A stretch of DNA of 64,000 nucleotides, from positions 1-64,000 of the IMG/VR virus record IMGVR_UViG_3300009034_000015. One strand, 5' to 3'. The translations under genes and the position numbers were made by a program. The stretch is from a virus. Positions 1 to 64,000 of the stretch are shown here, in pieces. A model generated the notes under the pieces. It was not told where the DNA came from, ran no database searches, and saw only the letters and a program-made list of their open reading frames with translations. Numbering within the stretch: position 1 is the stretch's first letter; the number at the start of each line of letters is the position of its first letter.

Positions 1-206
1 ATTTTGTATTAAAAAATTCTCTGTTGCCATTTTAATTTTTAAAAAATCAGTAACTATATTGCAAACCTTAGTTTCTTGAACTAATTTAGCTTTCTTATTT
101 AATATACAAGTTTTACAAAGTCTTAAATCATATTGACTAATATTAGCTAATATAGGTATAGAACATTTATTTCTAATTCTTTCTGCTGTTTCTAATTTCA
201 TTCAAC

Positions 207-365
207 CTAATCATCGATTAAAGATAATAAAATTTGCACTCCAATAATTAAAAATGCAGCTAACCAAATATCTGTTTTTAAACTTTTAAAATCTATAATA
301 ATATAAAGAATACTTAACGACCCACAAGTTACTAAAATAAGCCAAGATATAATTCTTAATCTCAT
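207..365 (-). CDS. Small membrane protein (52 aa, not in ORF track)
   Basis: Hand-translated ORF MRLRIISWLIFSNLWVV... with two hydrophobic segments; ATG overlaps the upstream TAA. Confidence 0.5.
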   Translation of the reverse strand: MRLRIISWLILVTCGSLSILYIIIDFKSLKTDIWLAAFLIIGVQILLSLIDD

Positions 366-850
366 TATTTTATCTCATGAGGAAACGGTTTCTGCAATCT
401 AAAATATAGTAAGCCGTTATCAGTCTCTTTTAAAGTTTCTATTTTCCATGGCAAATATCCATATTCTTTTCCATATTTATTATAATGGGATTCATTTAAT
501 TGAAAATAAGTAAAAGTTTCTTTGTTAAAAAATCTTTTTGTTTCTGGATCTTGAAAAGCAGTTTGACATCTTGCATTAGGAACATAACCTTGGAATATCC
601 CATTAGGTTCTAATACCCTATGCACTTCATTCATTAAAAAAGTTAAGTTCTTAATCTGTTCTAATAAACCTTCACAAGTTACAAGTTTAATTGTTCCATC
701 AAAATAAGGAAATTCATCAATCCCAAGATTTAAAATTAAATCTGCTGGCTGTTTTATATCTATATTTATAAAACCAGGTAAATGCTTCTTGCCACAGCCA
801 AGATTTAACTTTTCAGAAAATTCAGGGAACTCACTCATTATAACCTCCAA
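365..850 (-). CDS. SAM-dependent methyltransferase (Methyltransf_11-like)
   Basis: KLNLGCG motif I, INIDI, and MNEVHRVLEPNG motif. Confidence 0.85.
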   Translation of the reverse strand: MEVIMSEFPEFSEKLNLGCGKKHLPGFINIDIKQPADLILNLGIDEFPYFDGTIKLVTCEGLLEQIKNLTFLMNEVHRVLEPNGIFQGYVPNARCQTAFQDPETKRFFNKETFTYFQLNESHYNKYGKEYGYLPWKIETLKETDNGLLYFRLQKPFPHEIK

Positions 851-1381
851 TTAAAAAATAGAACTTTTAGATTGCATTAATAGAGCTATCCCATGACCAC
901 CTGTTATTAATAAAGGTTGCCTCTCTACGATAGCAGGTATCTTAATTCTAATAGGATAAAAAATCGTTTTTGTAATTTCATCTTTTTCTTTTTTTGAAAT
1001 AGCTCTTAAAATTAAACTAAAGTATCTTGAATTAATAATAGCTTCATTATTAACAAGTTTATTTAATTCTAACTTTTTTAATTCATCTTTAAAAAACTTA
1101 ATTATTTCTGGATAACTTAATTTTCCTGATCCACTTAAATAAGTTTTTCCTTTTTCTTGCTTCTTTAAAATTATATTTTTAGATTTATTTACTTTAATTA
1201 AATGCATTCCGTTTTTAACATCATTAAAAATTTGATTCCATTTAATAAGAAAATATCCATTTGTCCAAATAACTTGCTCTTTATTTATAATTAAATAATT
1301 TATAATTTCAGATGAATCTTCTTTACTAATTAAATTATTATAACAGAATTTTGCTAAATCTTCTAAATCTTCAAACTTCAT
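851..1381 (-). CDS. Hypothetical protein
   Basis: 176-aa ORF abutting both neighbours. Confidence 0.6.
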   Translation of the reverse strand: MKFEDLEDLAKFCYNNLISKEDSSEIINYLIINKEQVIWTNGYFLIKWNQIFNDVKNGMHLIKVNKSKNIILKKQEKGKTYLSGSGKLSYPEIIKFFKDELKKLELNKLVNNEAIINSRYFSLILRAISKKEKDEITKTIFYPIRIKIPAIVERQPLLITGGHGIALLMQSKSSIF

Positions 1382-1654
1382 TTAATTTCCTATCCTTAAA
1401 AACGAATTTCTTTTAACTTCTAAAACCCTAATACTTTCAAAATAAAAAACTTTAACTTTCTTACCCCTTATAATATTATTTTTATCCTTAACAAGTTCAG
1501 TTAAATAAAAAAATTTATCTCTACACTTTTTGCTAAGTAAATTATACTCTAATTTACCTAAATAAATATATTTAGGCCACATTCCAGTTTCTTTAACATA
1601 ATTACTAATTACATCCTTTATCATAGTTTCTATATTATTTTCTTGCTGCCCCAT
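1382..1654 (-). CDS. Hypothetical protein
   Basis: 90-aa ORF, translationally coupled. Confidence 0.6.
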   Translation of the reverse strand: MGQQENNIETMIKDVISNYVKETGMWPKYIYLGKLEYNLLSKKCRDKFFYLTELVKDKNNIIRGKKVKVFYFESIRVLEVKRNSFLRIGN

Positions 1655-2295
1655 TATTTTAAATCCTTCTCTTCTGATATTTTATGAAAAAGTTCTGCTC
1701 CCTCTTTTTGCTCTTTTAAAAAAGTATCATGCCCAAAAACTTGTTCTATTGAAGCATTTCCAATATGTTCAGCAAATGAATCGGTTCTAAATCCTATTTT
1801 ATAACCCATCTTTTTAGCTCTTATAAACCACTCACTATCTTGTCCATAAAACGAGAACCTCTCATCGAATTTTCCTATTAACTCCCAATCACTTTTTTTA
1901 AAGAAAAAACAAAATCCTGATATGATACATTCCCTAAATCCAAATTCTAATGGCTTGTTATAACCTTTTTGTAATGAACCACAATTTGTTGTTATTGGCC
2001 CAACTGCCCCAAGTTTATCTACTATATTAAAAGTTTCTATTAAATTATATAACCAACCTTCGTGAGTTACAAAAGCATCTGAATCTATAATTCCTAAATA
2101 TTCATAAGGAGAATCAATAACAAACTGATTCCATACCTTACTCATATTTAAATCCATAGTTTCTTTTCTATTATCAAATATCTGCAAACGATAAGGATAG
2201 TTTGTATATTTAATAAAATTAGAAATTGATTTAGTTTCAATATCTAATGATTTGAACTTTAAAAATAAAATATCTACTCTATCTTGTTCTTTCAT
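1654..2295 (-). CDS. Glycosyltransferase family 2
   Basis: IIDSD DxD motif, ISGFCFFF, GKFDERF..YGQDSEW..RA; start taken at the ATG at 2295, which overlaps the upstream stop. Confidence 0.85.
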   Translation of the reverse strand: MKEQDRVDILFLKFKSLDIETKSISNFIKYTNYPYRLQIFDNRKETMDLNMSKVWNQFVIDSPYEYLGIIDSDAFVTHEGWLYNLIETFNIVDKLGAVGPITTNCGSLQKGYNKPLEFGFRECIISGFCFFFKKSDWELIGKFDERFSFYGQDSEWFIRAKKMGYKIGFRTDSFAEHIGNASIEQVFGHDTFLKEQKEGAELFHKISEEKDLK

Positions 2296-2447
2296 TAATC
2301 CTCCACCACCCACCAGGGCTTAATATATTTTTCTACCTTTTGTTGTAATACAAGATGGCTAATTAATACTTCTTGATTATTTTCTGATAGAACTGTTTTA
2401 ATATCCCATTCTCTAATCAATTCTCTTTTTACAAGTATTTCTTTCAT
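2295..2447 (-). CDS. Hypothetical protein (50 aa, not in ORF track)
   Basis: Hand-translated MKEILVKRELIREWDIK...; start and stop overlap both neighbours. Confidence 0.55.
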   Translation of the reverse strand: MKEILVKRELIREWDIKTVLSENNQEVLISHLVLQQKVEKYIKPWWVVED

Positions 2448-2659
2448 CCCAGCTCCTTTAGGAATTGGTTAACAGAAGATATAGTTAAGAATGATTTATA
2501 TATATTTCTTGTTCCTTTTCTAAAATCTATTATAATAAAATACCTTACTTTTGCACTAAAGGAACCCGCAGTCTTATCTATAATAATTTTACGAAGTTTT
2601 ATCTTTTTTCTCACAGCCCAAATCCTATCGTGATATTCCTTTACTTCATCTGCGGTCAT
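2444..2659 (-). CDS. Hypothetical protein
   Basis: 71-aa ORF with ATGA overlaps. Confidence 0.6.
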   Translation of the reverse strand: MTADEVKEYHDRIWAVRKKIKLRKIIIDKTAGSFSAKVRYFIIIDFRKGTRNIYKSFLTISSVNQFLKELG

Positions 2660-2838
2660 AACTCCTCCTCTGTTATAACTTCTTGCCCATCTACTTTAAG
2701 CCAATGAACATCGTCTTTCTTTTTTCTTCTTTTCCATGTAGCTTTAATATTAGTCTTAATTAAAATTCTTAGAATATTTTGAAACCATCTTCCCTTTGTT
2801 TTTTCAACTGGCCAACCAAGCTTATTTCTTAATAGCAT
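2656..2838 (-). CDS. Small basic protein, paralog of 63826..63996
   Basis: GGAGGGAG RBS; 26 of the first 38 residues identical to the ORF at the window's right end. Confidence 0.7.
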   Translation of the reverse strand: MLLRNKLGWPVEKTKGRWFQNILRILIKTNIKATWKRRKKKDDVHWLKVDGQEVITEEEL

Positions 2839-2895
2839 ACTCCCTCCTCAACCCACCCCTCCCGTTGCACACCGGGCACGCCTTACCGTCAATAA

Positions 2896-4122
2896 TTATT
2901 TCTTTAACCATTGATTTATTATCTTTACAATATACTTTACTTCCTTCCACAGCAAATTTGCTCTTATTGGAACATACACATATCTCTTTTCAATCCAATT
3001 CATATTTGGTAAGTTCCATCTCTTACCTCCAAAGATAGAAAATAAATCATTCCTTATATGACAAAGACTTGTCTCAATTCCATAAGCAGCCATATATTCC
3101 ATAAACTCTGCTCTTTCAAAAATATATAAAGGAAATAACCAATATGAATTATGAGGATTATAAAATTCAGTAGGTAGACATTTAACATTCCCATCATAAT
3201 AATTTATATTTTCAAAATAAAATTTAGCAATCTTTTTTCTTTTATTTAAATTACTAAAGAAAGTATCTAATTCACCTAAACCTATGCTTGCAGCAATATC
3301 ATTCATGTGATATTTAAAACCAGATTCTTTTATATCATAAGTTAATTCTTGCTTTAAATCATCCCAGGCTTTCCAGCCCATCCCTTTCTTTGCTTCACGA
3401 TCAATCCCAAACCATCTTAATCTTTTAGCCAATTTATAAGTTTCTTCATCAGGGCAACAAAGTAAACCTCCATCTCCAGTCGTTAAACTTTTAATAGCTT
3501 GAAATGAAAAACAAACAAAAGATTTAGAAGAATCCCCAATCCATTTCTCTACTATCGGAAAATAATTTTTTTCTTTTCCTTGTTTAGTTGTAATTGAATC
3601 AGAATATTGCGATCCTAAAGCTTGACAAGCATCTTCTATAATTGGAATATTATATTTTTCTGATATATTATAAATTTTATCTAAATCTAAAATAGGCATG
3701 CCGCCTAAATGAACTAACATAATTGCAGTATTATTTAATAAATGATTATTCTTCCTATAAAGTATCATACTATATAAATTATCATAATCAATATTCATAG
3801 TTTCTTTATCTATATCTATAAATTCTAAATTACAATTATTATTTATTATAACCTGATTTGTAGCTGTGCAAGTTAAAATTGGACTAAAGAATCTTAACGA
3901 ACCTTTACTTTCCATATTTATAATCTTAACAGCTAAATCTAAAGCAGCAGTTCCAGAGTTTACAAGAACAGGATATTGAAAACCAAAAAGCTTTTTAAAT
4001 TCATTTTCTAATTCATCAACCCTTTCAGCCTGACCAATCCAACGAGTTGACATAGTTTTATATGCTAAGTCTTTTGCTTTTTTACTGAGCTGAGGTTTAA
4101 ACATAGGGATTTTAATTTCCAT
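2896..4122 (-). CDS. DegT/DnrJ/EryC1/StrS family PLP-dependent sugar aminotransferase
   Basis: VNSGTAAL, IIEDACQALG, FSFQAIKSLTTGDGG (PLP lysine), GFKYHMNDIAASIG. Confidence 0.93.
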   Translation of the reverse strand: MEIKIPMFKPQLSKKAKDLAYKTMSTRWIGQAERVDELENEFKKLFGFQYPVLVNSGTAALDLAVKIINMESKGSLRFFSPILTCTATNQVIINNNCNLEFIDIDKETMNIDYDNLYSMILYRKNNHLLNNTAIMLVHLGGMPILDLDKIYNISEKYNIPIIEDACQALGSQYSDSITTKQGKEKNYFPIVEKWIGDSSKSFVCFSFQAIKSLTTGDGGLLCCPDEETYKLAKRLRWFGIDREAKKGMGWKAWDDLKQELTYDIKESGFKYHMNDIAASIGLGELDTFFSNLNKRKKIAKFYFENINYYDGNVKCLPTEFYNPHNSYWLFPLYIFERAEFMEYMAAYGIETSLCHIRNDLFSIFGGKRWNLPNMNWIEKRYVYVPIRANLLWKEVKYIVKIINQWLKK

Positions 4123-4131
4123 TTTAAACTC

Positions 4132-4425
4132 CTAATTAATAGTAATCCTATCTTGTAATTTTAAATCTACAAATTTTTCAATTTCACATTTATCACAAGC
4201 TTGATACCTTTGAAACAACCTACCATGTATTATGATAACTGTTTTAATTTTACAAAATGGACATTCAACAATCACTTCATTAACTTCAGCATTAATAGCC
4301 TTAATAATATTAGCTTCTTTTTGCCTCTCAATTTCATTTATTAATTCAGTTTTAATCCAAGCAAGAAAGGGTAATTTTAAAATAAACTTTATAGTATAAT
4401 AAATAATAGAAATATATTTTTTCAT
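4132..4425 (-). CDS. Hypothetical Zn-ribbon protein
   Basis: CPFC...CDKC pairs, hydrophobic N-terminus. Confidence 0.6.
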   Translation of the reverse strand: MKKYISIIYYTIKFILKLPFLAWIKTELINEIERQKEANIIKAINAEVNEVIVECPFCKIKTVIIIHGRLFQRYQACDKCEIEKFVDLKLQDRITIN

Positions 4426-4426
4426 T

Positions 4427-4891
4427 TTAAACTCCTAAAGGAATATTATAAGCTCTTTTCATTCCACAAATTAAATCTATTTCAATAGGAAAAATTACAG
4501 TAGATTCTAAACATAATCGAATTAACCATTTTAAATTATAAATAGTATTAATTTTATCAGAAGAAATTTCATTCACTTGATAAATTAATAAATCTTCCTC
4601 AGTCATTTTCTTAGCATATTCTAATTTGCCAATTGAAGCATAAAAATAAACTAAACAATCTGGAGTGTTCATTTTTACTTTTAATTTCCACCAATCAATT
4701 TGTAAATCCGTTTCCTCTTTAAATTCCCTTTTTATGGCATCATAAGGAGATTCATTCTGCTCTACTTTACCACCTATTCCATTTAATCTACCTACTTGCC
4801 AATCAGGCTTCTTTTTCCTAATTAATAAAACTGATTTTAAATCTTTAGAAAATAAAAAACCAACTACATAACTATCTTTTATTTCTTGCAT
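4427..4891 (-). CDS. NUDIX hydrolase
   Basis: Nudix box GGKVEQNESPYDAIKREFKEETDL. Confidence 0.92.
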   Translation of the reverse strand: MQEIKDSYVVGFLFSKDLKSVLLIRKKKPDWQVGRLNGIGGKVEQNESPYDAIKREFKEETDLQIDWWKLKVKMNTPDCLVYFYASIGKLEYAKKMTEEDLLIYQVNEISSDKINTIYNLKWLIRLCLESTVIFPIEIDLICGMKRAYNIPLGV

Positions 4892-4902
4892 TCTTAAATC
4901 CT

Positions 4903-5106
4903 TTAATAAATAAATCTATGAATAATTTCTCTTAAACTAAAACCAAAGGAATTTGATAAACTAATTATTATTTCCATCATTTTTTCTATTTGATGATCTT
5001 TAAATTTACAATTACTTAAATATCTAATTTCATCTACTAATTCAGTTTCAGAATATATACTTGTAATGCTTAATCGTTTAGCTAAATGAATTTCTATTGG
5101 TCTCAT
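4903..5106 (-). CDS. Hypothetical protein
   Basis: 67-aa coupled ORF. Confidence 0.55.
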   Translation of the reverse strand: MRPIEIHLAKRLSITSIYSETELVDEIRYLSNCKFKDHQIEKMMEIIISLSNSFGFSLREIIHRFIY

Positions 5107-5381
5107 TTCTTTTTCTTTTTAAACATATCTTTAATAAAATTATTAAATTTAAAATGAGGATACCTATGTTTTCCTATTATAATTTTATCACCTGTCTTTG
5201 GATTCCTACTTTTATGTTTATTCCTATTCTTAACAGTAAAGACTCCAAAGTTTACTATTCTAACTTTAACACCTTTTTTTAATTCAGTAATTATTAAATG
5301 AAAAAGATATTTTATTTGAGTTTTAGGAATCCCAGAATCTTTTGATAACTGAGTAATATTTGTAGTTTTCTTTTGATTCAT
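5103..5381 (-). CDS. hup: HU/IHF-family DNA-binding protein
   Basis: VRIVNFGVF...SRNPKTGDKI..PHFK signature. Confidence 0.9.
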   Translation of the reverse strand: MNQKKTTNITQLSKDSGIPKTQIKYLFHLIITELKKGVKVRIVNFGVFTVKNRNKHKSRNPKTGDKIIIGKHRYPHFKFNNFIKDMFKKKKK

Positions 5382-5851
5382 TATTTTCTCCTTAACTCCA
5401 TAAAAGGATCAATAAATACAATCTTCATAACTCCTCTATCTTTTTGAGATAAATCAAAAGGTATTGGCCTAATTTTAATAAAAGCATTTAGAGCTAATGC
5501 CCTTTCAGCATCTATGCAAGTTCTATCTCCACCTTTAGCTCCAATAGAATGAAACCTATCTAAACATAACTCAACATGAGTTGCTTTACCAGACATATTT
5601 ATTTTAAACCATAAGCAACCTTTATATGGCTTAAATACCTCATTTTTATTTAACTTTCTTAAAAGTGCATCAGCAGTATAATCTGATTTAGATTCAATTA
5701 TACCAATAGCTTGTAAAACTTCTAAAACAAAACCAGAACAATCAAACCCAGAAGGATCATCCCCTCCCCATTTATAAACAGTTCCAATATATCTTTTAGC
5801 ATAATCAATAGCTAACCGTAATTTTAAACTTAATCTAAATAATCCAAACAT
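5381..5851 (-). CDS. NlpC/P60 peptidoglycan peptidase (probable endolysin)
   Basis: YKWGG..GFDCSGFV catalytic Cys and THV His; start taken at the ATG at 5851 after AAGGAG. Confidence 0.88.
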   Translation of the reverse strand: MFGLFRLSLKLRLAIDYAKRYIGTVYKWGGDDPSGFDCSGFVLEVLQAIGIIESKSDYTADALLRKLNKNEVFKPYKGCLWFKINMSGKATHVELCLDRFHSIGAKGGDRTCIDAERALALNAFIKIRPIPFDLSQKDRGVMKIVFIDPFMELRRK

Positions 5852-5988
5852 TTTAAACTCCTTTCTTTTAACGACATTTTTTATGAACCCAAATCGAAGG
5901 AGCATTTAAACCTTTCTGCTTAACCTTCGTTCTATTTTTATGTTTAATCCTCTTTTTACACTTTGGGCAGATAGCCATTTTCTTTTCC

Positions 5989-6405
5989 CTATTTATTTAT
6001 ATCTTTCATTGCCGATTTACTATTAAGTAATTCTTGTTCAGCATTTAATAATTTAGTAAACTCATCAAGCTTCATAATTATTAAATGATCTTTCTTAGTT
6101 ATCTTTTTATTTACATTAGTTTGTTTAATCATAAGATAACGAATTTTTGGCTCTTCAAGCCAATCATATAATTGAGTAAACCCTTTGTCCCTTACCTTTA
6201 CTGAGACTCGCCTTACAACTTTCTTGATTCCTTTAGTTACCCTTATAATCAAATCACCAGTATAATTACCACCTTCAGCCCCAGACCTTGGAACTTTATC
6301 AGCAACGATACCGCCATCCAATAATTTCTTTAGAGCAAATCTTTCACCTCTTCCACCTTTTCTTTTAGCAAATCTTCCTCTTTCTTGAGCTGTAGCTTTT
6401 TTCAT
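5989..6405 (-). CDS. Holliday junction resolvase (Hjc-like PD-(D/E)XK)
   Basis: KRKGGRGER, PRSGA, GDL and SVK motifs; lies in the recombination cluster. Confidence 0.7.
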   Translation of the reverse strand: MKKATAQERGRFAKRKGGRGERFALKKLLDGGIVADKVPRSGAEGGNYTGDLIIRVTKGIKKVVRRVSVKVRDKGFTQLYDWLEEPKIRYLMIKQTNVNKKITKKDHLIIMKLDEFTKLLNAEQELLNSKSAMKDINK

Positions 6406-6416
6406 TTTTGCCTCCT

Positions 6417-6803
6417 TTAATGCCTAAGTTCAACAATATTCTTTCCATCAACTCTTAAACTTACACAAGTTCCTCTATAAGATGTAGCCACTTTTGTTTT
6501 TATTTCTGGTTCTGGTTTTTTTAATTCTTTATTAATTTTAGTTTCTACACTTTTTAAATAATCTAAAGGTAAATCATACAAAGCATCTTTAAGAATAGCC
6601 ATAAGATTAACACCAGGTTGGTCAGCTATAGTTTTTGCTAATTTATCAATTCGTTCATCATACTCTTTTAAATTTATTTCTACATAAGTTATTTCATGCC
6701 CACGATGGCATTTAGCTTTATAAAGAGTTGATCCTCGTTTAAGCATAGAATTGTGTGGATTGCCATCTGTCAGAATCAACTTTTTATCATTTGATTTTTC
6801 CAT
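6417..6803 (-). CDS. Hypothetical protein
   Basis: 128-aa ORF with GAGGTG RBS. Confidence 0.65.
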   Translation of the reverse strand: MEKSNDKKLILTDGNPHNSMLKRGSTLYKAKCHRGHEITYVEINLKEYDERIDKLAKTIADQPGVNLMAILKDALYDLPLDYLKSVETKINKELKKPEPEIKTKVATSYRGTCVSLRVDGKNIVELRH

Positions 6804-6820
6804 TCCACACCTCTTTTAAA

Positions 6821-7522
6821 TTATTTTAATTTCCAGCAAATTTTACGAAAATCACATCCACCAGAACTTCCATCTTTTGTTTTCCAGTAGCACGGATATT
6901 TGTTCTGTGAACTATGCTCTCTTTTAGGAAGCTTCCTTTCTTCAAGGCATTCCTTTAATTTATTCATTCTTTTATCTATAATCCCATTTGATAATCTAAA
7001 TCCAGTATTATCAATAGAAAATGGTATTAATTCAAAAGTATCTTTTACTACATAAATTAATTTACCTTTATAAGTTTTTAAGAAAAAATGCAAATAAGCT
7101 ATTAACTGTAATTTATGCTCCTTCTTAGGCAATCCAAAATGTTTAGCACCTTCCCTAATACTTTTAACTTCTACTAAAATATTTTCTTCTTCTGCCTTAA
7201 TCCAAAAATCAGCATGACCAATAATAGGAGTTCCATCTAAATTTTTATAAGGAGTTTCTATTTCAACTTGCTTTTCTATATTCTCTTTTCCATATTCTTT
7301 TTTATAAATTTTATGAACAAAATTTTCACACAGATGGCCAGCCTCAAAAATAGATAATGTTTTTAAACCAGGTTCTTTTCTTGGATAACCTAAAGCAGAA
7401 TAAACCTGGGCTCTGAGGCAGCCACCTATTCCAGATAGCCTTACCTGACCTTCTGGAAATAACTCTTTATCCTTTATTCTTTTATGTTTTAAATATTTCT
7501 TTTTAAGTTTATTTATTTTCAT
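6821..7522 (-). CDS. Cas4-like PD-(D/E)XK exonuclease
   Basis: N-terminal CLR plus three C-terminal Cys (Fe-S pattern), GHAD, VEVKS, QLIAY. Confidence 0.85.
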   Translation of the reverse strand: MKINKLKKKYLKHKRIKDKELFPEGQVRLSGIGGCLRAQVYSALGYPRKEPGLKTLSIFEAGHLCENFVHKIYKKEYGKENIEKQVEIETPYKNLDGTPIIGHADFWIKAEEENILVEVKSIREGAKHFGLPKKEHKLQLIAYLHFFLKTYKGKLIYVVKDTFELIPFSIDNTGFRLSNGIIDKRMNKLKECLEERKLPKREHSSQNKYPCYWKTKDGSSGGCDFRKICWKLK

Positions 7523-8568
7523 CTTTTTAATTCTTTTTTAATTAGCTTCCTAATGTCTTTATTTTTTCTTAGAAACAACCTTAATTGCCTTTCACCTGAA
7601 AAAGTTTCTTCAAATAAATTTGAAATAAATCTTTCTTTTTCTTCCCCTTTAATTTTAACTTTACCTTTCCAAATTATTTCTTGATAAATAGCCTCAGCCA
7701 TTAATTCCCTTGTTTTATCAAATCCTATTTTACATTCACCCTTGCCATTAGAAGTAAAGAAATAACCAGACTCATCTGGATAACCTACCTTATTTTTTTC
7801 TACTAAGAAATAATGCCTTTTACCTACTTTTACTTTATCCTCTCCATCTACTCTTTCTTTGGTTTCACCAGCTAAATGGATTCTTATCCTAACAGAAGCA
7901 TAAAAACTTAAAGCCTCACCACAGGTAGATTTAAAAGCTGGTTCCCAGGGTTTTCGCCCCACATTAACTCGTTCTTGATTTATTATTATTAAACAAACAT
8001 TTGATTTACCTAATAATGAAATTACTATTCTCATCCATTGCGACATTAAGTTAGCTTGCAATCCATAATTTTTTGCTCCAACTAATCCTTTCTGTTCTGC
8101 TTCTGGAACCATATTAGTTGCGCTATCTACTCCAATAAAAAATAATTTATCTTTAGGAATCTTACCTTTTTCTTGAGCTTCGTTAAAATTAAGAATCATT
8201 TTATTTATACTATTAGAGCCATCTTCAAAATTAATTGGGTTATTATAAAGGCATTTACTTAAATCTAACCCTAAATACTTTGACCACTTTTTATTCCCTG
8301 CCCTTTCTACATCTGAGAAAGCAACATAATGACCAAGCTTTAAAGCAGAGATTAATATACCAATAAGAAAAGAAGTCTTTCCACCTGCCCCAGGGCCATG
8401 TATTTCCCAAACACAACCTACTGGGGCACCACCTATTCTAATAGCTCTATTAAATGAATTAAAAATTGTAGGAATATAAATAAGCTCCTCTTCATCTTCA
8501 AAAGAAGATACAGAAATATCATTAGTAATTAAATCAAAATCAGTTTTCTTTTTTTTCTTTTTTTTCAT
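7519..8568 (-). CDS. recA: RecA/UvsX-family recombinase
   Basis: EIHGPGAGGKT Walker A, VDS, INQER, GEALSFYASVRI, KNKV. Confidence 0.92.
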   Translation of the reverse strand: MKKKKKKKTDFDLITNDISVSSFEDEEELIYIPTIFNSFNRAIRIGGAPVGCVWEIHGPGAGGKTSFLIGILISALKLGHYVAFSDVERAGNKKWSKYLGLDLSKCLYNNPINFEDGSNSINKMILNFNEAQEKGKIPKDKLFFIGVDSATNMVPEAEQKGLVGAKNYGLQANLMSQWMRIVISLLGKSNVCLIIINQERVNVGRKPWEPAFKSTCGEALSFYASVRIRIHLAGETKERVDGEDKVKVGKRHYFLVEKNKVGYPDESGYFFTSNGKGECKIGFDKTRELMAEAIYQEIIWKGKVKIKGEEKERFISNLFEETFSGERQLRLFLRKNKDIRKLIKKELKR

Positions 8569-8708
8569 TTAATATCTTATTTATTTGTTGTTTATTCCAA
8601 AGGTCTGGAGAAAAAATTCTAAAATAACAACCCTCGATAACTTTAAATTTACAATCTTGACATTTTTTATTTTTACAAGTTTTAATTATTAAATCAATAT
8701 TCATTTAA

Positions 8709-9833
8709 TTAAAATGGAATTTCAAGGTCATTTCCACACTCAGGGCAAGTAGTCTCTTTTTCATCTACTTCTGTATCACAGTCAGGACACACTACCTTTT
8801 CTGATTTACTTTTTTTCTTTTTCTTTTTTTTCTTATTATCTTCTTCATCCTCATCGTCATCTTCGTTTTCATCCTCATCATCATCTTCTTGCTGCTTCTC
8901 TTTTTTCTTCTTTTTCTTTTTATCCTTTACTTCGTCATCGTCCTCATCTTCATCAGAATCTTCAGTATCCTCTTCTTCTTCATCTTCTTTTTCTTTCTTG
9001 CGCTTTTTCTTCTTTTTACTTTTTTCTTCCTCTTCATCTAATCCTTCTACTTTTTCTTCAAGCTTAATTAAAAACTTTTCAAACCTTGGATGCTCAATTG
9101 CTTCCTTCATTAAACTTAAAGTTTTTTCAAACGAAGTAGGATTCACCAAGCCACTTATATCAGGTATTTCAGATTCAAATAATTCCTCTATATCTTCTGT
9201 TGGCTTTTTAGAATTAAAATGAGCATTATACATTTCACTCCCGGCTTTATCAGGGTCATAAGTAGTTTTAATAGCATAAGGATTTTTAAATGGATTACCT
9301 GCATCATCACCTTCCTCTTCCATTTGATCCTTTATCACTGCTGCTATTTTTTCTCCAAGCGTAGTTGTGGTAACTAATTTCCCAATTATAGGATTTTTAA
9401 CTGTTACTGCTATAAAAACAAACTCCCTTCTTGCAGTTAGATTATATCGCCAGTCATAGGTTTTTTTACCAAGTAACTCACCTTTGCAGATTTCAGTCCT
9501 ATTAGCTTTTTTACCAAGCTCAATAATAATCTCATCATCTTCAAGGTCTTCAAACTTATTTAGTTTTTTAATTAACTTATGTATAAAACAGCTATCAGCT
9601 CCAGGGCAGATGATCCTTTCACTAATAACTATCTTTTTAATTTTCTTTCCACCATCATCAGTTTCAACTTCCCTACTAATTAATGCAGGGAATCTATGAA
9701 CCCATCGTTCTTCTATTTCAGATTTAGGATGTAAAAAGAAAATTAATTTACCTTTATCCTTCCAACTAATAATAGAACTTTCTCCACCTCTTTGCTCTGC
9801 TGAATCTAAAAATTGTTTAACTTTCATTTCCAT
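8709..9833 (-). CDS. Probable ssDNA-binding protein with Lys/acidic tail and Zn ribbon
   Basis: Next to RecA; acidic tail; CPDC...CPEC; ends DLEIPF, like the bacterial SSB C-terminal tip. Confidence 0.65.
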   Translation of the reverse strand: MEMKVKQFLDSAEQRGGESSIISWKDKGKLIFFLHPKSEIEERWVHRFPALISREVETDDGGKKIKKIVISERIICPGADSCFIHKLIKKLNKFEDLEDDEIIIELGKKANRTEICKGELLGKKTYDWRYNLTARREFVFIAVTVKNPIIGKLVTTTTLGEKIAAVIKDQMEEEGDDAGNPFKNPYAIKTTYDPDKAGSEMYNAHFNSKKPTEDIEELFESEIPDISGLVNPTSFEKTLSLMKEAIEHPRFEKFLIKLEEKVEGLDEEEEKSKKKKKRKKEKEDEEEEDTEDSDEDEDDDEVKDKKKKKKKEKQQEDDDEDENEDDDEDEEDNKKKKKKKKSKSEKVVCPDCDTEVDEKETTCPECGNDLEIPF

Positions 9834-10490
9834 TTACTCCTTTCTATCTAAAACTATAATATCATCAAAAATTACTGGTATTAATCTTTTAAATTGTTTT
9901 AACATCGGAACGGTTATTTCTCTCATTTGAGGATGTGCTTTTAATGAAGTTCTTTGAATAAAAAAAAGCCTCCATTCCCTTAAATTATAAGTAACAACTA
10001 TTTCTGTTTTTAAAGAATTAGGTAAAACACTTCTTGCTTCTTGAGGAGATGCACCTAACTCAATTAATTTTAAATAATGCTCTTCTGCATTTTCCATTGC
10101 AGAATACCAAATACCATAACAACCAGGCTTTCTATTGAATTTAAAGAAAAAAGGTTCTATAACTGTTATTTCCCCACCAAATTCTCCTTTAGCATAATTA
10201 CAATAACGAGTGCTTTCCTGGGAATAACTTGCAATCCTATGCCTAACTATTTCATGTGTCACTCCTCTATCGCAAACTATCCTAACTGTAACTTTTTCAT
10301 GCTCTAAAACAGATTCGTGACCAGACTTAATTATTTGTCTAATAAATTTTTCAGCAGAATTTGTTGTAATTTTATCCTCACTTTTATAACAAGTCCTACC
10401 CGCTCTCTCAATCTTCTGAAGTATTTCATTTCCATTAATTTCATCTTCAATCATAAAATAAGGTTCAATTACTTTCATGCATTCCTCCAT
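9834..10490 (-). CDS. thyX: FAD-dependent thymidylate synthase (canonical)
   Basis: GHESVLEH, RHRIASYSQESTRY, ARSVLP, AHPQMR. Confidence 0.95.
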   Translation of the reverse strand: MEECMKVIEPYFMIEDEINGNEILQKIERAGRTCYKSEDKITTNSAEKFIRQIIKSGHESVLEHEKVTVRIVCDRGVTHEIVRHRIASYSQESTRYCNYAKGEFGGEITVIEPFFFKFNRKPGCYGIWYSAMENAEEHYLKLIELGASPQEARSVLPNSLKTEIVVTYNLREWRLFFIQRTSLKAHPQMREITVPMLKQFKRLIPVIFDDIIVLDRKE

Positions 10491-10879
10491 TCTTGGTTAT
10501 CTAATCTTTCTAATTCATCATAAACAACCTTCCATAAATCTACTTTAAGTATTTCAGCAAGAAAAGCTGAATGAATTATTAAACCACCTATCGAACTTCT
10601 AAGCCGATCCATAGCACCTTCGCCTTTGCATCTAGGACTATCCGGACTAACTCTTTTATAATATGATATTCTTGCTATATCTCCAAGCTGACCCTGAATT
10701 ATAGCCAACCTATGATAATCCGATTTATCAATTTCACCTTTCATTAAGCCTTGGATATATTTTTGCAAATGCAATAAACCTTTTGTTATTTCTTGAGAAT
10801 GTTTATCTAAAAAATCTTCACCATGCAAAGGACTAATTCCCCTACCATAAGCTTTAATATTACAATTACAACTACTCAC
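10475..10879 (-). CDS. MazG-like all-alpha protein with degenerate acidic motif
   Basis: IQGQLGDIA ... SSIGGLII..AFLAEILKVDL pattern resembles MazG (GExGEL...ELGD...LA..LxIDL). Confidence 0.5.
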   Translation of the reverse strand: MSSCNCNIKAYGRGISPLHGEDFLDKHSQEITKGLLHLQKYIQGLMKGEIDKSDYHRLAIIQGQLGDIARISYYKRVSPDSPRCKGEGAMDRLRSSIGGLIIHSAFLAEILKVDLWKVVYDELERLDNQEWRNA

Positions 10880-10901
10880 TTTTTTTAACCCCTTATTATA
10901 A

Positions 10902-10930
10902 ATTATAACTATAAACTAAATAAAATTAAT
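10902..10930 (-). promoter_or_regulatory. Promoter ATTAAT-N17-TATAAT
   Basis: Same motif and spacing at four intergenic sites; this copy is near-identical to 17876..17915. Confidence 0.7.
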
Positions 10931-11396
10931 CCTTACTTATAAACTTTGTTTTAGTCTGTAATAAATGCCATCGAGCATCAACAGAATTTTTTAGAGCTAA
11001 TAAGATTAAACTATTTTTCTTTTTCTTAGCTCTTGTTCTCATTATCTTTATATACTCCTCATTTTTACTTGCATAAATAAGTCTTTCAATTTTAGCCTCA
11101 GTTATTTGCCCTGATATTTCTTTATTCCTTTTTTTAATTATTAACTCTTTCTCTGCTCTAATTTGAATTTTAGAAATTATTATTTTTGTCTTTATAATAT
11201 AACGATCCTCTTCATTAATACACATAGCATATAAAATACCAGCAATCCTTACAATCTCAGCCCCTATATCTATTGCCCTTTGCAAATCTTCTGCATCTCT
11301 TGTCTTACCACTTAGCCAAGCTTTAATTTTTAAATACTTCTTTTCTAAATCTAAATCATCTAAATCTTTAAATAGAATTGAAAATTTATTTTTCAT
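10926..11396 (-). CDS. Helical protein, possibly UvsY-like recombination mediator
   Basis: Size, coiled-coil character, ITEAKIE...EY...VDAR pattern, and context with RecA/SSB/SF2 helicase. Confidence 0.45.
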   Translation of the reverse strand: MKNKFSILFKDLDDLDLEKKYLKIKAWLSGKTRDAEDLQRAIDIGAEIVRIAGILYAMCINEEDRYIIKTKIIISKIQIRAEKELIIKKRNKEISGQITEAKIERLIYASKNEEYIKIMRTRAKKKKNSLILLALKNSVDARWHLLQTKTKFISKD

Positions 11397-11524
11397 ATTA
11401 CAATCTCTTCTAAGCTCTTATCTCCTAAAACTAAAGGGTAACTAAACCTTGCCTTATTAACTCTTAACTGAGGCTATCCTGGAAAGGATTTAAGGTATAA
11501 AATAAACTACTCCTTAGCCATAAT

Positions 11525-14293
11525 TTAAAACCTAAAAGCATTTGCATTTTTAAGTGCCTCTACTACTCTCTTATTAACAATCCTTTTAGTTACTTTATTA
11601 AAAAAATCTTCTTCATTTTCAAAAGGTTGATTCTTATAAATATCAATTGCAGCCTTAGTTCCAATTCCTTTTATACTACTAATTCCTGATCTAATATTGC
11701 CATTCTCTATTTTAAAATTAATCTTAGAACGATTTATTCTAACTGGTAAAACTTTAATTCCTAATCTTTTACATTCATTAATATATTTAGCTGAATCATC
11801 TTTTTCATTTCTCATTAATGAAACCATAAATTCAAGTGGGAAATAAGTTTTTAAATATGCTGTCCAATAACTTACTAATGAATAAGCTACAGCGTGAGCA
11901 CGATTAAAAGTATAAGCAGAAAAATGATTCATATCATTCCACAATCTTTCTATTTCCTTTTCAGTTAGATTTTCTTTTCCATACTTAAAAAACTTTGCTT
12001 TTAATTCCTTTTTTAACTTATCATAAATTTGTAACTTATCAAGCCTACGCTTAAGAAAGACTTTTCTGAATCCCTCAATCTCATTAGATTCAATTTTATG
12101 AACTATTTTTTTATAAATTTCTAACATTTGCTCCTGATATAAAATTAACCCATAAGTTGAAGAAAGAGTATCTTTTAAAAAAGGTGGAACTTTATATTTA
12201 CTTTCTTCAGATTTACGATTTACAAATAAATCAACCATACCATAGCTCATTGGTCCAGGACGGCCAAGAGCAATAGCAGCAATTAATTCTTCAAACGAAC
12301 TACATTGAATATCTGATAATAATTTAGTCATCATTCTTGACTCAAATTGAAATATTCCAGTAGTATGTTTCTTCCTAACATTCTTAAAAACTTTTTTATC
12401 ATCTAACCGAATATTATTTAAATCAAATGAACTATCAATGAAACCTAAAGTTTCTTTAATAACTCTTAAAGTATTTATTGCAAGTAAATCAAATTTAACA
12501 AACCCCAGCGAAGATAACTCTTGCCTTAATCCTCCCTCAGACCAGGCAGTAATTGGTTTTCCTTGGCTTAGCATCAAAGCTATATTTTTTGTAATCGGTG
12601 AAGATAATATTATAATCCCTGCCGCATGCCTTGATATTCCTTTAATCTGACCCTTTAAAGTATCAAACGCTAAAGGCACATCCTTATATTTATTTTCTAT
12701 CCTTCTCATAATATCAGGATGTTTTGTTATTGTCATTAACTCTTCCCAAGTATTTTCAAATTCAATTTGAAGCCTTCTACTATCCCCACCTCCAGTATAT
12801 TTAAATTTATATTCTGTTATCTTAGAAACTTTTTTCATATCTAATTGAAATAGACGAGCTAAATCAAGCAATAATACTTTTACACTATAAGTTTGATATG
12901 TCCCTATTTCAATTACATTATTTTGCCCCCATCTTTTTGATAAATATTTCTTAACATAATCTCTTCCAGCCGGCTCAAAGTCAAGGTCTACATCTGGAGG
13001 TTCAGTTCGTTCAGCTGAAATAAATCTTTCAAATTTTAAACCAAATTTTATAGGATCAATAATTGTAATTCCTAACAAATAACAAATCAATGAACCTGAC
13101 GCTGACCCTCTACCTGGGCCAACAAAAATATTTTTATTTTTAGCAAAGTTAATTAAATCAGCCAATATTAAAAAATATGAACTTAATTTTCGTTCCTTAA
13201 CTATTTTCAATTCAGTCTGTAATTGATTTTTATAAGTATCATTATTTTTAAATTCAGCTTTATTCCAATTCTTAATAATTTCTTTTTTTAAAAATTCAAA
13301 ATCAGACTTAGAAGAATCAGTAAAAAATGGTAATTTATTTTTTAATTCAGGTTTAAAATCCTCTACATTCTCAAATATATTCTTACTTTCTTTTATCCCA
13401 GCTTCCCAATCTTTTTCTGACAAATAAGATGAATGATATTTTTTATAAATTTTATATAATTCATCAACAGTTTTAAACCAAAGCGTCTTTGTAGAAAAAG
13501 AAAATCCTTTATTATTTTCAAGATCATTAAGAGTATTTTTATTTCGTAATAATAATAAAAACTGATGAACTTTTGATTCTAATTTATTTATATAATGACA
13601 ATCATTAGTAATTACAAATGGAATATCATAATCCTTAGCAAATTTATATAATAATTTATTTGACTCAATACTTTCAGGATAATCAAATAACATTAATTCA
13701 ATATAGAAATCCTCAAAAATATCCTTATATTTATATAAAAGTTTTTTAGCTTTTTTTACTTTATCTTGAGATAATAATTTACTTAATCTTGAAGAGGCAC
13801 ATCCTGATAAACAAATTAATCCCTCACTATGCTTAGAAATAAAATCAAGATCAGTTCTTGGTTTATAATAAAATCCATTAAGCCAAGAATCTGCCGTAAT
13901 CTCTAATAAATTTTTCCAGCCTATTGAATTTTTAACTAATAATGTTAAATGAAAATTTTTTCTAATCTTCTCACGCTCTTTAATTAATTCTTGTAATTTT
14001 TCATTTTTATCTTTACGTTTAACTTTTAGAATATCCTCTTGTAGCTGACTTAATAATAATCTTTTTTGATTTAAATATAATTCACAGCCAAAAATTGATC
14101 TAATTTTCTTTTCATTATTTTTCTTAATCTGTCTAACCCAGCCACCAATAGAGCCATGGTTAGTTATAGCAAATCCTTCAAAACCTAACTCTTCTGATTT
14201 ATTATAATAACCCTCTACCTTACCAACAGAATCCATAATTGAATATTCATCGTGGCTATGCAGATGGATAAAATCTTTATTAGTTAAATTCAT
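11525..14293 (-). CDS. dnaE: DNA polymerase III alpha subunit
   Basis: PHP domain HLHSHDEYS, GRGSASGSL, PDVDLD, KFDLL, FNRAHAVAY; ends after the HhH region. Confidence 0.96.
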   Translation of the reverse strand: MNLTNKDFIHLHSHDEYSIMDSVGKVEGYYNKSEELGFEGFAITNHGSIGGWVRQIKKNNEKKIRSIFGCELYLNQKRLLLSQLQEDILKVKRKDKNEKLQELIKEREKIRKNFHLTLLVKNSIGWKNLLEITADSWLNGFYYKPRTDLDFISKHSEGLICLSGCASSRLSKLLSQDKVKKAKKLLYKYKDIFEDFYIELMLFDYPESIESNKLLYKFAKDYDIPFVITNDCHYINKLESKVHQFLLLLRNKNTLNDLENNKGFSFSTKTLWFKTVDELYKIYKKYHSSYLSEKDWEAGIKESKNIFENVEDFKPELKNKLPFFTDSSKSDFEFLKKEIIKNWNKAEFKNNDTYKNQLQTELKIVKERKLSSYFLILADLINFAKNKNIFVGPGRGSASGSLICYLLGITIIDPIKFGLKFERFISAERTEPPDVDLDFEPAGRDYVKKYLSKRWGQNNVIEIGTYQTYSVKVLLLDLARLFQLDMKKVSKITEYKFKYTGGGDSRRLQIEFENTWEELMTITKHPDIMRRIENKYKDVPLAFDTLKGQIKGISRHAAGIIILSSPITKNIALMLSQGKPITAWSEGGLRQELSSLGFVKFDLLAINTLRVIKETLGFIDSSFDLNNIRLDDKKVFKNVRKKHTTGIFQFESRMMTKLLSDIQCSSFEELIAAIALGRPGPMSYGMVDLFVNRKSEESKYKVPPFLKDTLSSTYGLILYQEQMLEIYKKIVHKIESNEIEGFRKVFLKRRLDKLQIYDKLKKELKAKFFKYGKENLTEKEIERLWNDMNHFSAYTFNRAHAVAYSLVSYWTAYLKTYFPLEFMVSLMRNEKDDSAKYINECKRLGIKVLPVRINRSKINFKIENGNIRSGISSIKGIGTKAAIDIYKNQPFENEEDFFNKVTKRIVNKRVVEALKNANAFRF

Positions 14294-15147
14294 TATTTTT
14301 CTTTATCAAAATCCTTATACTTTTCAGTTTTAATTTCTGGTCCATTATTCATTTCATCACGAGTAAAATTATGAAGAGTTCTTTCGTTATCTATATTACA
14401 ATCTCTTGGTAAAAATTTCTTATGTAATTCATTCCTTTTAAAAACTATATTTGAGAACTCTCCAGGCTTAGAATGTAGACACTTTCCAGTCTCACAATCC
14501 TTCTTAAAAAAATCTTCTAAATAAGGAAACTTTTTTATAACTAATTTTATCATTTTTTCACAAATAATATTATTCTGAATATGCTCTTCCTGATCATCAA
14601 GTCTTTTTCCAATAGCATCTTTAAGAGCTAAAAGATTCATATGCATATACATCCAATTACAATTATTTTTAGGAATTAAAACCCTTGCATTCTGAACACT
14701 AATATTAAGTTCATCAATAGCCTCACAAAATAATTCTTTACCTTGTAAAACCCATTCTTTATATCTATCATAAAAAAATTTATTTCTTGCAAATGATCTT
14801 GGGACAAGAATATTTTCATTCCTTAAATCACTTACTTGTGTTGATCTCTGCATTATAGAAAAAAATTTGTGCCTAACCCAACAATGAGTTATTAATAAGG
14901 AAATATTTTTTACTAAGAATGTAAAATTTATCATTTCAATTCCTTTTGGCAATACTCCTTCTTTTAACAATAAATTAATTGCATTTTTCTTTTGCTCTTT
15001 AGTTAATTTTTTATAAACCTCTACTTCTTCATTAGCATAAATTATATCTACTAAAACTTTTTCAATTCTTTTTTTATCTGGCCAATCAATTAATTCTACC
15101 TTAATAGAATTAATTTCATCTAAAAATCTTGTTTTAAATCCTTTCAT
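14293..15147 (-). CDS. Divergent ThyX-like flavoenzyme (second paralog)
   Basis: WVRHKFFSIMQRSTQ and ARVLIP motifs, MNLLAL; several canonical residues replaced. Confidence 0.75.
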   Translation of the reverse strand: MKGFKTRFLDEINSIKVELIDWPDKKRIEKVLVDIIYANEEVEVYKKLTKEQKKNAINLLLKEGVLPKGIEMINFTFLVKNISLLITHCWVRHKFFSIMQRSTQVSDLRNENILVPRSFARNKFFYDRYKEWVLQGKELFCEAIDELNISVQNARVLIPKNNCNWMYMHMNLLALKDAIGKRLDDQEEHIQNNIICEKMIKLVIKKFPYLEDFFKKDCETGKCLHSKPGEFSNIVFKRNELHKKFLPRDCNIDNERTLHNFTRDEMNNGPEIKTEKYKDFDKEK

Positions 15148-16078
15148 CTTTAAACTCCTTTGAAAATTTTATTACATCCTGAATTTTATAATCTGATTGC
15201 CATTTAGCTAATCTTCCAACAAAATTAATAGATTTTAAATCTTCTATTCTTTCACTAAAAATAGTAGAAACTCGTTGAATCACATAATCAATTATTTTAT
15301 ATTCTAATAATCTTTTACATTCTTCTCTACTTAAATCACCAGCTATTTCTAAAACATACTTACCTTTGATTGTAATCCCTTTATAAAGATTAGCCTTTGT
15401 TATTCTATTATAAATCTGATCCCCATCTGCATAATATAATTGATCCCACTCAAACGGAATTAACCATGATGGTATTTCATTACAAGATATAATTGTACTT
15501 GGTAAATAATCAAATTTATTATTAAAAAAATAATCAAAACATAAATAAGAAAAATCAGGTGCTGGAATTGTAGATATTAATGAATCAAAATAAAATTTAT
15601 CATAATTAGAAAGTGTAATATAATTATTCTTTAAACTTATTAAAACAACTTTCTTTTTAATTATTTCAGTATTCTTTATTAATTTTTTTAAAAGGATATT
15701 AACATCACATTCTAAATACTTTAATTCATTAGAATCTACACTCAATACTAATTTATATATTTCTTTTCTTTCTCCAATCTTAAATAATGAATGAGTAAGT
15801 TTTTTATTTATAATTTTTATTTTTTGTTCTTTACTAATATTATTATGAAATTCTGATTTATAAAAATAACCTATTCTAATTATTTTTGATTTATAAGGAA
15901 CTTTTAAATCATTAAGCAATGAACGGGTTTCATTAGTATCATGTAATACAATTAATGTCCCTAACTTAGATTTAATCTGCCCACCTATTTTTGGTGATAT
16001 TAAAGTATAATCAGGATTATAGTATTTAAAGATTAATCCACTTATACCAGCGCCAATTATAATTTTTCGCTTACTCAC
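15134..16078 (-). CDS. FAD-dependent oxidoreductase (UDP-galactopyranose mutase / amine oxidase superfamily-like)
   Basis: IIIGAGISGL dinucleotide-binding motif, IGG, LISTIP, FVGRLAKW...DVI. Confidence 0.8.
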   Translation of the reverse strand: MSKRKIIIGAGISGLIFKYYNPDYTLISPKIGGQIKSKLGTLIVLHDTNETRSLLNDLKVPYKSKIIRIGYFYKSEFHNNISKEQKIKIINKKLTHSLFKIGERKEIYKLVLSVDSNELKYLECDVNILLKKLIKNTEIIKKKVVLISLKNNYITLSNYDKFYFDSLISTIPAPDFSYLCFDYFFNNKFDYLPSTIISCNEIPSWLIPFEWDQLYYADGDQIYNRITKANLYKGITIKGKYVLEIAGDLSREECKRLLEYKIIDYVIQRVSTIFSERIEDLKSINFVGRLAKWQSDYKIQDVIKFSKEFKDERI

Positions 16079-16592
16079 CTATTTTTCTCATTACTTCCTT
16101 CCACTCATTTATATAACTCTTAAGTGGATAGCCATATAAAACATAAGCAGGATGTGAAATTCTTATAACCTTAATTCTAAGGTCAATATCATTTACTGTA
16201 TCAAAAACAATTTTTCCTAAGCATAATATTATTTTTGGTCTAATAATATCTATTTCATTTATTAATAATCTTTTAAAAGCCTGTCTTGTTTTATTTATTT
16301 CTTTTGGAACTAAATATAAATTATTCCAAAAATAATCATTAATATTTAATCCTAATTTATCAAAAACTTTTAATATTACCCCACTTGATTTTCTTCCTGT
16401 AGTTAATATTAAATCAAAGTCAAATCTAAAAATTGATTTTGATTTACCTCTATAATGCTTTATCCCTGGTTCTAATCCTAATATCATAATTTCAGAATTT
16501 AGATTTCCAAAATGAGTTATCAATCTTTTATATTTAGGAGCAATCTTATTATAAAGTTTTTGTAAAGCTTTTTCTTTTTTAATTAAGTTCAC
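16071..16592 (-). CDS. Uracil-DNA glycosylase superfamily protein (family 4-like)
   Basis: GNLNSEIMILGLEPG, EIDIIRPKIILCLGK, SHPAY. Confidence 0.85.
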   Translation of the reverse strand: MNLIKKEKALQKLYNKIAPKYKRLITHFGNLNSEIMILGLEPGIKHYRGKSKSIFRFDFDLILTTGRKSSGVILKVFDKLGLNINDYFWNNLYLVPKEINKTRQAFKRLLINEIDIIRPKIILCLGKIVFDTVNDIDLRIKVIRISHPAYVLYGYPLKSYINEWKEVMRKIGE

Positions 16593-16791
16593 TTTTATCC
16601 TTTTCTGTTAATTTTTGTAATTTTGGATCCGAGCCTTTATAGTCCTTATAAGGTCTATCCCCTATTATTATTTTATAATAAATATTTTTTAATAATAATA
16701 TTATAATAGTTATTAATAATAAATCTATTATTAATATACAACAGACTTTGAATAATAACTTTAAGTTTATATAGAGCGTAGCAAAATCCAT
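16579..16791 (-). CDS. Small membrane protein
   Basis: Single long hydrophobic segment; ATG at 16791 after AGGAG. Confidence 0.55.
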   Translation of the reverse strand: MDFATLYINLKLLFKVCCILIIDLLLITIIILLLKNIYYKIIIGDRPYKDYKGSDPKLQKLTEKDKSELN

Positions 16792-16792
16792 T

Positions 16793-17332
16793 TTAAATTT
16801 TCTCCTTAACCTGAGCAATTAAATTTCTTAATGAACTTGGTAAATTTGAAGAAACTAAAAACTCAGCATTATAATTATATTTCTTTATTAATTCTTTATA
16901 GTAAGTTTGTAATTGCATCTGCATATCTATATAATCTTCACTATAATCAATTTTAGGAACTCTCTTTTTTCTTCTTGAGATTACATCTTCTCTACTAACT
17001 GAAAGATGAAAAATTTTATAATCTAAATCTTTTAATAATTCATTATAAACTGATCTTTGAAAATAAATTCCTTTGCTTCTAAACCAAGAGACAGATACTA
17101 AATCAGATACAAAACCTCTATCTAATATTAAATCCAAGTTAAACTTCTTTACTAATTCAAGTATTGTCTTATTAATACCAAAGTTAATTAAATCAAAAAG
17201 ATTATAATCTTTATGCAATTTATATACAAGTCCAAGATTTTCAGAAAATAAAGGAATAGCCAAACTCTTGCTAACTTCTCGTGAAAGTGTAGATTTTCCT
17301 GAACAACTTATACCTTCAAATATTATTAGCAT
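16793..17332 (-). CDS. Deoxynucleoside monophosphate kinase (TMPK-like), copy A
   Basis: FEGISCSGKST P-loop and LILDRG. Confidence 0.8.
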   Translation of the reverse strand: MLIIFEGISCSGKSTLSREVSKSLAIPLFSENLGLVYKLHKDYNLFDLINFGINKTILELVKKFNLDLILDRGFVSDLVSVSWFRSKGIYFQRSVYNELLKDLDYKIFHLSVSREDVISRRKKRVPKIDYSEDYIDMQMQLQTYYKELIKKYNYNAEFLVSSNLPSSLRNLIAQVKEKI

Positions 17333-17340
17333 TTTATACC

Positions 17341-17865
17341 TCAATAATAAATATTTTTAATTTGTCCAATCATTTCTTTTATAGATAATCTTGAATCAAA
17401 ATAATATACCTTTTCATATCGTTTAGAAAATTCTTGAAAATAATTTTGAAAAATTATTAATTCATTTAAATAACCTTCGGTAACTCTATTATTTTTTTCT
17501 AATAATCTTTTTTTAAGAGTTTCTTTATTTATAACTAAAAATATAATAATATAATTTAAATTTATTAAACGTTCATTATAGCTTTTTAATTTTAAACTAA
17601 TATCTTTATGCCTAATAAATGAAGTTTGTACTAAATCAGTTAAAAAACCTTCATCTAATATTAAATCAAAATTAAATTTTTTAGTTATCTCTAAAATAGT
17701 TTTATTAACTCCAAAATTAATTAAATCAAAATTATCAAAATTACCTCCAAGTTCATCAAGTAAATCTGGCTGTTTAATATATTCTGAAATAGCTAAAGAT
17801 TTACTTACTTCTTTACTTAAAGTAGTTTTACCAGAGCTTTTAATACCTTCAATTATTATTAACAT
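17341..17865 (-). CDS. Deoxynucleoside monophosphate kinase-like, copy B
   Basis: IEGIKSSGKTT P-loop and LILDEG; clear tandem paralog of copy A. Confidence 0.75.
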   Translation of the reverse strand: MLIIIEGIKSSGKTTLSKEVSKSLAISEYIKQPDLLDELGGNFDNFDLINFGVNKTILEITKKFNFDLILDEGFLTDLVQTSFIRHKDISLKLKSYNERLINLNYIIIFLVINKETLKKRLLEKNNRVTEGYLNELIIFQNYFQEFSKRYEKVYYFDSRLSIKEMIGQIKNIYY

Positions 17866-17886
17866 TTTTTTAACTCCTTATTATAA

Positions 17887-17915
17887 ATTATAATCCATAA
17901 CTAAATAAAATTAAT
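17887..17915 (-). promoter_or_regulatory. Promoter ATTAAT-N17-TATAAT
   Basis: Exact motif directly upstream of the kinase RBS. Confidence 0.7.
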
Positions 17916-18044
17916 TAGTAGAATTTAGCCTTATAAATAATTTTATAATACCTTATCAGGCTTCTCAGATTAGCCCAGGTTAAGACTTAACTAATAAAGC
18001 CTTAGCTTACCCCTAATTTAGAACTAAAACCCCTTAAAAGGCAT

Positions 18045-18083
18045 AAAAAAAGGGATAAGCTAAATTAATAACTTATCCCTTTT
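18045..18083 (-). terminator. Intrinsic terminator
   Basis: AAAAGGGATAAG/CTTATCCCTTTT stem followed by a U tract. Confidence 0.8.
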
Positions 18084-18111
18084 AGGTTAGGAAAAAAGAA
18101 GTTTGAGAGGA

Positions 18112-18363
18112 TTAATCATCATCCTCGTCCTCGTCTTGATCCTCATCCTCATCTTCTTCTTCATCCTTTGTCTTTTTGGACTTCTCCTTTTTCTTCTTGC
18201 CCTTGTCGCCCTTCTTCTCCTTCTTTTTCTTTTCCTTCTTCTCCTTCTTTTCTGCCTTTTCTGCTGCCTTCTCGTCTTTGTCCTTGGCCACAACTACAAG
18301 TTTCCTACCCAGATCCTTTGCCTGGTCAGGAGTCAATCCAGTTACAGTAATAGTAATTTCCAT
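18112..18363 (-). CDS. Small Lys-rich/acidic polyampholyte protein (83 aa)
   Basis: AAAGGAGGTG RBS, own promoter and terminator; MEITITVTGL.. followed by a K-rich block and a D/E tail. Confidence 0.8.
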   Translation of the reverse strand: MEITITVTGLTPDQAKDLGRKLVVVAKDKDEKAAEKAEKKEKKEKKKKEKKGDKGKKKKEKSKKTKDEEEDEDEDQDEDEDDD

Positions 18364-18428
18364 TAAGCTCACCTCCTTTCTTTTTTAAGATAATTAAGTA
18401 AAGGTATTTACTACCCACTACTTACTAA

Positions 18429-18457
18429 ATTATATAAAAAGAAAATTAAAAATTAAT
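18429..18457 (-). promoter_or_regulatory. Promoter ATTAAT-N17-TATAAT
   Basis: Exact motif and spacing. Confidence 0.7.
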
Positions 18458-18513
18458 TAATCCCTCAAAAAATAGCCTTAGCATTTAACTAAGGCTAAAT
18501 TTTCAAAGATTAA
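18457..18513 (-). repeat. Conserved intergenic hairpin, copy 1
   Basis: TTAATCCCTCAA...TTCAAAGATTAA with variable inner stem. Confidence 0.9.
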
Positions 18514-18514
18514 T

Positions 18515-20329
18515 TTAAATTAATCTAAACTGCCTTATTAAAGCAAGCAAATCTCTTAATAACTGGTCTTGCTTATCAATACTAATCTTTAGCACCGGAA
18601 ACTTAAACCAGTCAACAAAAGTATTTAGTTCAATCCTATTAGTTTGTTTATACCAAATATTATTACTATAAGCATCATCATAAGCATCTTCAGGCACAGC
18701 AAAAATAACTTGACAACGATTTCTACTTGCTTTAATAATTAAGTCCTTAAAAGACTTATTGGCATTAATAGCACAGTTCTCACCAAGATCAGTAAAGACA
18801 ATCATAATAGATTTTAAATAGCCCTCTACCTTTAATTGATTTAAAAGAAAATGAGTAGAATATAAAATTGGAGTAATACCGATATGAGGTATTTCATCCC
18901 CTCTTATTATATCTACTGAACAGCGTGAACCAATAACATGCTTACCAGTAGTAAACCACACTTGGTCAAAATCAATTAAGCCCTTAAAGGTCTCAGAAAG
19001 GATAGCATAAATTCTTTTTTCTAAATCAAAATAACTAGTCATAGAACCAGAAATATCTCCAGAAAAAATAACTTTAGCTCCCTTTTCTAATTGAGGCAAT
19101 TTAAAAACCCTTACAGAAAATTCGTGCTTAGATTTAATATACTGTTGAATATCTATTAAATTTCCAGTAATATCTAAGTTAGTTTTTAATTTCTGTCTTA
19201 AAACAAGGGCTTTTCTAAGTTTCTTTGCCAGTTCCTTATCTTCAACACTTTCGCATTTAGGAACAGTTTTTTTACCTTTTTCAGTAATAGAAACTTCTTT
19301 TTTATTTAAACCTTGTTTAAGATCAGATTCAACTTTTTCCTTAGCAGAAAATTTCTGCATTAAATCCTTAGCACCTTGAACCAATGATGATAGTTCAGCT
19401 ACCTCATCCTGCTCTTCAAAGTCCATTCCATCTGTTATGCTTTCCTCTAAGTCAGTTTGCATTAGGTTAGAAAAAGAATCCTCATTATCATAAGAATCAA
19501 ACTCTTTGCTTTCATTCTCAGAATCTGAATCTTCCTTTTCTTTAGGCTGCTCAGTAGCATCCTGTTCTTGCTCTTTTTCTTTATGCTGATCAGAATTATT
19601 TTGTCCTTGCTCATCCTCTTGATCTTCAGAACCTGAACCTTCTTGCTGACTATTATCATAAGGCTCATCTAAATCCTCATCAACATCCTGGCTTTGCTCA
19701 TCCTTACTTTCTTGGCTTTCTCCTTGTTGTTTATTTTGGTTTTCTTCTTCTTGCTGCCTTTTTTGTTTAGCTTCATTTATTTCCTCATTATAGAGTTTAT
19801 AAACTTGCTCACCAAGTTCTACCACTCTTTTATTTGAAATAAACTTACTTTCAAACTCAGTTCTTATTTCTCCTAACTTTTCATTTAGTTTAGGAAAAGA
19901 ACTTTGACCAATAAAAGCATCAAGAACCCAGTCAGGATAAAAAGAAATAATAGGTTTATAATACCTATTTGTTTTTCTTTTTTTCCTTTTACCAATTAAA
20001 TCCAAATAAAACCAAGGAACAATTCGCCCTGCCATAGTATAACTTCTAAGGTCAAATAAACCATTAGTAATAGCTCGTTGATAATGCTCAACAATCTGAT
20101 TATTAATTATAGATTCTTTAACTTTATCTAAGCCAAAAGTTTTTGACCAATAATCAGCTTCTGCTATTAAATAGTTATGATAACCTGAAGCTTTATTACT
20201 AACAGGCTTGCTACCTAACCTTGCTCCTCTTAGAGCTAATGCTATCGCATTCCAGATTTCATTTGACTTATTAAGACTATCTGCCGTCCACCGATCTTTC
20301 TTCTTAGTCTTCTTCATAACTACCTCCAT
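18515..20329 (-). CDS. VWA (MIDAS) domain protein, CobT/NorD-like
   Basis: DISGSM MIDAS motif, ITP, VFTD; central acidic/Gln-rich linker; paired with a MoxR ATPase. Confidence 0.82.
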   Translation of the reverse strand: MEVVMKKTKKKDRWTADSLNKSNEIWNAIALALRGARLGSKPVSNKASGYHNYLIAEADYWSKTFGLDKVKESIINNQIVEHYQRAITNGLFDLRSYTMAGRIVPWFYLDLIGKRKKRKTNRYYKPIISFYPDWVLDAFIGQSSFPKLNEKLGEIRTEFESKFISNKRVVELGEQVYKLYNEEINEAKQKRQQEEENQNKQQGESQESKDEQSQDVDEDLDEPYDNSQQEGSGSEDQEDEQGQNNSDQHKEKEQEQDATEQPKEKEDSDSENESKEFDSYDNEDSFSNLMQTDLEESITDGMDFEEQDEVAELSSLVQGAKDLMQKFSAKEKVESDLKQGLNKKEVSITEKGKKTVPKCESVEDKELAKKLRKALVLRQKLKTNLDITGNLIDIQQYIKSKHEFSVRVFKLPQLEKGAKVIFSGDISGSMTSYFDLEKRIYAILSETFKGLIDFDQVWFTTGKHVIGSRCSVDIIRGDEIPHIGITPILYSTHFLLNQLKVEGYLKSIMIVFTDLGENCAINANKSFKDLIIKASRNRCQVIFAVPEDAYDDAYSNNIWYKQTNRIELNTFVDWFKFPVLKISIDKQDQLLRDLLALIRQFRLI

Positions 20330-20337
20330 TATAATAG

Positions 20338-20389
20338 TTAATCCCTCAAAGAATCCCTTTATTTCTAAAGGGAAACTTTCAAGAATTAA
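20338..20389 (-). repeat. Conserved intergenic hairpin, copy 2
   Basis: TTAATCCCTCAA...TTCAAGAATTAA. Confidence 0.9.
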
Positions 20390-20505
20390 GTTAGATTCTT
20401 CTTTATCTTTCTTTCTATGCCTTCCTTAATTATTGAATAAGCTAACCACATGCCTATTAATAATCCACTAAGAAAAGCAACTATATGAGATAAATAAAAA
20501 GCCAT
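20386..20505 (-). CDS. Small membrane protein (39 aa, not in ORF track)
   Basis: GGGAGG RBS; MAFYLSHIVAFLSGLLIGMW...; stop lies in the hairpin's terminal TTAA. Confidence 0.65.
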   Translation of the reverse strand: MAFYLSHIVAFLSGLLIGMWLAYSIIKEGIERKIKKNLT

Positions 20506-20532
20506 TAATACCTCCCTTTCTAAATATCAATT

Positions 20533-20700
20533 TTAATTGCTTTCATACCAATCAAGAAGAGTCTCTATCTCGGTTACAATTAAATTTAAATTAGCCAGTT
20601 CATCTTCTTGCCAATTTTCAATTTGACGATAACGCAAATTTTCAGGCTTGAGTTTTTGCATTGCCTTTCTTAATTTAGAAAATTGATTTTGATTTGCCAT
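20533..20700 (-). CDS. Hypothetical protein (55 aa, not in ORF track)
   Basis: GGGAGGT RBS; MANQNQFSKLEKAMQ... Confidence 0.65.
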   Translation of the reverse strand: MANQNQFSKLRKAMQKLKPENLRYRQIENWQEDELANLNLIVTEIETLLDWYESN

Positions 20701-20717
20701 CTAAATTACCTCCCTTT

Positions 20718-21518
20718 TTAAATATCAATACCAAAAGTTCCTCTTACTCTTTCAGCATAGGTTTGATAATCCTCATTCTCAAACTTACCAGCAGTTAATT
20801 TGAGAACCTCTTCGATAGTAAAACCATTTAAGGTTGCCTTACCCATTTCAACTAAATCCCTTGTTGATAGAGCATAACTAAAACCAGTAGTCCTTGTCTG
20901 AACTGCAAGGTTAACAAGGGCAGAAACTAAATTCTGATCCTCTAAACCAATTTTCTGGAGTATCTTAATCTCTTTTTTAGCAGAAGGATAGTCCATATTA
21001 ATAATCCAGAACCTTGATTTAAGGTCTTCATTTAGTTCAAATGCTCCACCATAAACACTTGGATTCTGAGTTCCTACTACTATCATCGGATCTTGGTATT
21101 CATAGCGCTTACCTATTTCCTTTACTGTGATTCCTTGTTTAAGGTCGAGTAAAGAGTTAAGCATCTTTTGACTACCTGGAGGTAAAGCATTTAATTCCTC
21201 TAAAAGAAGAATAAACTTTTCACCCCTATTCTGATACTTAATAGCAGTAGGTAAAATCCCAAGTGAGAAATAGCCTTCAGAACCATCAAGTCCATAATGA
21301 CCAATTAGCTGAGCATATCTAGTTTCCTCTGAGCATTCAGCAATTAATAGTTTATACTTATTCTTTCTTGCATAAGAATAAACCATTAGGGTTTTACCAA
21401 TTCCTTTTGGGCCATTTAAGATAACATGGCTTAACTTGGCAAAATCAAGTTTTTTGCCAACATAAGGAATTGAACCTCTTAATTTAGGTTTTACCAGTTT
21501 CTCATAAACCTTTTTCAT
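20718..21518 (-). CDS. MoxR/CbbQ/NorQ-type AAA+ ATPase
   Basis: GPKGIGKT, LLLEELN, TQNP..YGG..LNEDLKSRF, LSTRDL. Confidence 0.9.
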   Translation of the reverse strand: MKKVYEKLVKPKLRGSIPYVGKKLDFAKLSHVILNGPKGIGKTLMVYSYARKNKYKLLIAECSEETRYAQLIGHYGLDGSEGYFSLGILPTAIKYQNRGEKFILLLEELNALPPGSQKMLNSLLDLKQGITVKEIGKRYEYQDPMIVVGTQNPSVYGGAFELNEDLKSRFWIINMDYPSAKKEIKILQKIGLEDQNLVSALVNLAVQTRTTGFSYALSTRDLVEMGKATLNGFTIEEVLKLTAGKFENEDYQTYAERVRGTFGIDI

Positions 21519-21545
21519 AAATCACCTCCATATTAAAAAAGTTTT

Positions 21546-21598
21546 TTAATCCCTCAAGGAATACCTGGAATTAATCCAGGTAAACCCTCAAGGATTAA
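21546..21598 (-). repeat. Conserved intergenic hairpin, copy 3
   Basis: TTAATCCCTCAA...CTCAAGGATTAA. Confidence 0.9.
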
Positions 21599-21837
21599 TG
21601 CCCTAAAAGCTTATTAACCCTCTCAACCGTTCGGATAAGTTTCCGAATAGCCTTTCGATGCTGAGTAGATTTTACATACTTAGCACCCTTAATAGCAATC
21701 TTAGCAATAGCCAAGGACTCAGTAAGAGTTAAAGGCTTTTTAATTCCTTTAACTTTTCTTTCTGTCCTTTTTAACTGCTTTTTCTGCTTTTTTGGCCTTC
21801 CCGGTTTTCTTTTCTTTTCCTTTGCTTTCTTTTTCAT
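21595..21837 (-). CDS. Small basic protein with AT-hook-like motif
   Basis: RKPGRPKK; AAGGAG RBS; stop lies in the hairpin end. Confidence 0.65.
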   Translation of the reverse strand: MKKKAKEKKRKPGRPKKQKKQLKRTERKVKGIKKPLTLTESLAIAKIAIKGAKYVKSTQHRKAIRKLIRTVERVNKLLGH

Positions 21838-22066
21838 CTACACTCTCCTTTCTTTTAGCGAGTTTTTCTGCTAGCTCTCTTAAATGGTTCTTCTTCTTTT
21901 CATCTTGCTCTTTTTCCCTTTTAGCCTTAATCCATTTTAAAAGAGCTTCTTTAGACCAGATGACTAGCCTATTATCCTTTATTCTCTGGACAACAACTTC
22001 TTCTGAAGTTTGATAGACTATTTCAGCTGGTCCACTTCGAAAGTAAACTTTCCAGCCAATTACCAT
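21749..22066 (-). CDS. Hypothetical protein
   Basis: AGGAGGTG RBS; 3' end overlaps the next gene. Confidence 0.65.
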   Translation of the reverse strand: MVIGWKVYFRSGPAEIVYQTSEEVVVQRIKDNRLVIWSKEALLKWIKAKREKEQDEKKKNHLRELAEKLAKRKESVDEKESKGKEKKTGKAKKAEKAVKKDRKKS

Positions 22067-22393
22067 TTACACCTCCTTTCTTCCTTCTTTAAGGCCAATC
22101 GAAACTTCACTACCATCTACAGCAGTTCCACAGACCATTAAAGGTTTCTTTGGTTTAAGAATCTTTCCATTTTTCAGAACAAGATAACTAAATTTTGGGG
22201 ATCTCTTTTTCATTAATTCCTTACCCTTTGGAGTATTACCTATAATAACACACCTTAAAGAAGAATTAATTCTAAGAGATTCTAACTTTTCTTTTGCTTG
22301 CTTGATAGTTTCAGTATTAAAACAAAAGAACATTTTAGGATCATCCCCTTTAGGTATCTGCGTCTGAAACCTATCCTTTTTCTTAAAACCCAT
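22067..22393 (-). CDS. Hypothetical protein
   Basis: AGGAGGTG RBS, 108 aa. Confidence 0.7.
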   Translation of the reverse strand: MGFKKKDRFQTQIPKGDDPKMFFCFNTETIKQAKEKLESLRINSSLRCVIIGNTPKGKELMKKRSPKFSYLVLKNGKILKPKKPLMVCGTAVDGSEVSIGLKEGRKEV

Positions 22394-22735
22394 TTACACC
22401 TCCTTTCTTTTTCTACACTTCTTGCATCGTTTATAAAGATCACTAAAGGATTTTTTTAAATCAACTTTAGTATTCTTTTCGGTATTATCTAAATTTAATA
22501 AAATATCTCTACTATATTTTATATAAGCATTATGATTCAGATTACGCTTCTTCATTTCCTTAGCTAACAAATCATGACGATCCCAAATAGCTAAGGGTTC
22601 TACAAATTGCTGTAAGGCAAGTTTGCCTAATTTTCTTCCTTTTGCAATATGACCAGCAAGTTTATGCAATTCATAATGTTCACCTAATAAATGCTGATTA
22701 CATAATAAGGAAGGTTTTAGCATCCACATCCTCAT
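22394..22735 (-). CDS. denV: Pyrimidine-dimer DNA glycosylase / endonuclease V family
   Basis: MRMWM..P..LCNQHLLGEHYELH and RHDLLAKEMKKR..NH. Confidence 0.8.
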   Translation of the reverse strand: MRMWMLKPSLLCNQHLLGEHYELHKLAGHIAKGRKLGKLALQQFVEPLAIWDRHDLLAKEMKKRNLNHNAYIKYSRDILLNLDNTEKNTKVDLKKSFSDLYKRCKKCRKRKEV

Positions 22736-22764
22736 TAGTTACCTCTCTTTTTAAATTAATAAAT

Positions 22765-22815
22765 TTAACTCCTCAATAAAGCCCTTTAAAATAAAGGGCT
22801 AAGTTCAAAAGTTAA
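22765..22815 (-). repeat. Conserved intergenic hairpin, copy 4
   Basis: TTAACTCCTCAA...TTCAAAAGTTAA, with compensatory changes in the outer stem. Confidence 0.88.
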
Positions 22816-22818
22816 ATT

Positions 22819-23034
22819 TTATTCATGCTGCTCATCATCTTCTTTTTCTTCTAATTCTAATTCATGGCATTTACTAAAAGTTTCAATTTGAGCTTGAATA
22901 GAATAAAATAACTTTTCAACTTCTCTTATTGTTAAATTTACACCATGAATTGAACGCCCAATCATTCTTCCCTCAAATCCAGTAACTTTGCTAATCTCAA
23001 TGTTAAAAACCCCTCTTTCTTTTTCATCTATCAT
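22819..23034 (-). CDS. Hypothetical protein
   Basis: GGGAGG RBS; lies between two hairpins. Confidence 0.7.
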   Translation of the reverse strand: MIDEKERGVFNIEISKVTGFEGRMIGRSIHGVNLTIREVEKLFYSIQAQIETFSKCHELELEEKEDDEQHE

Positions 23035-23062
23035 CTTAACCTCCCTATTTAAAGTTAATAAA

Positions 23063-23115
23063 TTAATCCCTCAATAATCCCCTTAAATAAATTAAGGGGA
23101 AAGTTCAAGGATTAA
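23063..23115 (-). repeat. Conserved intergenic hairpin, copy 5
   Basis: 23048..23107 is identical to 24007..24066 (60 bp). Confidence 0.92.
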
Positions 23116-23285
23116 TAAGCTAAAAGATCTAATCTCTTTTTTATTTCCGCCTTTTCCTCTTTGCAAACTTCACGAAGATCACAATACTTACAAAATTTAT
23201 GCTTAATTTTCTTTGGATTTTTATTCCTTAAATGAGAAATTAAGCAACCAAAAGCATTTTCTTGTTTAGAAGTTCTTAAAGCCAT
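23112..23285 (-). CDS. Small Cys-containing protein (57 aa, not in ORF track)
   Basis: AGGAGGAG RBS; MALRTSKQ...C...CKYC.....C; stop in hairpin end. Confidence 0.7.
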   Translation of the reverse strand: MALRTSKQENAFGCLISHLRNKNPKKIKHKFCKYCDLREVCKEEKAEIKKRLDLLAY

Positions 23286-23313
23286 TTTACTCCTCCTTTT
23301 CTAAATTAATAAA

Positions 23314-23370
23314 TTAATACCTCAAGGAATTACCCTAATTAAAAATTAGGATAAAACCTTCAAACATTAA
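23314..23370 (-). repeat. Conserved intergenic hairpin, copy 6
   Basis: TTAATACCTCAA...TTCAAACATTAA. Confidence 0.85.
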
Positions 23371-23462
23371 TTCCTTTTAGCTACCTTAGCTAGAGTTAAT
23401 TCTAACTTATTAACTCTGCATTTTAAAAGCCAGATAGCTCTTTGAATTTTTATTAAAGTCAT
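23367..23462 (-). CDS. Micro-protein (31 aa)
   Basis: AAGGAG RBS; MTLIKIQRAIWLLKCRVNKLE...; stop in hairpin end. Confidence 0.55.
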   Translation of the reverse strand: MTLIKIQRAIWLLKCRVNKLELTLAKVAKRN

Positions 23463-23475
23463 AGCCAGTCTCCTT

Positions 23476-23574
23476 TTACTTCTTAATTAGCTTTATAGTT
23501 TCTAAGTTAAAAACTAAAGCAATCTTCTGAAGAGTTGACTTCCTTCGCCTTCTAACTTTAATAATCCTTTTCAT
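23476..23574 (-). CDS. Basic micro-protein (32 aa)
   Basis: GGGAGG RBS; MKRIIKVRRRRKST... Confidence 0.55.
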   Translation of the reverse strand: MKRIIKVRRRRKSTLQKIALVFNLETIKLIKK

Positions 23575-23595
23575 TTTAAACCTCCCTTCAATTAG

Positions 23596-23647
23596 TTAAT
23601 CCCTCAATAAAGCTCTCCAATTAAGGAGAGCTAAGTTCAAGGATTAA
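23596..23647 (-). repeat. Conserved intergenic hairpin, copy 7
   Basis: TTAATCCCTCAA...TTCAAGGATTAA. Confidence 0.92.
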
Positions 23648-23991
23648 ATCTTTTTCATCCTTTCTTGCAATGCTGCCAGTTGTTTTTCCCTAAATTCATT
23701 ATAAGCTTGCTCAGTTACAATTCGGGTTCCACCATGACCTTTATCAATAGTCGAGATCATAATTGGAAAAATAATATAAGGTTTTCTTTCTGCCTCGGCA
23801 TCTGGAGTTATTTCAACCTGGTCTGCAAATCCTTCAGTTTTAATAATCTTTGTTACTACGCCCCAATGCTCTGGATTTGCCATATCCCCTCGGTTATAAA
23901 CTCTAAGACCAATTTCAATCTCTTCTGTTTTCATCCCTGCTTTTCTACTTATCGCCTTGGATTCTTCAAAGCATATTTCTTTTAGCCTCAT
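23644..23991 (-). CDS. Hypothetical protein
   Basis: GGAGG RBS; stop in hairpin end. Confidence 0.75.
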   Translation of the reverse strand: MRLKEICFEESKAISRKAGMKTEEIEIGLRVYNRGDMANPEHWGVVTKIIKTEGFADQVEITPDAEAERKPYIIFPIMISTIDKGHGGTRIVTEQAYNEFREKQLAALQERMKKI

Positions 23992-24021
23992 TTTAAACCT
24001 CCATAGTTTAAAGTTAATAAA

Positions 24022-24074
24022 TTAATCCCTCAATAATCCCCTTAAATAAATTAAGGGGAAAGTTCAGAAATTAA
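24022..24074 (-). repeat. Conserved intergenic hairpin, copy 8
   Basis: TTAATCCCTCAA...TTCAGAAATTAA. Confidence 0.92.
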
Positions 24075-24244
24075 TAACAGCCACTTAAAGTTCTCATATT
24101 ATTATGATTAGCCTTAACTATTTTAGCATGCCTAATACAAAGATCTTCATAAATTTTATGATTTGGAAAGACTTTTACACTTCTCACATTTTTTCTTAGC
24201 TTACCACAAATATCACATTTTTTCATTTTTACTTTAGTCTTCAT
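24071..24244 (-). CDS. Small Zn-finger-like protein (57 aa, not in ORF track)
   Basis: AAGGAG RBS; CDIC...CIRH; stop in hairpin end. Confidence 0.7.
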   Translation of the reverse strand: MKTKVKMKKCDICGKLRKNVRSVKVFPNHKIYEDLCIRHAKIVKANHNNMRTLSGCY

Positions 24245-24267
24245 TTTATTCTCCTTTTAAATAGTTA

Positions 24268-24324
24268 TTAAAAACTCAGTTAAGCCCACTTTAAATAAAT
24301 AAAATGGACTTAATGAGGTTTTAA
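24268..24324 (-). repeat. Long hairpin of similar size but different type
   Basis: TTAA-bounded ~25-bp imperfect stem, G-U pairs on the minus strand, no G.G mismatch. Confidence 0.65.
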
Positions 24325-24350
24325 AAGAATAAACTCAGATTTACTCTTTT

Positions 24351-24714
24351 GGAGGTAATGGAGGTTATATTGTTCTTTACTTTAAATTATAGCCCACTTA
24401 TCTTTTTGGTTTCACTCTATCCACCCTCAAAGCTTTTATGGTAACTCCCGGTTAAAAACCTATGTTTACCACTAATAACTTCCCAGCTCCCGAATCCAAC
24501 CTCAGTTAATTCCTTGCTCTTTATTTCTTTTTAATTACCATCGCTAGAATAGCTAAGAAATAAAGCCAAGATAAGTTTCTTAAAATCTATTTTAAGAACC
24601 CTAGAGTGATTAAGCTTTTATAGCCCTTTAACTTACCGCCAGCTTTAATGTTGCCGAGGTAGCAATAACCTCAGAATTAAAGCTCTCCTTCAGGCTATAA
24701 TGATAACCTACTCC
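24351..24714 (-). ncRNA. Putative large structured RNA / 5' leader
   Basis: Seven mutually nested helices found by eye in a GC-enriched, gene-poor segment downstream of a promoter. Confidence 0.55.
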
Positions 24715-24796
24715 GTTATGTAAAAGAACTAATAGAAGTATTATAAAAAAGCTCTTAATTTCTTTTTTAATTTCCCTCATCATACTTTAATATATA

Positions 24797-24813
24797 AGCT
24801 AAAACTGTGCCAA
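24797..24813 (-). promoter_or_regulatory. sigma54 (RpoN)-type -24/-12 promoter
   Basis: TTGGCACAGTTTTAGCT: GG-N10-GC with a perfect TGGCAC; one mismatch in TTGC. Confidence 0.7.
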
Positions 24814-24910
24814 AATTAGGATAAATAGGCAAAAACTCGTTTTAAGGCTATTTTATAAGGGATAATAGGGTTTTACTATAAGTTATTTTTATAATATCTG
24901 ATTACAAAAA

Positions 24911-25011
24911 TAGGTAATATTTACCTAATTTAAGCCTAAATTGTCAGTAGTTCTATAAACCCTTTATTTCATTAGGTTTTTTATGATTTTAAATTAGGTA
25001 AAAATTACCTA
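24911..25011. promoter_or_regulatory. Pair of palindromic sites (AGGTAA-N3-TTACCT) forming a 23-bp inverted repeat
   Basis: 24911..24933 versus 24989..25011: one mismatch in 23 bp; each copy is itself palindromic. Confidence 0.65.
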
Positions 25012-25280
25012 TAAATTACAAAAAGTAATAGCCTTTTTCCTTAAAACACAGTTTATTAACTTTTAAGCCCCTTAAAATAATCAAAAATAATTAAAAAAAC
25101 TTTAATCTACCTTATCACAATTATATAATTATACTTAATTATATTATAATTATATTTAATTAAATATAATAAGCTCCATAGATAGCTTATAAGGGCTTTT
25201 AGGCTATTAAGCCTTAACTTAACCTTTAATTTTAAAACTTAGCTATATCCCTACCTATCCTGGTTAGTAATTAGATAATA

Positions 25281-25316
25281 AAAAAGCCCTAATATAAACT
25301 AATTATTAGGGCTTTT
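25281..25316 (-). terminator. Intrinsic terminator
   Basis: AAAAGCCCTAATA/TATTAGGGCTTTT stem with U tract at the end of the replication operon. Confidence 0.8.
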
Positions 25317-25338
25317 AAAAAGTAGGTTTAAGGTTTAT

Positions 25339-25944
25339 TTATTCTATTTTCTTTTTCCTTGCTGCTTTAACTAACTTTTGGATTATATCCTTATCTTTAC
25401 CTTTATAAACTGCTTCATAACTTTTAGGGTTTTTAATCTTCTTTACCCCTGGTAGTTTTATATAATGCCTAAACTTTATTTTACCATCTGGTTTAAGGCA
25501 AATAATATTCTTAGTTTCCTTTTTGTTTTTAAAAACTATATTATCATTTTCTTTTACTGTGTATTTTCTACCTTTCAATAATCTTTTTATAAAACTTAAA
25601 AAAGGAAACTTTTGTTCTAATTCTGCTTCTACTTTTAACTGCTCTTCGGTTAAATCTTGCAAACCCTTTTCTATCTCTTCAACAGTTTTGTCAGTTAGCT
25701 CTTTTTCCTCTGCGAATATAGCTCCACAATAAGGGCAATAATCTAAGTCTGGTATATCAAACTTGCAATTAGCACATCTAAAATAAAAAGAACCATATTT
25801 TTTAATAAGTTCTTTTTCTACTCTTTCAATACCATCTTCTAAGCCATGCCCTTTTAACTGGATTTTTATATAAGAAACTCCAGTTAATTTAGAAAGTCCT
25901 ACCTTTAACGATTCTACTGTAAGCTTGCCCCTATCTGGCTCCAT
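25339..25944 (-). CDS. Hypothetical Zn-ribbon protein
   Basis: CANC...CPYCG. Confidence 0.7.
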   Translation of the reverse strand: MEPDRGKLTVESLKVGLSKLTGVSYIKIQLKGHGLEDGIERVEKELIKKYGSFYFRCANCKFDIPDLDYCPYCGAIFAEEKELTDKTVEEIEKGLQDLTEEQLKVEAELEQKFPFLSFIKRLLKGRKYTVKENDNIVFKNKKETKNIICLKPDGKIKFRHYIKLPGVKKIKNPKSYEAVYKGKDKDIIQKLVKAARKKKIE

Positions 25945-26276
25945 TTCTTTTCTCCTTTCCTTTTTATTGGTTTAATTAACTTTTCGACTTCAATATAATT
26001 TTTAAGAAAATCAGGAAAATTATTTATATTTACTTCTCTTGGCTTAATTAAAAATTGACATCTTAAATTTTTTAAATTAGTTCCAAAAGATTTAGGGCAA
26101 TAAAGACATTTCTCAGGTAATTTTTCTGCCTTTCTACAAATAGAAATAATTAAATCAATTAAGAAAAATAATCTTTGTTTCTTAATTCTTAATCCAGAAA
26201 TCATACCAATCGATCCATCCCTTGGAACTATAAAAGGTTCTTTTCTTTTAGATTCTATAAATTCAAGTATATCCAT
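25914..26276 (-). CDS. Hypothetical protein
   Basis: 120-aa ORF with RBS and four Cys. Confidence 0.6.
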   Translation of the reverse strand: MDILEFIESKRKEPFIVPRDGSIGMISGLRIKKQRLFFLIDLIISICRKAEKLPEKCLYCPKSFGTNLKNLRCQFLIKPREVNINNFPDFLKNYIEVEKLIKPIKRKGEKKWSQIGASLQ

Positions 26277-26290
26277 TAGTTACTCCTTTC

Positions 26291-26500
26291 TTAAAATTGA
26301 TTTATAAATTCTCTAAATTCATCTATTGTATCTAAAACTTTTATTTCTTTCTTTAAAAGCATTACAATACAATATTTATCTACTCCACAAGCTTCGCTTA
26401 TTTTTATTTCACAAAATCCTATTTTTTTCTTTAAAAGCCAAAGATTATTAAAAGCTTGTTTAACTTGATCATAAGTCATATATTTTTCATTATCACTCAT
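26291..26500 (-). CDS. Hypothetical protein
   Basis: Coupled ORF. Confidence 0.55.
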   Translation of the reverse strand: MSDNEKYMTYDQVKQAFNNLWLLKKKIGFCEIKISEACGVDKYCIVMLLKKEIKVLDTIDEFREFINQF

Positions 26501-26501
26501 T

Positions 26502-26741
26502 TTAAACTTCTTTCTTTTTAGAATTAAATATCATTACTAAAAAATTATTAAGCGATTTAGCTTCGCGAACATTTAAAAATGCTACTTGATAATATTCATC
26601 CATTCTATAATTACCACCTTTATCATCTTCAAAAACATCTACACTTCTTTCTTCATCTCTTTTAAGAATTTCAACTTCATTCTCATCAGAAACAAACATA
26701 TAGTTTTTTATAACAATAGTTTTCTTTTTTATTTTACTCAT
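26502..26741 (-). CDS. Hypothetical protein
   Basis: ORF with AAGGAG RBS. Confidence 0.6.
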   Translation of the reverse strand: MSKIKKKTIVIKNYMFVSDENEVEILKRDEERSVDVFEDDKGGNYRMDEYYQVAFLNVREAKSLNNFLVMIFNSKKKEV

Positions 26742-26744
26742 TAG

Positions 26745-27086
26745 TTACTCCTTCCTTTTTTTATTAAAATTTAGATACTTTTTAAAAAAATTATAAATAA
26801 CATCATTATATTCACCATATAATAAATAAACTGATTCACAGCAGAAGAACATAAGTAAATATAATAAAATCCCTCCAATAACTAATCTAAAAAGACCATG
26901 CAGGCTTAAAAACAATTCTTTAAGTAAATTAATTTGACCAAAGAAACCAAAGATTAATAATGTAAATAACATTAATCCAGTTATACAAGATAGTAAACTT
27001 GAAATTATTCCTTCGCCAAATATTTGCATAAATATATTTGGTTTTGGTGGAGGATTAAATTTAATTTTATTTTTCTCTTTTCTCAT
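26745..27086 (-). CDS. Membrane protein (two TM segments)
   Basis: Two hydrophobic stretches. Confidence 0.65.
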   Translation of the reverse strand: MRKEKNKIKFNPPPKPNIFMQIFGEGIISSLLSCITGLMLFTLLIFGFFGQINLLKELFLSLHGLFRLVIGGILLYLLMFFCCESVYLLYGEYNDVIYNFFKKYLNFNKKRKE

Positions 27087-27087
27087 T

Positions 27088-27477
27088 TTAAACTCCTTTT
27101 AATTTAACTTCACAAGTTCCATTTTCAAAACACCTTACCCTTACTACATTATCTAAATTAAATTTATGTTTATTTGATTTATTATCAAGAATAAAATTCC
27201 ACATAGCCCACCATCGTTCTTTTTTCCAACCTAATTCCTTTCTCATCTCTTCTATAAAATCTAAGGTAATATCTCGTCCGTTCCGTCTCTTTTCTATTTC
27301 TTCAACAACATTATAAAATTGATGCCTTGTAAAACTTGTTATTTCTCTTCCTTGTTGTTTCTTAGGAACTTTATTTAAAATTTTTTTCATTAATAATGAT
27401 TTTAAAGTTCTTTCTTGCTGTTCTTGAAATATAACACCAAGAGTAGCCAAACTAACTAAAGTCTTTTCAGCATCCAT
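27088..27477 (-). CDS. Hypothetical protein
   Basis: ORF with AAGGAG RBS. Confidence 0.65.
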   Translation of the reverse strand: MDAEKTLVSLATLGVIFQEQQERTLKSLLMKKILNKVPKKQQGREITSFTRHQFYNVVEEIEKRRNGRDITLDFIEEMRKELGWKKERWWAMWNFILDNKSNKHKFNLDNVVRVRCFENGTCEVKLKGV

Positions 27478-28044
27478 TTAAACTCCTTTCTTTTCTTTAT
27501 TAAAATCATTTTCCCAATCAATTGGGATTTTAAAAGTTTTTAACTCTTTACTGTGTTTTTTCTCTATTGCCCTAATTAAATGATTAAGATACCTAACATT
27601 AAAGAAAGTTCCAAACTTTTTAACATTCTTTAGAAATACTAATGAATGGTCATCATCCCATCCTGTTAGCGAACCAATAGTATTTCTTAATGTAATAAAA
27701 CTAATCTGATCTCCATTCCCCTTAGAAGCTCCGGGATAAATTATTTTATTAATTACCCTTAGTTCAAATATACCAATAAAGTCTCTTCTTTCATCAACTT
27801 CTATTAAACACCTTTTAAATCTTAATCCTTGCCATTTTGTAATACTTTTAACCCCTGGAGTTTCTTTAAGCTTTTCTTTTAAACTTTTAAAATTCCCTTT
27901 ATATCTACAATAATAATAACTGAACGGTGGTATAAACTTTTTCTTTTTAAACCTAACTTTCTTTTCTGTAATGTTATGTTTCTTAACTTTCTTCTTTTCT
28001 TCCTCTTGGAGTAACTTACTGAGTTCCCCTTGTAATGTTCTCAT
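27478..28044 (-). CDS. Hypothetical protein
   Basis: 188-aa coupled ORF. Confidence 0.65.
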   Translation of the reverse strand: MRTLQGELSKLLQEEEKKKVKKHNITEKKVRFKKKKFIPPFSYYYCRYKGNFKSLKEKLKETPGVKSITKWQGLRFKRCLIEVDERRDFIGIFELRVINKIIYPGASKGNGDQISFITLRNTIGSLTGWDDDHSLVFLKNVKKFGTFFNVRYLNHLIRAIEKKHSKELKTFKIPIDWENDFNKEKKGV

Positions 28045-28706
28045 AATAACTCCCCTGCTCTATGTTTTGATTTTAGTTCTTTAAGTTCACGATTCACAAT
28101 TACGATAGCTGAATCTAAACTTTTTAAACCTTCTTTCTTTTTAATCGTTTTAGCTACCTCTTTTTGAAGTTTACCCTTAGCCATACCCTTAACTATAATT
28201 CTTTGCCTTTTAGTTAATTTAGGTATTATCTTTTCAATTAAATCATTTATTACTACCTTATCAATCTTTTCATCATTATCTATTAATAATTCCTCATCAG
28301 TGTCAGAAAATTCAGTTAATCTACTATTTATTCTTTTTTCTTTCTTTAAATAGACTTGAAGATAACTTCCAATATAATAACAGACAAATTTATCAACAGG
28401 CACAGCGGGAAGGGAATTATTATTATCAGGATGGAACTTTATTAGGTGAGATTGGAAAGCCCTTTCGTTTAAAGCTATTTTAGAACAGTAAGGGCAATAA
28501 AACAAAAAAGCTTTTATAGCATCTAATAAAAGTAATCTTGCTATATTTAAAACTTCTTCAAAATCAATAAAAAAATAAAATTTTTTAAAATGATTTACAG
28601 TAGCAATTAATATAGATTCTGCTTCTTTAATCACAGCATTTTGTAAATCAAGATTATTAGGGCTTAATTTATAATCTAATAGTAAAACCTTTAATTCCTT
28701 TTTCAT
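28041..28706 (-). CDS. Sigma70-like phage sigma factor with inserted C2H2 zinc finger
   Basis: Region-2-like DFEEVLNIARLLLLDAIKAF; region-4-like LTKRQRIIV...QKEVAK; CPYC-x12-H-x4-H in between. Confidence 0.65.
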   Translation of the reverse strand: MKKELKVLLLDYKLSPNNLDLQNAVIKEAESILIATVNHFKKFYFFIDFEEVLNIARLLLLDAIKAFLFYCPYCSKIALNERAFQSHLIKFHPDNNNSLPAVPVDKFVCYYIGSYLQVYLKKEKRINSRLTEFSDTDEELLIDNDEKIDKVVINDLIEKIIPKLTKRQRIIVKGMAKGKLQKEVAKTIKKKEGLKSLDSAIVIVNRELKELKSKHRAGELL

Positions 28707-28867
28707 TTTTTATAATTACTGATTAAGTTTTTTTATTATACTACTACCTATATAATAAAAAGTAAAACTTAATTAAGCTTATATAACTCAGGTTATTTAC
28801 TATTATATTTAATTAGATTTATTTAAAAAATCTTTTCTTATAAGTTTAGCTATTTTCTTTTAATAGC

Positions 28868-29815
28868 TTACAATTGCTTTACTTTATAATTTACCCTAAT
28901 CTTTTGTTCTCTAAGATTAAATATATTATGTAGGTTTCTTTTAACTATCTGTTTTCTCAATTCATCCTGATTTAAACTGCCTGGGTCTTGTTTTAATCGT
29001 AAAAAATAAATATCACTAAATAAAGCATATTTTTTAGCTTGTTTTAAAAATAACAAGCCACCTTCATCTGGATCAGGGCAATAAAAAATCTTTTTAAACT
29101 GCCTTAGAATCCTTGCTTGTTTTTTAGAAACATAATTATTAAATAAACATAAGACATTTTTAAGCCCTATTCTTTCTAATGCTAGCATATCAAATAAACC
29201 TTCAACTAAAAATAAATAATTAACATTAAAATCAATAGAATCAAACGGAAATACTATATCTTTAATATTTGAATCTTTCGGATATAAATAGCGTTTCTTA
29301 CCTTTATAAATACTTCTTGCAGCAAAAGAGACTACTTTCTGTCTAATCTCAATAGGAATGATTATTCTACCTCTATAAAAGCCAGTTCTACAATAACCTA
29401 TTTTATATTTTAAAATCTGCTCATAAGTTAATTTTCTTTCTTTAACTAAATAATCTAAGAAAACATTAGGACTTGTTTGATTTAATGATCTAAAACTAAC
29501 AGGTAAATCATTAATATTAAATATTTTAATCTTTTCAAGCTGTTCTTTTTTAGTTGGTAAATAATAAGGTAAAGTAACAATAGTTTCATCCGAATCACAA
29601 AAATCATTTATTAAAGTTTGAATGTTACCAGCAGCATGGCATCCAAAACAAAAGAAAGTTCCAAAATTATCTTTCTTAATAGAAATAGAGAAACTTGGTT
29701 TCTCCTCTTGATGATAAGGGCAAACAGCCCATAAATCATTCCCTTTTTCAATTGGGTTAATTCCAATCTTAATTAAAAAATTTATTAATTCTTGTTTATT
29801 ACTAATCCTCATCAT
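28868..29815 (-). CDS. dnaG: DNA primase
   Basis: CPYH...CFGC zinc finger, RIIIPI, TOPRIM VEGLFD and DPDEGG. Confidence 0.92.
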   Translation of the reverse strand: MMRISNKQELINFLIKIGINPIEKGNDLWAVCPYHQEEKPSFSISIKKDNFGTFFCFGCHAAGNIQTLINDFCDSDETIVTLPYYLPTKKEQLEKIKIFNINDLPVSFRSLNQTSPNVFLDYLVKERKLTYEQILKYKIGYCRTGFYRGRIIIPIEIRQKVVSFAARSIYKGKKRYLYPKDSNIKDIVFPFDSIDFNVNYLFLVEGLFDMLALERIGLKNVLCLFNNYVSKKQARILRQFKKIFYCPDPDEGGLLFLKQAKKYALFSDIYFLRLKQDPGSLNQDELRKQIVKRNLHNIFNLREQKIRVNYKVKQL

Positions 29816-31112
29816 CTTCACTTTTAGATGTAATAAGATTACCAATCTTAACCTTTGAAGAATCAAAGTTAAATTTAACTATTTTATTTGCTGCCCCTCT
29901 TCTTTGTTTCATAATAATTAATTCTAAAATATCATCTTCTATTTCAGGACAAAAATATTTTTCTCTATGCAAACCTATTATTAAATCTGCTTTTTCTTCA
30001 TAAGCTCCAGAGTTTTTTAACATCTCAAGCGTAGGTCGTTTAATAGTTTCTTTTTCTAATCCTCTTCGTATTTGAGCAGTTATTAAAACATGAGTATTTG
30101 TATCCTTAGCAATCTGTTGTAATTCTTTTAATCTATTTGAAATTGATTCTGTTTTTGCTTCTACATCTTTTAGATTTTCAAAAGCATCTAATATACAAAT
30201 ATCATAATCCTCTTTACTTAATAATAAATATAAATCATCTAAGGTTAAAAACGCTTGATCACAAGGAAAAAAATTATTAGTATCAAATATCTTCTTAATA
30301 GTATTATTTATTAAAATCTTTTCTGATTTATCTAATTCTTTAAAATTTTTAATTAAATCAAGTATTTCAATCTTAGTTAAATTAGAAACCATTAAATCTA
30401 AAAACAAAGTTACAGTATTTTCTAAGGGGCAAACTAAAACTTTATAATCATTAAAAATTAATGAGCAGACTAAATTAACAACAAAAGTAGTTTTACCCAT
30501 TGAAGGTCTACCACAAACGACTGAAATTTCTTTTCTCGCTAATCCCTCTGTTAAAAAATTATCTAAGCCAGTTAAATAAGTAGGTTTAAAAGCAGGTCGT
30601 TTAATTCGTAGTTTTAATTCATTTATATATATCTCTTTAAAATTTTGTTCTAAATCTTCCTCTGCGCTTTGTAAGGAAATATTTTTGACTCGCTCTGCTA
30701 ATGTAGCTATTTTATTTAAATTAATCTGTGGACTTGAAATACCCTGATTAAGTTTCTTTAATTCATTTTGTATTAATCTAAATTTAACCTTATCCTCTTT
30801 TAAAACTTTTATATGAAATTCAAGGTTTATATTCTTATCAAATAGTTCTTGAATTTCTCTTAGATATTTAATCCCACCATAATCTTCATTAAAAATTAAT
30901 TGGTTTAAAGTATCTTCATTATAAGCCATCTTTTTTTCAAATAATAACTTTAAACCTTTAAAAATAATTTTATGCCTATTAGCAATAAAATCAGTTTCTT
31001 TTAATTGCTTAATATAAAGTTTCCTTAATTTACCTGATTTAATTAAACCAGCAAGGATAACCTGTTCATTCTCAGTATTTACTTCAATATCTCTTTTTTC
31101 TTTCTTAGCCAT
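29802..31112 (-). CDS. dnaB: Replicative DNA helicase
   Basis: GRPSMGKT, AQIRR, LKNSGAYEEKAD, KQRRG. Confidence 0.93.
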   Translation of the reverse strand: MAKKEKRDIEVNTENEQVILAGLIKSGKLRKLYIKQLKETDFIANRHKIIFKGLKLLFEKKMAYNEDTLNQLIFNEDYGGIKYLREIQELFDKNINLEFHIKVLKEDKVKFRLIQNELKKLNQGISSPQINLNKIATLAERVKNISLQSAEEDLEQNFKEIYINELKLRIKRPAFKPTYLTGLDNFLTEGLARKEISVVCGRPSMGKTTFVVNLVCSLIFNDYKVLVCPLENTVTLFLDLMVSNLTKIEILDLIKNFKELDKSEKILINNTIKKIFDTNNFFPCDQAFLTLDDLYLLLSKEDYDICILDAFENLKDVEAKTESISNRLKELQQIAKDTNTHVLITAQIRRGLEKETIKRPTLEMLKNSGAYEEKADLIIGLHREKYFCPEIEDDILELIIMKQRRGAANKIVKFNFDSSKVKIGNLITSKSEDDED

Positions 31113-31113
31113 A

Positions 31114-32277
31114 TTAATTTGCTTTCTTTATAAAAAATGGCATTAAATAATAAGTATATTTAAAATCTCTTAATTCAGATTCTTCTTCTTTAATTTTTTC
31201 CTTTATAACTACTACATCATTAAATTCAATCATTTTAAATATAACTTTCTTTGTTTTAATTACTTTTAAAAAATCAAGTAAATACTGATTAGTAAAACTA
31301 ATTTTAAACTTTTTACCAATATATTTAATCGGCAATGATTCTAATGCGTGTTGACCCTTTTCTTCATTATGAGCACCTAAACTTAAATTATTTTTAGTTA
31401 ATTCAAAATCAATTACATGGTAAAATTTACCTAAACGCTGTAAAGCAGAAATTAATCCTTCACGATTTATTATCATTACTTTTTGATTCTCTTTATTCGT
31501 AGGAACAATCTGTTTATAATCTGGAAAATTACCTTGAATTATTTTTACAATAAATCTTATTTTTCCTATTCTAAATAAAACAGATTCATATTTTTTAAGT
31601 AAACTAATTTTAACATTTTGTTCTTGATATTTACTTAAAATCTTTTTTAAACTTAATAAATCATTAGTCGGTAATATTAAGCCCTCTTTATCATTAATTA
31701 ATTTAGAAACTTTAATATCTTTAAAACGAATTAAATTAACACGATAACCATCAGTAGCAACTAATTTTAAATTAAATTTCTTTTTATCCCAAGTAAAATA
31801 AACCCCTTGTAAATGATGCCTATTTTCATCTTTTGAAGTAGCAAAAATTGTTTTATTAATTGCTTCTAACAATAAACTACTCTTAATTTCAAATAAATCT
31901 ATTAAATCTTTTTTAATATTTATAAAAACTGGATAATCATCAGCAGATATAGTAGATACAATATAGCTCTGATTATTAGAACTTAATTCTATATAATTAT
32001 CGTCTTTTATTCTAAAATGAATTTCCTTTCCTTCAATCCCTTTAACTACATTAAATAAATCTTTATAACATAAAGTTATTTCCCCTTCTCTCATTCTTTT
32101 TTCTTTTAATACAGTTTTAAAATAAACTTCTAAATTTGTTGCATAAATTCTTAGTTTATCATTTTTAGCTTTAAATAAAATATTACCTAAAATTGGTATT
32201 GTTATATTTTTAGGTATTATTCCCTGAATCAAACTTAAACTTTCTAATAGCTCTTCTTTATTTATTATAAATTCCAT
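31114..32277 (-). CDS. dnaN: DNA polymerase III beta sliding clamp
   Basis: IPILGNI, ATNLE, ATDGYR, FPDYKQIVP, LMP. Confidence 0.94.
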   Translation of the reverse strand: MEFIINKEELLESLSLIQGIIPKNITIPILGNILFKAKNDKLRIYATNLEVYFKTVLKEKRMREGEITLCYKDLFNVVKGIEGKEIHFRIKDDNYIELSSNNQSYIVSTISADDYPVFINIKKDLIDLFEIKSSLLLEAINKTIFATSKDENRHHLQGVYFTWDKKKFNLKLVATDGYRVNLIRFKDIKVSKLINDKEGLILPTNDLLSLKKILSKYQEQNVKISLLKKYESVLFRIGKIRFIVKIIQGNFPDYKQIVPTNKENQKVMIINREGLISALQRLGKFYHVIDFELTKNNLSLGAHNEEKGQHALESLPIKYIGKKFKISFTNQYLLDFLKVIKTKKVIFKMIEFNDVVVIKEKIKEEESELRDFKYTYYLMPFFIKKAN

Positions 32278-32293
32278 TTTAGTTCTCCTTTCA

Positions 32294-32938
32294 TTATTTT
32301 ATTTTTACCCCACCATACATCTTTCTAAAAGATTTACCAGTAATTTTTATTAATACTAATTGGTCTTGAATTATATCAATTAAACCTTGCTCTAATAAAT
32401 TTACTAATCTATTTAAAGGTAATTGACTTGAAAACCCAGTCCATAGATTTTTATGATACCTATTCCTTAAAATATAATCAAATTTTAAAATAGCATCTTT
32501 TCTAACATATCTCGTTAAATCATCTATTATCAAAGCATCAAAATTTTGAAGGTTATCTTTTATTTCCTGCTCTGCCTTATTTAAATTAAAATAAGTTAAT
32601 AACTCTATTAAATGTGAGGCAGTAATAAAAAATAACTTTTTATATTTTCTTTTTGCATTATCATGCCCAACCCTGCCTTTTAAATGGGTATTATAATCAT
32701 CAAAGGTTTTTAAAATTCTTTTACCTAAAACAGTTAATAACATTGTCTTGCCAATGCCTACTGGTCCAACTAACATTATATTATTACTTTCTCTTAAATG
32801 TATTTCTAAATCAATAAGGTATTTACGGAACTTCTTAATTGATCTTTGATTATCTTCAAAATCTAAATCTTTTAATTTTACATTTTTAAATCTAATTGGT
32901 AGATTAGCATCATTAAAGTTCCAAATCATTTCTTCCAC
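32294..32938 (-). CDS. DnaC/IstB-like ATPase (helicase loader)
   Basis: LPIRF, GPVGIGKT, LIIDDL, GKSFR. Confidence 0.85.
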   Translation of the reverse strand: MEEMIWNFNDANLPIRFKNVKLKDLDFEDNQRSIKKFRKYLIDLEIHLRESNNIMLVGPVGIGKTMLLTVLGKRILKTFDDYNTHLKGRVGHDNAKRKYKKLFFITASHLIELLTYFNLNKAEQEIKDNLQNFDALIIDDLTRYVRKDAILKFDYILRNRYHKNLWTGFSSQLPLNRLVNLLEQGLIDIIQDQLVLIKITGKSFRKMYGGVKIK

Positions 32939-33333
32939 CTTTTAAAATCTGACCATAACTTCGTTTGTTCATTAATTTGATTATTAATAAACTCTTGTAA
33001 AAAAGTATTAGGCACAGTTAAAATATCCTGTAAATTTATTTCCTTACCTTTGATCTTAGCAGTTTTAATAGACCATTTAATATATTCCCTTAATATATTT
33101 TTATTATATCGTTTAATAAACCTTTTAATTTTACTATATAAAAAATACTTCTGTCTTTCATTTTTTAAAATATTTCTTATTTCAAAATCATCACAGCCAA
33201 AAACTAATTTAAATTTATCCTGATAAAAAAGAACAAAATTAAACGGTTTCCAATCTTTTATTTCTTGTAGTTTCCAAGAGCTTTCTTTAAAAGCTTGCTT
33301 AGTAGTAGTTTTAAAAAATTCATTTAACTTCAT
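32926..33333 (-). CDS. Hypothetical protein (possible replication initiator)
   Basis: Immediately upstream of the loader; function inferred from position only. Confidence 0.5.
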   Translation of the reverse strand: MKLNEFFKTTTKQAFKESSWKLQEIKDWKPFNFVLFYQDKFKLVFGCDDFEIRNILKNERQKYFLYSKIKRFIKRYNKNILREYIKWSIKTAKIKGKEINLQDILTVPNTFLQEFINNQINEQTKLWSDFKRWKK

Positions 33334-34687
33334 TTATTTGACCTGAAAAAAGTTTTTTTAATTTATTTAAATGCTCAGGAAAAATTAAATGATCCCAAAA
33401 ATAATAAACAATAGCATCTTTCTTACCTTCATAAATTCTTTTAATCCTACCAGTCTGCTGAACTATCTTTCTATCATTCATAGCAGAAGGGGTTAAAATA
33501 AATAATCTATTTAAATTTGGAATATCTAAACCTTCATCTGCTAAATTAGTTCCTATTAAACATTGAAGCTTTTTATTTCTCATTTTATCTAATATTTCTT
33601 TTCTTTCTAATTTATCAATTTCTCCTATCATCAATCCTACTTTAAATCCTTTAGAAGTTAAATAATTATAAAAGGCTTTACAATGAGCTACCCTGTCAGA
33701 TAATATAAGGCAAGAATTACTATCTTTTAATTCTTGTAATATATATTTTAATATTAATAAATTTCTATTTTTATCTTTAACTAAATTACTAATAAAATAA
33801 ACATATTCAGCTTTGTCATAATTATATTCAAAATCAGTTTTAATTAAATTAATTTCAATATTATGGATTAAGTTATTTTCCAATAAATGCTCATCTTTAA
33901 TTTCATAAAGGATTGGCCCAAAAGTATCAAACATCAAAAACTCTTTTTGATCTTTTCTTTTAGGAGTAGCGGTTAACCCTAAACGATACCTTGCAGGAAA
34001 TTGATTAATAACTAAGTGAAATACCTCGGCAGGACTATGATGACATTCGTCTAAAATTACAAATCCAAATTTATCTTTTAATTTATCTACTCTCTTTTTA
34101 ATTGTCTGTAACATTCCAATAGTTAAATTACCTATCTCAAAATAACCTGCTCCATATTTACTTACATCTTTAATTAATAACCTTTTATTTATTCTATCAA
34201 TCCATTGATACATTAAATCTTTTGTATGAACTATTACTAAAGCTGGCTGTTTAATTTCAGAAATTAATTTTAAAGCTATCTCGGTCTTGCCACTTCCACA
34301 AACTCCTACTATCAAACCCTGCTTAGCTTCAATAAAAGGATTAAGAGCAGATTGTTGATAATCCCTTAAAACAATTTTATCCTTAATATTTATTTTATTT
34401 AAAGTTAAATCTTTATACTGTAATTCATGTTCAATTTTATTTTCTAATAAAAAATCTACTAATTTATCTAAACCGCCTCTTGTTATTAATAAATCTTGTT
34501 TATTAGTATAAAATGATTTTAAATTCCTTAATACACTTTTATTCCTAAAACCAAGTTTAAGGTTTTTATAATAGGTAGGATTACGATACAGAAATAATGA
34601 CTTAATCTCACCAACTATTCTTGGATCTAACTGAGAAACATCTAAATAGATAAAATCGCTAATTCTTATTTTTACTAAGTTACTCAT
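33320..34687 (-). CDS. SF2 DExH helicase (UvsW/ResIII-like)
   Basis: LRDYQ, GSGKT, DECHH, LTATP, EGLDIP, QQTGRIKR. Confidence 0.93.
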   Translation of the reverse strand: MSNLVKIRISDFIYLDVSQLDPRIVGEIKSLFLYRNPTYYKNLKLGFRNKSVLRNLKSFYTNKQDLLITRGGLDKLVDFLLENKIEHELQYKDLTLNKINIKDKIVLRDYQQSALNPFIEAKQGLIVGVCGSGKTEIALKLISEIKQPALVIVHTKDLMYQWIDRINKRLLIKDVSKYGAGYFEIGNLTIGMLQTIKKRVDKLKDKFGFVILDECHHSPAEVFHLVINQFPARYRLGLTATPKRKDQKEFLMFDTFGPILYEIKDEHLLENNLIHNIEINLIKTDFEYNYDKAEYVYFISNLVKDKNRNLLILKYILQELKDSNSCLILSDRVAHCKAFYNYLTSKGFKVGLMIGEIDKLERKEILDKMRNKKLQCLIGTNLADEGLDIPNLNRLFILTPSAMNDRKIVQQTGRIKRIYEGKKDAIVYYFWDHLIFPEHLNKLKKLFSGQINEVK

Positions 34688-34706
34688 TATAACTACCCTA
34701 ATTATA

Positions 34707-34735
34707 ATTATAATAATAGATTAAAAAAAATTAAT
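34707..34735 (-). promoter_or_regulatory. Promoter ATTAAT-N17-TATAAT
   Basis: Exact motif heading the replication operon. Confidence 0.7.
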
Positions 34736-34741
34736 CAAAAT

Positions 34742-34770
34742 AAAAAAGGCCATTAAAAACAGCCTTTTTT
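34742..34770 (-). terminator. Intrinsic terminator
   Basis: AAAAAAGGC/GCCTTTTTT stem at the end of the structural operon. Confidence 0.7.
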
Positions 34771-34792
34771 AAAATAATAATTTTAAATATAA

Positions 34793-35197
34793 TTATTGCT
34801 TATGTGGTTTACCTCCGATCAAATGAACAAAAACTTCATGAGCAATTATTACTGATGGCCCAGTCCATAAATAGAACAAAGCTTCACTCCAGTTATTTGT
34901 AGCTATAAATTTATTTAAAAAAGCTACAACTAATCCTAACCCTAATGGAATTAAAATTCTAAATCGTTTAGGAGCTTGAGCAAATAGATTTATTCTCCAT
35001 AAAGCTGGTATCTTTAATAAGGAAATAAAACCAGTTAATAATAAAGTAACGCCTGCTAAATATAAACCATCTTCAATTGATTTAATCCCAGTTAGGATTT
35101 CATTAACTCCAGTATCTATATTCGTATTAGGAGAAGCAAATAAAGGAGTAACAAAAATAAATAGCATTAAGAATAAAGTAATTGCTTTTAATCTCAT
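34793..35197 (-). CDS. Membrane protein, holin-like
   Basis: Signal-like N-terminus plus about three TM segments; last gene of the late operon. Confidence 0.55.
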   Translation of the reverse strand: MRLKAITLFLMLFIFVTPLFASPNTNIDTGVNEILTGIKSIEDGLYLAGVTLLLTGFISLLKIPALWRINLFAQAPKRFRILIPLGLGLVVAFLNKFIATNNWSEALFYLWTGPSVIIAHEVFVHLIGGKPHKQ

Positions 35198-35322
35198 TTA
35201 TATCACCTCCTCTCTAAGCCCTCTTAATTAGTTTCTAAGAGGTTTTAATTTTAAGTTAAGGGATAACCCTATTTTATATATAAAGTCTTAACTGAGCTTA
35301 TCCTAGTAAGGATTTTAAGATA

Positions 35323-38223
35323 TTATACTGAGCTTAAAGACCTGGCAGTTACTTCTATCTCACCACTATCAAAGTAAAGTCTAAAACCTATTACTTCAAA
35401 TTTCTCTTCTGACCAATTTAATAAATCATCTGTCATATCTATTACATCACCTATTTCTAAACTAATTGCATTTAACCAAGTAGTAAACTTTATAATCCAA
35501 TATCTTTCTGTAAAATAATCTCTATAAGATTCAGCAATAAAGGTTATAGTAGAGCTATCAAATATATAATCACAATCTAATTTAAAAACTCTTGACCTTC
35601 CATACTTATTTGCTGAAGCTAAACAAGTTGCGTCGTTTTCAGGATTAAACTCATAAACTTTTGTAAATCTTTCTGTAGCATAATTTTTATAATAATTAAA
35701 CCTAAAAACATTTCTTATTTGTGACAAAGGAGTTAAAAATATTTTTAAAGTTTCATATTTATAATTATCTTTATCAAAGCTCATTAACGAACTTGCTGAA
35801 GCATTATATCTATTTACTTTTGTTCTACCTAAATAATCCTCAAATATTCTAAGAAAAGATTGTTTAGCTAATCTATCTAAAAATTTCCAAGAATATTCTA
35901 ATTTATATAATTGTCCTGCAAGCTCATATGCATCTGTTAATTCATCAATAGATTTATTTGCTATATCTTGATCTACTTGAAAAGTCAAACCAGTTTCTGG
36001 AGCACCAGAAAAAGTATCCTCAATTAAAATAGTTCCAGATATTAATTGTTGATTAATAATATGTTCTACCTTTTGGCTATTCTCATCATGAACATATAAA
36101 ATATTACCAGGCTTAATGTTATCAAAAGTAATAGCAGAAGATTTAAACTGTTTATAAAAATCAAAAGTTGTTCTTAAAATATTAGATAATCTTATTTCAT
36201 CTAACCAGCCATCAATATTTGCAGTCCCTAATCTTGAAGAACCAATCTTAGCATAAGTTAAACTCTTATCAGTTCTCCAAGGATAACCTAAATTACCACT
36301 TGTCCCTTTTAATACATTATCAATAAAAATCTCTAAATAATTTATTTGCCAATTAATTCTAAAATGATGCCAATCAGTTCCTAAACTTAAACCTGAAACA
36401 TCAATAATTAAATTTTGTGTTCTGGTATCAACATCGCCAGATTCCCTCGTAAATCTTTGAAATCTTAATTCATTAGCTGTCGTGGTTTTATCCATTGATA
36501 TATAAGAAAAAAATATTGTTGCAATTTCAATTCCTAATGCAATAAATAAATATTGGTTTGTATCTCCCCAAAAATCTGATGCTGCTTTAAACCAAAACTC
36601 GTAACAACCTTCATCACCAATATTTGAACTATTCCAAATATTATTTAAATCAGAACTTAAAATATCTATATAATCATTATTAACCCTAACAAATCTAAAA
36701 GCATTCTTTATAATACCAGTTTCTTCTCTCTCACATCCAACATTAGTTCCATGACATTGATTAGGAGTAGAATCAATAACATCTCCAGCACCAAAATCTA
36801 AATGCCAAAGAGCAATAGTGTTTATATCATAATCAAATTCCCAGGGTAAAGTTTGCCCATCTGTTCCATAATATAAATCTACTAAAGATAATTGATTTCT
36901 TAAAACCCCTTCTATTACTTGTAATTGTTTTTCTATTAATAAATTAGCAGTTCCAGTTATTAGGCCATTAGCATCATCAGGCTGCCCTTGAACTTGAATA
37001 TTAAAATCAATAGCAAATTTTGCCAAGTATCCATTTATTACCACCCATACTTCATAAATTCTTGCAGTTTCTAATCCAACTGGCCCAAGAATATATCCAC
37101 TAACATACCAGTCGTTCATATCTGCTGTTGCAGGAGTGCTTATAGATGTTGATTTTGTTATAAGGCCATCACCCTCAGAAAAAGCTAATGTTGCTCTAAC
37201 ATTATCATTAGAATCTGATAATACAATTAAGATTCCTATTGGAGCATTAGTGGCATGAGCCCTTGCATAAAAAAAAGCTGCATAAGGACCACTTTCAACT
37301 AAATCGCTCAAAAATGGAAGTTGAGAAAAATCAACATCTAAAAGATTATTAGTAGTAGTTAATTGAGCATAACTATTAAAATCTTTATCAAAGCTATTTT
37401 CAGGATTCCCTGCTGTATTACTTCCTCCAATCGCAGAAGGACGATGACCACAATGACCAATTAAACGATTTCCGAGTAACATGACATAAAAAGCACTTTC
37501 AGAAAATAATTCTGCCGTATATTCTTTTCTAATATAACTTACAAATTGAGGAATCCAATATAATCCATAATCAATAGATTTTATTTCGTGATCACAAATC
37601 TTAAAATAATTTTTTTGTTCAGTTAAATCAAATCCTCCCCACACAGCCTTTATCCCCAAAGTCCAATCATAACCATAAATAAAACCTTCTCTAAAATCCC
37701 CATAAACAGCAGTAGGGATTAAAGCGCTTAAATTATCTGTTGCTTTATCCCAAGTATCAATTGTATTCTCAGGTAAATCTTTATGCTTCTTAACAATAGC
37801 ATCATCAATATAAAAAGTAAATTCTTTTCTATTTAAATTATAATCCCTTATAACTCCTCGGAAAACAATTATAGAATTTTCATATTTTAAATCTACTTTA
37901 TCAAGCAATAATCTAACCTGCAAATATTTATTTTTAAAATTTCTATTTTCAGGATCAATTAAATAATCAGAAAACTTTTCTAAATTATTTATAATAATAG
38001 TTATATCAGCCATTTCAGCATAACCACAACCAAAACTTGCCTTTATTGATTGATCTAATGGAGCTATATCATCTATTAAATCTTCATAATAAGTTTGACC
38101 TATTATAATATTTCTTGCATTAGATAAATAAATACTCTCTTCTGGTATTTCTACTAAAACAAAAGGCTCAAAAGTTTTAATATCTTCAGTTAAATCTTGT
38201 ATTTTTTCTGGTAATAATTTCAT
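35323..38223 (-). CDS. Tail tip/hub protein with LamG-like lectin domain
   Basis: ALWHLD...FWFK...WHHF...GWLDEIRLSN LamG motif; SANKYG and LEIGDVI tail-hub C-terminus. Confidence 0.8.
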   Translation of the reverse strand: MKLLPEKIQDLTEDIKTFEPFVLVEIPEESIYLSNARNIIIGQTYYEDLIDDIAPLDQSIKASFGCGYAEMADITIIINNLEKFSDYLIDPENRNFKNKYLQVRLLLDKVDLKYENSIIVFRGVIRDYNLNRKEFTFYIDDAIVKKHKDLPENTIDTWDKATDNLSALIPTAVYGDFREGFIYGYDWTLGIKAVWGGFDLTEQKNYFKICDHEIKSIDYGLYWIPQFVSYIRKEYTAELFSESAFYVMLLGNRLIGHCGHRPSAIGGSNTAGNPENSFDKDFNSYAQLTTTNNLLDVDFSQLPFLSDLVESGPYAAFFYARAHATNAPIGILIVLSDSNDNVRATLAFSEGDGLITKSTSISTPATADMNDWYVSGYILGPVGLETARIYEVWVVINGYLAKFAIDFNIQVQGQPDDANGLITGTANLLIEKQLQVIEGVLRNQLSLVDLYYGTDGQTLPWEFDYDINTIALWHLDFGAGDVIDSTPNQCHGTNVGCEREETGIIKNAFRFVRVNNDYIDILSSDLNNIWNSSNIGDEGCYEFWFKAASDFWGDTNQYLFIALGIEIATIFFSYISMDKTTTANELRFQRFTRESGDVDTRTQNLIIDVSGLSLGTDWHHFRINWQINYLEIFIDNVLKGTSGNLGYPWRTDKSLTYAKIGSSRLGTANIDGWLDEIRLSNILRTTFDFYKQFKSSAITFDNIKPGNILYVHDENSQKVEHIINQQLISGTILIEDTFSGAPETGLTFQVDQDIANKSIDELTDAYELAGQLYKLEYSWKFLDRLAKQSFLRIFEDYLGRTKVNRYNASASSLMSFDKDNYKYETLKIFLTPLSQIRNVFRFNYYKNYATERFTKVYEFNPENDATCLASANKYGRSRVFKLDCDYIFDSSTITFIAESYRDYFTERYWIIKFTTWLNAISLEIGDVIDMTDDLLNWSEEKFEVIGFRLYFDSGEIEVTARSLSSV

Positions 38224-38864
38224 CTAATTTCTCTTAAAGTAATTGAATTTCCAAATACTTGTTCAAAATCATTTTCAATAGATAACTCTGCATTCATACA
38301 TTTAACAAGTTTACTCAAACCTACTGGATCTTGAAAATAAAAATTTTGATAACCTAATTCTACTACATTAGCAATAAAGGTTTTAAACTTTCTATGCTCA
38401 GCCCAAAGCATATTCTGGAACTCTATTGAATTAATATTAACTGGCTGAGCTAATTTAACCGATCTAATTTTACCTGATTGTGATTCAGAAACAATCTGTC
38501 TTGCACTAACCGAAGGAGTATATGGCCATTCAATAGAAGCATCAAGTTGAAACTGGCAACCATTTTTAATTTCAAAATTAAGAGCAGACTGGCTATCTTC
38601 TACTGGATTCCATAAAACAAATTCATTATCATTTAATAGTTCTTTAACTTTATGATAACCAAATCCCCAAAAAGTTTCATCAGTTAAAGCGAGTATATCA
38701 TCAGTAGTTACACCAGCAGCAATTAAACCTCCAGTAGCAGAATAAAAATAATCTTTAGATAACCCCACAATGCCACAACGCCCTACTACACCATCAGAAC
38801 CATCTATTCTTAAAACTGGCTCAACTTCTGTTCTAATATCTATTTGATAATAAGTTACATCCAT
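38220..38864 (-). CDS. Distal tail protein-like
   Basis: Directly after the tape measure gene; ends ITLREI. Confidence 0.6.
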   Translation of the reverse strand: MDVTYYQIDIRTEVEPVLRIDGSDGVVGRCGIVGLSKDYFYSATGGLIAAGVTTDDILALTDETFWGFGYHKVKELLNDNEFVLWNPVEDSQSALNFEIKNGCQFQLDASIEWPYTPSVSARQIVSESQSGKIRSVKLAQPVNINSIEFQNMLWAEHRKFKTFIANVVELGYQNFYFQDPVGLSKLVKCMNAELSIENDFEQVFGNSITLREIR

Positions 38865-41680
38865 TAATATCTACCTTTTGCTTCTTCTTCTTGCAAGATA
38901 GGTATGACATCATCTCTAATAACTTCTTTTACTCCTCTTGGATCAAGAGAATGAATAGTAAAATTAATTTGCCTTCCAGCCTTACCTATCCCTGAAACTC
39001 CCTTTCTAACCCCTTCTGCAATATCAGCAGGAACAACCATTTCTCCTTTATGAATACCAGCTAGCATATTTCTTGGAATTTCCCATGAGCCTTCCTGAAA
39101 AAAACCACCAAGTAAACCAGAAATAGCATCTTTAATTCCACTTGCAATTCCTTTAACTAAAGCAATTATAATTTCATCTAAATTAGATAAAATCCCTTTT
39201 ATTAAAGCCCAAACTATTTTAGGCATCCCAATAATAACAAATTTTACAACAGCAATAATTATAGAAGGAATAGATGCAATTACTTTTTGAATTATTAAAG
39301 GCAATAAATCAATAAACTTTTCTATAAGAAAAGCTATCATATCTGGCATTTCAATAAATATTAATTCTACAATAGCAGAAATTAATTCAGGCAATACCAT
39401 TATAAAACCTTCTAATAAAATTGGAATAGCCTCTACTATTGCCCACATAATAGTTGGAAGTTGTTCTATTAATGCTAAAACTAAAATAGGAATCTGCTCA
39501 GCTAACACAACTGCTAATTCTGGAATAAATTCTGCAAAAGCTTTAATTAAGATAGGTAAAGTTTCAACTACCTTTTCTACTAATACTGGAATCCATTCTA
39601 TAATTTGAGCCATTATTTCTGGCATTCTAGCTATAAAATTATCAATAGCTTTCATCATACCTTGAACCATAGCTTCAACTCCAGTTGGCTCTCTTTCTAT
39701 TACTCCTCCAGCACCAACTCTCATTGGAGCTTCACCTCCATCTTCCATGCCAGCTTCAAATAATTTTCTTACAAATCCCCAAGCACTCATAATACCTTTT
39801 TGTAATATTGGCCCAAGAGTTTCTCCAGCTTTACCAAATAATTTAATAACAGCTTGTCCATATTTTCCTAAAGAATCCCACACTTTTATCATTGCTCCTT
39901 TAAAGCCTTCCCAAATCTCTTTTAAATCTATCCCTATTTCTACAAAAGCTTTTTTAGCACTTCCAACAAATTTTCTCCATAATGGTTCTGATTTTTCTAA
40001 AGATTCTAAAAACCTAAAAAGAGTTTCTTCGCTCATTGCTTTTATTTCTTTTCCAGTTTGTTTTAAACCACTTGGCAAATCTATATTAAATCTTTTAGCT
40101 AATACCTCTAATTGTTTAATTAATTTCTCAACTGACTCCTCTCCTTTTAAACCCCACTTAGCAGTTAATATACCTAACCCTTCCATGCTTTCTTCTAACT
40201 CTCCTAAACTATATGAGTATTCAGCTAATTTATTAATCGTTCCTTCCATATCTTTTTCTGCACCTGGCATTATTCCAAAAAACTTTTTAACTGGATCTGG
40301 AATTTTATCTCCAACCTTACCTACTTTTTCAAGTCCTGTAAATAAAGCTCCAAAGAAATCTATAACAGCTTTACTAACTTTTATTATAGCCTGAGCAACA
40401 GCTATTAACATTGAAGGCAACTCAGCCATAAATTCCCCAAATTTACCAATTACTGGAATTACTAAAAGCATCGCCTTTGTTAAATTATTTTTAATTATTT
40501 TAGAATTTCTACTAACAGCATCAGCTAAATTATTAACAGAAGGTATTACTACACCTTCTAACATTTCTTTTATTATATTTCCAAAAAAGCTTTCTTTTAT
40601 AGAAATAAATAAACCTTCTAATGAAGATTTTAAAATTGTAAATTGACCAGCTAAAGTATTTAATTCAATTTCAGCTATTCTTTTAGAAGTTCCACCAGCA
40701 TTTTCCAACTGATTAGTAAATTCACTTAAATGTTCAGAGCCACGATCTACAATAGTTATCATACCTGTTGCTGCTCTTCCAAAAAAGTCAGTCATTTGAG
40801 CAGCAGAAAAATTAGCTTTTTCAAAATCTTTTACTATTTCTACAAAAGGACGCATATTTCCATCTGCCTCAAGAACAGTAATACCAAGTTTCTTAACCAT
40901 CCCTGTTACAGGATCGGCAGTCTCTAATAATTTTCTTAAAGCAAATCTTAATTGCGTTCCTCCCATCGATCCTTCAATTCCAGCGTCACCAAGAGTTCCT
41001 ATTATAGCAGCAGTTTCTTCAAGAGATAAACCTGCTGCCTTTGCTATTGGGCCAACATATTTTAATGATTCTCCTAAATCAGTCATTGTTACTTTAGCTG
41101 ATGTAAAGGTTTTAGATAAAATATCTGATACTTCTAAAGTCCTTGAAGCTTCAAGACCAAAACCTCTTAAAACACTTGCAACAATATTTGTTGCTGTCGC
41201 TAAATCAGTTTTACCTGCTGTTGCTGCTGCCAATAAACCAGGCATAGCATCCATAATTTCATTTACTTGAAAACCTGCCATAGCTAATCCAGTCATTGCT
41301 TCTGAAGCTTGTCTTGCCGACCATTCAGTATCTCTTCCTAATTTTAAAGCTAAGTTTCTTAACTGATCAAAATCTTTTCCTACTGCTCCAGAAATAGCTC
41401 CAACTCTTGCCATAGCTTGTTCAAATTGTGCTCCCATTTTTACAGAAGCATATCCAACAGCAGCAACTCCAGCTACCCCAGCAATAGCAAATCGCTTACC
41501 CCAACGATTAACAAAATTACCTAATCCTTGGAATCTTCTTGATATTCGCTGAGTAGTAGTATCCACTCGTTGAGCAAAATACCTAATCTGTTTATCTGCT
41601 TGTGTTAAACCCTTATTAAGCTGATCTATCTTTGCTTCGATATAAACAGCAAGAGTTCCTAATGAAGTGGTTTCAGCCAT
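38864..41680 (-). CDS. Tail tape measure protein (TP901 family)
   Basis: FEQAMARVGAISG, LKYVGP, GSMGGT.LR core; 11-residue LP/IP repeats; HKGEMVVP. Confidence 0.95.
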   Translation of the reverse strand: MAETTSLGTLAVYIEAKIDQLNKGLTQADKQIRYFAQRVDTTTQRISRRFQGLGNFVNRWGKRFAIAGVAGVAAVGYASVKMGAQFEQAMARVGAISGAVGKDFDQLRNLALKLGRDTEWSARQASEAMTGLAMAGFQVNEIMDAMPGLLAAATAGKTDLATATNIVASVLRGFGLEASRTLEVSDILSKTFTSAKVTMTDLGESLKYVGPIAKAAGLSLEETAAIIGTLGDAGIEGSMGGTQLRFALRKLLETADPVTGMVKKLGITVLEADGNMRPFVEIVKDFEKANFSAAQMTDFFGRAATGMITIVDRGSEHLSEFTNQLENAGGTSKRIAEIELNTLAGQFTILKSSLEGLFISIKESFFGNIIKEMLEGVVIPSVNNLADAVSRNSKIIKNNLTKAMLLVIPVIGKFGEFMAELPSMLIAVAQAIIKVSKAVIDFFGALFTGLEKVGKVGDKIPDPVKKFFGIMPGAEKDMEGTINKLAEYSYSLGELEESMEGLGILTAKWGLKGEESVEKLIKQLEVLAKRFNIDLPSGLKQTGKEIKAMSEETLFRFLESLEKSEPLWRKFVGSAKKAFVEIGIDLKEIWEGFKGAMIKVWDSLGKYGQAVIKLFGKAGETLGPILQKGIMSAWGFVRKLFEAGMEDGGEAPMRVGAGGVIEREPTGVEAMVQGMMKAIDNFIARMPEIMAQIIEWIPVLVEKVVETLPILIKAFAEFIPELAVVLAEQIPILVLALIEQLPTIMWAIVEAIPILLEGFIMVLPELISAIVELIFIEMPDMIAFLIEKFIDLLPLIIQKVIASIPSIIIAVVKFVIIGMPKIVWALIKGILSNLDEIIIALVKGIASGIKDAISGLLGGFFQEGSWEIPRNMLAGIHKGEMVVPADIAEGVRKGVSGIGKAGRQINFTIHSLDPRGVKEVIRDDVIPILQEEEAKGRY

Positions 41681-41908
41681 TTACTCCTCGTAAAAAGGTA
41701 ACTTAGATTTAGCTTGCTCTAAAGTTAAACTTCGTTCTCTTCCTTTTTTCCCTGACATAAACTTTGCAACTATTCCTTTTTTTGGATTCTTTTCAGGAAC
41801 AGATAATAAAGAAGATAAAAAACTAAAATTTGCTTGCCCTATAAACATAAACTGATCTAAAGTTAAATCAAGTATTTCATCTATCTTCCAGCCAGTAATA
41901 AAAAGCAT
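41681..41908 (-). CDS. Tail assembly chaperone, frameshifted (T) portion
   Basis: GWKIDEILDLTLDQF; its frame is the -1 frame of the upstream gene and is open back to the slippery site. Confidence 0.8.
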   Translation of the reverse strand: MLFITGWKIDEILDLTLDQFMFIGQANFSFLSSLLSVPEKNPKKGIVAKFMSGKKGRERSLTLEQAKSKLPFYEE

Positions 41909-41934
41909 CCCAAATACTGCTGCCAGATCAAGCT

Positions 41935-42435
41935 TTAATCCACCTTCAACTTTATTATCTTGCTTAGTGAATCGCTCGTTCTCCTGACCTGGCTTAATAA
42001 AAAAGGGATTGCCAATTCTAAGAGCGAAGAAAATTCAAGATTATCTAAAATCCAATCTTGCTTTTCTTTTAAAATAGTTTTCTTATAATCTTCCTTTTTA
42101 AAATCCTCATCTTTCAAAAAGAAAAAAGCAATCAATTCCGCCATTCGCTCGCTTGCTATTCTTGGAATAACACTAATAAATATTTCAATTAATTGATTAA
42201 TCGAAATACTTTTAAAATCAAGACCTTTAAATTCATTAACCTGAGAAACTAATCCAACGATCTCTTGAATCAAAGGTATTTGCTTGCGAAGCGAAGGTTT
42301 AGGAATGATTACTTTTTCACCCCTGATAGTAGTTACTTCTAACTCATCAGGCAAGATAATTTCAGTAATATCTTTTATCTCATTTAATTTCTTTTGAGTT
42401 TCAGTTAAACCCTTTTCTCGTGTGTTATCTTTCAT
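41935..42435 (-). CDS. Tail assembly chaperone (G)
   Basis: Between tail tube and tape measure genes; slippery site near its end. Confidence 0.8.
   Translation of the reverse strand: MKDNTREKGLTETQKKLNEIKDITEIILPDELEVTTIRGEKVIIPKPSLRKQIPLIQEIVGLVSQVNEFKGLDFKSISINQLIEIFISVIPRIASERMAELIAFFFLKDEDFKKEDYKKTILKEKQDWILDNLEFSSLLELAIPFLLSQVRRTSDSLSKIIKLKVD
41998..42007 (-). other. Programmed -1 ribosomal frameshift site C CCT TTT TTA
   Basis: X XXY YYZ heptamer in the correct phase; -1 frame joins 41681..41908. Confidence 0.8.
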
Positions 42436-42476
42436 AGGAGTCAACTCCTCTCTTTAAACAAAAGATTAACAATTAA

Positions 42477-43022
42477 TTAAGCCTTTTTCCTTACTATCTT
42501 AAAAAGCTGTTGCTGAGAAGCTAAAGCATCTCCGTTCCAATCTACCGTCTGCCTAACAGCATTAAAAGTATAAGGAAACTCATGTGGATCATCTCCGTGC
42601 TCAATAGCAACCTCACCTGAGCCCCTTGCTGCCCAAAAATAAGTTTCAACAGTATGCCCTACAGGTAATTCATGTCGAAACATAAGAGCAACATTAGAGA
42701 CATCCATATCTCCACCAAAACCAAGCGTAGCCTCAGTAGCATCTTCAGCAGTTACTCCAGCACCTAAAGCCCAGGCAAGATCTCGTAAACTCCATTGCAA
42801 ACCCCTAAAAGTAAGTGAAATCATTTCCTTTCTTGCAAAGCTCTTTATTAACGCTGCCGGAGTTCCTTGTTCTACATCTACAACTTCCCTTGTTATAGTT
42901 AAAGTAGAACCTGAACGAACTGCTCCTACTTCCACAGCAGGAGTGCTACCTACTGGCCCAAGAAAAATAACACCTGGCCCAAGAGATATATCATCAGTAT
43001 CATAAGTTGGCATATTAAACAT
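42477..43022 (-). CDS. Major tail (tube) protein
   Basis: ISLGPGVIFLG...VGA...; position, size, AGGAGGTG RBS. Confidence 0.8.
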   Translation of the reverse strand: MFNMPTYDTDDISLGPGVIFLGPVGSTPAVEVGAVRSGSTLTITREVVDVEQGTPAALIKSFARKEMISLTFRGLQWSLRDLAWALGAGVTAEDATEATLGFGGDMDVSNVALMFRHELPVGHTVETYFWAARGSGEVAIEHGDDPHEFPYTFNAVRQTVDWNGDALASQQQLFKIVRKKA

Positions 43023-43296
43023 CTTGTATCACCTCCTTTCCTTCTAAATATTTCTTATAATTAGAATCAATAAGTTCATTAATAGCACCGCATCTTCTGC
43101 ATATATTACTTACTCTACCACCTTCAATCCAAAGATATAAATCTTTATACTTAATTCTTATTACATTTTTATTTGGATCTGAATAGCCAAGAACGAACCC
43201 ACAAGTCTCACAAAGCCATTCCTTTACATTCTCTTTAAAAAGAGCAGGTATATTACTTTCGTGATCTAAATTCTCTTTATCAGTTTTACTACCCAT
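43015..43296 (-). CDS. Com-like Zn-ribbon protein
   Basis: CETCGFVLG...ICRRCGAIN. Confidence 0.6.
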   Translation of the reverse strand: MGSKTDKENLDHESNIPALFKENVKEWLCETCGFVLGYSDPNKNVIRIKYKDLYLWIEGGRVSNICRRCGAINELIDSNYKKYLEGKEVIQDV

Positions 43297-43667
43297 TTTC
43301 CTGCCTGATAATAAACCTTATCAATATCATCATATAATTGAACAGGTCTCATAGTTTCTTGCATAATGAACATTCTATCGGTATCTCGATAAAGCCACTT
43401 TTGTAAAAAATCAAATATTAAATCATAAATCGCAGAAGCCTCATTAGCACTTGCCCTTGAATAAGAATTTATAGAACAGGGTAAAACTTGAAATTTAGGA
43501 ATATCCTCATCTGCATAACCGCCAGTATCAAATTCTATATTAGCACAAGGATAAATAGGATTTTTAATAGAAACTAAATGACCAGGATAAAAATGATTGT
43601 AAATATAATTTGTAATAGCAGTCTCACCAATTATACTTTTTCTAATATCTTCGATCAATTTGTTCAT
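43266..43667 (-). CDS. Tail terminator / completion protein
   Basis: Position, size, FYP...YP pattern. Confidence 0.65.
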   Translation of the reverse strand: MNKLIEDIRKSIIGETAITNYIYNHFYPGHLVSIKNPIYPCANIEFDTGGYADEDIPKFQVLPCSINSYSRASANEASAIYDLIFDFLQKWLYRDTDRMFIMQETMRPVQLYDDIDKVYYQAGKWVVKLIKRI

Positions 43668-44161
43668 TTAAACATAATCCCCGCACGGGTTCTATGGCGA
43701 CCCATAGTTTGAATTATTTCTTTTTTAATTTCTTTTCTTTTATTTTCAAGCGAACCTTTTAGGAAATCTCTTTTAATCATTAAAGGAGTTCCTAATAAAA
43801 CATAAATAGCCCATGCACAAATTCTTTCATCTATCCAAGCTTTATGTTCACTTTTAGTTTCAAAATGAAAGTCTTCACTTCTTTGAGCACTTTTTAAAAC
43901 TCCTGATTGAGAATGAACTGCCCAATAAGGAGAATGCAATGATTTACCTTTTGGCCCATGTCTTTTAGCGTAAGGATGATCTAATCTTCTTAAATCAGCA
44001 AGAGAATGATCAGTTAAAGAAATATTTTTAGTTACTTCTTTATCTAAAATTTTACCTGCCTTTTCAATCGCCACCTTTCTACCTTTATCAAATACTTTTT
44101 GTGTAGTATTAAGATTCCCCAATACTACATTTAAACCTCTTACTCCTGTTTTAATTGCCAT
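43664..44161 (-). CDS. Neck/tail-completion protein (HK97 gp10-like)
   Basis: SGVLKS, YVLLGT..M..RDFL. Confidence 0.7.
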   Translation of the reverse strand: MAIKTGVRGLNVVLGNLNTTQKVFDKGRKVAIEKAGKILDKEVTKNISLTDHSLADLRRLDHPYAKRHGPKGKSLHSPYWAVHSQSGVLKSAQRSEDFHFETKSEHKAWIDERICAWAIYVLLGTPLMIKRDFLKGSLENKRKEIKKEIIQTMGRHRTRAGIMFK

Positions 44162-44166
44162 TTTAT

Positions 44167-46494
44167 TTACTTAATTGAAGTATCTATTACTGTTCTTCCA
44201 AGATTCTTTTCTGACAGATAATTTAACATCTCATCTAAGAAAGGAATAAAAGGATGTTCCTTTGGAATTAAACTTTTCATTTCCATTCCAAGTTTTAAAG
44301 CTTCTTCTAAATGAATAAAAAATAATTCTTTTCTTGGTTGCCAATAATTATTATCTTTCTGCATAGCAGTATGCAAATATTCAATCCCCTTTGGTCTATC
44401 GCCATCATTTAAATAATGCAAAGCTAAATTAAAATAAGGTCTGCTATCTTCTGGATTATCTTTCATTTGCATTTGATTAAGTAAAAAATATTCATTTAAT
44501 TTTCTACTAACAAATCTTTGATCTTTCATAAATCCTTTATGGTAAGTTAAAAATGGAGCAATACCCATCTTAGGATTTTCTATTTGCTTTAAACTATTTT
44601 CTAATGACTCGTGCACTCTACCTTCATAATAAATTTCAGATAAATTTCTAAATAATCTTACATGTTCAGATGGAACTTTCCTTCCATCTTTCTGTAAGTT
44701 TACAAACATAAATAACCAAGCAATAAAATCAGTTTCAACCATCTGTAATAAAGGCGGGAAAGGAGGCATCTCTTCATCAGGATCAAGATGTAAAATCCAT
44801 TCTTTAGTTGCTTTACTTTTAGCAAAGTTCCTAGCATCAGAATAATTTTTATTCCATTCATAATCATAAACTTCAGCTCCATACATTTTAGCAACTTGTT
44901 TAGAATTATCTTTAGAGCCAGTATCCACATAAATTATTTCATCAACAAAACTCCAAACTATATCAAATAATTCATATAAAGCAAATTCTTCATCTTTACC
45001 TACTATACATAAAGATATTTGATTATTCTCATTCCATTCATTTAACTGCAATTTACTTTCATCAATCAAATGATTATAATCTTTTGCACCAATTAAATCT
45101 TCTCTTTTATCTTTATCTATGCCAGAATAGAAATCAAATTTATCTTTACATATTTTCGGATCTGAATATCCATAATGTTTAACCCTTACTCCAGAATACC
45201 TACTATTAAAAATAGGAAACATTGGAATATTCCCACAATGCAAACCTTGATCATTACCAAGAGTTATTTCTTGATTAGGTAAATTTTTAAATAAACGAAA
45301 GCCACTCATGTTACCAAATATCCCATCTTTTCTATAAAACTTTTCTCCTCTCCAAAAAGTATAAAAGAATAATCTAAAACATTGAAATTCTGGATTAACC
45401 GGTTTAATTAATCTATGAGCATAATCATAATCAAACTTATCTTCTAATACTTCATCACCATCAATAGAAATAATCCAATCAGGATGCCTATCCTTAGCCA
45501 TTTCTAAAAGTTTATTTCTATCTCTACGCTCATTAAAATCTAAATCTTGACTTTCTAATTTAGCTACTTTAGGAAATTCTTTAACTATATTTACAGTATT
45601 ATCTTTAGAACCATCATCAAGCACAACTATTTCATCAGCAAATTCTGAGGTTCTAATTAAACTTCTTTTTATAAACTCTTCACAATTTTTAATTCTATAC
45701 ATAGCAACAAGTTTGCCAGTATAATCTTCAACATGATATTTTCTATAATATTTAGATTTATTGTTTACCCCTCTTTTATTATCAGGAAATTCACTATCTA
45801 AAGTTTTATGACCAAAATGATGTATAAAAACATCACCTGCTAAAACAGCTTTATATCCTTCCATTCTACCTCTAAGAATTATATCATTATCATCATAACC
45901 ACCAGGATCAAAATCAGTATCAAGTAATCCTATCTCATCTATTACTTCTTTTTTAATTAATAAACATAAGCCAGATAAAAATCCTACTTCTGCCCATCTT
46001 TCAAAATTCTCTTGAAAATATTGATCCCCTATTTGGTCTAAATTATTTAAATAATATTGAGGCATATCTGCTTTTTGCAAACCAGCTACTATATTTGAGG
46101 ACGGGCCAACAAAGCCAATCTTTTTTATATTTAATTTCTCAGGCGCCTCCTCATAACACTTAATTAATCTTGTTAACCAATTAGGAGTAACTATAACATC
46201 ATTATTTAATAATAGATAAAAGCCTGTTACTTTAGCCATTCCTAATCCCATATTTGTAGCTGATGCAAATCCTTTATTATCAGCAAAATGAAAAACTTTT
46301 ATATTGTTTAATTTATTTTTTAAACCATTTAAATAATCAGTTGTTCCATCTGTAGAGCCATTATTAATTACTATTAATTCATAAGGAATCCCTTGAGTAT
46401 TTTTAATTACTGAATTAATAGCTTGCACAGTATATTCTAATTGATTAAATACTGGCATTATGATTGACACTTCCGGTAAATTAGAGTTCTTCAA
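44167..46494 (-). CDS. Multidomain glycosyltransferase (three GT2 domains plus TPR-like tail)
   Basis: VSIIMPVFN..LLNNDV; DDGSKD..IDGDE; DTGSKD..LDPDE..RVHE; C-terminal PYFNLA helical repeats. Confidence 0.9.
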   Translation of the reverse strand: MKNSNLPEVSIIMPVFNQLEYTVQAINSVIKNTQGIPYELIVINNGSTDGTTDYLNGLKNKLNNIKVFHFADNKGFASATNMGLGMAKVTGFYLLLNNDVIVTPNWLTRLIKCYEEAPEKLNIKKIGFVGPSSNIVAGLQKADMPQYYLNNLDQIGDQYFQENFERWAEVGFLSGLCLLIKKEVIDEIGLLDTDFDPGGYDDNDIILRGRMEGYKAVLAGDVFIHHFGHKTLDSEFPDNKRGVNNKSKYYRKYHVEDYTGKLVAMYRIKNCEEFIKRSLIRTSEFADEIVVLDDGSKDNTVNIVKEFPKVAKLESQDLDFNERRDRNKLLEMAKDRHPDWIISIDGDEVLEDKFDYDYAHRLIKPVNPEFQCFRLFFYTFWRGEKFYRKDGIFGNMSGFRLFKNLPNQEITLGNDQGLHCGNIPMFPIFNSRYSGVRVKHYGYSDPKICKDKFDFYSGIDKDKREDLIGAKDYNHLIDESKLQLNEWNENNQISLCIVGKDEEFALYELFDIVWSFVDEIIYVDTGSKDNSKQVAKMYGAEVYDYEWNKNYSDARNFAKSKATKEWILHLDPDEEMPPFPPLLQMVETDFIAWLFMFVNLQKDGRKVPSEHVRLFRNLSEIYYEGRVHESLENSLKQIENPKMGIAPFLTYHKGFMKDQRFVSRKLNEYFLLNQMQMKDNPEDSRPYFNLALHYLNDGDRPKGIEYLHTAMQKDNNYWQPRKELFFIHLEEALKLGMEMKSLIPKEHPFIPFLDEMLNYLSEKNLGRTVIDTSIK

Positions 46495-47077
46495 TATTCA
46501 CCTCCCAATGATGTTCTTTTGAATAACCATTAACTAAATTTGGCGGATCAACTACTTTATAAGAAATAGAATTTATTTTAACAATATCTTCTCTTAAAAA
46601 AGAATAAGAAGAATCATACATAGCAATTAATTTAAAAGGATTTTTTTCTGAACTACCAGGCATTAAAAGTATTCCATCTCCAATAGATTTTTTATATTTC
46701 CTTGCTTTAATCCCTGACTTAATTAATCTTTCAGTTTCATTAGGCTCACCAGTTCTTAAAGCATCTTTAATTCTAATGCTACCCACAACGCTTTCATCTA
46801 TAAATCCAGAAGAAAGTATAGAACTAATATTAGTAAAAGTTTTTTCTCCTTCTCTAAATCCATTTGCAGTAAAAGTAAAAACTTCAGAATCAGGAGAACC
46901 AGCAACGGTTCCATTAACAGTTATAGTTCCAGTGCCAGTAGAAGCTCCAGAAATTTCTATTATTAAAATCTCTCCAGTTGGTTGATAATCTACATACATT
47001 GTAGCAGTTATTATTTGATCAAGCAAAATATCTGTTTTACGATATAAATCAATTTCTGTATTCAATAAATGTTTCAT
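46481..47077 (-). CDS. Head closure / head-tail joining protein
   Basis: Position; C-terminal DIV....YKV...HHWEV pattern. Confidence 0.6.
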   Translation of the reverse strand: MKHLLNTEIDLYRKTDILLDQIITATMYVDYQPTGEILIIEISGASTGTGTITVNGTVAGSPDSEVFTFTANGFREGEKTFTNISSILSSGFIDESVVGSIRIKDALRTGEPNETERLIKSGIKARKYKKSIGDGILLMPGSSEKNPFKLIAMYDSSYSFLREDIVKINSISYKVVDPPNLVNGYSKEHHWEVNIEEL

Positions 47078-47706
47078 TAAATTATTGCTCTTTGATATTT
47101 TTTTAAAATAGAAATAGTATCAGGCATAAATCCTGCTCCTAAATCTTTTTGCTTATAAGAATAATCACCTATTTTTTCAGATAAAAACTTTTCGTGATCT
47201 ACTTCATTTAATAAACGATTAGTTTCTCTTTTAACTACTAATTGAATATCATTAGGAATTACAGCATATCCAGCTTGATATGAAATTTCTATTGTAGCAA
47301 TTCCTTGAGTAAAATATTGACCTGGCTCTAAAGTATAAGCTTCAACTCCTCTAAGATATTTTTTACCTGCTCCTTTTAAAGCTATCTTTCCATTTTCCCA
47401 AAAATGATAATCTAAACTTGAAACTGGAGTGTCATCACAAGTTAAAGCTATTACAGATTGTAAAGGCCATTGTTTAACCAAAAATATTTGTTCCCAAGCA
47501 TAATCTACATCTAATACTTGATCATAATAAGTAATCCCTAATGACCTTCCAATAAAAGATTCAGTAGCAAGAGAAACTCCATCTAATATATCACCTATCT
47601 GAGTATCCCAAGTGCTCAAGGTTATACCAGCATAAGATTTAAAACTTGCTAATGTAACTAATCTGCCCCAAGGCTCTGCTGGTAATGCTGGAAGTTCTAC
47701 TGGCAT
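47077..47706 (-). CDS. Head-tail connector (gp6-like)
   Basis: LVTLASFKSY, YQAGY..IPNDI, SEKIGDYSY, ILKKYQR. Confidence 0.8.
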   Translation of the reverse strand: MPVELPALPAEPWGRLVTLASFKSYAGITLSTWDTQIGDILDGVSLATESFIGRSLGITYYDQVLDVDYAWEQIFLVKQWPLQSVIALTCDDTPVSSLDYHFWENGKIALKGAGKKYLRGVEAYTLEPGQYFTQGIATIEISYQAGYAVIPNDIQLVVKRETNRLLNEVDHEKFLSEKIGDYSYKQKDLGAGFMPDTISILKKYQRAII

Positions 47707-47715
47707 TTTAACTCC

Positions 47716-48900
47716 TTAACTAACAGTTACCTCTTTTGTAGCTGTTTGACTTTCTCCTTGTATAAAAAATGTAAAAGTATAAGTATCAGCATCAAGGAAC
47801 ATTGGCCTTCTCCACCTACCATTTACATTTGTCATAGCCCATCCTTTTCTATAAGTAACCGATCTATTCCCGGCATCATAATCTGTTTTTAGATAAGCCC
47901 ATATTTCAACATTATCTAATGGAACTCCGCTTCTAACTACTCGCATATTATCTGACCCACCAGTATTATGATCAACAGATATTCCACCACTTCCAGCAGA
48001 TGGTAAAGCTTCAACTACATCTAAAGTTTGAGAACCTAGCATTAAAGATTCTAATGAAAATTCCCCTAACGGACTTGGATCTGGATTCTCAAAACCAGAA
48101 CTAGGGAATGGCCTAACATCACCATAACCATCCTTATCAGTATCAGGACTTCCACCTACTTCATCAGCAGCACACTCCGAAGCTCCCCAATGATGACCAG
48201 AAGAAGCCTCATCAAAATAAACATCACAAGCTTTCATAGATAATCTAGTAATTGTATGTTTTACAGCAGCAGCAGCAACATTAGCTATATAAACAGCAGT
48301 TTTGCATTTTAAAGCTTCACCATCAATAACTTTATTTCTAACCGCTCCATCATCCCATAATTTAAACCCTATCGAGCCAGAATAATCACTTCCATCTGCT
48401 CCTACATTAAAAAATGAATTTCTACCACAAATAAAAGCTGTAGCTCCTTCATCAGTCTCCATAGCAAAACAAATTCCATTTACTACTGAATTAATCGCAT
48501 ATAATTCTTCAAAGATACAGTTAGTTGCATTATACATTCTAAAACATCCTGTAGCTCCAGATGAATTTAAAATTTTTCCACCAGTAACATAAATTTCAGT
48601 ATCAGTATAACCAGGAGTAGAATTATAAATTTCTAAACCCCAACCACTTTGATTTTGAATAATAAAATTACCAACTAAAGCATAAAAACCTTTTCCAGTT
48701 AATTGCCAGTTTACATTCCCAAAATCACCAGTCGCAATAATTATATCACCTCTACCAGAAACAACTCTACTTAAAGCCTCAGCAAAAGTTAAAACTGGAT
48801 AAGAATAATTACCTACATTATTATCATTTCCATTTGGATTTAAATGTATTCTATTACCAGTATATTTTAAAATTGAATAGGTTCTTAATAAACTAATCAT
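47716..48900 (-). CDS. Beta-helix (pectate lyase-like) virion appendage protein
   Basis: GNDNNVG..YPVLTFAEAL..GDII N-cap followed by beta-helix-like repeats. Confidence 0.6.
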   Translation of the reverse strand: MISLLRTYSILKYTGNRIHLNPNGNDNNVGNYSYPVLTFAEALSRVVSGRGDIIIATGDFGNVNWQLTGKGFYALVGNFIIQNQSGWGLEIYNSTPGYTDTEIYVTGGKILNSSGATGCFRMYNATNCIFEELYAINSVVNGICFAMETDEGATAFICGRNSFFNVGADGSDYSGSIGFKLWDDGAVRNKVIDGEALKCKTAVYIANVAAAAVKHTITRLSMKACDVYFDEASSGHHWGASECAADEVGGSPDTDKDGYGDVRPFPSSGFENPDPSPLGEFSLESLMLGSQTLDVVEALPSAGSGGISVDHNTGGSDNMRVVRSGVPLDNVEIWAYLKTDYDAGNRSVTYRKGWAMTNVNGRWRRPMFLDADTYTFTFFIQGESQTATKEVTVS

Positions 48901-49371
48901 TTATTCTTCTTTCTCCTTAAACTTTATTTTAATTTTTTTATCTAATTTAACTTTTCCTTTTGCTTCATCTTCTAAAACAAAATCTTTTAATTTATTACTA
49001 CCAAAATTAGCAATAGCATTTAAAGCTTTTTTATCTTTAATTATTCTTTCTCTTAATTGAATAACTGATTGCGTAGGTTTAAATAATTCTGGATCTTTTA
49101 ATAATCTTTTTTGTAATTCTTTTGCATGAGTTAATAACCATATTAAAAAATTATGAATATCTTGGTCATTAAAATTAAGTAATTCATTTGTAATAAATAC
49201 TAAAGAATCATCATCTAAATCTATCAATAAATTATCTAACTCTTCTAAATGCTTTTCCCATTTTCCATAACACCAATTATGAGAATTTACTTCCAAATAA
49301 TCAGCAAGCCCAATAATCAACTCATTAGTAGAAGTTCTTAATTTTTGTAAAATTCTAAAAGCATTAAACAT
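48901..49371 (-). CDS. Hypothetical protein
   Basis: 156-aa coupled ORF. Confidence 0.6.
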   Translation of the reverse strand: MFNAFRILQKLRTSTNELIIGLADYLEVNSHNWCYGKWEKHLEELDNLLIDLDDDSLVFITNELLNFNDQDIHNFLIWLLTHAKELQKRLLKDPELFKPTQSVIQLRERIIKDKKALNAIANFGSNKLKDFVLEDEAKGKVKLDKKIKIKFKEKEE

Positions 49372-49375
49372 AATA

Positions 49376-49768
49376 TCACCCCTTCACCTTATTCAAATTA
49401 TCTAAATAACCCCCGGAAGATTGCTGAGGAGAGTTTGCTGGATCAAAAGCCCACATATCTTGAGGATTATTCCTATATGAAAAATTATCAGAAAAATGCG
49501 TATCTCTCCCCAAAACCGTTGCTTCAATATAAACCTCATATTGGCCTAAAGTTAAACCAGCTAAAGAAATCGGATAATAATAAAAACCAATAGTTTCAAA
49601 TTGTTTTTGAGGTTCCGCTTCTAATATCTGATTTAAACTTCCATCTATTTGTGAAATCCAATATAAAATTAAATTAATATCAGTAGGATCAACAGCAGTT
49701 CCATCTGATCTTTTAATAGCTATTGAAACAGGAAAATAAGCATCACCATAATTGGCTATACCAATCAT
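49376..49768 (-). CDS. Putative virion structural protein (Ig-like)
   Basis: DGTAVDPT...GFYYY...GQYEV pattern. Confidence 0.5.
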   Translation of the reverse strand: MIGIANYGDAYFPVSIAIKRSDGTAVDPTDINLILYWISQIDGSLNQILEAEPQKQFETIGFYYYPISLAGLTLGQYEVYIEATVLGRDTHFSDNFSYRNNPQDMWAFDPANSPQQSSGGYLDNLNKVKG

Positions 49769-50433
49769 CTTAAATCTCCTCTAAGCAATAAATCATCAAC
49801 AATAGCACTACTTAATAAATCACAACAATCACAATCAGGATCACAATCACTTATAATTAAATCAGCCATATATTTAGAACTCTGATTTGAACTTCCAGCC
49901 ATATAAATATGTATTCTATTTATTAAATCAAAACTATCATGCCTAAATCCAAGATCAGAAAGTTTAGGAGTTTCCATATCATCTACATAAAAATCATACT
50001 TTTTATTTGGAATATCTAATTTAATTTTACAAGCAACCCAATCATCATCAACACCAGCAAATCCAGTAGAAAGATAAGAACCCCCACCTTCTCCATTTCC
50101 ATTAAAAGCTTGATAATATCCAGAATGATAACCAACTAAACTTGCAATCAAACTATTCTTGAAAGAGTATATATAAGGGCAAGCTTCATTTTTATTAGAA
50201 GTCCGCCATTCCCATCTTAACCACTGAATTAAATTTTCACCACCCGTTAAATCTTTATCTGCCCTACTATAAGTCTGGGATATAAAATGACCATCAATAG
50301 TTTTTCTTCCCTCAAACTGGACTGAATTCTGGATTAATGGAGAATCCCATCCATTCGCTGGTTCCCAATCTCGTTGCCCAATTAAATTACCTAAATCATA
50401 CTCACTAAAAATGTCATAAAGAATGACTGCCAT
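49765..50433 (-). CDS. Putative ConA-like/lectin virion protein
   Basis: Beta-rich; WVACKIKLD...YDFYVD. Confidence 0.5.
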   Translation of the reverse strand: MAVILYDIFSEYDLGNLIGQRDWEPANGWDSPLIQNSVQFEGRKTIDGHFISQTYSRADKDLTGGENLIQWLRWEWRTSNKNEACPYIYSFKNSLIASLVGYHSGYYQAFNGNGEGGGSYLSTGFAGVDDDWVACKIKLDIPNKKYDFYVDDMETPKLSDLGFRHDSFDLINRIHIYMAGSSNQSSKYMADLIISDCDPDCDCCDLLSSAIVDDLLLRGDLR

Positions 50434-50728
50434 ATAATCTTTTCCTTAATAAATCAAAATTAAAATTAGGATAAATTATTTTAAAATCATTTTCTTTTGA
50501 TTTTAAATTCTTATCAGTTATTTCTATAATCTCTGAATTTTTCTTTAAATCAATTAACTCTTGTTGTTCTAAATTAATTGTAATTATAGCAGAAAAGAAA
50601 TCCTTACTATAAAATACACCAAAATTCTTATCAGAGATTTTAATAGGTTTAATAGAATTAAGATTACCTAACTCATCATCAGTTTTAATAACTTCAGATA
50701 TAGTAGGTAAAATAAGATTAACTATCAT
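50414..50728 (-). CDS. Hypothetical protein
   Basis: 104-aa coupled ORF. Confidence 0.55.
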   Translation of the reverse strand: MIVNLILPTISEVIKTDDELGNLNSIKPIKISDKNFGVFYSKDFFSAIITINLEQQELIDLKKNSEIIEITDKNLKSKENDFKIIYPNFNFDLLRKRLYGSHSL

Positions 50729-51057
50729 TATTTCTCCAAAATCCCTGCAATAATTTTCTTTCTTGACATTCCAATTTTTACTTTCTTGCCTACTACTTTT
50801 TTATAAGTATCTTTTAGCTCTACAATCTTCATCTTCTCTAAGACTGCTAAAGATAACTTATCAGGAACTACACTATCAGGAACTCTTATTGGAGTTTTAT
50901 CTTCAATAAGCTTATAACCAGATTTTAAAAGAAAATCCTTTGTTTCCTTTTTTCCACATTCACATCTTCCTTTTTTTACTACAACAGTTTCATAATAAGT
51001 ATGCTCTTTAAACATTGGAACTTTTTCATAATTTTTATTAAATAATACAAATCCCAT
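50728..51057 (-). CDS. Protein with C-terminal Rho-N/HeH-like motif
   Basis: LEKMKIVELK...MSRKKII; follows the major capsid gene. Confidence 0.55.
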   Translation of the reverse strand: MGFVLFNKNYEKVPMFKEHTYYETVVVKKGRCECGKKETKDFLLKSGYKLIEDKTPIRVPDSVVPDKLSLAVLEKMKIVELKDTYKKVVGKKVKIGMSRKKIIAGILEK

Positions 51058-51147
51058 CTTTTTTCTCCTTTCTTTTTTTAAATTAAATTTTAGCTACCTA
51101 CTAATCCCGCTATTGCTATGACCCCTTATTATAGCACCTCGCTAAAA

Positions 51148-52113
51148 TTATGAACCAGTAATACCAATCAATTTTGCACAGGTTAAATAATTGCGCATTA
51201 CTAAAACCTCATCACAATAAATATCAAAAGCATCTGACTGCGAAGTGGTTTTAGCTAAAGGCAATATAGTAACCTTAGTCAATTCTGATATAAAGCAATG
51301 ATCAGTATCAATTACATAAAGGGTAGAAGTTCCACCAGAAACTTCATCCGTTACAGCAGATCCATCCCACGCTTGAGTATCAGGAATCTCCGTGCTTCTT
51401 AAAATCGGTATCCCATTATAAGTCGGAACCTTGAAGCCACCTTTAATCTCTATCTTATCTACAAACCTTTGCTGAGCTTGTAGCAAGGCATTAATCTGCC
51501 TGGAAGTCCGCTTACTACAAAGAATTAGATCAGGTTCATGAATACAAGTATCAATAACCTCATCTAACTTTGCCAGAGTAATAGATTCACCAAGAGTAAC
51601 AGTAGTCATACCTACTGCCTGAGAAGAAGGAATTAGAATATCAAGGCCATCAAATTCCAAAGCACTGCTTGAAACCGATCCCTTAAAAAGCCCATTCTCT
51701 TCTTTCTTACGAAACTCTAAAGTTGCAGCTTCAATTTCCTGAGCAGCAATATTAGCATAACTACGCCCCTGAGCTTGCAATCTACGACTAATAACTCCAT
51801 TATAAGCAATAGTCTTATAAGGAAAATTAACCTGAGCAAAGCTTCCGCCAGATTGATTAAGTGTCCCAAGATCACTAACAAATTCAGCTCCAGTTGTTCC
51901 CGGTGTTCTGCGGTTCTGATAAAAAGCATCACCAGACCCAGGCTTTCTGGGAAGATTCATTCTCAAAGGATTTTTATACTCAACCATCTGAGCAATAACC
52001 TTATCAATTTCTGGCTGTCTTAAAATAGAACCAGCAGCAGTAACTCCAAGAGCTTTAATTATTCTCTCAATCTTTCCACGAAACTCGGGAGTATCCATCA
52101 TTTTAAGATCCAT
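51148..52113 (-). CDS. Major capsid protein (HK97 fold)
   Basis: Position after protease/scaffold; 321 aa; EFDGL, YNGIPI, PLAKT; AGGAGGTG RBS; GC-richer codons. Confidence 0.9.
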   Translation of the reverse strand: MDLKMMDTPEFRGKIERIIKALGVTAAGSILRQPEIDKVIAQMVEYKNPLRMNLPRKPGSGDAFYQNRRTPGTTGAEFVSDLGTLNQSGGSFAQVNFPYKTIAYNGVISRRLQAQGRSYANIAAQEIEAATLEFRKKEENGLFKGSVSSSALEFDGLDILIPSSQAVGMTTVTLGESITLAKLDEVIDTCIHEPDLILCSKRTSRQINALLQAQQRFVDKIEIKGGFKVPTYNGIPILRSTEIPDTQAWDGSAVTDEVSGGTSTLYVIDTDHCFISELTKVTILPLAKTTSQSDAFDIYCDEVLVMRNYLTCAKLIGITGS

Positions 52114-52152
52114 TTAGTTTCACCTCCTTTCATTTAAGATTATTATAAATTG

Positions 52153-52926
52153 CTATTCTGTTTCTTCTTGCCCTAAGAGCAATTCAACTTTAGCAATAGG
52201 ATCAGCATTTTTATACTCCTCTGACTCAAGGAGTTTCTTAGTCGGTTCTACTTTGTCGTCAACTTCTAATGTTGAACGATCTTCATTATTTACAGTAGTT
52301 TTCCTTATAGGAATTTTATTTTCGATAGTGTCCTTTATTTCAGCTATCGTTTTTGATAAATCTGCGATCTTCTGCTCATTAGCAGTTTCCAGAGCTTGAT
52401 CTAAAGATTTAATTACTCCAGATAATTGAGTTTCTACCTCACCCAATTTTTTTGATATTTTAGAAGTATCAACATCCAGCATTAATTTCTTTTCAGGCGA
52501 ATAACCATACTGAGTAAAAATACCCATTAGCAAAGACATAGCCTTCTTGAGAACTGGAATATTTTTTGGAGCAAGTTTAGCAATTTCAACAACTGATATT
52601 TTCTGACTCTTCTTAGTTGGTAACTTAAAATCCTCATAACCGGGGACTTTATGCTCAGTTAACAAACCAGCAAGAGTAGATAAACAATCATTTATTCCCT
52701 TAACAATTTTGCTTTCCTGCTTCAAAACTACTTCCTTATCAACCTTATCCTTTTCTGAATCATCCATTGCATCTTGGTCATCTGAAGTATCATCATCAGT
52801 AGTTTCATCATTGCTCTTAACAGTTACCTCAAAATCATCAAGCTCTTCAGGATTATCAGGTAAAGAATCATCAAGATTCTTTTGAGCTTTTTGCTCATCA
52901 GTCAGTTCAATATCCTTATCATCCAT
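52153..52926 (-). CDS. Nested in-frame scaffold protein (internal start)
   Basis: Perfect AAAGGAGGTG RBS before the in-frame ATG at 52926. Confidence 0.65.
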   Translation of the reverse strand: MDDKDIELTDEQKAQKNLDDSLPDNPEELDDFEVTVKSNDETTDDDTSDDQDAMDDSEKDKVDKEVVLKQESKIVKGINDCLSTLAGLLTEHKVPGYEDFKLPTKKSQKISVVEIAKLAPKNIPVLKKAMSLLMGIFTQYGYSPEKKLMLDVDTSKISKKLGEVETQLSGVIKSLDQALETANEQKIADLSKTIAEIKDTIENKIPIRKTTVNNEDRSTLEVDDKVEPTKKLLESEEYKNADPIAKVELLLGQEETE

Positions 52927-53538
52927 GCTATCACCTCCTTTCTTTTTCTCGACTATTTTATAATCCAGTATTCGCCCTACTGGATGATCAAACTTATGAT
53001 TAAAAAATACCAAACCCTTTGGAGGTTTCTCCATATAAACTTTCATTGCTTCTTTAAAAGCAATTGGTTTAATAATTTCATTTAATAAATTTTTAGCATC
53101 AGTTGATACATAACCTTCAATTATTTTATTCTTTTTATCAATAACAGTAATTACAGCTTCTTTATCTGCCGGAATAGTTACTATTGAAATATCTCTAAGG
53201 TCAACCTTATCTACTATTATTTTATGTTTTTCACTAACCTTATCCCCGATATAAATTATATCTTCACCTTCAGTTGGCCTACCACTCCAGGAAAAAGCAG
53301 TAATATAGCCTTTAACTATCTTTTTCCAAATATCATTATCTTCAATTTTTACCTTTACCCAAAGCCCACCATTAAATTTAAGAACGCTATCTTTTCTTAC
53401 AAAATGCATCATAACCTTTCCGCCTTTACCATCATCACATTTAATAACTAAAAATTTCTTTTTATTAGCAGGTGAATCTACTAATGAAACTTCAAATGTA
53501 GTTAAATCAATTAATCTTCTAACTTTCTTTTTAGCCAT
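52153..53538 (-). CDS. Prohead protease (circularly permuted HK97-type) fused to scaffold
   Basis: GLWV..FSWSG..DISIVTIPAD precedes IEGYVST..NH..PVGRI; acidic/coiled-coil C-terminal half. Confidence 0.8.
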   Translation of the reverse strand: MAKKKVRRLIDLTTFEVSLVDSPANKKKFLVIKCDDGKGGKVMMHFVRKDSVLKFNGGLWVKVKIEDNDIWKKIVKGYITAFSWSGRPTEGEDIIYIGDKVSEKHKIIVDKVDLRDISIVTIPADKEAVITVIDKKNKIIEGYVSTDAKNLLNEIIKPIAFKEAMKVYMEKPPKGLVFFNHKFDHPVGRILDYKIVEKKKGGDSMDDKDIELTDEQKAQKNLDDSLPDNPEELDDFEVTVKSNDETTDDDTSDDQDAMDDSEKDKVDKEVVLKQESKIVKGINDCLSTLAGLLTEHKVPGYEDFKLPTKKSQKISVVEIAKLAPKNIPVLKKAMSLLMGIFTQYGYSPEKKLMLDVDTSKISKKLGEVETQLSGVIKSLDQALETANEQKIADLSKTIAEIKDTIENKIPIRKTTVNNEDRSTLEVDDKVEPTKKLLESEEYKNADPIAKVELLLGQEETE

Positions 53539-55138
53539 CTTCTACCTCCACTTCTTCTTCTTTAACTCTTGAAATTCCTTGAACTGAATAACCAGTTATT
53601 TCTCCAGATTTAATTGCTTTCCAAATTTCCTTATCCAATACCTTAGTAGTTATTAACCAAGAATTTTTTTTAATTTCATAACCATCTATTTTAAAATTAA
53701 CAGGAGCGATATAATTTTCTAATATTTTTAATGAAGAGGGAAACATCGAATGCATTAAACCTAATGTTGCAAAATCCTGCATAAATTTAAAACAAGTCTT
53801 TCTTATCTCTTCAGCAGATATAATTTCACCCTGACCATCAATAGTCTCAGGCTCAAGAACTACACCTGTCACTAACTGCTCATCTTCTTTAGCTTTATAA
53901 ATAGGAACAAATCTATTAAAATGTTCTTTAGTATCATCTGGTAATTGTTTTTTTACTTCCTCTGGTAAATCTTTATAACCAATAGCTTTTAAAGCTTTTA
54001 AGGTATCAGGATTCCAAATTATATTTATCTTTTCTTTTTTAGCTTTCTCTTTTTCTTTCTGCTGATCATGAGTAGTTATATATGGCTCTTGAGTTTTAAT
54101 AGGTTTATTTATTTTCCACCATTCATCAGGGACTTTTTCATAATCCTCTCCACTTATTAACGAAATATTATACCTACCATTTAAACCCTTATTCTTTTTA
54201 AAGAAGAGAAAATATTCGTGATAATCAGTTTTTTGAACCCCATAAATTGCTAATCCAGAATCTACATAATCAATTCTACCAGCAGTTTCTTCAGTAGCAC
54301 CAGCCTGACCAACCTCTGCAAAATAAGTAGGTTTTTTAGAGCTTACTAAATGCAACCATTTTAAATTATGTAAAGGTCTTTTTTGTGCAGATATATTACT
54401 TTCATCATCAAAGAATTTATTTTTTAAAATATCTTCAACCCTACCATCTTTTAAAAATTGAATAATAGCCCCTGGAGTATTTAAAGCCCAATCAATTAAT
54501 AACTTTTTATCAGATAATAATATTCTTAAATCTAAATGTGCATTACCTCTATTGATTAAAACATTCATTAAACCAGCTAATTCATTTTTCTTTGGAGGTT
54601 TTTTACTAATAAATTTACTTATTACTTCTGAAACTTTTCCACCAGTATCAGAAGCTTTTTGAGCACTTGCTTTTAATTTACCTAAATCATTTTTTAAAAT
54701 AGCTATTTTATAATTACTCCAAAGTTTTCTTAAAGCTTTATTAGCCTCATCATCAGGCAATCGTTTAATCTTTTTTAAATTAGTTTTAATATCATTAATA
54801 TCCTTTTCACTCCAAATCCCTCTACTGTGCTTTTGAATAACAAATTTATTAGTTTTAATTCCTTCTTGCTTAACCATATAAGGATTAGTATTTTTTTGTT
54901 TTATCTCTTCATCTTTAACTAAAAGCTCATTTTTAACATTATCTTTATTATCTTTTTCTATACTTTCAATTATATCTAATTTCTTTTTTTCTGCATCAAT
55001 CTTTTTAATAATAGGAAATAACCAACTATAAGGAGTTTCACCAGCCTCAATTTCACGCTTTTTTATTTCCTCTAAAACAAAAACATAAGCGTTAATTAAA
55101 TCTTCTTTATTAAATTTATTTAATTCTATATTAATCAT
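53531..55138 (-). CDS. Head protein: LigD 3'-phosphoesterase-like motifs plus XkdF-type protease domain
   Basis: FVIQKH..G...HLDLR...W motifs; C-terminal QLVTGVVLEP..D.QGE...MH...GEITGYSVQG; start taken at the ATG at 55138. Confidence 0.65.
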   Translation of the reverse strand: MINIELNKFNKEDLINAYVFVLEEIKKREIEAGETPYSWLFPIIKKIDAEKKKLDIIESIEKDNKDNVKNELLVKDEEIKQKNTNPYMVKQEGIKTNKFVIQKHSRGIWSEKDINDIKTNLKKIKRLPDDEANKALRKLWSNYKIAILKNDLGKLKASAQKASDTGGKVSEVISKFISKKPPKKNELAGLMNVLINRGNAHLDLRILLSDKKLLIDWALNTPGAIIQFLKDGRVEDILKNKFFDDESNISAQKRPLHNLKWLHLVSSKKPTYFAEVGQAGATEETAGRIDYVDSGLAIYGVQKTDYHEYFLFFKKNKGLNGRYNISLISGEDYEKVPDEWWKINKPIKTQEPYITTHDQQKEKEKAKKEKINIIWNPDTLKALKAIGYKDLPEEVKKQLPDDTKEHFNRFVPIYKAKEDEQLVTGVVLEPETIDGQGEIISAEEIRKTCFKFMQDFATLGLMHSMFPSSLKILENYIAPVNFKIDGYEIKKNSWLITTKVLDKEIWKAIKSGEITGYSVQGISRVKEEEVEVEDG

Positions 55139-55556
55139 TTTTAGATACCGCCTCAAATAACTCTTTATTCCATTCTTTATAATCTTCTGGCTTAAAAACA
55201 AATTCCCTTTTAATCATTTCTTTATAAATCTTTTTAGCTAATTTAACAACTTGTTCTTTAGTAAATTTAAACTCTTTCTTGTCTTCCTTTATAGTAAAAT
55301 ACCAATCATTAATAATTTTCCAATCATCTACTAATTGCTCATCTATAATTTCTTTAGGTTCATATTCATCTATATCTTTTATTTTAATTTCAATTTCTCC
55401 TATTTCTGGTTTATTTAAAGCCCCACCTGCATTAGAAATTCCTAAAGCTTTCTGAACAGATTTATCATAAATTTCATGTAATAATCCATGAAGCTCTAAT
55501 AAATCTTTATCAGAAATAGTTTTTAAATAATCTGAATTTATTTCATTTAGTTTCAT
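55131..55556 (-). CDS. Hypothetical head-module protein
   Basis: MKLNEINSDYL... helical ORF coupled to its neighbours. Confidence 0.6.
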   Translation of the reverse strand: MKLNEINSDYLKTISDKDLLELHGLLHEIYDKSVQKALGISNAGGALNKPEIGEIEIKIKDIDEYEPKEIIDEQLVDDWKIINDWYFTIKEDKKEFKFTKEQVVKLAKKIYKEMIKREFVFKPEDYKEWNKELFEAVSKND

Positions 55557-55707
55557 CTTCTTCTTCAATTGAAATTACTTTACCAAAAGTAGAGGAAATA
55601 AATTTATTATCTTCTAAAACTGTTTCTTCATAATAAACAGCTTTTTCTTTATCCACCGCATTATAATCTTTATCAAAAAAAGTAGTTATAGTTTCTTTCT
55701 TACTCAT
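55543..55707 (-). CDS. Small acidic protein (54 aa, not in ORF track); candidate immunity protein
   Basis: MSKKETITTFFDKDYNAVDKEKAVYYEE...; ATG overlaps the portal-fusion stop; GAGGA RBS. Confidence 0.6.
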   Translation of the reverse strand: MSKKETITTFFDKDYNAVDKEKAVYYEETVLEDNKFISSTFGKVISIEEEDETK

Positions 55708-58424
55708 TAAAATAATTCCTCAAAAAATTTAACCCGCTTTGGATGATTCTTAATAAACTTTTTATTACCTTCTAACCATAAACTAAAAGAATGTGAAAAA
55801 TCTTCAAAATCAGATTTTAAATAACCTTCTGGTAAATCTAATGCAGTAAACTTTTCCTTACTAACAAGTGATTTAAAACTATTAGCAGTAGTAGGATTAG
55901 TAATTGCGTAAGCATGTCCAAATTCATGATATAAAGTTAAAGCATCAGCGTCTTTATATAACTTTACATTTTTTCCTATATCACAAGTTCCAGTAATATT
56001 AGCTTTACCCCAAGGAGTTTTAGCTGTTTCTTTTTTGCCATAAATCTTAACCGAGTTAACAGCTTTCTGAACTTCTTTTGGCATTTCTCTAAAACTTTCT
56101 ATTAACAAAGCTTCAGGGAAAACTTTTTCACCACCTTCTAAAAATTGCATTCTTGGATATATAGAATTACTAATAAATTTTACTTCTGGATCAAACTCTA
56201 CTACACAATAACAATATCCATTACATCTTGAAGTTCCATCACCAGGCCAGGCAGGTAAATCATGTCGGGTTTTATAAGGATTACCAGCTTCAAAATCTGC
56301 ACAATCAGGGCAAGACTTTCCAGATGTAGTTCTCCAGAAACACACAGAAACATCCCACTCAGAAGCAGTTACTTGTTTTTTAACTGGTTTTAATCCAAGC
56401 CTTTCTCTTGCTTCTATTTCAGTATCAATAGCTTTTCCTATTTCTTCTCCAAATACTGCATTAGCAACAGACCAAATAGCTGCACTGTATAAATTTACAC
56501 GATAATCTAAACCTTTAACTGATTTAGTAACCGCTTCTTTAGTTTTTTTAATATCTACATTTTCTTTATATAATAAATCTAAATCATCAGTTAATCGTTT
56601 ATTAAGGTTTTTAAATAACTTCTTTCTTAAAAACTCCTCATTCCATTTTAATCGCTCTTTAATTATTTTTCTAATCTCTTGATTAGTCAAATAAGTTTCT
56701 CCAGTAATTTCAGATGCTGCTTTCTGAGCTACTCTTGCAGTATGATAAAAATATTTTTCTGCTAATTTAAGCCAGTTTGTTAAACATATATCAGTCTGCT
56801 TATTTATTTCCTTTATACCCTGGGTTTTAGCTCCTTCAAACTTTGTAAAGAATTTAATTACATTATCAGTCATTCTATCCCAATAACCAGATAATTTATT
56901 ATTATAATTCTTTTTAACATTTAAAACTTTTTCAACAGGCAAAACCACTTTGCCTTTTAAATCATCTATTTCTTTTTGTGTAAGTTCTGCAACTTCTTCA
57001 AATTCTTCTGCTGAATCACCCTCTAATAACTGTAAAACCTTTTCACTTTCACCACTTTCATCTACCTCTTCAGAATCTATTCCCTCTTCATCAACACCAA
57101 TTACATCTTTTTCTGAAGCTAATATTTTACCAAGTTTAATTACCTTATTGCCTACTATTAATAAATGTTGATCTCCTCCAGGAACTTCAGATAAACCACG
57201 CTTTTTCCTTACTTCATTTAATGTCTTAACTCCAGAATGAAAATAAATTTTAGAAGTCTTAGCTTGAGTTTCATCTTCCTCAATCTCTTCTAATTCCCAT
57301 TTAAAATAAACATCATTATATAATTCTGGTAAAATTTCAGTATTAATATAATAAGCAATTAATTTAGCAATAGGAATTATTAAACGGCTCTTACCTAAAA
57401 ATCTTTGCTCCTTAGCTGTTGCCTTTGGAACATCCTGGGTAGAACCCATCTCGACTGGCATTAAGCCAAAATTTCTCCAGATAATCCTTTCAATAACTAG
57501 CATCAACTCCTCTAATTGCATATCTCTATTAGGTTGATGAAAAGGAATCCATTGAGCTTTACCATCAGTTCCATAAACTACTCTTATTTTAAATAGATTA
57601 CCTTTATATTGTTTAAATTGTGCTTTCGCTCTTTCATAAGCATCTACACTTACTGGCCCAAGATCAAGAACCCCAGGTGGTATTTCATCTTCTGTAAAAC
57701 TATCGCATATATGTTTAATAGATTGCATTAAAGCTGCAACCTCATCAATAATAGATTCTATAATAGGAAGGCCATAAAGATTATGAGTAACAGGATGTAA
57801 AATTATATCTACTATATCTTGTGATCTAAAATTAACATCATTCTCGGCCATATAATCGCCTTCTTGAACATAACCAAGAATAACCCCATGAATATCTGCC
57901 TTTGGTTTTATTGTAGCTACATCCCTCGCCCATAGCTCTACTAAATGACCTTTTAAATTTCTAACTTTTTCAATCTTACCAGTATCACAAACTAATAAAT
58001 CATTTAACATCTTTGACATTAATTGTTGAAAATTCTCTTGATTAACATTAGGATTGTTTAATAACTCAGTAGCCTCAGTTACATGAGCATCATCTACATC
58101 TTTATTTTTCTTAACTATATTCCAATCTAAAGTAGAAACAGTTCTTACTATATTATCAACAGCAGGTCTAACGGCAGAAGATTGATGATATATATCTCTT
58201 AACCTTTCGTAACTAAGTAATTTACCTGTTCTTGAAATACTCTCATCTTCACTAAGTTTCATTAAACCAGTTTGTAAACCTTTAACTTCTCCTCTCAATC
58301 TTCTGTTCTGGCTATCAACAGCAGTAATCTGTTCAGATAATTTATCAATCTTACTTGATTGCTTTTTAACTAATTCTTTTGTTTCGTCTCTAAAAAATGG
58401 TATTTTCATTTTAGTCCCAATCAT
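55707..58424 (-). CDS. Portal protein fused to MuF-like and Zn-metallopeptidase domains
   Basis: Portal motifs (YGLPII, FGLMP, TLNEVR...GGD); MuF-like W...CPDC...P.....C...CYC; HEFGH...EDF. Confidence 0.85.
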   Translation of the reverse strand: MIGTKMKIPFFRDETKELVKKQSSKIDKLSEQITAVDSQNRRLRGEVKGLQTGLMKLSEDESISRTGKLLSYERLRDIYHQSSAVRPAVDNIVRTVSTLDWNIVKKNKDVDDAHVTEATELLNNPNVNQENFQQLMSKMLNDLLVCDTGKIEKVRNLKGHLVELWARDVATIKPKADIHGVILGYVQEGDYMAENDVNFRSQDIVDIILHPVTHNLYGLPIIESIIDEVAALMQSIKHICDSFTEDEIPPGVLDLGPVSVDAYERAKAQFKQYKGNLFKIRVVYGTDGKAQWIPFHQPNRDMQLEELMLVIERIIWRNFGLMPVEMGSTQDVPKATAKEQRFLGKSRLIIPIAKLIAYYINTEILPELYNDVYFKWELEEIEEDETQAKTSKIYFHSGVKTLNEVRKKRGLSEVPGGDQHLLIVGNKVIKLGKILASEKDVIGVDEEGIDSEEVDESGESEKVLQLLEGDSAEEFEEVAELTQKEIDDLKGKVVLPVEKVLNVKKNYNNKLSGYWDRMTDNVIKFFTKFEGAKTQGIKEINKQTDICLTNWLKLAEKYFYHTARVAQKAASEITGETYLTNQEIRKIIKERLKWNEEFLRKKLFKNLNKRLTDDLDLLYKENVDIKKTKEAVTKSVKGLDYRVNLYSAAIWSVANAVFGEEIGKAIDTEIEARERLGLKPVKKQVTASEWDVSVCFWRTTSGKSCPDCADFEAGNPYKTRHDLPAWPGDGTSRCNGYCYCVVEFDPEVKFISNSIYPRMQFLEGGEKVFPEALLIESFREMPKEVQKAVNSVKIYGKKETAKTPWGKANITGTCDIGKNVKLYKDADALTLYHEFGHAYAITNPTTANSFKSLVSKEKFTALDLPEGYLKSDFEDFSHSFSLWLEGNKKFIKNHPKRVKFFEELF

Positions 58425-59883
58425 CTATCCCAGAAAAATTTAAATTATCAGAAGAAACTTCATCAGCTAACAAAATAGAATCAATAACATCATTATACTG
58501 ACCTGGAAAAGAAGTAAATTCTTCAACCACATAATTCATAGATGATCTAATAAAAAACTTTTTATTCTCTATTGTAGGTTGTAATTTCATTGCTCTTGAT
58601 TCTGGATCAAGATTATGAAATATAGATTTTACTGGAATATCTGTCCTATCAATAAAAAAATTAGCTAATACTTTTTGATAAGCATTACCTTCAATACCAA
58701 CAATAGTTGGTTTAAACCTATCATTTTTTTCTTTTATTAATTTTATTTGCCTATCTAAACCTATAAATCCACGATAATAATCTAAGAGATACCTATTGCC
58801 ATCCATATCCTTACCAATAGTAGAATGAGCAAAAGCACTCCCATCAGTTGATTCAGTAGCAGGATCAACTCCTTGGAATACTCTAAGAGATTCTTGAAAT
58901 CTTATTTTCCTTCCATCCGGTAATGTTACTATCTTATCCATATCTTCATCGTTATAAAATCTAAACCATTTTTCCTTAAACATCTTTTCTTTAAGTGCAG
59001 CAACATCATTTAAATACTGTAAGTTAAATTTAATACTACCTTTTTCACGCTTTAAAGCTTTTAAAAATTGTAATGGAAACTTAGAAGGGAATAATGCTCT
59101 TTCTTTTTTACCTTCTTTTATAATTGCTTTTTCAACTACTATCTGATAATCTTTAAACCTACTTTTATTATGTTTAATTATATATCCATATAAATCAAAT
59201 AAATGCCAACGAGTTCCTATTATTATTAATTGACCACCAGGCTCAAGAATATCAGGCAATGATAAAAAGAAATCAATTACCTTTTGCCTTTCTGTCGGTG
59301 TCCTACTATTACCAAAGCTAACAGGATCATCAAGAATAATTAAATCAGCATGCTCAGAAACAATTTCTTGTCCTATTCCAACAGCTTCAATAGTAGGTTC
59401 TTTTAACTCCGCCCTTCTCCTTGATATAATAATTGTATTCTCTGTCCATTTATCTGCTAACTCATCTAAGTTACCATAGCAAGCTCTAAATAAAAGATTA
59501 CCTTTTATATGACCTTTTATTGCTCTTAAATAATTTTTTGCATTCTTTCCAATAGCATGAATTAATAAAACCCTCAAATCTCGATTCTTAATTATTCTCT
59601 GTAAAACATATCCAATAGTAATAAGTGTAGTTTTTAAATGACCTCTTGGGGCTAAAAATAAAATTCTTCTTTGATTAGGAACAATTTGCTTTGACCATTC
59701 CTTATGAGGCTGAACTGCTATCTGGTTATAACCAAGTATAAATTTTGTAAAGTAATATAAATCATTAAGCCCTCGCTTTGCAATATAAACAAACTTAGCA
59801 AGGGCTTGAAGTTTAATAATATATAAATATTCATTAGAATCAATGAATAGTTTCTTTACTCTTTTGTAAATCTTCTTCTGCAA
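58411..59883 (-). CDS. terL: Terminase large subunit
   Basis: APRGHLKT, LIILDDP, GTRWH, GVDPA, IEGN, DVIDS. Confidence 0.93.
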   Translation of the reverse strand: MQKKIYKRVKKLFIDSNEYLYIIKLQALAKFVYIAKRGLNDLYYFTKFILGYNQIAVQPHKEWSKQIVPNQRRILFLAPRGHLKTTLITIGYVLQRIIKNRDLRVLLIHAIGKNAKNYLRAIKGHIKGNLLFRACYGNLDELADKWTENTIIISRRRAELKEPTIEAVGIGQEIVSEHADLIILDDPVSFGNSRTPTERQKVIDFFLSLPDILEPGGQLIIIGTRWHLFDLYGYIIKHNKSRFKDYQIVVEKAIIKEGKKERALFPSKFPLQFLKALKREKGSIKFNLQYLNDVAALKEKMFKEKWFRFYNDEDMDKIVTLPDGRKIRFQESLRVFQGVDPATESTDGSAFAHSTIGKDMDGNRYLLDYYRGFIGLDRQIKLIKEKNDRFKPTIVGIEGNAYQKVLANFFIDRTDIPVKSIFHNLDPESRAMKLQPTIENKKFFIRSSMNYVVEEFTSFPGQYNDVIDSILLADEVSSDNLNFSGIDDWD

Positions 59884-60364
59884 TTTCTCCCTCTAATCTT
59901 ATTTTCTTGCCTCCAGGTATATTACCAGTTTTAATAAATTGTTTTAAAGCAGTTGGAGACATATTCTCAATCATTTGCATATAGGGCGGAATATCCTCTT
60001 TTCCTTCTATCTCACCAGAAGGAACGGTTGGAGTAAAAATCCCCTGTATCTTTGCTATTGAATCTTCTGCTTGTAAACAAATTTTTAAATCCTCTAATTC
60101 CCAGGCTTTATTAAATATCTTTAAACGCCTTTTAACCGCCCTTTCTTTTGCCTTATCTATATCATCATTTCCCTCAAGTGCTTGGCGTTGATATAAAATC
60201 TTTTTTGCATCTTTAATATAGTTTCTAATCTGCCTCGGTAATAACCGATAACGCTTACCAAAATAAACCTCTATCTCTTTAGCCCGCATCCCTTCTTGGA
60301 TACAATCAGCAATTTCTTCAACTCTTAATTGATACTCAGTAGAATGTTTTTGTTTTTTACTCAT
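59840..60364 (-). CDS. terS: Terminase small subunit
   Basis: N-terminal HTH-like segment, AKIQG; directly upstream of terL. Confidence 0.7.
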   Translation of the reverse strand: MSKKQKHSTEYQLRVEEIADCIQEGMRAKEIEVYFGKRYRLLPRQIRNYIKDAKKILYQRQALEGNDDIDKAKERAVKRRLKIFNKAWELEDLKICLQAEDSIAKIQGIFTPTVPSGEIEGKEDIPPYMQMIENMSPTALKQFIKTGNIPGGKKIRLEGEIAEEDLQKSKETIH

Positions 60365-60818
60365 CTATAACTTTTTCTGGCATTAGCTCATAACCACCAA
60401 TACTAAATAAAAGAAACTGCCTCGCATTCAAATCCCCAGAACCAGATAATCTAACTCCGTATCCTATATTTACTAAGCAAGTTTTACCTTTCTGTAAAAA
60501 CCCTAAATTAAGTGAAACTGATAAATCAACCCTATCTGCATTCACTCCTTCCAGATAAGAATAAACCCCTATATCAAAATCTAGAAGATTGGGCTTTTCT
60601 TTAGAGATATAATAAATGGTTCCCTTGACTCCAATACCTAAACCTGAATTTAAGACTATATCAAGCTCACCATCATTAATATCCTCATCCATCTTTAGGT
60701 TTCCTACCTTAATCAAACCAGCAGATAAGGCGCTATCAACACTAACATCCTTTGCTTCTCCCTTGCCAACGAATCCTAATAAAAGGATTACTACCAGCAT
60801 TCCAATTAGTTTCTTCAT
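60357..60818 (-). CDS. Exported beta-rich protein
   Basis: Sec signal peptide MKKLIGMLVVILLLGFVGKGEA; alternating amphipathic strands. Confidence 0.65.
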   Translation of the reverse strand: MKKLIGMLVVILLLGFVGKGEAKDVSVDSALSAGLIKVGNLKMDEDINDGELDIVLNSGLGIGVKGTIYYISKEKPNLLDFDIGVYSYLEGVNADRVDLSVSLNLGFLQKGKTCLVNIGYGVRLSGSGDLNARQFLLFSIGGYELMPEKVIDE

Positions 60819-60821
60819 TTT

Positions 60822-61013
60822 TTAACTCCTTTCTGTTAAATAATTAAAATTAAACTCTACCCAGAAAATTTTCTGAAGTAATTTAAAAATAGGTTTTATT
60901 ATAAATCTCAAAATTGTTAATCTAAAAATAAATAATTTTAATCCCTTTATTTTTACTTCTACAGGAATAACGATATTTTTCTTAACTTTCTTTAAATCAA
61001 TTTCTGCTTTCAT
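60822..61013 (-). CDS. Hypothetical protein
   Basis: 63-aa coupled ORF. Confidence 0.6.
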   Translation of the reverse strand: MKAEIDLKKVKKNIVIPVEVKIKGLKLFIFRLTILRFIIKPIFKLLQKIFWVEFNFNYLTERS

Positions 61014-61373
61014 TTATTCTCCTATTCCAAATACTGTTTTTATAAAAGACATTATCAATCCTCCGCCTCCTCCAAGACTCCCTGCCGTTAACCTATCTTT
61101 CAATTTATTATTTTTTAATTTTTCTAACTCTTTTTCTGCATTCTCTAATCTAACTTCTTGTTCTATATTATTCATCTGAATTTCTTGTAGTGTATCTTTC
61201 ATCCCTTCTGTATCTGATTTAATATCAGCAAATTTACCATGCCCTTGTTTTAAATTAGTAATTACTTCTGCCTTAAACGAAGCCTGTTCTAATTTAACAT
61301 CATTTAAACCAGTATTAACTTCTTTAATATCAGTTTTCAGTTCACCGAATGCCTCTTTATATTCTTTGTCCAT
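61014..61373 (-). CDS. Coiled-coil protein with C-terminal Gly-rich hydrophobic anchor
   Basis: Heptad pattern; AGSLGGGGGLIMSFI tail (possible lysis accessory). Confidence 0.6.
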   Translation of the reverse strand: MDKEYKEAFGELKTDIKEVNTGLNDVKLEQASFKAEVITNLKQGHGKFADIKSDTEGMKDTLQEIQMNNIEQEVRLENAEKELEKLKNNKLKDRLTAGSLGGGGGLIMSFIKTVFGIGE

Positions 61374-61396
61374 TAGTTAACCCTTATTTATTATAA

Positions 61397-61426
61397 ATTA
61401 TAACTATACTTATATTCTAAATTAAT
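61397..61426 (-). promoter_or_regulatory. Promoter ATTAAT-N18-TATAAT heading the packaging/structural operon
   Basis: Variant of the repeated motif; shares TTATAATTTATAATAA with 10902 and 17887. Confidence 0.6.
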
Positions 61427-61507
61427 TACAGTTTATTATAAGTTTTTATTATTTATAATCATATAATTAAAAAAATAGTAGTAGTAGGCAGTAAAATAAA
61501 TAACTTG

Positions 61508-61834
61508 CTATTGAGTTCTAATTACTTCTATTGTCTTCCCTGCATCATTGCAGATATAGGCAACAGTATTAAAAAATACTGCAAACTCTTCACCGTTCTT
61601 ATCTCTAAAAGTTAACCTAACAAACTCAAAAGGCTTTTTAGAGTAATCCCATTTACTTGGCAAAGCTTCTTCTCCTTCTACAGCTTCAGTGCTAAAAATA
61701 TAGAAATCAGATTTTGAGCTTGCTTCATACTCTTCTTTTGAGCCCCACTCCTCATAGGTATAATGAATCCTTAACCCAACTTCAAATATCCACCATCCTT
61801 GTTTATCTTCAGTAGTCTGCACTTTAATAAACAT
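61508..61834 (-). CDS. Hypothetical protein flanked by inverted repeats
   Basis: AAGGAG RBS; ends YICNDAGKTIEVI. Confidence 0.75.
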   Translation of the reverse strand: MFIKVQTTEDKQGWWIFEVGLRIHYTYEEWGSKEEYEASSKSDFYIFSTEAVEGEEALPSKWDYSKKPFEFVRLTFRDKNGEEFAVFFNTVAYICNDAGKTIEVIRTQ

Positions 61835-61875
61835 CTGTCTTTCTCCTTTCTATCTACTACCTACTACTATTTTCT

Positions 61876-62139
61876 TTAACAAAGCCCAACAGGTTTTGGT
61901 CCATATCTAATTAAATCTTCTATTTGTTTTCTTTCTCCTAATAAATTAAAAATTCTCATTAGAATATAATTTTCTCCTGCACATAGTTTGGAGAGATTAG
62001 AAGTATTTGCTTTTAAAATACAAATAGTTTTTTCTAAATCATCAGACTCAAGATTATTATACTTGAAATTACAAATATAACCTTCTTCTTTTTCTTTTAC
62101 CTTAATAGGTAAACCTGTTTCCATTTTCTTTAATTTCAT
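61876..62139 (-). CDS. Hypothetical protein
   Basis: ORF with RBS. Confidence 0.6.
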   Translation of the reverse strand: MKLKKMETGLPIKVKEKEEGYICNFKYNNLESDDLEKTICILKANTSNLSKLCAGENYILMRIFNLLGERKQIEDLIRYGPKPVGLC

Positions 62140-62333
62140 TTTTTACTCCTTTCTGTTAAATAACTTCTTTCTATGCTTCTCCAAATATTAGTAGCATCAT
62201 AAAACTTTCTTTGGGTTTTATCACATCTAAGACAATACCTAAAATCAGTGCAGAAAAAAGCAGGAGCAGGAATATAAATATATTTGAATTTATGAAGGTT
62301 AAATAAACAAAGTAACCATTTTATAAAATTCAT
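62136..62333 (-). CDS. Small Cys/His protein (DUF1660-like pattern)
   Basis: LLCLFNLHK...CLRC; ATG at 62333 after AAGGAG. Confidence 0.55.
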   Translation of the reverse strand: MNFIKWLLCLFNLHKFKYIYIPAPAFFCTDFRYCLRCDKTQRKFYDATNIWRSIERSYLTERSKK

Positions 62334-62533
62334 CTTTACTCCTTTCAAAATGAGGAAATAAGATATTATATATGGTAATTAAAAGTTAATATAAAGGTAA
62401 CTAAAATTAAAACTGAGGTTATTAGAGTATATATTTACTAGAAGTAAAACAAAGGTAATCTAAGTTATAATTGAGGTTAATAGACCATTTATATACTACC
62501 TACTACCTAAAAAAAATTTGTTTTAGTATTTCA

Positions 62534-62872
62534 TTATTTAATCTTAATATCTATAACTTGATTAGTATCTAAAATTACCTTTCTACTTTTACCTTTTATA
62601 TTCTCATCTATTAGTAAATATCTATTTCCAATCTGTATTATCTTTCCTGCTACGAAATCACTAATTGTCATAAATACTAACTTTGTTTTATATACATTCT
62701 CTTTACTACCAGTTAATCTAATAAGAAACAATTCAAGTTCATTATAATTTACTTTATCTTCTTCCCATTCTTTTTGTAGCTCTAAATGCTCTTTATTCAT
62801 TTTCTTACTTAGTTCTTTCATTTCCCATCCTTGTTCCACCTTTATTGATTCTCTTTTTTCATTTCTATTCAT
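62534..62872 (-). CDS. Hypothetical protein
   Basis: AAGGAG RBS, 112 aa. Confidence 0.6.
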   Translation of the reverse strand: MNRNEKRESIKVEQGWEMKELSKKMNKEHLELQKEWEEDKVNYNELELFLIRLTGSKENVYKTKLVFMTISDFVAGKIIQIGNRYLLIDENIKGKSRKVILDTNQVIDIKIK

Positions 62873-63410
62873 TTACTTCTCCTTATCAATTCACATTCAG
62901 TTCTTTTAAACCTGTTTCTTATTAAAACACATTTCTGATTAAACCTTTTAAATAACTTTGGCTTTATTTTACAGTTATTATATTTATCTAAGTAGATACA
63001 ATCTATTTTATTCATAATGAATTAAGGTATATGATAAGTATGCTTTATATATACTGTTACCTAAAACTTAACTTTTATAAGGTTTACTCTATTACCTATT
63101 TTAAAAATCTATTATCTCCTAAAATTAAAGCTACTCTTGCCTCTTTAGTTTTTAAACTTAATAATTCTTTTTCTATTTTCAATAACTCTTCTTTAAGCAT
63201 TCTTTTCTTTTTACGCTTCAAATCCATTTTAAATCTTATCCAATATAATTTAAGCTCTAACATCTTTATCCTCTCTTTTATATATACTCTGTTACCCTAA
63301 ACTAAACATCTATCATATTTAACTAATTACCAATAATTCTCTGTATAGTAAAACTTAACATTTGGGCTTATCTATTAACTACCTATATACTGTAGGATAA
63401 AACTAAACTT

Positions 63411-63620
63411 TTAAACCTTTCTAATAATTACTTTTTGCTTTAAACAATCTAATACTCTATCTTTATTTAAATGCTTTTTAATAACCTCATTTAAATCTTT
63501 TCTTAAAACTTCTATTTCAATCCCTCGTTCTTCTAACTCTTTTTCTAAAAATGAAAAGCTATTTCCTCCATAAATAAAAAGCTCTAATAATTTCTTAATA
63601 GAAAAAGTTTTATAATCCAT
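63411..63620 (-). CDS. Hypothetical protein
   Basis: AAGGAG RBS. Confidence 0.6.
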   Translation of the reverse strand: MDYKTFSIKKLLELFIYGGNSFSFLEKELEERGIEIEVLRKDLNEVIKKHLNKDRVLDCLKQKVIIRKV

Positions 63621-63625
63621 AATAA

Positions 63626-63826
63626 TTACTCCTTAGAATTAATCCCATTTCTAAAACCATCTCTTTTTCCTACTTCATATCCCTCTTTAAAACCTGACTG
63701 CCTTATTCTTTCTAAACATTTTTCACAGGGCTTAACCTCAATTAAATTCTCTCTTCTGATACTAATACTTGAGTTTAACTCTGTATTACAAGTATAACAA
63801 ACTAATTCTATTTTAACCTCTGGCAT
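63626..63826 (-). CDS. Small Zn-ribbon protein
   Basis: CYTC...CEKC; GFKEGYEVG repeat. Confidence 0.65.
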   Translation of the reverse strand: MPEVKIELVCYTCNTELNSSISIRRENLIEVKPCEKCLERIRQSGFKEGYEVGKRDGFRNGINSKE

Positions 63827-63996
63827 TATTCAAAACCTCTTTTAATATTTCCATTTTCTTTATAACTTTTCATTTTAACATTTCTTCTTTTAAATGTAAC
63901 TTTAATATTAACATGAATTAAAAGTCTTAAAAAATTATAAAACCATCTTCCCTTTATCCTTTCAATTGGCCATCCAAGTTTATCTCTAAATAACAT
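63826..63996 (-). CDS. Small basic protein (56 aa, not in ORF track), paralog of 2656..2838
   Basis: Hand-translated MLFRDKLGWPIERIKGRWFYNFLRLLI... Confidence 0.7.
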   Translation of the reverse strand: MLFRDKLGWPIERIKGRWFYNFLRLLIHVNIKVTFKRRNVKMKSYKENGNIKRGFE

Positions 63997-64000
63997 AATT

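What the first reader, a model, noticed from the sequence alone, without database searches (positions are those of the whole stretch)
14293..17865. Putative new DNA base-modification pathway: divergent ThyX, flavoprotein, UDG and twin kinases upstream of dnaE
Seen: one promoter (17887) heads kinase B, kinase A, a TM peptide, a UDG-family protein, an FAD oxidoreductase and a ThyX-like gene, which is coupled to dnaE. A canonical thyX exists separately at 9834, so the second copy is not needed for dTMP. Against the canonical copy it keeps RH, both Ser, Gln and AR..P, but changes RHR to RHK, STRY to STQV, HE to HC, and loses the N-terminal His motif (GHESVLEH becomes GVLPKGIEM). Known: phages make modified pyrimidines at the nucleotide level with thymidylate-synthase paralogs plus dedicated dNMP kinases and their own polymerase; described cases mostly use the ThyA fold. 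Inference: a ThyX-fold enzyme with altered substrate or chemistry works with the flavoprotein to make a non-canonical nucleotide, and the glycosylase may edit or discriminate unmodified DNA.
Basis: partly seen in the sequence, partly recalled or inferred. Interest (0 to 1): 0.8.

Follow-up and report, generated by a model that had tools for sequence, protein, structure and literature searches.

The report
Phage ThyX-paralogue and flavoprotein nucleotide cassette
This uncultured phage keeps, next to its DNA polymerase gene, a rewired second thymidylate synthase (ThyX type) paired with an unknown flavoprotein; the pair recurs in many phages and probably makes an altered thymine-type DNA building block, but no chemistry has been measured.

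Summary
Six tightly packed minus-strand genes (two Tmk-like kinases, a small hydrophobic ORF, a UDG-family protein, a Rossmann flavoprotein, a divergent ThyX) run into dnaE. A canonical thyX lies 4 kb downstream.

New here:
- The flavoprotein gene lies just upstream of this ThyX clade in all 23 related loci that show enough upstream DNA.
- In IMG/VR, flavoprotein relatives sit within 6 kb of a "long" ThyX-like gene in 20 of 29 loci. Tmk-like kinases, minimal ThyA-like enzymes, dUTPase/5'-nucleotidase fusions and a phage polymerase are often nearby.
- Every long form lacks the equivalents of His53, Arg90 and Tyr91, which canonical ThyX needs for folate stacking and methylene transfer.
- Three genomes carry both a canonical and a long ThyX, so the long form is not simply the phage's thymidylate synthase.
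- The UDG-like protein is fused to DnaE or to the kinase in relatives. It reads as a polymerase accessory, not an editor specific to the pathway.
- Distant members of both families occur in Pbunavirus F8. Its DNA has a published hypermodified thymidine whose genes are unassigned.

The product is unknown, and a variant dTMP synthase is not excluded. This scan has already noted the same cassette on other genomes.

The parts
17341..17865 (-). kinB: Tmk-like P-loop dNMP kinase paralogue in which the DR motif reads DE (LILDEGF)
   Evidence: ORF. phrog_761 thymidylate kinase E=4e-10. Pfam Thymidylate_kin is below its cut-off. 44% identical to kinA.
16793..17344 (-). kinA: Tmk-like P-loop dNMP kinase with the DR motif intact (LILDRGF)
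   Evidence: phrog_761 E=2.5e-12. It clusters with the ~140-aa kinase that follows ThyX2 in 14 related loci.
16579..16818 (-). 79-aa hydrophobic ORF (TTG start). Not known to be a real gene.
   Evidence: Mechanical ORF. No family hit above any cut-off. No homologue in related loci.
16071..16592 (-). UDG-superfamily protein: a degenerate family-4-like form without Fe-S cysteines, motif A GLEPG, motif B HPAY
   Evidence: Pfam UDG 42.9 bits. TIGR00758 scores 26 bits against a cut-off of 125. Homologues stand alone, or are fused to DnaE (L046, L056) or to the kinase (L040, L043).
15134..16078 (-). 314-aa FAD-type flavoprotein of an uncharacterised viral family, a minimal member of the amine-oxidase/PPO/UGM/renalase fold
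   Evidence: GAGISG and GG motifs. AlphaFold model pLDDT 91.7. Foldseek top hit is UDP-galactopyranose mutase 4dsg, E=7e-15, followed by L-amino-acid oxidase, renalase and PPO. No Pfam, PHROG or NCBIfam hit. Always adjacent to ThyX2.
14293..15147 (-). ThyX2: 284-aa 'long' ThyX-fold paralogue with a Cys/His-bearing C-terminal extension. It lacks the His53, Arg90 and Tyr91 equivalents.
   Evidence: Pfam Thy1 77 bits. TIGR02170 scores 47.5 bits against a cut-off of 87.9. Model pLDDT 90.8. Foldseek hit to T. maritima ThyX, E~1e-11, TM 0.77. 43 invariant columns in 28 clade members. Motif table.
11525..14293 (-). dnaE-type (Pol III alpha) DNA polymerase, translationally coupled to ThyX2
   Evidence: Pfam PHP, DNA_pol3_alpha, finger and HHH_6 domains. 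TAATG overlap with ThyX2.
9834..10490 (-). thyX1: canonical flavin-dependent thymidylate synthase
   Evidence: Pfam Thy1 169.8 bits. It has GHESVLEH, RHR and STRY. Aligned with M. tuberculosis ThyX chains.
17887..17892 (-). TATAAT hexamer 22 nt upstream of the kinB start. A candidate -10 box, unproven.
   Evidence: Sequence. The scan shows no enrichment over shuffles.
18040..18080 (-). Hairpin followed by a T-run after the upstream ORF. A candidate terminator that would mark the start of the operon.
   Evidence: Sequence read. The terminator scan does not list it, because the loop is longer than 8 nt.

Best explanation
The operon is this phage's version of a widespread, uncharacterised viral cassette that feeds the phage replisome with a 5-substituted dUMP/thymidine analogue, in parallel with ordinary dTMP made by thyX1.

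Shown:
- ThyX2 has the ThyX fold and keeps the residues that hold FAD and a pyrimidine nucleotide: RH(R/K), the Ser88, Gln, Arg147 and Arg174 equivalents.
- It lacks the folate-stacking His53 and the Arg90/Tyr91 pair that drives methylene transfer.
- It has gained a conserved C-terminal extension bearing two conserved Cys.
- Its gene is always preceded by the flavoprotein gene.
- Tmk-like kinases, a UDG-like domain and a phage polymerase travel with the pair.

Inferred:
- ThyX2 still uses flavin N5 covalent chemistry on C5 of dUMP, but with a different electrophile or outcome. Candidates are hydroxymethylation, or alkylation by something larger than one carbon.
- The flavoprotein either supplies or activates that electrophile, or keeps the flavin reduced.
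- One or both kinases phosphorylate the product towards the triphosphate.
- The UDG-like protein works with DnaE as a uracil sensor or remover ahead of the fork.
- Because this phage keeps thyX1 and has no dNTPase, replacement of T would be partial rather than complete.
For: - Pairing. Flavoprotein immediately upstream of ThyX2 on the same strand in all 23 loci with visible upstream DNA (16 full-length, 7 cut at the contig end). In IMG/VR, 20 of 29 flavoprotein loci have a ThyX-like gene within 6 kb, and two of the others have one elsewhere on the contig.
- Family size. 170 clusters at 50% identity reach E<=1e-10 with the ThyX2 profile.
- Active site. Every long form lacks the His53, Arg90 and Tyr91 equivalents, while the short ThyX in the same viruses keeps them. 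Published mutants: Y91A slows carbinolamine consumption more than 100-fold, S88 and R90 also matter, and His53 stacks on the folate pteridine (PMC8316439, PMC11940539).
- Not redundant. A canonical and a long ThyX co-reside in this genome, in the contig behind L032 (127.9 and 82.7 bits) and in L056.
- Nucleotide context. Tmk-like kinase after ThyX2 in 14 loci. A MazG-like domain is fused to the flavoprotein in L011, L015 and L017, or to an NT5C 5'-deoxynucleotidase.
- Fusions. UDG-DnaE and kinase-UDG fusions.
- Experimental anchor. Pbunavirus F8 gp059 and gp065 are distant members of the two families (hhalign 97.4% and 87.5%). F8 and 14-1 DNA contains hypermodified thymidines whose genes are unassigned (PMC12191111).
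Against: - No chemistry exists for any member.
- In most relatives no canonical thymidylate synthase is visible on the short contigs. There ThyX2 could simply be the dTMP synthase, working beside a dCMP-specific ThyA-like enzyme, as in T4.
- This genome lacks the ThyA-like enzyme and the dUTPase/nucleotidase fusion, so nothing here removes a canonical nucleotide.
- The F8 modification affects about a quarter of T, in a TG context. That fits post-replicative action on DNA better than a nucleotide-pool route.
- The F8 homologies are remote (15-25% identity).
- The flavoprotein fold is shared by enzymes with very different chemistry, so the fold does not fix a function.
Confidence: 0.5

Rival explanations
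1. ThyX2 plus the flavoprotein is a two-component variant thymidylate synthase that still makes dTMP. It would use another one-carbon donor or reductant, for example formaldehyde released by an amine-oxidase-type flavoprotein, or flavin reduction by the partner. Such a system would be useful in hosts with poor folate or NADPH supply. On this view thyX1 is a redundant or recently acquired second copy.
For: - ThyX can use free formaldehyde in place of CH2-THF (PMC8316439).
- ThyX2 has lost the folate-stacking His.
- The flavoprotein's structural neighbours include amine oxidases and NAD(P)H-binding renalase and eukaryotic UGM.
- A Tmk-like kinase follows ThyX2.
- In relatives the other TS-fold gene carries Asp at the N177 position, the dCMP-specific signature (PMC13326640). 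ThyX2 would then be the only dUMP-directed enzyme in view.
- Some flavoprotein loci (L036, L051, and the contig behind L042) show only a short canonical ThyX.
Against: - Arg90 and Tyr91, needed for methylene transfer whatever the donor, are also missing.
- Three genomes carry a fully canonical ThyX as well.
- No known ThyX needs a protein partner.
Confidence: 0.25
2. The flavoprotein is an NDP-sugar mutase-like enzyme that makes an unusual sugar donor for glycosylating DNA or virion proteins. ThyX2 only supplies a hydroxymethyl-pyrimidine acceptor. The two are neighbours because both serve a post-replicative DNA glycosylation route.
For: - The top structural match is UDP-galactopyranose mutase. 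The profile alignment places invariant Tyr215 and Arg225 on the segment of A. fumigatus UGM that I read, by position count from memory, as holding Tyr317 and Arg327.
- SDR epimerase/RmlD-like and aldo-keto reductase genes sit in several cassettes.
- A glycosyltransferase lies in L011, and P0081 is a GT2-ThyX-like fusion.
- Rhizobium phage RL38J1 uses a true UGM for DNA galactosylation (PMC13326640).
- This genome has a large sugar-biosynthesis cluster.
Against: - There is no Pfam GLF match.
- The protein is about 70 residues shorter than bacterial UGM, and its model shows no five-helix uridine-binding domain.
- Strict adjacency to ThyX2 holds even where no glycosyltransferase is visible.
- The MazG-like fusions point to nucleotide rather than sugar substrates.
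Confidence: 0.15
3. ThyX2 is a decaying, non-functional duplicate, and the gene order is a relic.
For: Several canonical catalytic residues are lost, and the window copy has RHK instead of RHR.
Against: - 43 invariant and 39 nearly invariant columns across 28 proteins that are only 46-61% identical to the window's copy.
- A confident compact model.
- Conserved synteny and translational coupling.
- A family of hundreds of clusters.
Confidence: 0.03

Closest known systems
Canonical flavin-dependent thymidylate synthase ThyX (T. maritima TM0449, M. tuberculosis ThyX; PF02511)
   Same: Same fold (Foldseek E~1e-11, TM 0.77 to 1o26). Keeps RH(R/K), the Ser88, Gln, Arg147 and Arg174 equivalents. Probably binds FAD and a pyrimidine nucleotide.
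   Different: Lacks the His53, Glu86, Arg90, Tyr91 and His178 equivalents. Has a C-terminal extension of about 70 residues with conserved Cys. Scores below the TIGR02170 equivalog cut-off. Always paired with a flavoprotein. Co-resident with a true ThyX.
PolB of polyoxin biosynthesis (Streptomyces; ThyX paralogue, UMP/dUMP C5-methylase, PDB 4p5b)
   Same: A neofunctionalised ThyX paralogue that co-exists with a housekeeping ThyX. It is among the structural hits (rank 17).
   Different: PolB keeps methylase chemistry and has no flavoprotein partner. It is bacterial secondary metabolism, not a phage replication module. No specific sequence relation was found.
Pre-replicative pyrimidine replacement in T4, RB69, SPO1 and Xp12 (ThyA-fold dCMP/dUMP hydroxymethylase, hydroxylase or methylase, plus a dNMP kinase and a dNTPase)
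   Same: A thymidylate-synthase paralogue and a dedicated dNMP kinase placed beside the phage's own polymerase. Relatives of this cassette also carry a dCMP-type minimal ThyA-like enzyme and a dUTPase/NT5C fusion.
   Different: The modifying enzyme here has the ThyX fold, for which no phage base-modification role is described. It has an obligate flavoprotein partner. This phage has no dNTPase and keeps a canonical ThyX.
Pbunavirus F8 and 14-1 thymidine hypermodification (Yee et al. 2025 preprint, PMC12191111)
   Same: F8 gp059 (long ThyX-like) and gp065 (GxGxxG ... GRxAxW flavoprotein) are distant members of the two families. They lie in one block with the DNA polymerase and a MazG-like gene.
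   Different: Only remote homology (hhalign 97% and 87%). The genes have not been tied experimentally to the modification. The F8 modification is partial and in a TG context. The hosts and the rest of the phages are unrelated.
UDG-DNA polymerase fusions of SPO1-like and SP15-like phages with T-modified genomes (PMC13697223)
   Same: A UDG-family domain linked in cis or in trans to the phage replicase. In relatives of this window it is fused to the polymerase.
   Different: The polymerase here is DnaE type, not family A. The window's UDG lacks Fe-S cysteines and has motif A GLEPG, so its activity is uncertain.
UDP-galactopyranose mutase, and the amine oxidase, protoporphyrinogen oxidase and renalase superfamily
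   Same: FAD Rossmann domain with a GG motif, the same overall fold, and a C-terminal GR...aromatic motif.
   Different: No Pfam match to any of these. Minimal size (314 aa). The substrate domain is reduced. A viral-only family found in a nucleotide-metabolism context.

Membership tests
ThyX (flavin-dependent thymidylate synthase, PF02511 / TIGR02170) | ThyX fold and a Pfam Thy1 match above the gathering score | tested here: met
   Thy1 77.3 bits against a cut-off of 24.8. Foldseek to 1o26/1kq4, E~1e-11, TM 0.76-0.77.
ThyX (flavin-dependent thymidylate synthase, PF02511 / TIGR02170) | Score above the NCBIfam equivalog cut-off (same function expected) | tested here: not met
   TIGR02170 scores 47.5 bits against a cut-off of 87.9.
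ThyX (flavin-dependent thymidylate synthase, PF02511 / TIGR02170) | ThyX motif RHRxxSxxxxSxRY, including Arg90 and Tyr91 | tested here: not met
   RHKFFSIMQRSTQV in the window and RHRFFTILQxSTAV in the clade. Ser88 is kept; Arg90 and Tyr91 are replaced. Their importance is stated in PMC8316439 and PMC11940539.
ThyX (flavin-dependent thymidylate synthase, PF02511 / TIGR02170) | His53 that stacks on folate and reduced flavin | tested here: not met
   GHESVLEH aligns with GVLPKGIEM, and no long form has a His there.
ThyX (flavin-dependent thymidylate synthase, PF02511 / TIGR02170) | Arg147 and Arg174 equivalents (dUMP phosphate binding and uracil activation) | tested here: met
   NAR155 and R182 are invariant in 28 sequences.
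ThyX (flavin-dependent thymidylate synthase, PF02511 / TIGR02170) | Converts dUMP to dTMP | not testable with these tools
   Needs an enzyme assay or thyA complementation.
UDP-galactopyranose mutase (GLF) | FAD Rossmann domain and overall three-domain fold | tested here: inconclusive
   GxGxxG and GG motifs are present. The top Foldseek hit is 4dsg at E=7e-15, but TM by target is only 0.47, and amine oxidase, renalase and PPO score nearly as well. Atlas structural neighbours are PPO and amine oxidases.
UDP-galactopyranose mutase (GLF) | Sequence-family match, and a helical uridine-binding domain | tested here: not met
   No Pfam or NCBIfam hit. The profile against PDB gives only E=0.015 over about 95 residues. 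The protein has 314 aa, and the model shows a loop with lower pLDDT (mean 63-80 over residues 101-120) where the helical domain would sit.
Family-4 uracil-DNA glycosylase | UDG superfamily fold | tested here: met
   Pfam UDG 42.9 bits against a cut-off of 24.3.
Family-4 uracil-DNA glycosylase | Family-level score, four Fe-S cysteines, and motif A GE(A/G)PG | tested here: not met
   TIGR00758 scores 26.2 bits against a cut-off of 125.3. The protein has a single Cys and motif A reads GLEPG. Relatives keep CxxC and GQNPS. Motif B (HPAY) is kept.
Thymidylate kinase (Tmk) | P-loop, DR(Y/F) motif and a family-level score | tested here: inconclusive
   P-loop present. phrog_761 E=2.5e-12 and 4e-10. 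Pfam Thymidylate_kin scores 17.5 and 21.7 bits against a cut-off of 27, and TIGR00041 scores 27-28 against 83. kinA has DR; kinB has DE.
Phage pre-replicative base-replacement system (T4 / SPO1 type) | Thymidylate-synthase paralogue plus a dedicated dNMP kinase next to the replicase | tested here: met
Phage pre-replicative base-replacement system (T4 / SPO1 type) | A dNTPase or nucleotidase that removes the canonical nucleotide | tested here: not met
   No homologue of the dUTPase_2/NT5C fusion or of the MazG-like domain in the 81.6-kb genome. The only candidate is an unassigned NUDIX gene at 4427-4891. Relatives do have these enzymes.
Phage pre-replicative base-replacement system (T4 / SPO1 type) | A non-canonical base in virion DNA | not testable with these tools
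   Uncultured phage; no sequencing run was listed.

The most novel reading that the evidence does not exclude
The long ThyX-like enzyme and the UGM-like flavoprotein together carry out a ThyX-type reductive alkylation of dUMP in which the one-carbon unit is replaced by an aldose. Flavin N5 forms an open-chain sugar iminium, as in UGM. Activated C5 of dUMP attacks its C1, as it attacks the N5-methylene in ThyX. Reduction then gives a 5-(polyhydroxyalkyl)-dUMP.

My own arithmetic fits the published Pbunavirus nucleosides. dU 228 + pentose 150 + 2 - 18 = 362, the F8 mass. dU 228 + hexose 180 - 18 = 390, the 14-1 mass, which would be the unreduced, cyclised product.

This would be a new C-C bond-forming flavoenzyme reaction, and it would be the missing biosynthesis of sugar-alcohol thymidines (Pbunavirus, perhaps the SP-15-type dihydroxypentyl-uracil). 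It is inference only.
Probability: 0.17. Interest if true: 0.92.

Novelty: new variant of a known kind. Interest (0 to 1): 0.72.

Why it matters
All characterised phage routes to modified pyrimidine nucleotides start from ThyA-fold enzymes. If this cassette makes a modified base, it shows that the unrelated ThyX fold has been recruited for the same purpose, together with a flavoprotein family that has no described member.

It would also assign genes to the hypermodified thymidines recently found in Pbunaviruses, which are widely used therapeutic Pseudomonas phages and whose modification genes are unknown. Such bases decide whether a phage escapes restriction and other nuclease defences, and whether its DNA can be sequenced. 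Because distant homologues occur in 362 cultured phage records, the question can be tested directly at the bench.

If the pair turns out to be a folate-independent or partner-dependent dTMP synthase instead, that too would be a new form of an essential enzyme.

Tried and rejected
Neighbourhoods came from the search for related loci instead.
- The IMG/VR scan with the ThyX2 alignment found nothing. The flavoprotein alignment did.
- The genome search cannot read metagenome loci or draw relatives of a virus record.
- The pdb_via library was not available.
- The Atlas does not hold the window's flavoprotein. A homologue, P0030, was used instead.
- The ThyX2 profile against PDB sequences gave no hit at E<=0.01, and the single sequence gave only E=0.33. 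The fold search was needed.
- tblastn of the window flavoprotein against cultured phages found no match. The link to cultured phages came only through HMM and hhalign comparison with F8 gp065.
- Rfam found nothing at 9-19 kb.
- The promoter scan gave no more sites than chance.
- No sequencing run was listed, and no RNA holder was listed.
- Rejected: 'c2 is a 5-hydroxy-dCMP synthase'. It keeps the Asp169 equivalent, whereas the published diagnostic is D169N.
- Rejected: a second flavoprotein paralogue downstream of the first in IMG/VR loci. That protein is a dUTPase_2/NT5C fusion, which BLAST clustered with the flavoprotein through the shared MazG-like domain.
- Not confirmed: orf134 (10475-10879) as a MazG-like protein.
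- I could not inspect model coordinates, so the Cys/His cluster and active-site geometry of ThyX2 were not examined.

Full report
**1. What is in the window**

The window is a low-GC (22-34%) phage genome with every gene on the minus strand. The whole record is 81,630 bp.

Between 17865 and 11525 lie seven ORFs whose ends overlap by 1-26 nt:

| Gene | Coordinates |
|---|---|
| kinB | 17341-17865 |
| kinA | 16793-17344 |
| 79-aa hydrophobic ORF | 16579-16818 |
| UDG-family protein | 16071-16592 |
| Flavoprotein (314 aa) | 15134-16078 |
| ThyX2 | 14293-15147 |
| dnaE | 11525-14293 |

- The ThyX2 stop and the dnaE start share one base (TAATG).
- Upstream of kinB there is a hairpin with a T-run, a perfect TATAAT at 17892-17887 and an AAGGAG ribosome-binding site.
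- The promoter scan finds no more sites than in shuffled sequence, so the single-promoter claim is plausible but unproven.
- A canonical thyX lies at 9834-10490 (Thy1 170 bits).
- ThyX2 scores 77 bits on Pfam Thy1 but only 47.5 on the TIGR02170 equivalog model, whose cut-off is 87.9.
- The UDG-like protein scores 43 bits on Pfam UDG.
- The kinases match phrog_761 'thymidylate kinase' and are 44% identical to each other. kinA has LILDRGF and kinB has LILDEGF.
- The flavoprotein matches nothing in Pfam, PHROGs or NCBIfam.

**2. The gene pair is conserved**

A search of 5.8 billion proteins found 28 close relatives of ThyX2, counting the window's own protein; the others are 48-62% identical to it. 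All are metagenomic.

The alignment has 43 invariant columns. The clade consensus keeps RHR, so RHK is this phage's own change. There is a conserved C-terminal extension containing C218, C223, H225, H242 and H259.

I obtained 28 metagenome loci and one locus from an archaeal MAG. The flavoprotein gene lies directly upstream of ThyX2, on the same strand, in every locus with visible upstream DNA. That is 16 loci with a full-length gene and 7 where it is cut by the contig end.

The usual order in these loci is:
- flavoprotein
- ThyX2
- a Tmk-like kinase of about 140 aa (14 loci)
- a 155-213-aa protein that I call c2 (18 of the 28 metagenome loci, plus L029 by tblastn)
- a family-B DNA polymerase

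c2 is a minimal ThyA-fold enzyme. It has the catalytic Cys, the RSxD motif, and Asp at the position of E. coli Asn177. Its best solved relative is T4 dCMP hydroxymethylase (E=2e-9). By the published diagnostics (N177D for dCMP, D169N for 5-hydroxy-dCMP synthases; PMC13326640) it is a dCMP C5-(hydroxy)methylase type.

The window's genome has no c2. It has thyX1 and DnaE instead.

**3. The wider family**

A profile search of 1.84 billion representatives gave 11 clusters at E<=1e-30, 170 at E<=1e-10 and 924 at E<=1e-3. Many of the best-scoring proteins are about 300 aa long; none of the ten looked up carries an informative name, one being called 'thymidylate synthase ThyX' by JGI.

Scanning IMG/VR with the flavoprotein alignment gave 29 loci. 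HMM maps of these loci show:
- A ThyX-like gene within 6 kb in 20 loci. In 15 of these it is a full-length long form (285-354 aa).
- The kinase in 16 loci.
- c2-like genes.
- A dUTPase_2/MazG-like domain fused to an NT5C 5'-deoxynucleotidase.
- SDR (RmlD-like) and aldo-keto reductase genes.
- DnaE- or PolB-type polymerases.

The MazG-like domain is fused to the flavoprotein itself in L011, L015 and L017 and in several IMG/VR loci. This ties the flavoprotein to nucleotide metabolism.

The UDG-like domain occurs in three arrangements:
- free-standing;
- fused to the N-terminus of DnaE (L046: UDG 66 bits, then PHP and Pol III alpha);
- fused to the kinase (L040, L043).

Published work shows that UDG domains fused to family-A polymerases of T-modified phages excise dU ahead of the fork and ignore bulky T derivatives (PMC13697223). 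The window's UDG has lost the CxxC cysteines, and its motif A reads GLEPG. I read it as a polymerase accessory of uncertain activity, not as an editor that belongs to the pathway.

**4. The enzymes**

*ThyX2.* The model is confident (pLDDT 90.8). It matches T. maritima ThyX structures (E~1e-11, TM 0.77) and also the polyoxin PolB.

Alignment with thyX1 and with all flavoprotein-linked ThyX-like proteins shows a clean split:
- Short forms (218-221 aa) have GHESVLEH, RHR and S-x-R-Y.
- Every long form (284-354 aa) lacks the His and the Arg-Tyr pair. It keeps the AR..P arginine and the Arg174 equivalent, and it adds a C-terminal extension in which two Cys recur. These Cys appear even in F8 gp059, in L031 and in P0081.

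In canonical ThyX:
- Ser88 and Tyr91 are strictly conserved and critical.
- Arg90 tunes Tyr91.
- His53 stacks on the folate pteridine and on reduced flavin (PMC8316439, PMC11940539).

So the long form cannot run the canonical mechanism unchanged.

Three genomes hold both a canonical and a long ThyX: this one, the 75.9-kb contig behind L032 (127.9 and 82.7 bits), and L056. This argues against simple redundancy.

*Flavoprotein.* The model (pLDDT 91.7) is a minimal member of the amine-oxidase/PPO/UGM/renalase fold.
- UDP-galactopyranose mutase is the top hit (E=7e-15).
- L-amino-acid oxidase, renalase and PPO follow closely.
- A profile search of PDB sequences gives only E=0.015 to fungal UGM. 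It aligns invariant Tyr215 and Arg225 with the segment of A. fumigatus UGM that I read, by position count from memory, as holding Tyr317 and Arg327.
- The Atlas places the family in unnamed viral clusters.

The fold does not fix the chemistry.

**5. Link to cultured phages**

Earlier notes of this scan describe the same cassette on other genomes and point to Pbunaviruses. I checked this.

- Yee et al. (PMC12191111) report that F8 and 14-1 virion DNA contains novel thymidine derivatives of 362 and 390 Da. These replace about a quarter of T, in a TG context, and no known modification genes are present.
- In F8, gp059 (305 aa, annotated FAD-dependent thymidylate synthase) matches the long-ThyX HMM (E=1.4e-44). 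It aligns with the ThyX2 clade at 97.4% hhalign probability, into the Cys motif of the extension.
- gp065 (333 aa, hypothetical) has GAGLAG at its start and GRFATW near its end. It aligns with the flavoprotein family at 87.5% probability.
- Both lie in one block with the DNA polymerase and a MazG-like gene.
- gp065 homologues occur in 362 cultured phage records, from Pseudomonas, Escherichia, Serratia, Rhizobium and other hosts.
- In Rhizobium phage RHph_Y65 the homologue (gp191, annotated 'polysaccharide deacetylase') lies 1.5 kb upstream of the ThyX gene that was a tblastn hit for ThyX2.

This is a correlation with a measured modification, not a proof.

**6. Reading**

Best reading (about 0.5): a conserved cassette makes a 5-substituted dUMP/thymidine analogue for the phage replisome.
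- ThyX2 is the C5-modifying flavoenzyme.
- The flavoprotein is its obligate partner, supplying the electrophile or the reducing power.
- The kinases carry the product onward.
- The UDG-like protein serves the polymerase.

This phage keeps thyX1 and has no c2, no dUTPase/NT5C and no MazG-like gene. Any replacement of T would therefore be partial.

Rivals:
- A partner-dependent or folate-independent dTMP synthase (0.25).
- A sugar-donor role for the flavoprotein in DNA glycosylation (0.15).
- Gene decay (0.03).

The most novel reading not excluded is a ThyX-type reductive alkylation of dUMP by an aldose through a UGM-like flavin-sugar iminium. By my own arithmetic it would give exactly the 362-Da (pentose, reduced) and 390-Da (hexose, unreduced) nucleosides. 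This is inference only.

**7. Novelty**

I found no paper that describes a ThyX-fold enzyme in phage base modification or this flavoprotein family. The only described neofunctionalised ThyX paralogue is PolB (PMC5954106).

The kind of system is known: a thymidylate-synthase paralogue plus a kinase beside the replicase. The fold and the partner are new. The same cassette has been reported several times by this scan on other genomes, so this window is one more instance, notable for its minimal form and its co-resident canonical ThyX.

Noticed in passing
window 365-4891, and genome 71241-81033 (outside the window): A large sugar or glycan biosynthesis cluster. It includes methyltransferases, a DegT/DnrJ/EryC1 aminotransferase (2896-4122), a NUDIX gene (4427-4891) and a GT-A-like gene (1654-2313). 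Beyond the window are GT2 genes, an SDR epimerase/dehydratase (79115-80083), CgeB-like genes and an alkaline-phosphatase-like gene. It could serve virion or host glycosylation, or supply sugars for a DNA modification.
   Followed up: partly
window 22394-22735: A T4 endonuclease V-type pyrimidine-dimer DNA glycosylase (Pfam Pyr_excise, E=1.4e-12) in the early region.
   Followed up: no
L031:1381-2388 (archaeon MAG ARS1176, second contig): Another divergent 335-aa ThyX-like gene (QHARAR instead of RHR, Cys-bearing extension) between a DnaE gene and a dCMP deaminase. hhalign to the ThyX2 clade gives 97.3%. The same MAG also holds a contig with the flavoprotein-ThyX2 cassette (L029).
   Followed up: partly
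L046:9510-12860; L040:6403-7347; L043:8850-9848: Domain fusions. L046 is UDG + PHP + Pol III alpha and also carries an intein. L040 and L043 are Tmk-like kinase + UDG-like domain. They suggest that the kinase, UDG and polymerase work as one physical complex.
   Followed up: partly
P0081 (551 aa, metagenomic): An N-terminal GT2-like glycosyltransferase domain fused to a long ThyX-like domain. This single case links the family to glycosylation. The GT2 assignment is my own reading of the sequence; no tool assigned the domain.
   Followed up: no
L020, L026, L021, L044, L004: Homing-endonuclease-like genes sit between or beside the cassette genes (Vsr/DUF559-like by my reading of the sequence; GIY-YIG + NUMOD3 by Pfam in L044). 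L004 has a split PolB. P0144 holds an intein-like insertion in a ThyX-like gene, again by my reading of the sequence. The module attracts selfish elements.
   Followed up: no
L062:5950-6912 (Rhizobium phage RHph_Y65 gp191): Annotated 'polysaccharide deacetylase', but it is a tblastn homologue of the F8 gp065 flavoprotein (35% identity, E=2e-38). The homologue in Serratia phage Hera is annotated 'galactopyranose'. The public annotations of this family are inconsistent.
   Followed up: partly
window 8709-9833: A 374-aa protein with a long Lys/Glu/Asp low-complexity tail and a C-terminal zinc ribbon, between recA and thyX1. Function unknown.
   Followed up: no
genome 72621-73166 and 72052-72624 (outside the window): An MT-A70-like (DPPW) adenine methyltransferase next to a class III nucleotide cyclase-like gene. 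Both assignments come from reading the sequence only.
   Followed up: no

Follow-up and report, generated by a model that had tools for sequence, protein, structure and literature searches.

Covarying hairpins at the gene junctions of a viral operon define a family found in unrelated phages and may serve as intercistronic mRNA punctuation

What is the role of eight similar hairpins that lie between the genes of one viral operon, and do they act as DNA or as RNA? The operon is located in a 64,000-nt stretch of viral DNA (the window), which forms part of an 81.6-kb record that is 57% complete. The hairpin region is flanked by two replication-gene blocks, and a canonical terminator and 1.1 kb of non-coding sequence precede it. 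The operon and its surroundings comprise the following features:

25280-25316, minus strand: canonical intrinsic terminator, a perfect stem followed by a U-run, closing the upstream replication operon
24280-24313, minus strand: 14-bp hairpin followed by U5, just 5' of the first operon gene (terminator scan; dG -23.4)
18515-24244, minus strand: operon divided by the hairpins, about 14 genes in 8 cassettes of 1-4 genes (ORF list, sequence, Pfam and PHROGs)
22394-22735, minus strand: gene for a DenV-like pyrimidine-dimer glycosylase (Pfam/PHROGs)
20718-21518, minus strand: gene for a CobS-like AAA ATPase (Pfam AAA_5, PHROG 249), the next after hairpin c3
18515-20329, minus strand: gene for a 604-aa acidic protein, with hairpin c2 before it and c1 behind it
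18044-18083, minus strand: canonical terminator, a perfect stem followed by U7, behind gene 18112-18372 (local fold)

The other operon genes are small and no function was assigned to them from Pfam or PHROGs. The hairpin at 24280-24313 reached only 14.9 bits with model R1, which places it outside the family described below; a role as attenuator or as a hairpin of the 5' UTR is possible.

A first-pass annotation had proposed eight TTAA-bounded elements in this operon, folded on the minus strand. All eight were found at these positions, with TTAA at both the start and the end of each, and are given here in the order of transcription together with the stop codon that precedes them:

24022-24074, minus strand: hairpin c8, 53 nt (dG -21.0; R1 72.7 bits; R2 54.7 bits); TAA stop of a 57-aa gene (24071-24244) at nucleotides 2-4
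23596-23647, minus strand: hairpin c7, 52 nt (dG -25.5; R1 66.9 bits; R2 55.8 bits); stop of a 115-aa gene (23644-23991) at nucleotides 2-4
23314-23370, minus strand: hairpin c6, 57 nt (dG -20.4; R1 66.2 bits; R2 52.6 bits); stop of a 31-aa ORF (23367-23462) at nucleotides 2-4
23063-23115, minus strand: hairpin c5, 53 nt (dG -24.0; R1 76.1 bits; repeat family D2); stop of a 57-aa gene (23112-23285) at nucleotides 2-4
22765-22815, minus strand: hairpin c4, 51 nt (dG -19.6; R1 67.7 bits; R2 56.5 bits); stop of a 71-aa gene (22819-23034) 4-6 nt upstream
21546-21598, minus strand: hairpin c3, 53 nt (dG -31.1; R1 74.4 bits); stop of a basic 80-aa gene (21595-21837) at nucleotides 2-4
20338-20389, minus strand: hairpin c2, 52 nt (dG -23.7; R1 70.9 bits); stop of a 39-aa membrane-peptide ORF (20386-20505) at nucleotides 2-4
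18457-18513, minus strand: hairpin c1, 57 nt, last in the series (dG -26.4; R2 62.6 bits); upstream stop 4-6 nt before the element

The predicted architecture was reproduced by RNAfold in all eight copies: a base of 8-9 bp, a G.G mismatch at position 10, 2 or 4 further pairs, an internal loop with tandem U.U (with an extra C.A in four copies) and an apical stem of 8-11 bp. The stems span 23-27 positions, mismatches counted. Folding energies ranged from -19.6 to -31.1 kcal/mol (z -4.0 to -7.8), and for each copy none or one of 200 shuffled sequences folded equally well, whereas the plus strand reached only -9 to -20.6 kcal/mol. Among the 44 non-overlapping 60-nt windows of the mRNA strand with a dG of -17 or lower in the 81.6-kb record, the eight hairpins rank within the 13 most stable (dG -20.9 or lower). 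Model R1 found exactly eight copies in this record, with 66-76 bits on the minus strand versus 21-35 bits on the plus strand. Hairpins c5 and c8 share 94% identity, a figure that includes 15 nt of 3' flank; apart from this pair, no sequence kinship was found among the apical stems.

The pairing in these stems is supported by covariation. In alignment A2 of the window copies, 91.7% of the cells were paired compared with 77.8% after shuffling, and 11 pairs were altered on both sides. The covariation score (0.486 versus 0.185) was reached by none of 500 shuffles and collapsed once the pairing partners were slid; the score of 19 distinct copies from outside the window was likewise reached by none of 500 shuffles. 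Apical stems that are unlike in sequence and yet compensated indicate long selection on structure rather than recent copying. Wobble pairs were counted as a measure of strandedness: 17 G.U stand against 4 A.C in the window, all four A.C lying within the loop, and 54 G.U against 12 A.C in the whole family. This excess favours RNA over a DNA-level element and, together with the weaker plus-strand folds and model scores, bears out the earlier view that the structure is strand-specific.

Pattern scans of viral, genome and metagenome sequence, followed by a folding filter and a covariance model, yielded about 23 further members, spread over about 17 contigs from phages, prophages or metagenomes with a GC content of 27-56%. 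Model R2, built from 20 outside copies and no window copy, recovered all eight window hairpins with 52-63 bits (E 1e-8 to 1e-10). Rfam release 15 gave no match at the gathering score across the whole window; at E up to 5 the sole notable match was to RAGATH-32 on the plus strand, with 23 bits and an alignment that did not follow the structure of that family. BLASTP revealed no protein common to the hairpin-bearing phages, although very short peptides would escape such a search. Judged by sequence and predicted fold, the hairpins are an uncatalogued family common to unrelated phages. The members share the core UUAAUYYUUGAA, a variable hairpin and then UUGAGGGAUUAA, and UUAAUYYUU pairs with GAGGGAUUAA; beyond the G.G mismatch come A-U pairs, an internal loop and a GC-rich apical stem whose sequence varies freely. 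The first-pass annotation had regarded both the G.G and the tandem U.U as invariant, and only the former stood: G.G occupies position 10 from UUAA in all 28 distinct copies and keeps that place in the variant hairpins of types B and C, also when their helix begins 2-3 nt earlier, whereas tandem U.U is local to the window phage. The fixed non-canonical features are G.G and a U8.G wobble, and the most conserved features overall are the stop at nucleotides 2-4, the U9-A pair, G.G at position 10 and the SD-like 3' arm. This arm is nearly invariant (GAGG and GAU conserved); in the 5' arm, C and U replace each other without loss of pairing. Such a contrast would fit a 3' arm that also works single-stranded.

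The hairpin appears to be maintained over considerable distances. In contigs L011 and L162 it is 96% identical within flanks of 68-74%, and in L150 a related hairpin follows the homologous upstream gene, with a different gene downstream; the hairpin is inherited with the upstream gene across 34-64% protein identity. These comparisons suggest purifying selection on the hairpin. The complete phages G001 and G002 carry one R2 match each, so the punctuation of a whole operon is a special expansion and not the general state of the family.

The position of the hairpins relative to the reading frames is nearly as regular as their fold. The upstream TAA forms nucleotides 2-4 of the element in c2, c3 and c5-c8, the six copies in which an overlap of stop codon and first TTAA had been claimed, and in 22 of the 32 listed copies of the family (28 distinct and 4 duplicates from overlapping contigs); it was not found there in the remaining 10 listed copies. 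As also anticipated, an RBS and a start codon follow each window copy at 8-30 nt except c1, the only one without a close RBS behind it. Family-wide, a downstream start was found for 30 of the 32 listed copies, mostly 19-32 nt past the hairpin, and the RBS usually lies within about 20 nt.

Taken together, the structure, its strandedness and covariation, the existence of a family, the register of the stop codons and the boundaries of the swaps described below are direct observations, and we tentatively favour the interpretation that the hairpins are cis-acting intercistronic mRNA punctuation (processing, stability or insulation) that doubles as a recombination boundary. They would act post-transcriptionally in the polycistronic minus-strand mRNA, where the irregular 23-27 bp duplex would be bound or cut by a host double-strand-specific factor. 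The most plausible factor is RNase III, which might cut the lower stem or the internal loops much as it does at the T7 early sites: the duplex exceeds two helical turns, contains internal loops and lies between cistrons, as is looked for structurally in an RNase III site, and cleavage of the hairpins is plausible. The U-G wobble is moreover enriched in the distal box of mapped RNase III sites of B. subtilis and E. coli (PMC11780869, PMC6212723). No RNase III or dsRBD gene was found in the 81.6-kb record, which is 57% complete.

Several known systems were compared with the hairpins. Dunn and Studier reportedly described the T7 early RNase III hairpins R0.3, R0.5, R1, R1.1 and R1.3. These too are irregular hairpins of about 50-60 nt at the gene junctions of one long transcript, several per operon, with a conserved lower stem and internal loop and a variable upper stem. 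They are unrelated in sequence, and the stop inside the base, the invariant G.G and the cross-phage family occur only here. An RNase III site of phage SP82 is said to be linked to an mRNA stabilizer. The SP82 sites (1995, as cited in PMC4838370 and PMC7509114) resemble the hairpins as intergenic structures in the phage mRNA of an SD-using host, with a purine-rich RBS-like stretch beside the site that could stabilise the downstream RNA, and PMC7509114 also cites Hue et al. (1995) for a shortened half-life of SP82 mRNA after ribosome-binding-site mutations. Homology to these Bacillus sites was not found, since phage SPO1, the sequenced relative, gave no match to R2 at E up to 1. The extended start-associated sequences (ESAS) of Cluster K mycobacteriophages (Pope et al., 2011, PMC3203893) are likewise imperfect inverted repeats with a variable spacer just upstream of many same-orientation translation starts, and their function is not known; unlike the hairpins, they have 17 bp arms and 4-13 bp spacers without sequence relation, go together with a 13-bp SAS at the start codon and occur in a single phage cluster. 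The plastid intercistronic expression element (IEE; PMC2230500) is a short stretch through which polycistronic transcripts are converted into stable single-gene units that can be translated; it belongs to another kingdom and another mechanism, and the comparison is an analogy only.

The conserved sequence of the arms raises a difficulty for RNase III. This enzyme requires no conserved sequence, so near-identical 12-nt arms at 27-56% GC are not explained by RNase III alone. In addition, the pseudo-symmetric UGA/UGA core would seem to centre on a single mismatch, unlike the RNase III dyad, which lies between two pairs. A ribosome-linked mechanism accounts better for the constant spacing between stop and G.G, and the most conserved features point to the ribosome at least as much as to RNase III. 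A role linked to translation termination is a serious rival, although we regard it as rather less probable than processing: the hairpin would be a termination-gated device that couples downstream initiation to translation of the upstream cistron (hand-off, standby site) or insulates the cistrons. Measured from the first P-site nucleotide, the entry-channel helicase of the ribosome reportedly acts at a distance of about 11 nt (Takyar, Hickerson and Noller, in 2005). With UAA in the A site it would melt exactly the 9-bp base and halt at G.G (+12), exposing the SD-like 3' arm GAGGGAUUAA just before the next RBS. The stop register in six of eight window copies, the constancy of G.G in types B and C, the conservation of the 3' arm where only pairing is required of the 5' arm, and the spacing of the downstream starts all agree with this, and the ribosome with its anti-SD tail would be the sole sequence-reading factor common to hosts of 27-56% GC. 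However, each downstream gene comes with a strong SD of its own that lies outside the hairpin, which leaves no sign of masking; no RBS follows c1 or L169; in c1, c4 and a handful of further copies the stop comes 4-7 nt ahead of the element; and the argument is built wholly on numerical coincidence and inference.

It is unlikely that the hairpins are leaky intrinsic terminators or attenuators that grade transcription of the operon, with the conserved arms incidental or serving as recombination homology. The apical stems are indeed perfect and GC-rich and are followed by UU and 4-6 U within the next 8 nt; c1, at the operon end, is the only window copy with U6 directly behind the apical stem, and U6-U9 runs occur in some AT-rich outside members (L142, L109 and others). 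Yet the terminator scan flagged only c1 and, weakly, c2, the two copies to which a GC-rich stem with at least 5 U immediately behind it could be ascribed, and GC-rich members (L011, L162, L150 and the GAACCUGC...GCAGAC group) have no U-tract and two U at most after the stem. The conserved base forms only once the polymerase is past the U-rich stretch and so cannot aid termination, and the true terminators of this phage, at 25280-25316 and 18044-18083, look different. The hairpins are thus not plain terminators; behaviour as such had been named in the first-pass annotation as a finding that would speak against it. The promoter-early stem-loops (PeSL) of T4-type phages (Arbiol et al., 2010, PMC2839356) are related in concept, being short repeated cassettes between small non-essential genes whose stem-loops terminate effectively and between which recombination shuffles genes. 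A PeSL, however, combines a sigma70 promoter with a terminator (PMC2839356), whereas the hairpins overlap the stop codon, mostly lack a U-tract and carry no promoter signal: promoter-like sites numbered 38 versus 36.4 in shuffles, none consistently placed at the hairpins, so the promoter half is absent.

Gene replacement of the PeSL type was nevertheless found between copies, in four related digester contigs that are relatives of the family and not of the window phage. L142 and L152 on one side and L154 and L174 on the other carry alternative genes exactly between two hairpins; homology stops 9-24 nt past hairpin A, and hairpin B is homologous again from its first base. This gives direct support to the idea that the hairpins anchor the exchange of genes. 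The exchanged unit leaves out both hairpins. Between 99%-identical contigs, 5 of the 8 loop positions of hairpin B differ; this loop is T-rich in L152 and A-rich in the other three, and may be inverted.

Such exchange could also be read as the mark of a DNA-level element, either a MITE-like hairpin inserting at TTAA/TAA or an attC-like folded site, with any RNA effect secondary, which we consider quite improbable. The insertion point would fall exactly on stop codons and TTAA is present at both ends, but this self-complementary motif belongs to the stem, which makes a target duplication indistinguishable from structure. The same arms occur in phages without detectable common proteins, the genes next to the nearly identical c5 and c8 are unrelated, hairpins bound the cassette swaps, and the loop change in hairpin B would be a mutation of the DNA-hairpin type. 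Against this stand the G.U excess, the compensated apical stems, the inheritance with the upstream gene and the lack of any pair of filled and empty sites in the loci compared. Correia elements of Neisseria and ERIC are transcribed MITE-type palindromic repeats with short target duplications; co-transcribed with genes, they influence mRNA processing or stability. Their copies are alike over the full length, whereas the hairpins are alike in the arms only and their tops covary; with apical stems unrelated in sequence except in c5 and c8 and no empty site in the loci compared, the hairpins are unlikely to be MITEs. The integron attC shares with the hairpins a folded site 3' of each cassette gene, in which the base is conserved, the unpaired positions are fixed and the top varies. 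The attC cores RYYYAAC / GTTRRRY are, however, absent from the arms (UUAAUYYUUG / GAGGGAUUAA), the sense strand folds here instead of the bottom DNA strand, and the required IntI integrase is not in evidence, with no tyrosine recombinase (PF00589) match and no serine recombinase in the 81.6-kb record (57% complete); a swapped unit without both hairpins is expected of homologous exchange, unlike attC cassettes. Assignment as REP or IS200-IS605-type hairpins is likewise unlikely, no Y1 (HUH) transposase or RAYT having been found (no PF01797 match in the same record, 57% complete).

A binding site for a small phage protein that recognises the G.G lower stem, for instance an arginine-rich antiterminator or translational regulator of the lambda N/boxB kind, is very improbable: G.G and U8.G are fixed, a 32-aa ORF with the motif KVRRRRK (23476-23574) lies directly behind c7 and two small Cys/His-rich ORFs lie within cassettes, but the BLASTP search, blind to peptides this short, revealed no shared protein, and the persistence of the family across very different GC argues for a universal host factor.

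We return to punctuation of the mRNA, of which the conjectural parts are the cut itself, the stabilising effect and the factor that would act in trans. The upstream cistron would be left with its stop codon and a protective stem at its end, and the downstream cistron would begin with the conserved, purine-rich, SD-like GAGGGAUUAA leader, the next RBS following about 10-20 nt behind the hairpin. The plastid IEE, a protein-bound single-stranded site, reaches a comparable end differently. With the cistron ends separated in this way, each cassette would be expressed and would decay independently of its neighbours. As a secondary effect, the same sequence of about 55 nt repeated at many junctions would offer homology through which related phages may swap the genes that lie between.

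All eight hairpins described in the first-pass annotation were present as claimed. Folded on the mRNA (minus) strand, each copy formed one hairpin with a base of 8–9 pairs, starting and ending with UUAA, followed by a G opposite G at position 10 and then by two or four pairs. Above this lower stem, an internal loop containing the tandem U.U led into a perfect apical stem of 8–11 pairs. Folding energies on this strand ranged from -19.6 to -31.1 kcal/mol (z of -4 to -8) and the complementary strand folded much less well, in agreement with the proposed strand specificity. In the eight-copy alignment, 11 of 23 pairs had changed on both sides with pairing kept, and the suggested covariation proved significant: its score was matched by none of 500 shuffles and was lost when the partners were slid. 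The window copies contained 17 G.U wobbles versus four A.C oppositions, all four in the loop, and this excess is a signature of sense-strand folding.

A covariance model found exactly eight copies in the whole 81.6-kb record. The same elements made up 8 of the 13 most stable 60-nt windows (dG of -20.9 kcal/mol or lower), ranked within a record-wide pool of 44 non-overlapping mRNA-strand windows of -17 kcal/mol or lower. As had been noticed from the sequence, the upstream TAA formed hairpin nucleotides 2–4 in six of the eight copies, and a ribosome binding site (RBS) and start codon lay 8–30 nt after every copy except the last (c1). Copies c5 and c8, compared together with 15 nt of their 3' flank, were 94% identical, yet their neighbours are unrelated genes; the three differences were all C/U changes in the 5' arm that preserved pairing. 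This likeness shows recent copying or gene conversion within the genome. The positions of the hairpins and of the main features around them are as follows.

Hairpins and surrounding features of the window phage
11.5–14.3 kb, large DNA polymerase (PHROG match)
18457–18513, minus, hairpin c1
20338–20389, minus, hairpin c2
21546–21598, minus, hairpin c3
22765–22815, minus, hairpin c4
23063–23115, minus, hairpin c5
23314–23370, minus, hairpin c6
23596–23647, minus, hairpin c7
24022–24074, minus, hairpin c8
24244 to 18515, minus, operon of about 14 mostly tiny genes
24280–24313, minus, 14-bp hairpin with U5, just before the first gene of the operon
24245–25282, minus, 1.1-kb non-coding stretch ahead of the operon
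about 25280–25316, minus, canonical terminator 5' of the hairpin operon
38.9–41.7 kb, tape measure (PHROG match)
58.4–59.9 kb, terminase (PHROG match)

The record, of which the window is the first 64 kb, has a CheckV-estimated completeness of 57% and belongs to a tailed phage, as PHROG matches to terminase, portal, prohead protease, tape measure, helicases and a large DNA polymerase indicated. GC content in the window was 22–34% and essentially every gene lay on the minus strand. When a 6-kb region was compared with isolated phages by blastn, no close one was found; a tblastn search with the ATPase returned only cyanophage CobS at about 30% identity, and a peptide-pattern search of IMG/VR for close relatives returned nothing. 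The hairpin operon is placed between two replication-gene blocks and its products include a DenV-like glycosylase, a CobS-like AAA ATPase and a 604-aa acidic protein. In the segment 18515–21518 (minus), two tiny ORFs and then the gene of the 604-aa protein come after the ATPase (AAA_5; PHROG 249, "porphyrin biosynthesis"). The 604-aa protein is acidic over a long middle part and matched no Pfam family; the arrangement is reminiscent of the cyanophage CobS/CobT pairs. For the ATPase, the closest homologues (P0002, P0006 and P0007) shared 52–59% identity and came from metagenome contigs. Seven CobS-like loci from a profile search (25–41% identity) all lacked the hairpin, which is therefore not tied to CobS.

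Several further features were observed in this part of the genome. Within the non-coding stretch lay a 24-nt inverted repeat (24910–24933 / 24989–25012) whose arms are 96% complementary. Two 57-aa Cys/His-rich ORFs (24071–24244 and 23112–23285) may encode small zinc-binding proteins, and a 32-aa ORF directly 3' of c7 (23476–23574, minus) carried an arginine-rich KVRRRRK stretch reminiscent of RNA-binding arginine-rich motifs. Outside the hairpin region, a 113-nt direct repeat (17096–17208 / 17629–17741; 78% identity, 533-nt spacing) reflected two tandem paralogous genes (16793–17344 and 17341–17865).

Further members were sought with two-arm pattern scans of IMG/VR, of one genome per prokaryote species and of JGI metagenomes, followed by folding and model filters. 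The majority of pattern matches in these three public collections were chance or coding sequences without the fold. About 23 further copies with the full architecture were retained in about 17 contigs. Among the sources were G002, a complete phage of 45.6 kb that has terminal repeats; G001, a 60-kb provirus with a GC content of 56%; L046 (identical to G003), a provirus fragment bearing two copies; contigs binned with one Tenericutes, one Epulonipiscium and one rumen genome; and many short contigs from anaerobic digesters and other metagenomes. A covariance model built solely from 20 outside copies recovered the eight window copies at 52–63 bits and nothing else above 20 bits on the hairpin strand of the window, which independently confirmed that the window elements belong to a real family. 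Since the complete phages G001 and G002 yielded one match each with this model, the eight copies in the window phage represent an expansion. No second copy was found in the part of the candidates scored from 80 genomes related to the copy-bearing Tenericutes MAG, and cargo-bearing forms, with the arms far apart and a gene between them, were absent among the loci examined. A literature search by motif and keyword found no description of such an element. Between its two hairpins, L046 carried the gene of a 221-aa protein (1996–2661, plus) whose N-terminal half is made up of about 14 "STGD/STGN/STGY" repeats in tandem, each 6–7 residues long.

Across 28 distinct copies, U1, U2, A3, A4, U9 and G10 as well as the 3' G, A, U, U, A and A were invariant. 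The 3' arm was almost always UUGAGGGAUUAA, and positions 6–8 of the 5' arm drifted between C and U, still paired with G. This conservation of the arms is partly by construction, because the scans specified them; the same core was also present in the five model-only finds (L046:1906, L154:942 with its duplicate L174:71, L165:1401 and L170:454). The apical stem covaried freely in the outside copies, with 15 pairs changed on both sides and a score that 0 of 500 shuffles reached. The tandem U.U, thought to be invariant, was conserved within the window phage and not outside it. The upstream TAA again coincided with nucleotides 2–4 in 22 of the 32 copies listed (four of them duplicates from overlapping contigs); among the other ten, the stop lay 4–7 nt upstream in five and no upstream ORF was found in five, mostly at contig ends. 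In most listed copies, the hairpin was followed 19–32 nt later by a start codon with Shine-Dalgarno (SD) sequence. Between the contigs L011 and L162, the hairpin was identical at 49 of 51 positions and the 300-nt flanks were 68% and 74% identical. In L150, a related hairpin followed a homologous upstream gene (34–48% protein identity) and preceded a different downstream gene. By these comparisons, the hairpin is passed on together with the upstream gene, whose stop codon lies in it, and is under purifying selection.

The idea that the hairpins serve as homology anchors for cassette shuffling gained support from gene swaps in four related digester contigs (L142, L152, L154 and L174), which share an identical family hairpin, termed A. 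Its 5' gene encodes a 157-aa protein with a weak, sub-threshold DnaJ-domain match. The 3' gene encodes 186 or 183 aa in L142 and L152 and an unrelated product of 78 or 77 aa in L154 and L174. Nucleotide homology between contig pairs stopped 9–24 nt past hairpin A and restarted exactly where a second hairpin, B, begins. Hairpin B is a variant built to the same plan and has the stop codon in UUAA, a G.G at position 10 from UUAA, an internal loop and a GC-rich top (arms UGCUUAAUACUUGCUG...UAUGGAAUUAUUAAGCA). A third variant, C (arms UUAAUCCCUGCUG...UAUGGAAGGAUUAA), closes the next cassette and shares with B the stop codon in UUAA, the position-10 G.G and the GC-rich top. In these digester phage contigs a hairpin thus marked nearly every junction; the exact type B pattern had no match in IMG/VR.

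Variant hairpins in the digester contigs, numbered on the hairpin strand
L142, about 663–730 and 1228–1282, reverse-complement coordinates
L152, about 626–690 and 2114–2166, as stored
L154, about 1425–1490, reverse-complement coordinates
L174, about 916–982, as stored

On these alignments, the exchanged unit is exactly the leader plus ORF between two hairpins. That both hairpins stay and the gene between them changes fits homologous exchange at conserved connectors. L152 and L174 were 99% identical over 874 nt and differed at five of the eight loop positions of hairpin B: when reverse-complemented, the T-rich loop of L152 (about 650–657) roughly matches the A-rich loops found in L174 (about 940–947), L142 and L154. 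This loop may have been inverted by template switching at a DNA hairpin.

What is established is a conserved RNA structure at stop-to-start junctions; the readings of its function that follow are proposals and are not mutually exclusive. Refining the first-pass proposal, we tentatively favour an intercistronic processing and stability signal, possibly a host RNase III substrate. The duplex is long enough for host RNase III, internal loops would direct the cut as in T7, and the freed, purine-rich, conserved 3' arm would become the leader at the 5' end of the downstream cistron. RNase III sites mapped in B. subtilis and E. coli are consistently paired and have a distal box enriched in U-G wobble (PMC11780869, PMC6212723), with which the conserved U8.G is compatible, although the comparison is loose. 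The RNase III reading leaves unexplained why the 12-nt arms are constant across phages of 27–56% GC. Together with the stop codon at nucleotides 2–4 and the unvarying stop-to-G.G distance, this constancy makes a ribosome-linked mechanism keyed to translation termination a strong rival, albeit one to which we give a rather low probability. With UAA in the A site, hairpin position 9 corresponds to +11 and the G.G to +12 from the first P-site nucleotide. The mRNA helicase of the ribosome is said to act at about +11/+12, a position that Takyar et al. reportedly described in 2005. A terminating ribosome would thereby open exactly the nine-pair base and free GAGGGAUUAA before the next RBS.

A bolder version, which we regard as unlikely, joins such a ribosome-register device, common to unrelated phages, to the role of standard connector for accessory-gene exchange, and would amount to an unrecognised, plug-and-play operon punctuation. 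The built-in upstream stop would let the terminating ribosome open nine pairs, up to the invariant G.G, and the exposed SD-like arm would hand the ribosome on, or gate expression or decay of the next cassette.

Leaky termination is an equally doubtful reading. Plain termination, the alternative named in the first-pass annotation, was ruled against by a terminator scan and a comparison of U-tracts: the window phage has textbook terminators elsewhere, a simple scan passed only c1 (U6) and c2, GC-rich family members have no U-tract, and the conserved base can form only once the polymerase is past the U-rich stretch.

A mobile or recombination element acting at the DNA level appears quite improbable. 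Hairpins that stay put do not fit a site-specific system in which the hairpin travels with its cassette, and no tyrosine recombinase, serine recombinase or Y1 transposase was found in the 81.6-kb record (57% complete). Integron attC sites were rejected: the hairpin lacks their cores, a recombinase is missing from the record, and it is the sense strand that folds.

Least probable, and very unlikely in our view, is a site for a small phage protein, for which the arginine-rich 32-aa ORF after c7 would be one candidate. The genes flanking family hairpins were unrelated small accessory genes; those that could be named were the one with the weak DnaJ-domain match and an ArdC-type metallopeptidase fragment, the others having no family. 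BLASTP among the four larger phage records revealed no common protein except an HU-like protein and a glycosyltransferase, each common to one other phage group only. A 92-aa HU/IHF-like protein (5103–5381, minus) was the window phage's only match with G001/L162 (26–33% identity). Neither RNase III nor a dsRBD was encoded in the 81.6-kb record (57% complete).

Known identities were also compared. Rfam gave no credible match at gathering and E-value thresholds; RAGATH-32 was discarded because it lay on the wrong strand and its alignment ignored the model's structure. The SP82/SPO1 precedent invoked earlier does not extend to sequence, as the model from outside copies found no match in SPO1. Promoters like the promoter-early stem-loops (PeSLs) of T4-type phages were rejected, promoter-like sites being no commoner than in shuffles. 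A promoter reading, in which TTGAGG of the 3' arm is a -35 box followed 16–17 nt later by a -10 box, was dropped: it fits some AT-rich copies only, and transcripts would begin inside the RBS. Translational bypassing or readthrough was dismissed in view of the separate RBS and start codon of the downstream genes, and a self-cleaving ribozyme because the fold is too simple for known classes.

We rate the hairpin as belonging with the intercistronic structured RNA elements of phages. Nearest in role or layout are the RNase III sites of T7 and SP82, which are unrelated in sequence, and the PeSLs (PMC2839356) and the extended start-associated sequences of Cluster K mycobacteriophages (PMC3203893), which have no sequence in common with it. 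For PeSLs, attC sites, terminators, MITEs and REP-type elements, the hairpin fails a defining feature of each. It is distinctive in the stop codon built into its base, the invariant G.G and its conservation across unrelated phages.

Accessory-gene regions of phages are mosaics of small genes, and how these are reliably expressed after shuffling is poorly understood. Because it is conserved and uncatalogued, starts on the stop codon, has a fixed G.G, occurs in unrelated phages that differ greatly in base composition and marks exact swap edges, the hairpin is a concrete candidate for a standard connector. With the covariance models, more members can be sought and gene boundaries drawn in uncultured phages. 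If the hairpin is a processing or insulation signal, it would extend the T7/SP82 paradigm to a sequence-defined family and might offer a compact part for synthetic operons; if it acts via the ribosome at termination, it would represent a novel type of element for translational coupling.

Follow-up and report, generated by a model that had tools for sequence, protein, structure and literature searches.

The window analysed here, that is, the first 64 kb of a linear, about 57% complete IMG/VR virus record of 81,630 nt from an uncultured phage, carries essentially all of its genes on the minus strand, and its features are read on that strand throughout. The genome has a GC content of 28.5%, with 28.8 ± 5.3% in its open reading frames (ORFs). 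Its longest ORF-free gap within the window, 24245-25338, is bounded by a 201-aa gene (25944-25339, minus) and a 57-aa gene (24244-24071, minus), and contains a block at 24351-24714 that an initial annotation had proposed to be a novel structured RNA at the head of an early operon. The features that matter to this proposal are listed below in the direction of reading.

24910 to 25012, no strand assigned: two palindromes of the form TAGGTAA-N3-TTACCTA, at 24994-25011 and 24910-24927, found by repeat search.
24797 to 24813, minus: sigma-54-type -24/-12 promoter, TTGGCACAGTTTTAGCT, found by motif search and by its recurrence in relatives.
About 24786 to 24245, minus: predicted untranslated leader of roughly 540 nt, between the promoter box and the first gene led by a Shine-Dalgarno (SD) sequence.
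24628 to 24783, minus: 51-aa ORF (MMREIKKEIKSFFIILLLVLL...) from the ORF listing, with no Shine-Dalgarno sequence.
24719 to 24729, minus: boxA-like 11-mer, GTTCTTTTACA, outside the claimed fold and some 60 nt into the predicted transcript.
24351 to 24714, minus: the flagged block, with 36% GC, no usable ORF, two GC-richer lobes and nested helices in the order P2[P3, P4[P5, P6, P7]].
24268 to 24324, minus: long AU-rich hairpin with CUGAGUUUUU after it; no other terminator-like site occurs in 23900-25500.
24255 to 24249 and 24244 to 24071, minus: SD sequence AAAGGAG and, beginning with the ATG at 24244, the gene of a 57-aa CxxC-type small protein, from sequence reading and the ORF list.

The position assigned to the block at the head of an operon was borne out, since it lies in the predicted protein-free leader, with a sigma-54-type promoter upstream and a terminator-like hairpin downstream. 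The promoter core, TGGCACAGTTTTAGC at 24812-24798, differs by one base from TGGCAC-N5-TTGC and keeps the GG and GC elements at their proper spacing, and the 81.6-kb record has no exact TGGCAY-N5-TWGC other than the box at 24813-24797. A 36-nt match at 24815-24780, covering the box, was found in the related locus L009, whose marker gene has 57% amino-acid identity; the promoter stretch reads TTGGCACAGTTTTAGCTTATATA in the studied phage and TGGCACAGTGATTGCTTATATA in L009. Two further related loci, L066 and L030, carry the boxes TGGCATGGGTATTGCTTATATG (promoter stretch TTGGCATGGGTATTGCTTATATG) and TGGCACGGGGATTGCA, the latter being of consensus form. The box followed by GCTTATAT is common to the studied phage, L009 and L066, and in L009, L066 and L030 the box stands upstream of an operon holding a homologue of the 115-aa gene found downstream of the block. 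Sigma-54 promoters usually start transcription 12 nt from the GC element, and this spacing places the predicted start near 24786, so that the flagged block would begin 72 nt into the leader.

What follows the promoter varies among these relatives. Their leaders measure about 290 nt in L009, about 55 nt in L066 and about 25 nt in L030, their sequences are unrelated, and an ordinary small gene comes directly after the promoter. The leader of L009 is ORF-free and purine-rich, with a fold z of -1.1. When the 198-nt P4 domain was modelled by covariance and searched against 70 loci and the window, it retrieved only itself. With leaders so varied and unrelated, and with nothing found by the P4 model, the long fold does not belong to the conserved architecture; the conserved element in the phage group is, judging from these sequence comparisons, the promoter and not the 360-nt fold.

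Upstream of the promoter, the two palindromes are 84 bp apart and about 110-225 bp from the box, with 24-nt arms that are 96% complementary, and the local fold z reaches -3.8 at 24900-25049. Their position relative to the sigma-54 box makes them candidate enhancer or operator sites. A Sigma54_activat domain (PF00158) was not found in the 81.6-kb record, which is about 57% complete, and a literature search on sigma-54 phage early promoters returned nothing directly relevant.

At the other end of the leader, the hairpin with a U-run reported at 24324-24268 is real. Its stem at 24313-24280 has 14 pairs, three of them G-C, and runs directly into CUGAGUUUUU, which gives the stem-loop and U-run of a terminator, while the extended hairpin folds at -23.4 kcal/mol and its U-run can pair with an upstream A-run. 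It directly precedes the 57-aa gene, the first SD-led gene of the operon, which has a coding score of +0.265 bits per codon. The hairpin may be read either as terminator-like or as the first of the operon's intercistronic hairpins, eight of which lie in intergenic positions downstream and share the base UUAAUCCUUGA...UUGAGGGAUUAA beneath variable, perfect apical stems. By sequence reading, L066 has a repeated hairpin of its own, with one copy in the leader and one between genes. Lying between a promoter and a terminator-like hairpin, the block could plausibly serve as a cis-acting leader.

The helices that had been drawn for the block largely exist as described. P2 (24701-24693/24394-24386) and P3 (24684-24676/24649-24641) are each 9 bp of perfect Watson-Crick pairing, P3 with its inner CUGAGGU/ACCUCGG hairpin, and perfect pairing likewise holds for P4 (8 bp), P5 (9-10 bp), P6 (11 bp) and P7 (6 bp). 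The P2 5' strand also has the alternative 8-bp partner once taken as a hint of a switch; it lies at 24625-24618 and is perfect. The nested architecture was recovered in both the minimum free energy (MFE) and centroid structures of RNAfold, with pair probabilities of 0.65-0.96 for P2 to P7 in three sequence contexts. The exception is the outermost helix: P1 amounts to 4 bp plus 6 bp separated by large asymmetric loops, and its pair probability is 0.08-0.19 when flanks are included. Several long stems are also mutually exclusive, 24576-24568/24404-24396 competing with P4, and 24672-24665/24368-24361 with the inner hairpin of P3 and with P1.

The descriptions of the block as GC-enriched and gene-poor were equally accurate. 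Its GC content is 36.0% against 22% in the non-coding stretches on either side, and the spacer upstream is also at 22%, like both other parts of the leader; the longest ORF in any frame has 51 aa. The enrichment resides in two lobes with sharp boundaries, 24600-24720 and 24400-24540, and the AT-rich trough between them holds the AU-rich hairpins P5 and P6. With 36% GC between flanks of 22% in a genome of 28.5%, something either maintains this composition or introduced it recently. A functionless spacer would be expected to drift towards AT, so the island counts against plain spacer, and, being unexplained, it keeps alive the readings of the block as a structured RNA and as a relic gene.

The first of these readings would make the block a genuine structured RNA, specific to the lineage and about 360-500 nt long. 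It would be either a non-coding RNA in its own right, running from the sigma-54 promoter to the hairpin at 24324-24268, or a regulatory fold working in cis, with the two partners of the P2 5' strand serving as a switch to which translation of the 51-aa ORF might be coupled. Beyond the nested helices, whose probabilities are stable across contexts, this reading draws on the promoter-to-terminator layout, on a GC island of the kind that usually marks structured RNAs in AT-rich genomes, and on the two perfect partners of the P2 strand, and three of the five copies of GGCTATAA in the window fall within the block. Stability relative to controls tells against it. The 364-nt block folds at -90.9 kcal/mol, with z = -1.79, and equal stability is reached in 7 of 100 dinucleotide shuffles; this was the folding check by which the proposed RNA was to be judged, and it came out close to the shuffled controls. 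The plus-strand fold gives z = -1.75, and this equality between strands indicates that there is no strand-specific (G-U) signal. When 175 other 364-nt windows of the same strand were used as a genome control, with MFE regressed on base composition, the residual z of the block was -1.03, and 12% of the control windows, mostly coding, were as stable or more so.

Local measures agree with the global one. Sliding 150-nt windows within the block range from z = +0.6 to -1.3 around a regional mean of -0.98, while the strong local outliers, with z of -3 to -7, all fall elsewhere: on the intercistronic hairpins, on the leader's terminator-like hairpin (24324-24268) and on the upstream palindromes (24910-25012). 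The z of -3.6 for the whole leader arises because that hairpin is included. Among the fold statistics, only perfect stems of at least 9 bp exceed background in number, an excess that also speaks for a structured RNA: 5 were observed against 0.57 in shuffles, and none of 200 shuffles reached 5. The genome itself is rich in inverted repeats, however, and 2.3% of its windows reach the same count, as do 14% for stems of at least 8 bp. The long helices of the block are perfect and mostly AU-rich, like the generic hairpins of this phage. The fold stability of the block thus lies mostly at genome background.

Searches for families and homologues yielded little around the block. Rfam includes EAR, GOLLD, ROOL, HEARO, tmRNA, RNase P, group I and II introns and riboswitches. 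The whole window, searched with 4227 models at gathering thresholds, gave 0 matches, and a search of region 24000-25500 against Rfam 15 at E <= 10 gave only chance-level matches of 17-23 bits, far below gathering scores. ARAGORN detected neither tRNA nor tmRNA. The earlier impression that the block bears no hallmark of tmRNA, RNase P or group II introns agrees with this lack of Rfam and ARAGORN signal, and tmRNA, RNase P and introns were rejected on the same grounds. A retron was rejected as no reverse transcriptase lies nearby, and a type III toxin-antitoxin RNA array as tandem repeats are absent. A replication origin at the block was likewise rejected, the cumulative GC skew having no turning point there.

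At the nucleotide level, the 1.1-kb gap had no BLASTN match among 50,697 phage records, a 19-mer from the block had none in viral contigs, and within its own 81.6-kb record the block is single-copy and matches only itself. The downstream 115-aa gene belongs to a small family, from which one viral locus (L002) and 67 metagenome loci were obtained. Its closest relative (L002/L006), at 83% amino-acid identity, has an upstream region that is organised differently and is unrelated. Among the 67 metagenome loci, BLASTN and nhmmer gave a sole match, the 36-nt promoter stretch in L009, and tblastx against the loci of the family found no counterpart of the block. The exact pattern of promoter plus GCTTATATA matched only L009's own record among viral contigs, while in GTDB genomes (120 loci) it recovered generic sigma-54 promoters with no similarity in the leader.

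Other probes reached the wider neighbourhood of this phage. The upstream 201-aa gene and its 604-aa neighbour led to no related viral contigs, a 66%-identical relative of the 201-aa gene exists on a 1,862-nt contig, and the capsid led to three short viral contigs. The exact 57-aa protein is recorded on two contigs, the second of which carries both the 115-aa and the 57-aa proteins in identical form. The large open frame 53531-55201, of which the matched part points to head proteases, and DnaE gave only distant matches in phages of unrelated hosts; the nearest cultured-phage proteins are less than 42% identical and also come from unrelated hosts.

Taken with folding close to control level, these results did not sustain the central claim of a discrete, selected and novel structured RNA of about 360 nt, for no relative was found to carry the fold. 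Relatives that share the promoter without the fold, the lack of any Rfam relative and the mutual exclusion of several stems all argue against a genuine structured RNA, even though no credible protein homologue offers itself in its place, and such an RNA is considered unlikely.

The large RNA classes of phages provide a useful comparison. Like GOLLD, ROOL and HEARO, the block is a large, GC-enriched and ORF-free phage segment. These classes are defined by extensive covariation; unlike them, the block has no match to the 4227 Rfam models and neither exceptional stability nor conservation.

A second reading holds that the sequence codes or once coded for protein, either as a small gene, about 120 codons long, that a frameshift together with nonsense mutations has disrupted and of which the 51-aa ORF is the N-terminal remnant, or with that ORF as a real, leaderless small membrane protein and a long spacer 3' of it. 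On this view, coding sequence would have passed on both the GC content and the G>C skew, and the stems would be incidental. Both the 36% GC and the minus-strand skew are gene-like rather than spacer-like for this phage, and a decayed small gene would explain them in the two lobes. The lobes coincide with two periodic stretches: 24780-24613, where frame-specific periodicity follows the frame of the 51-aa ORF, and 24540-24421, in another frame, which at +0.21 bits per codon resembles real genes and in which a single TAA interrupts 66 codons. The 51-aa ORF begins 3 nt past the predicted start, spans the whole of P3 together with the 5' strands of P1 and P2, and ends 3 nt short of the alternative P2 partner; an ATG so close to the start, and the ordinary small gene that relatives carry right after the promoter, also favour a coding origin.

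Against a coding origin, there are about ten stops per frame across the block, and the 51-aa ORF, besides lacking a Shine-Dalgarno sequence, scores -0.175 bits per codon in a periodic Markov model; nearly every plausible small gene of this phage scores higher, and 95% of spurious overlapping ORFs score lower. By our own estimate, an ORF of 51 aa is roughly what chance would give in 1.1 kb with this base composition. Its exact sequence is absent from a collection of 15 billion proteins, no homologue was found by word search, in PHROGs or by tblastx against the relatives, and L009 has no ATG at the corresponding place, so that the ORF is not conserved there. PHROGs gave no match for the second stretch either. 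A phmmer search with the 66-codon read-through against 1.84 billion proteins returned three matches, repeat-inflated TQ-domain adhesins and other repeat proteins at about 25 bits per repeat, and homology was rejected. An alternative genetic code was also rejected, as every frame has stops of several kinds. The 51-aa ORF may encode a small membrane peptide translated without a leader, or may be a relic or a product of chance, and a coding or formerly coding block is, like the structured RNA, considered unlikely.

A third reading places the function in the DNA itself. Here the block would gather several sites that bind proteins or resemble promoters, such as GGCTATAAT with a perfect -10 hexamer in both orientations, or would be a small insertion marked by the imperfect terminal inverted repeats GGAG..GGTTAT..TTATAGCC, with the RNA helices as by-products. 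The identical fold z on both strands fits this view, as do the long stems, all of them perfect Watson-Crick as expected of DNA inverted repeats, and the sharp GC boundaries. GGCTATAA, which includes a perfect TATAAT and occurs in five exact copies in the 64 kb, clusters in the block with two direct copies and one inverted, GGCTAT recurs in the upstream spacer, and a sigma-70-like GTGAAA-18-TATAAT lies at 24415-24386. The clustering is lost, however, after correction for the number of k-mers tested; moreover, the block occurs as a single copy in the 81.6-kb record and in none of the fetched loci, and target-site duplications and a transposase are absent. A function at the DNA level is accordingly judged very unlikely.

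The comparison with put/EAR-like antiterminators made in the initial annotation found no direct evidence, the sole antitermination-like signal being the boxA-like 11-mer with one mismatch, outside the fold. The put RNA of HK022 is about 70 nt long with two stem-loops, and the Bacillus EAR is about 120 nt. The block shares their position in the nascent transcript between a promoter and terminator-like structures, yet neither resembles a 360-nt multibranch fold, and no Rfam match appears even at E <= 10.

The 11-mer deserves separate consideration. The boxA consensus of gamma-proteobacteria is GYTCTTTAANA (PMC5725501), and GTTCTTTTACA matches it at 10 of 11 positions, with the mismatch at position 8, although this consensus may not be the boxA of the host. 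GTTCTTTNACA occurs once in the window, and at least one match appears in 20% of shuffles; nor is the consensus with one mismatch enriched, with 35 occurrences found against 28.5 expected. The leader of L009 carries GGTCTTTGAAAAC about 20 nt after its predicted start, the only match in 197 kb of family loci to a pattern that was written after both motifs had been seen. No boxB or boxC was identified. BoxA-type antitermination past the leader hairpin and the eight intercistronic hairpins would be a reasonable but unproven mechanism, and the 11-mer is a weak lead.

Known leaders show how far such an arrangement would be familiar. As in rrn-type leaders for processive antitermination by boxA and NusB-NusE, the 11-mer precedes terminator-like hairpins that polymerase must pass, at about 60 nt from the predicted start, and GGTCTTTGAAAAC occupies the same relative place in L009; in contrast to them, the motif is mismatched at one position, is accompanied by no identified boxB or boxC, and falls outside the claimed fold. 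Long untranslated early leaders are found in phiEco32-like coliphages and in phage T7, where the leader contains boxA and the RNase III site R0.3. These leaders, like the present one, run protein-free for hundreds of nucleotides from a host-type promoter to the first early gene, with hairpin-separated cistrons downstream and a possible boxA-like signal near the 5' end. The present leader differs from them in having a promoter that is sigma-54-type rather than sigma-70 and single rather than one of a tandem array, a boxA-like motif that is mismatched and non-significant, and no conservation in the relatives found.

On balance, the reading tentatively preferred here, and held at somewhat less than even confidence, is that the block forms the GC-richer core of a lineage-specific untranslated leader, which belongs to a sigma-54-dependent operon of small genes, has a terminator-like hairpin at its end and may contain a weak boxA-like motif. 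If the block acts at all, it probably acts in cis. In the scheme that follows, the start site, the binding of the activator, antitermination, processing and any role of the fold are all predicted. A host enhancer-binding activator at the two upstream palindromes would open the sigma-54 promoter at 24813-24797, and the transcribed leader would collapse into local hairpins (P3, P5, P6 and P7) bracketed by a few long-range pairings. The polymerase would next meet the terminator-like hairpin at 24324-24268, just before the first ribosome-binding site, and expression of the operon would require passage of this hairpin and of the eight further strong intercistronic ones. Because the polymerase would have to pass these hairpins, the most likely job of the leader is one in cis: it may load a polymerase that resists termination, or permit one, with GTTCTTTTACA at 24729-24719 as the possible means, and it may also provide a hairpin at the 5' end for stabilisation or processing.

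Such a leader is more likely than a new RNA machine. The 360-nt fold is lineage-specific, and it may be an accidental property of a spacer derived in part from decayed coding sequence. More speculatively, a lineage-specific RNA of about 450-520 nt, running from the sigma-54 promoter to the terminator, could sense translation of the overlapping, leaderless 51-codon ORF through P2 and its alternative partner and thereby set the passage of polymerase through the hairpin at 24324-24268 into the operon; this is held with very low confidence, and, if true, it would represent a new kind of translation-coupled attenuator or riboregulator heading a sigma-54-dependent phage operon.

These results also call for caution when a structured RNA is called in AT-rich phage DNA from nested complementary blocks alone; with as many long perfect stems in 2-14% of arbitrary windows, such calls should be tempered. 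Should the fold nonetheless be real, it would represent a large phage RNA class absent from Rfam and unusually driven by sigma-54, and it might explain how polymerase passes through the operon's series of strong hairpins. For the phage itself, under the preferred reading of the block as a leader core, a seemingly empty kilobase would be an ordinary control region, composed of a terminator, enhancer-like palindromes, a sigma-54 promoter, a long leader and a terminator-like hairpin.

The operon that carries the homologous 115-aa gene is headed by a sigma-54-type -24/-12 box in four phages, namely that of the window and those of the related metagenome loci L009, L066 and L030. Three of the four boxes share the extension TWGCTTATAT, and the window's own is the sole such box in the 81.6-kb record.

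Features at the head of the operon and around it
24797-24813 (-); L009 1348-1369; L066 832-855; L030 1009-1024: sigma-54-type -24/-12 box
L066 149-583 (-): 144-aa gene, divergent from the sigma-54 promoter
L009 1393-1405: GGTCTTTGAAAAC, in a 290-nt ORF-free leader, about 20 nt downstream of its predicted start
24349-24444 (+): two tandem GGAGG motifs, then a 31-aa hydrophobic ORF (MEVMEVILFFTLNYSPLIFLVSLYPPSKLLW)
24514-24527 (+) and 24749-24760 (+): boxA-like TTGCTCTTTATTTC and GCTCTTAATTTC
25281-25320: hairpin AAAAAGCCCTAATA...TATTAGGGCTTTTAAAAAG, directly 3' of the 201-aa gene
Eight sites within 18457-24074 (-): intergenic hairpins, about 55 nt each
L066 868-890 and 1588-1610: repeated GC-rich hairpin GGCCCGGCGTAACCGGGAA, L066's own

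The 81.6-kb record, which is itself only part of the phage genome (about 57% complete), encodes no Sigma54_activat protein. The C-terminus of the L066 144-aa protein (...RTAKALKITKRQLRYKIEKY) looks, by eye, like a candidate Fis-type helix-turn-helix, the kind of motif with which enhancer-binding proteins end.

In the L009 leader, GGTCTTTGAAAAC is the only match in 197 kb of family loci to G[TGC]TCTTT[GTA]A[AC]A, a pattern written after this motif and its counterpart in the window's leader had been seen; we take it to resemble the Gram-positive rrn boxA. On the window's plus strand, TTGCTCTTTATTTC and GCTCTTAATTTC are similar to the boxA of E. coli and lambda but lie antisense to the operon, and this likeness is probably coincidental. 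The 31-aa ORF and its GGAGG pair likewise lie antisense to every gene; on the RNA strand, the pair reads as two CCUCC motifs that resemble an anti-Shine-Dalgarno sequence and sit at the 3' terminus of the claimed fold.

Upstream, the hairpin that follows the 201-aa gene looks, from its sequence, like a two-way terminator that would insulate the preceding unit from the sigma-54 control region. Three of the window's four occurrences of AAAAGCCCT fall within the ORF-free gap (24245-25338).

Nowhere in the region are local fold z-scores stronger than at the intergenic hairpins, where they reach -7. All eight have a conserved base in common, UUAAUCCUUGA ... UUGAGGGAUUAA, topped by a variable apical stem that is perfectly paired over 8-11 bp, and their folding energies lie between -22 and -34 kcal/mol. 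Since a U-run follows none of them, their appearance suggests sites of processing or protein binding rather than terminators. L066 carries one copy of GGCCCGGCGTAACCGGGAA in the short leader 3' of its sigma-54 box and the other between two genes; the layout of a hairpin after every cistron therefore recurs in this relative with a different hairpin sequence.
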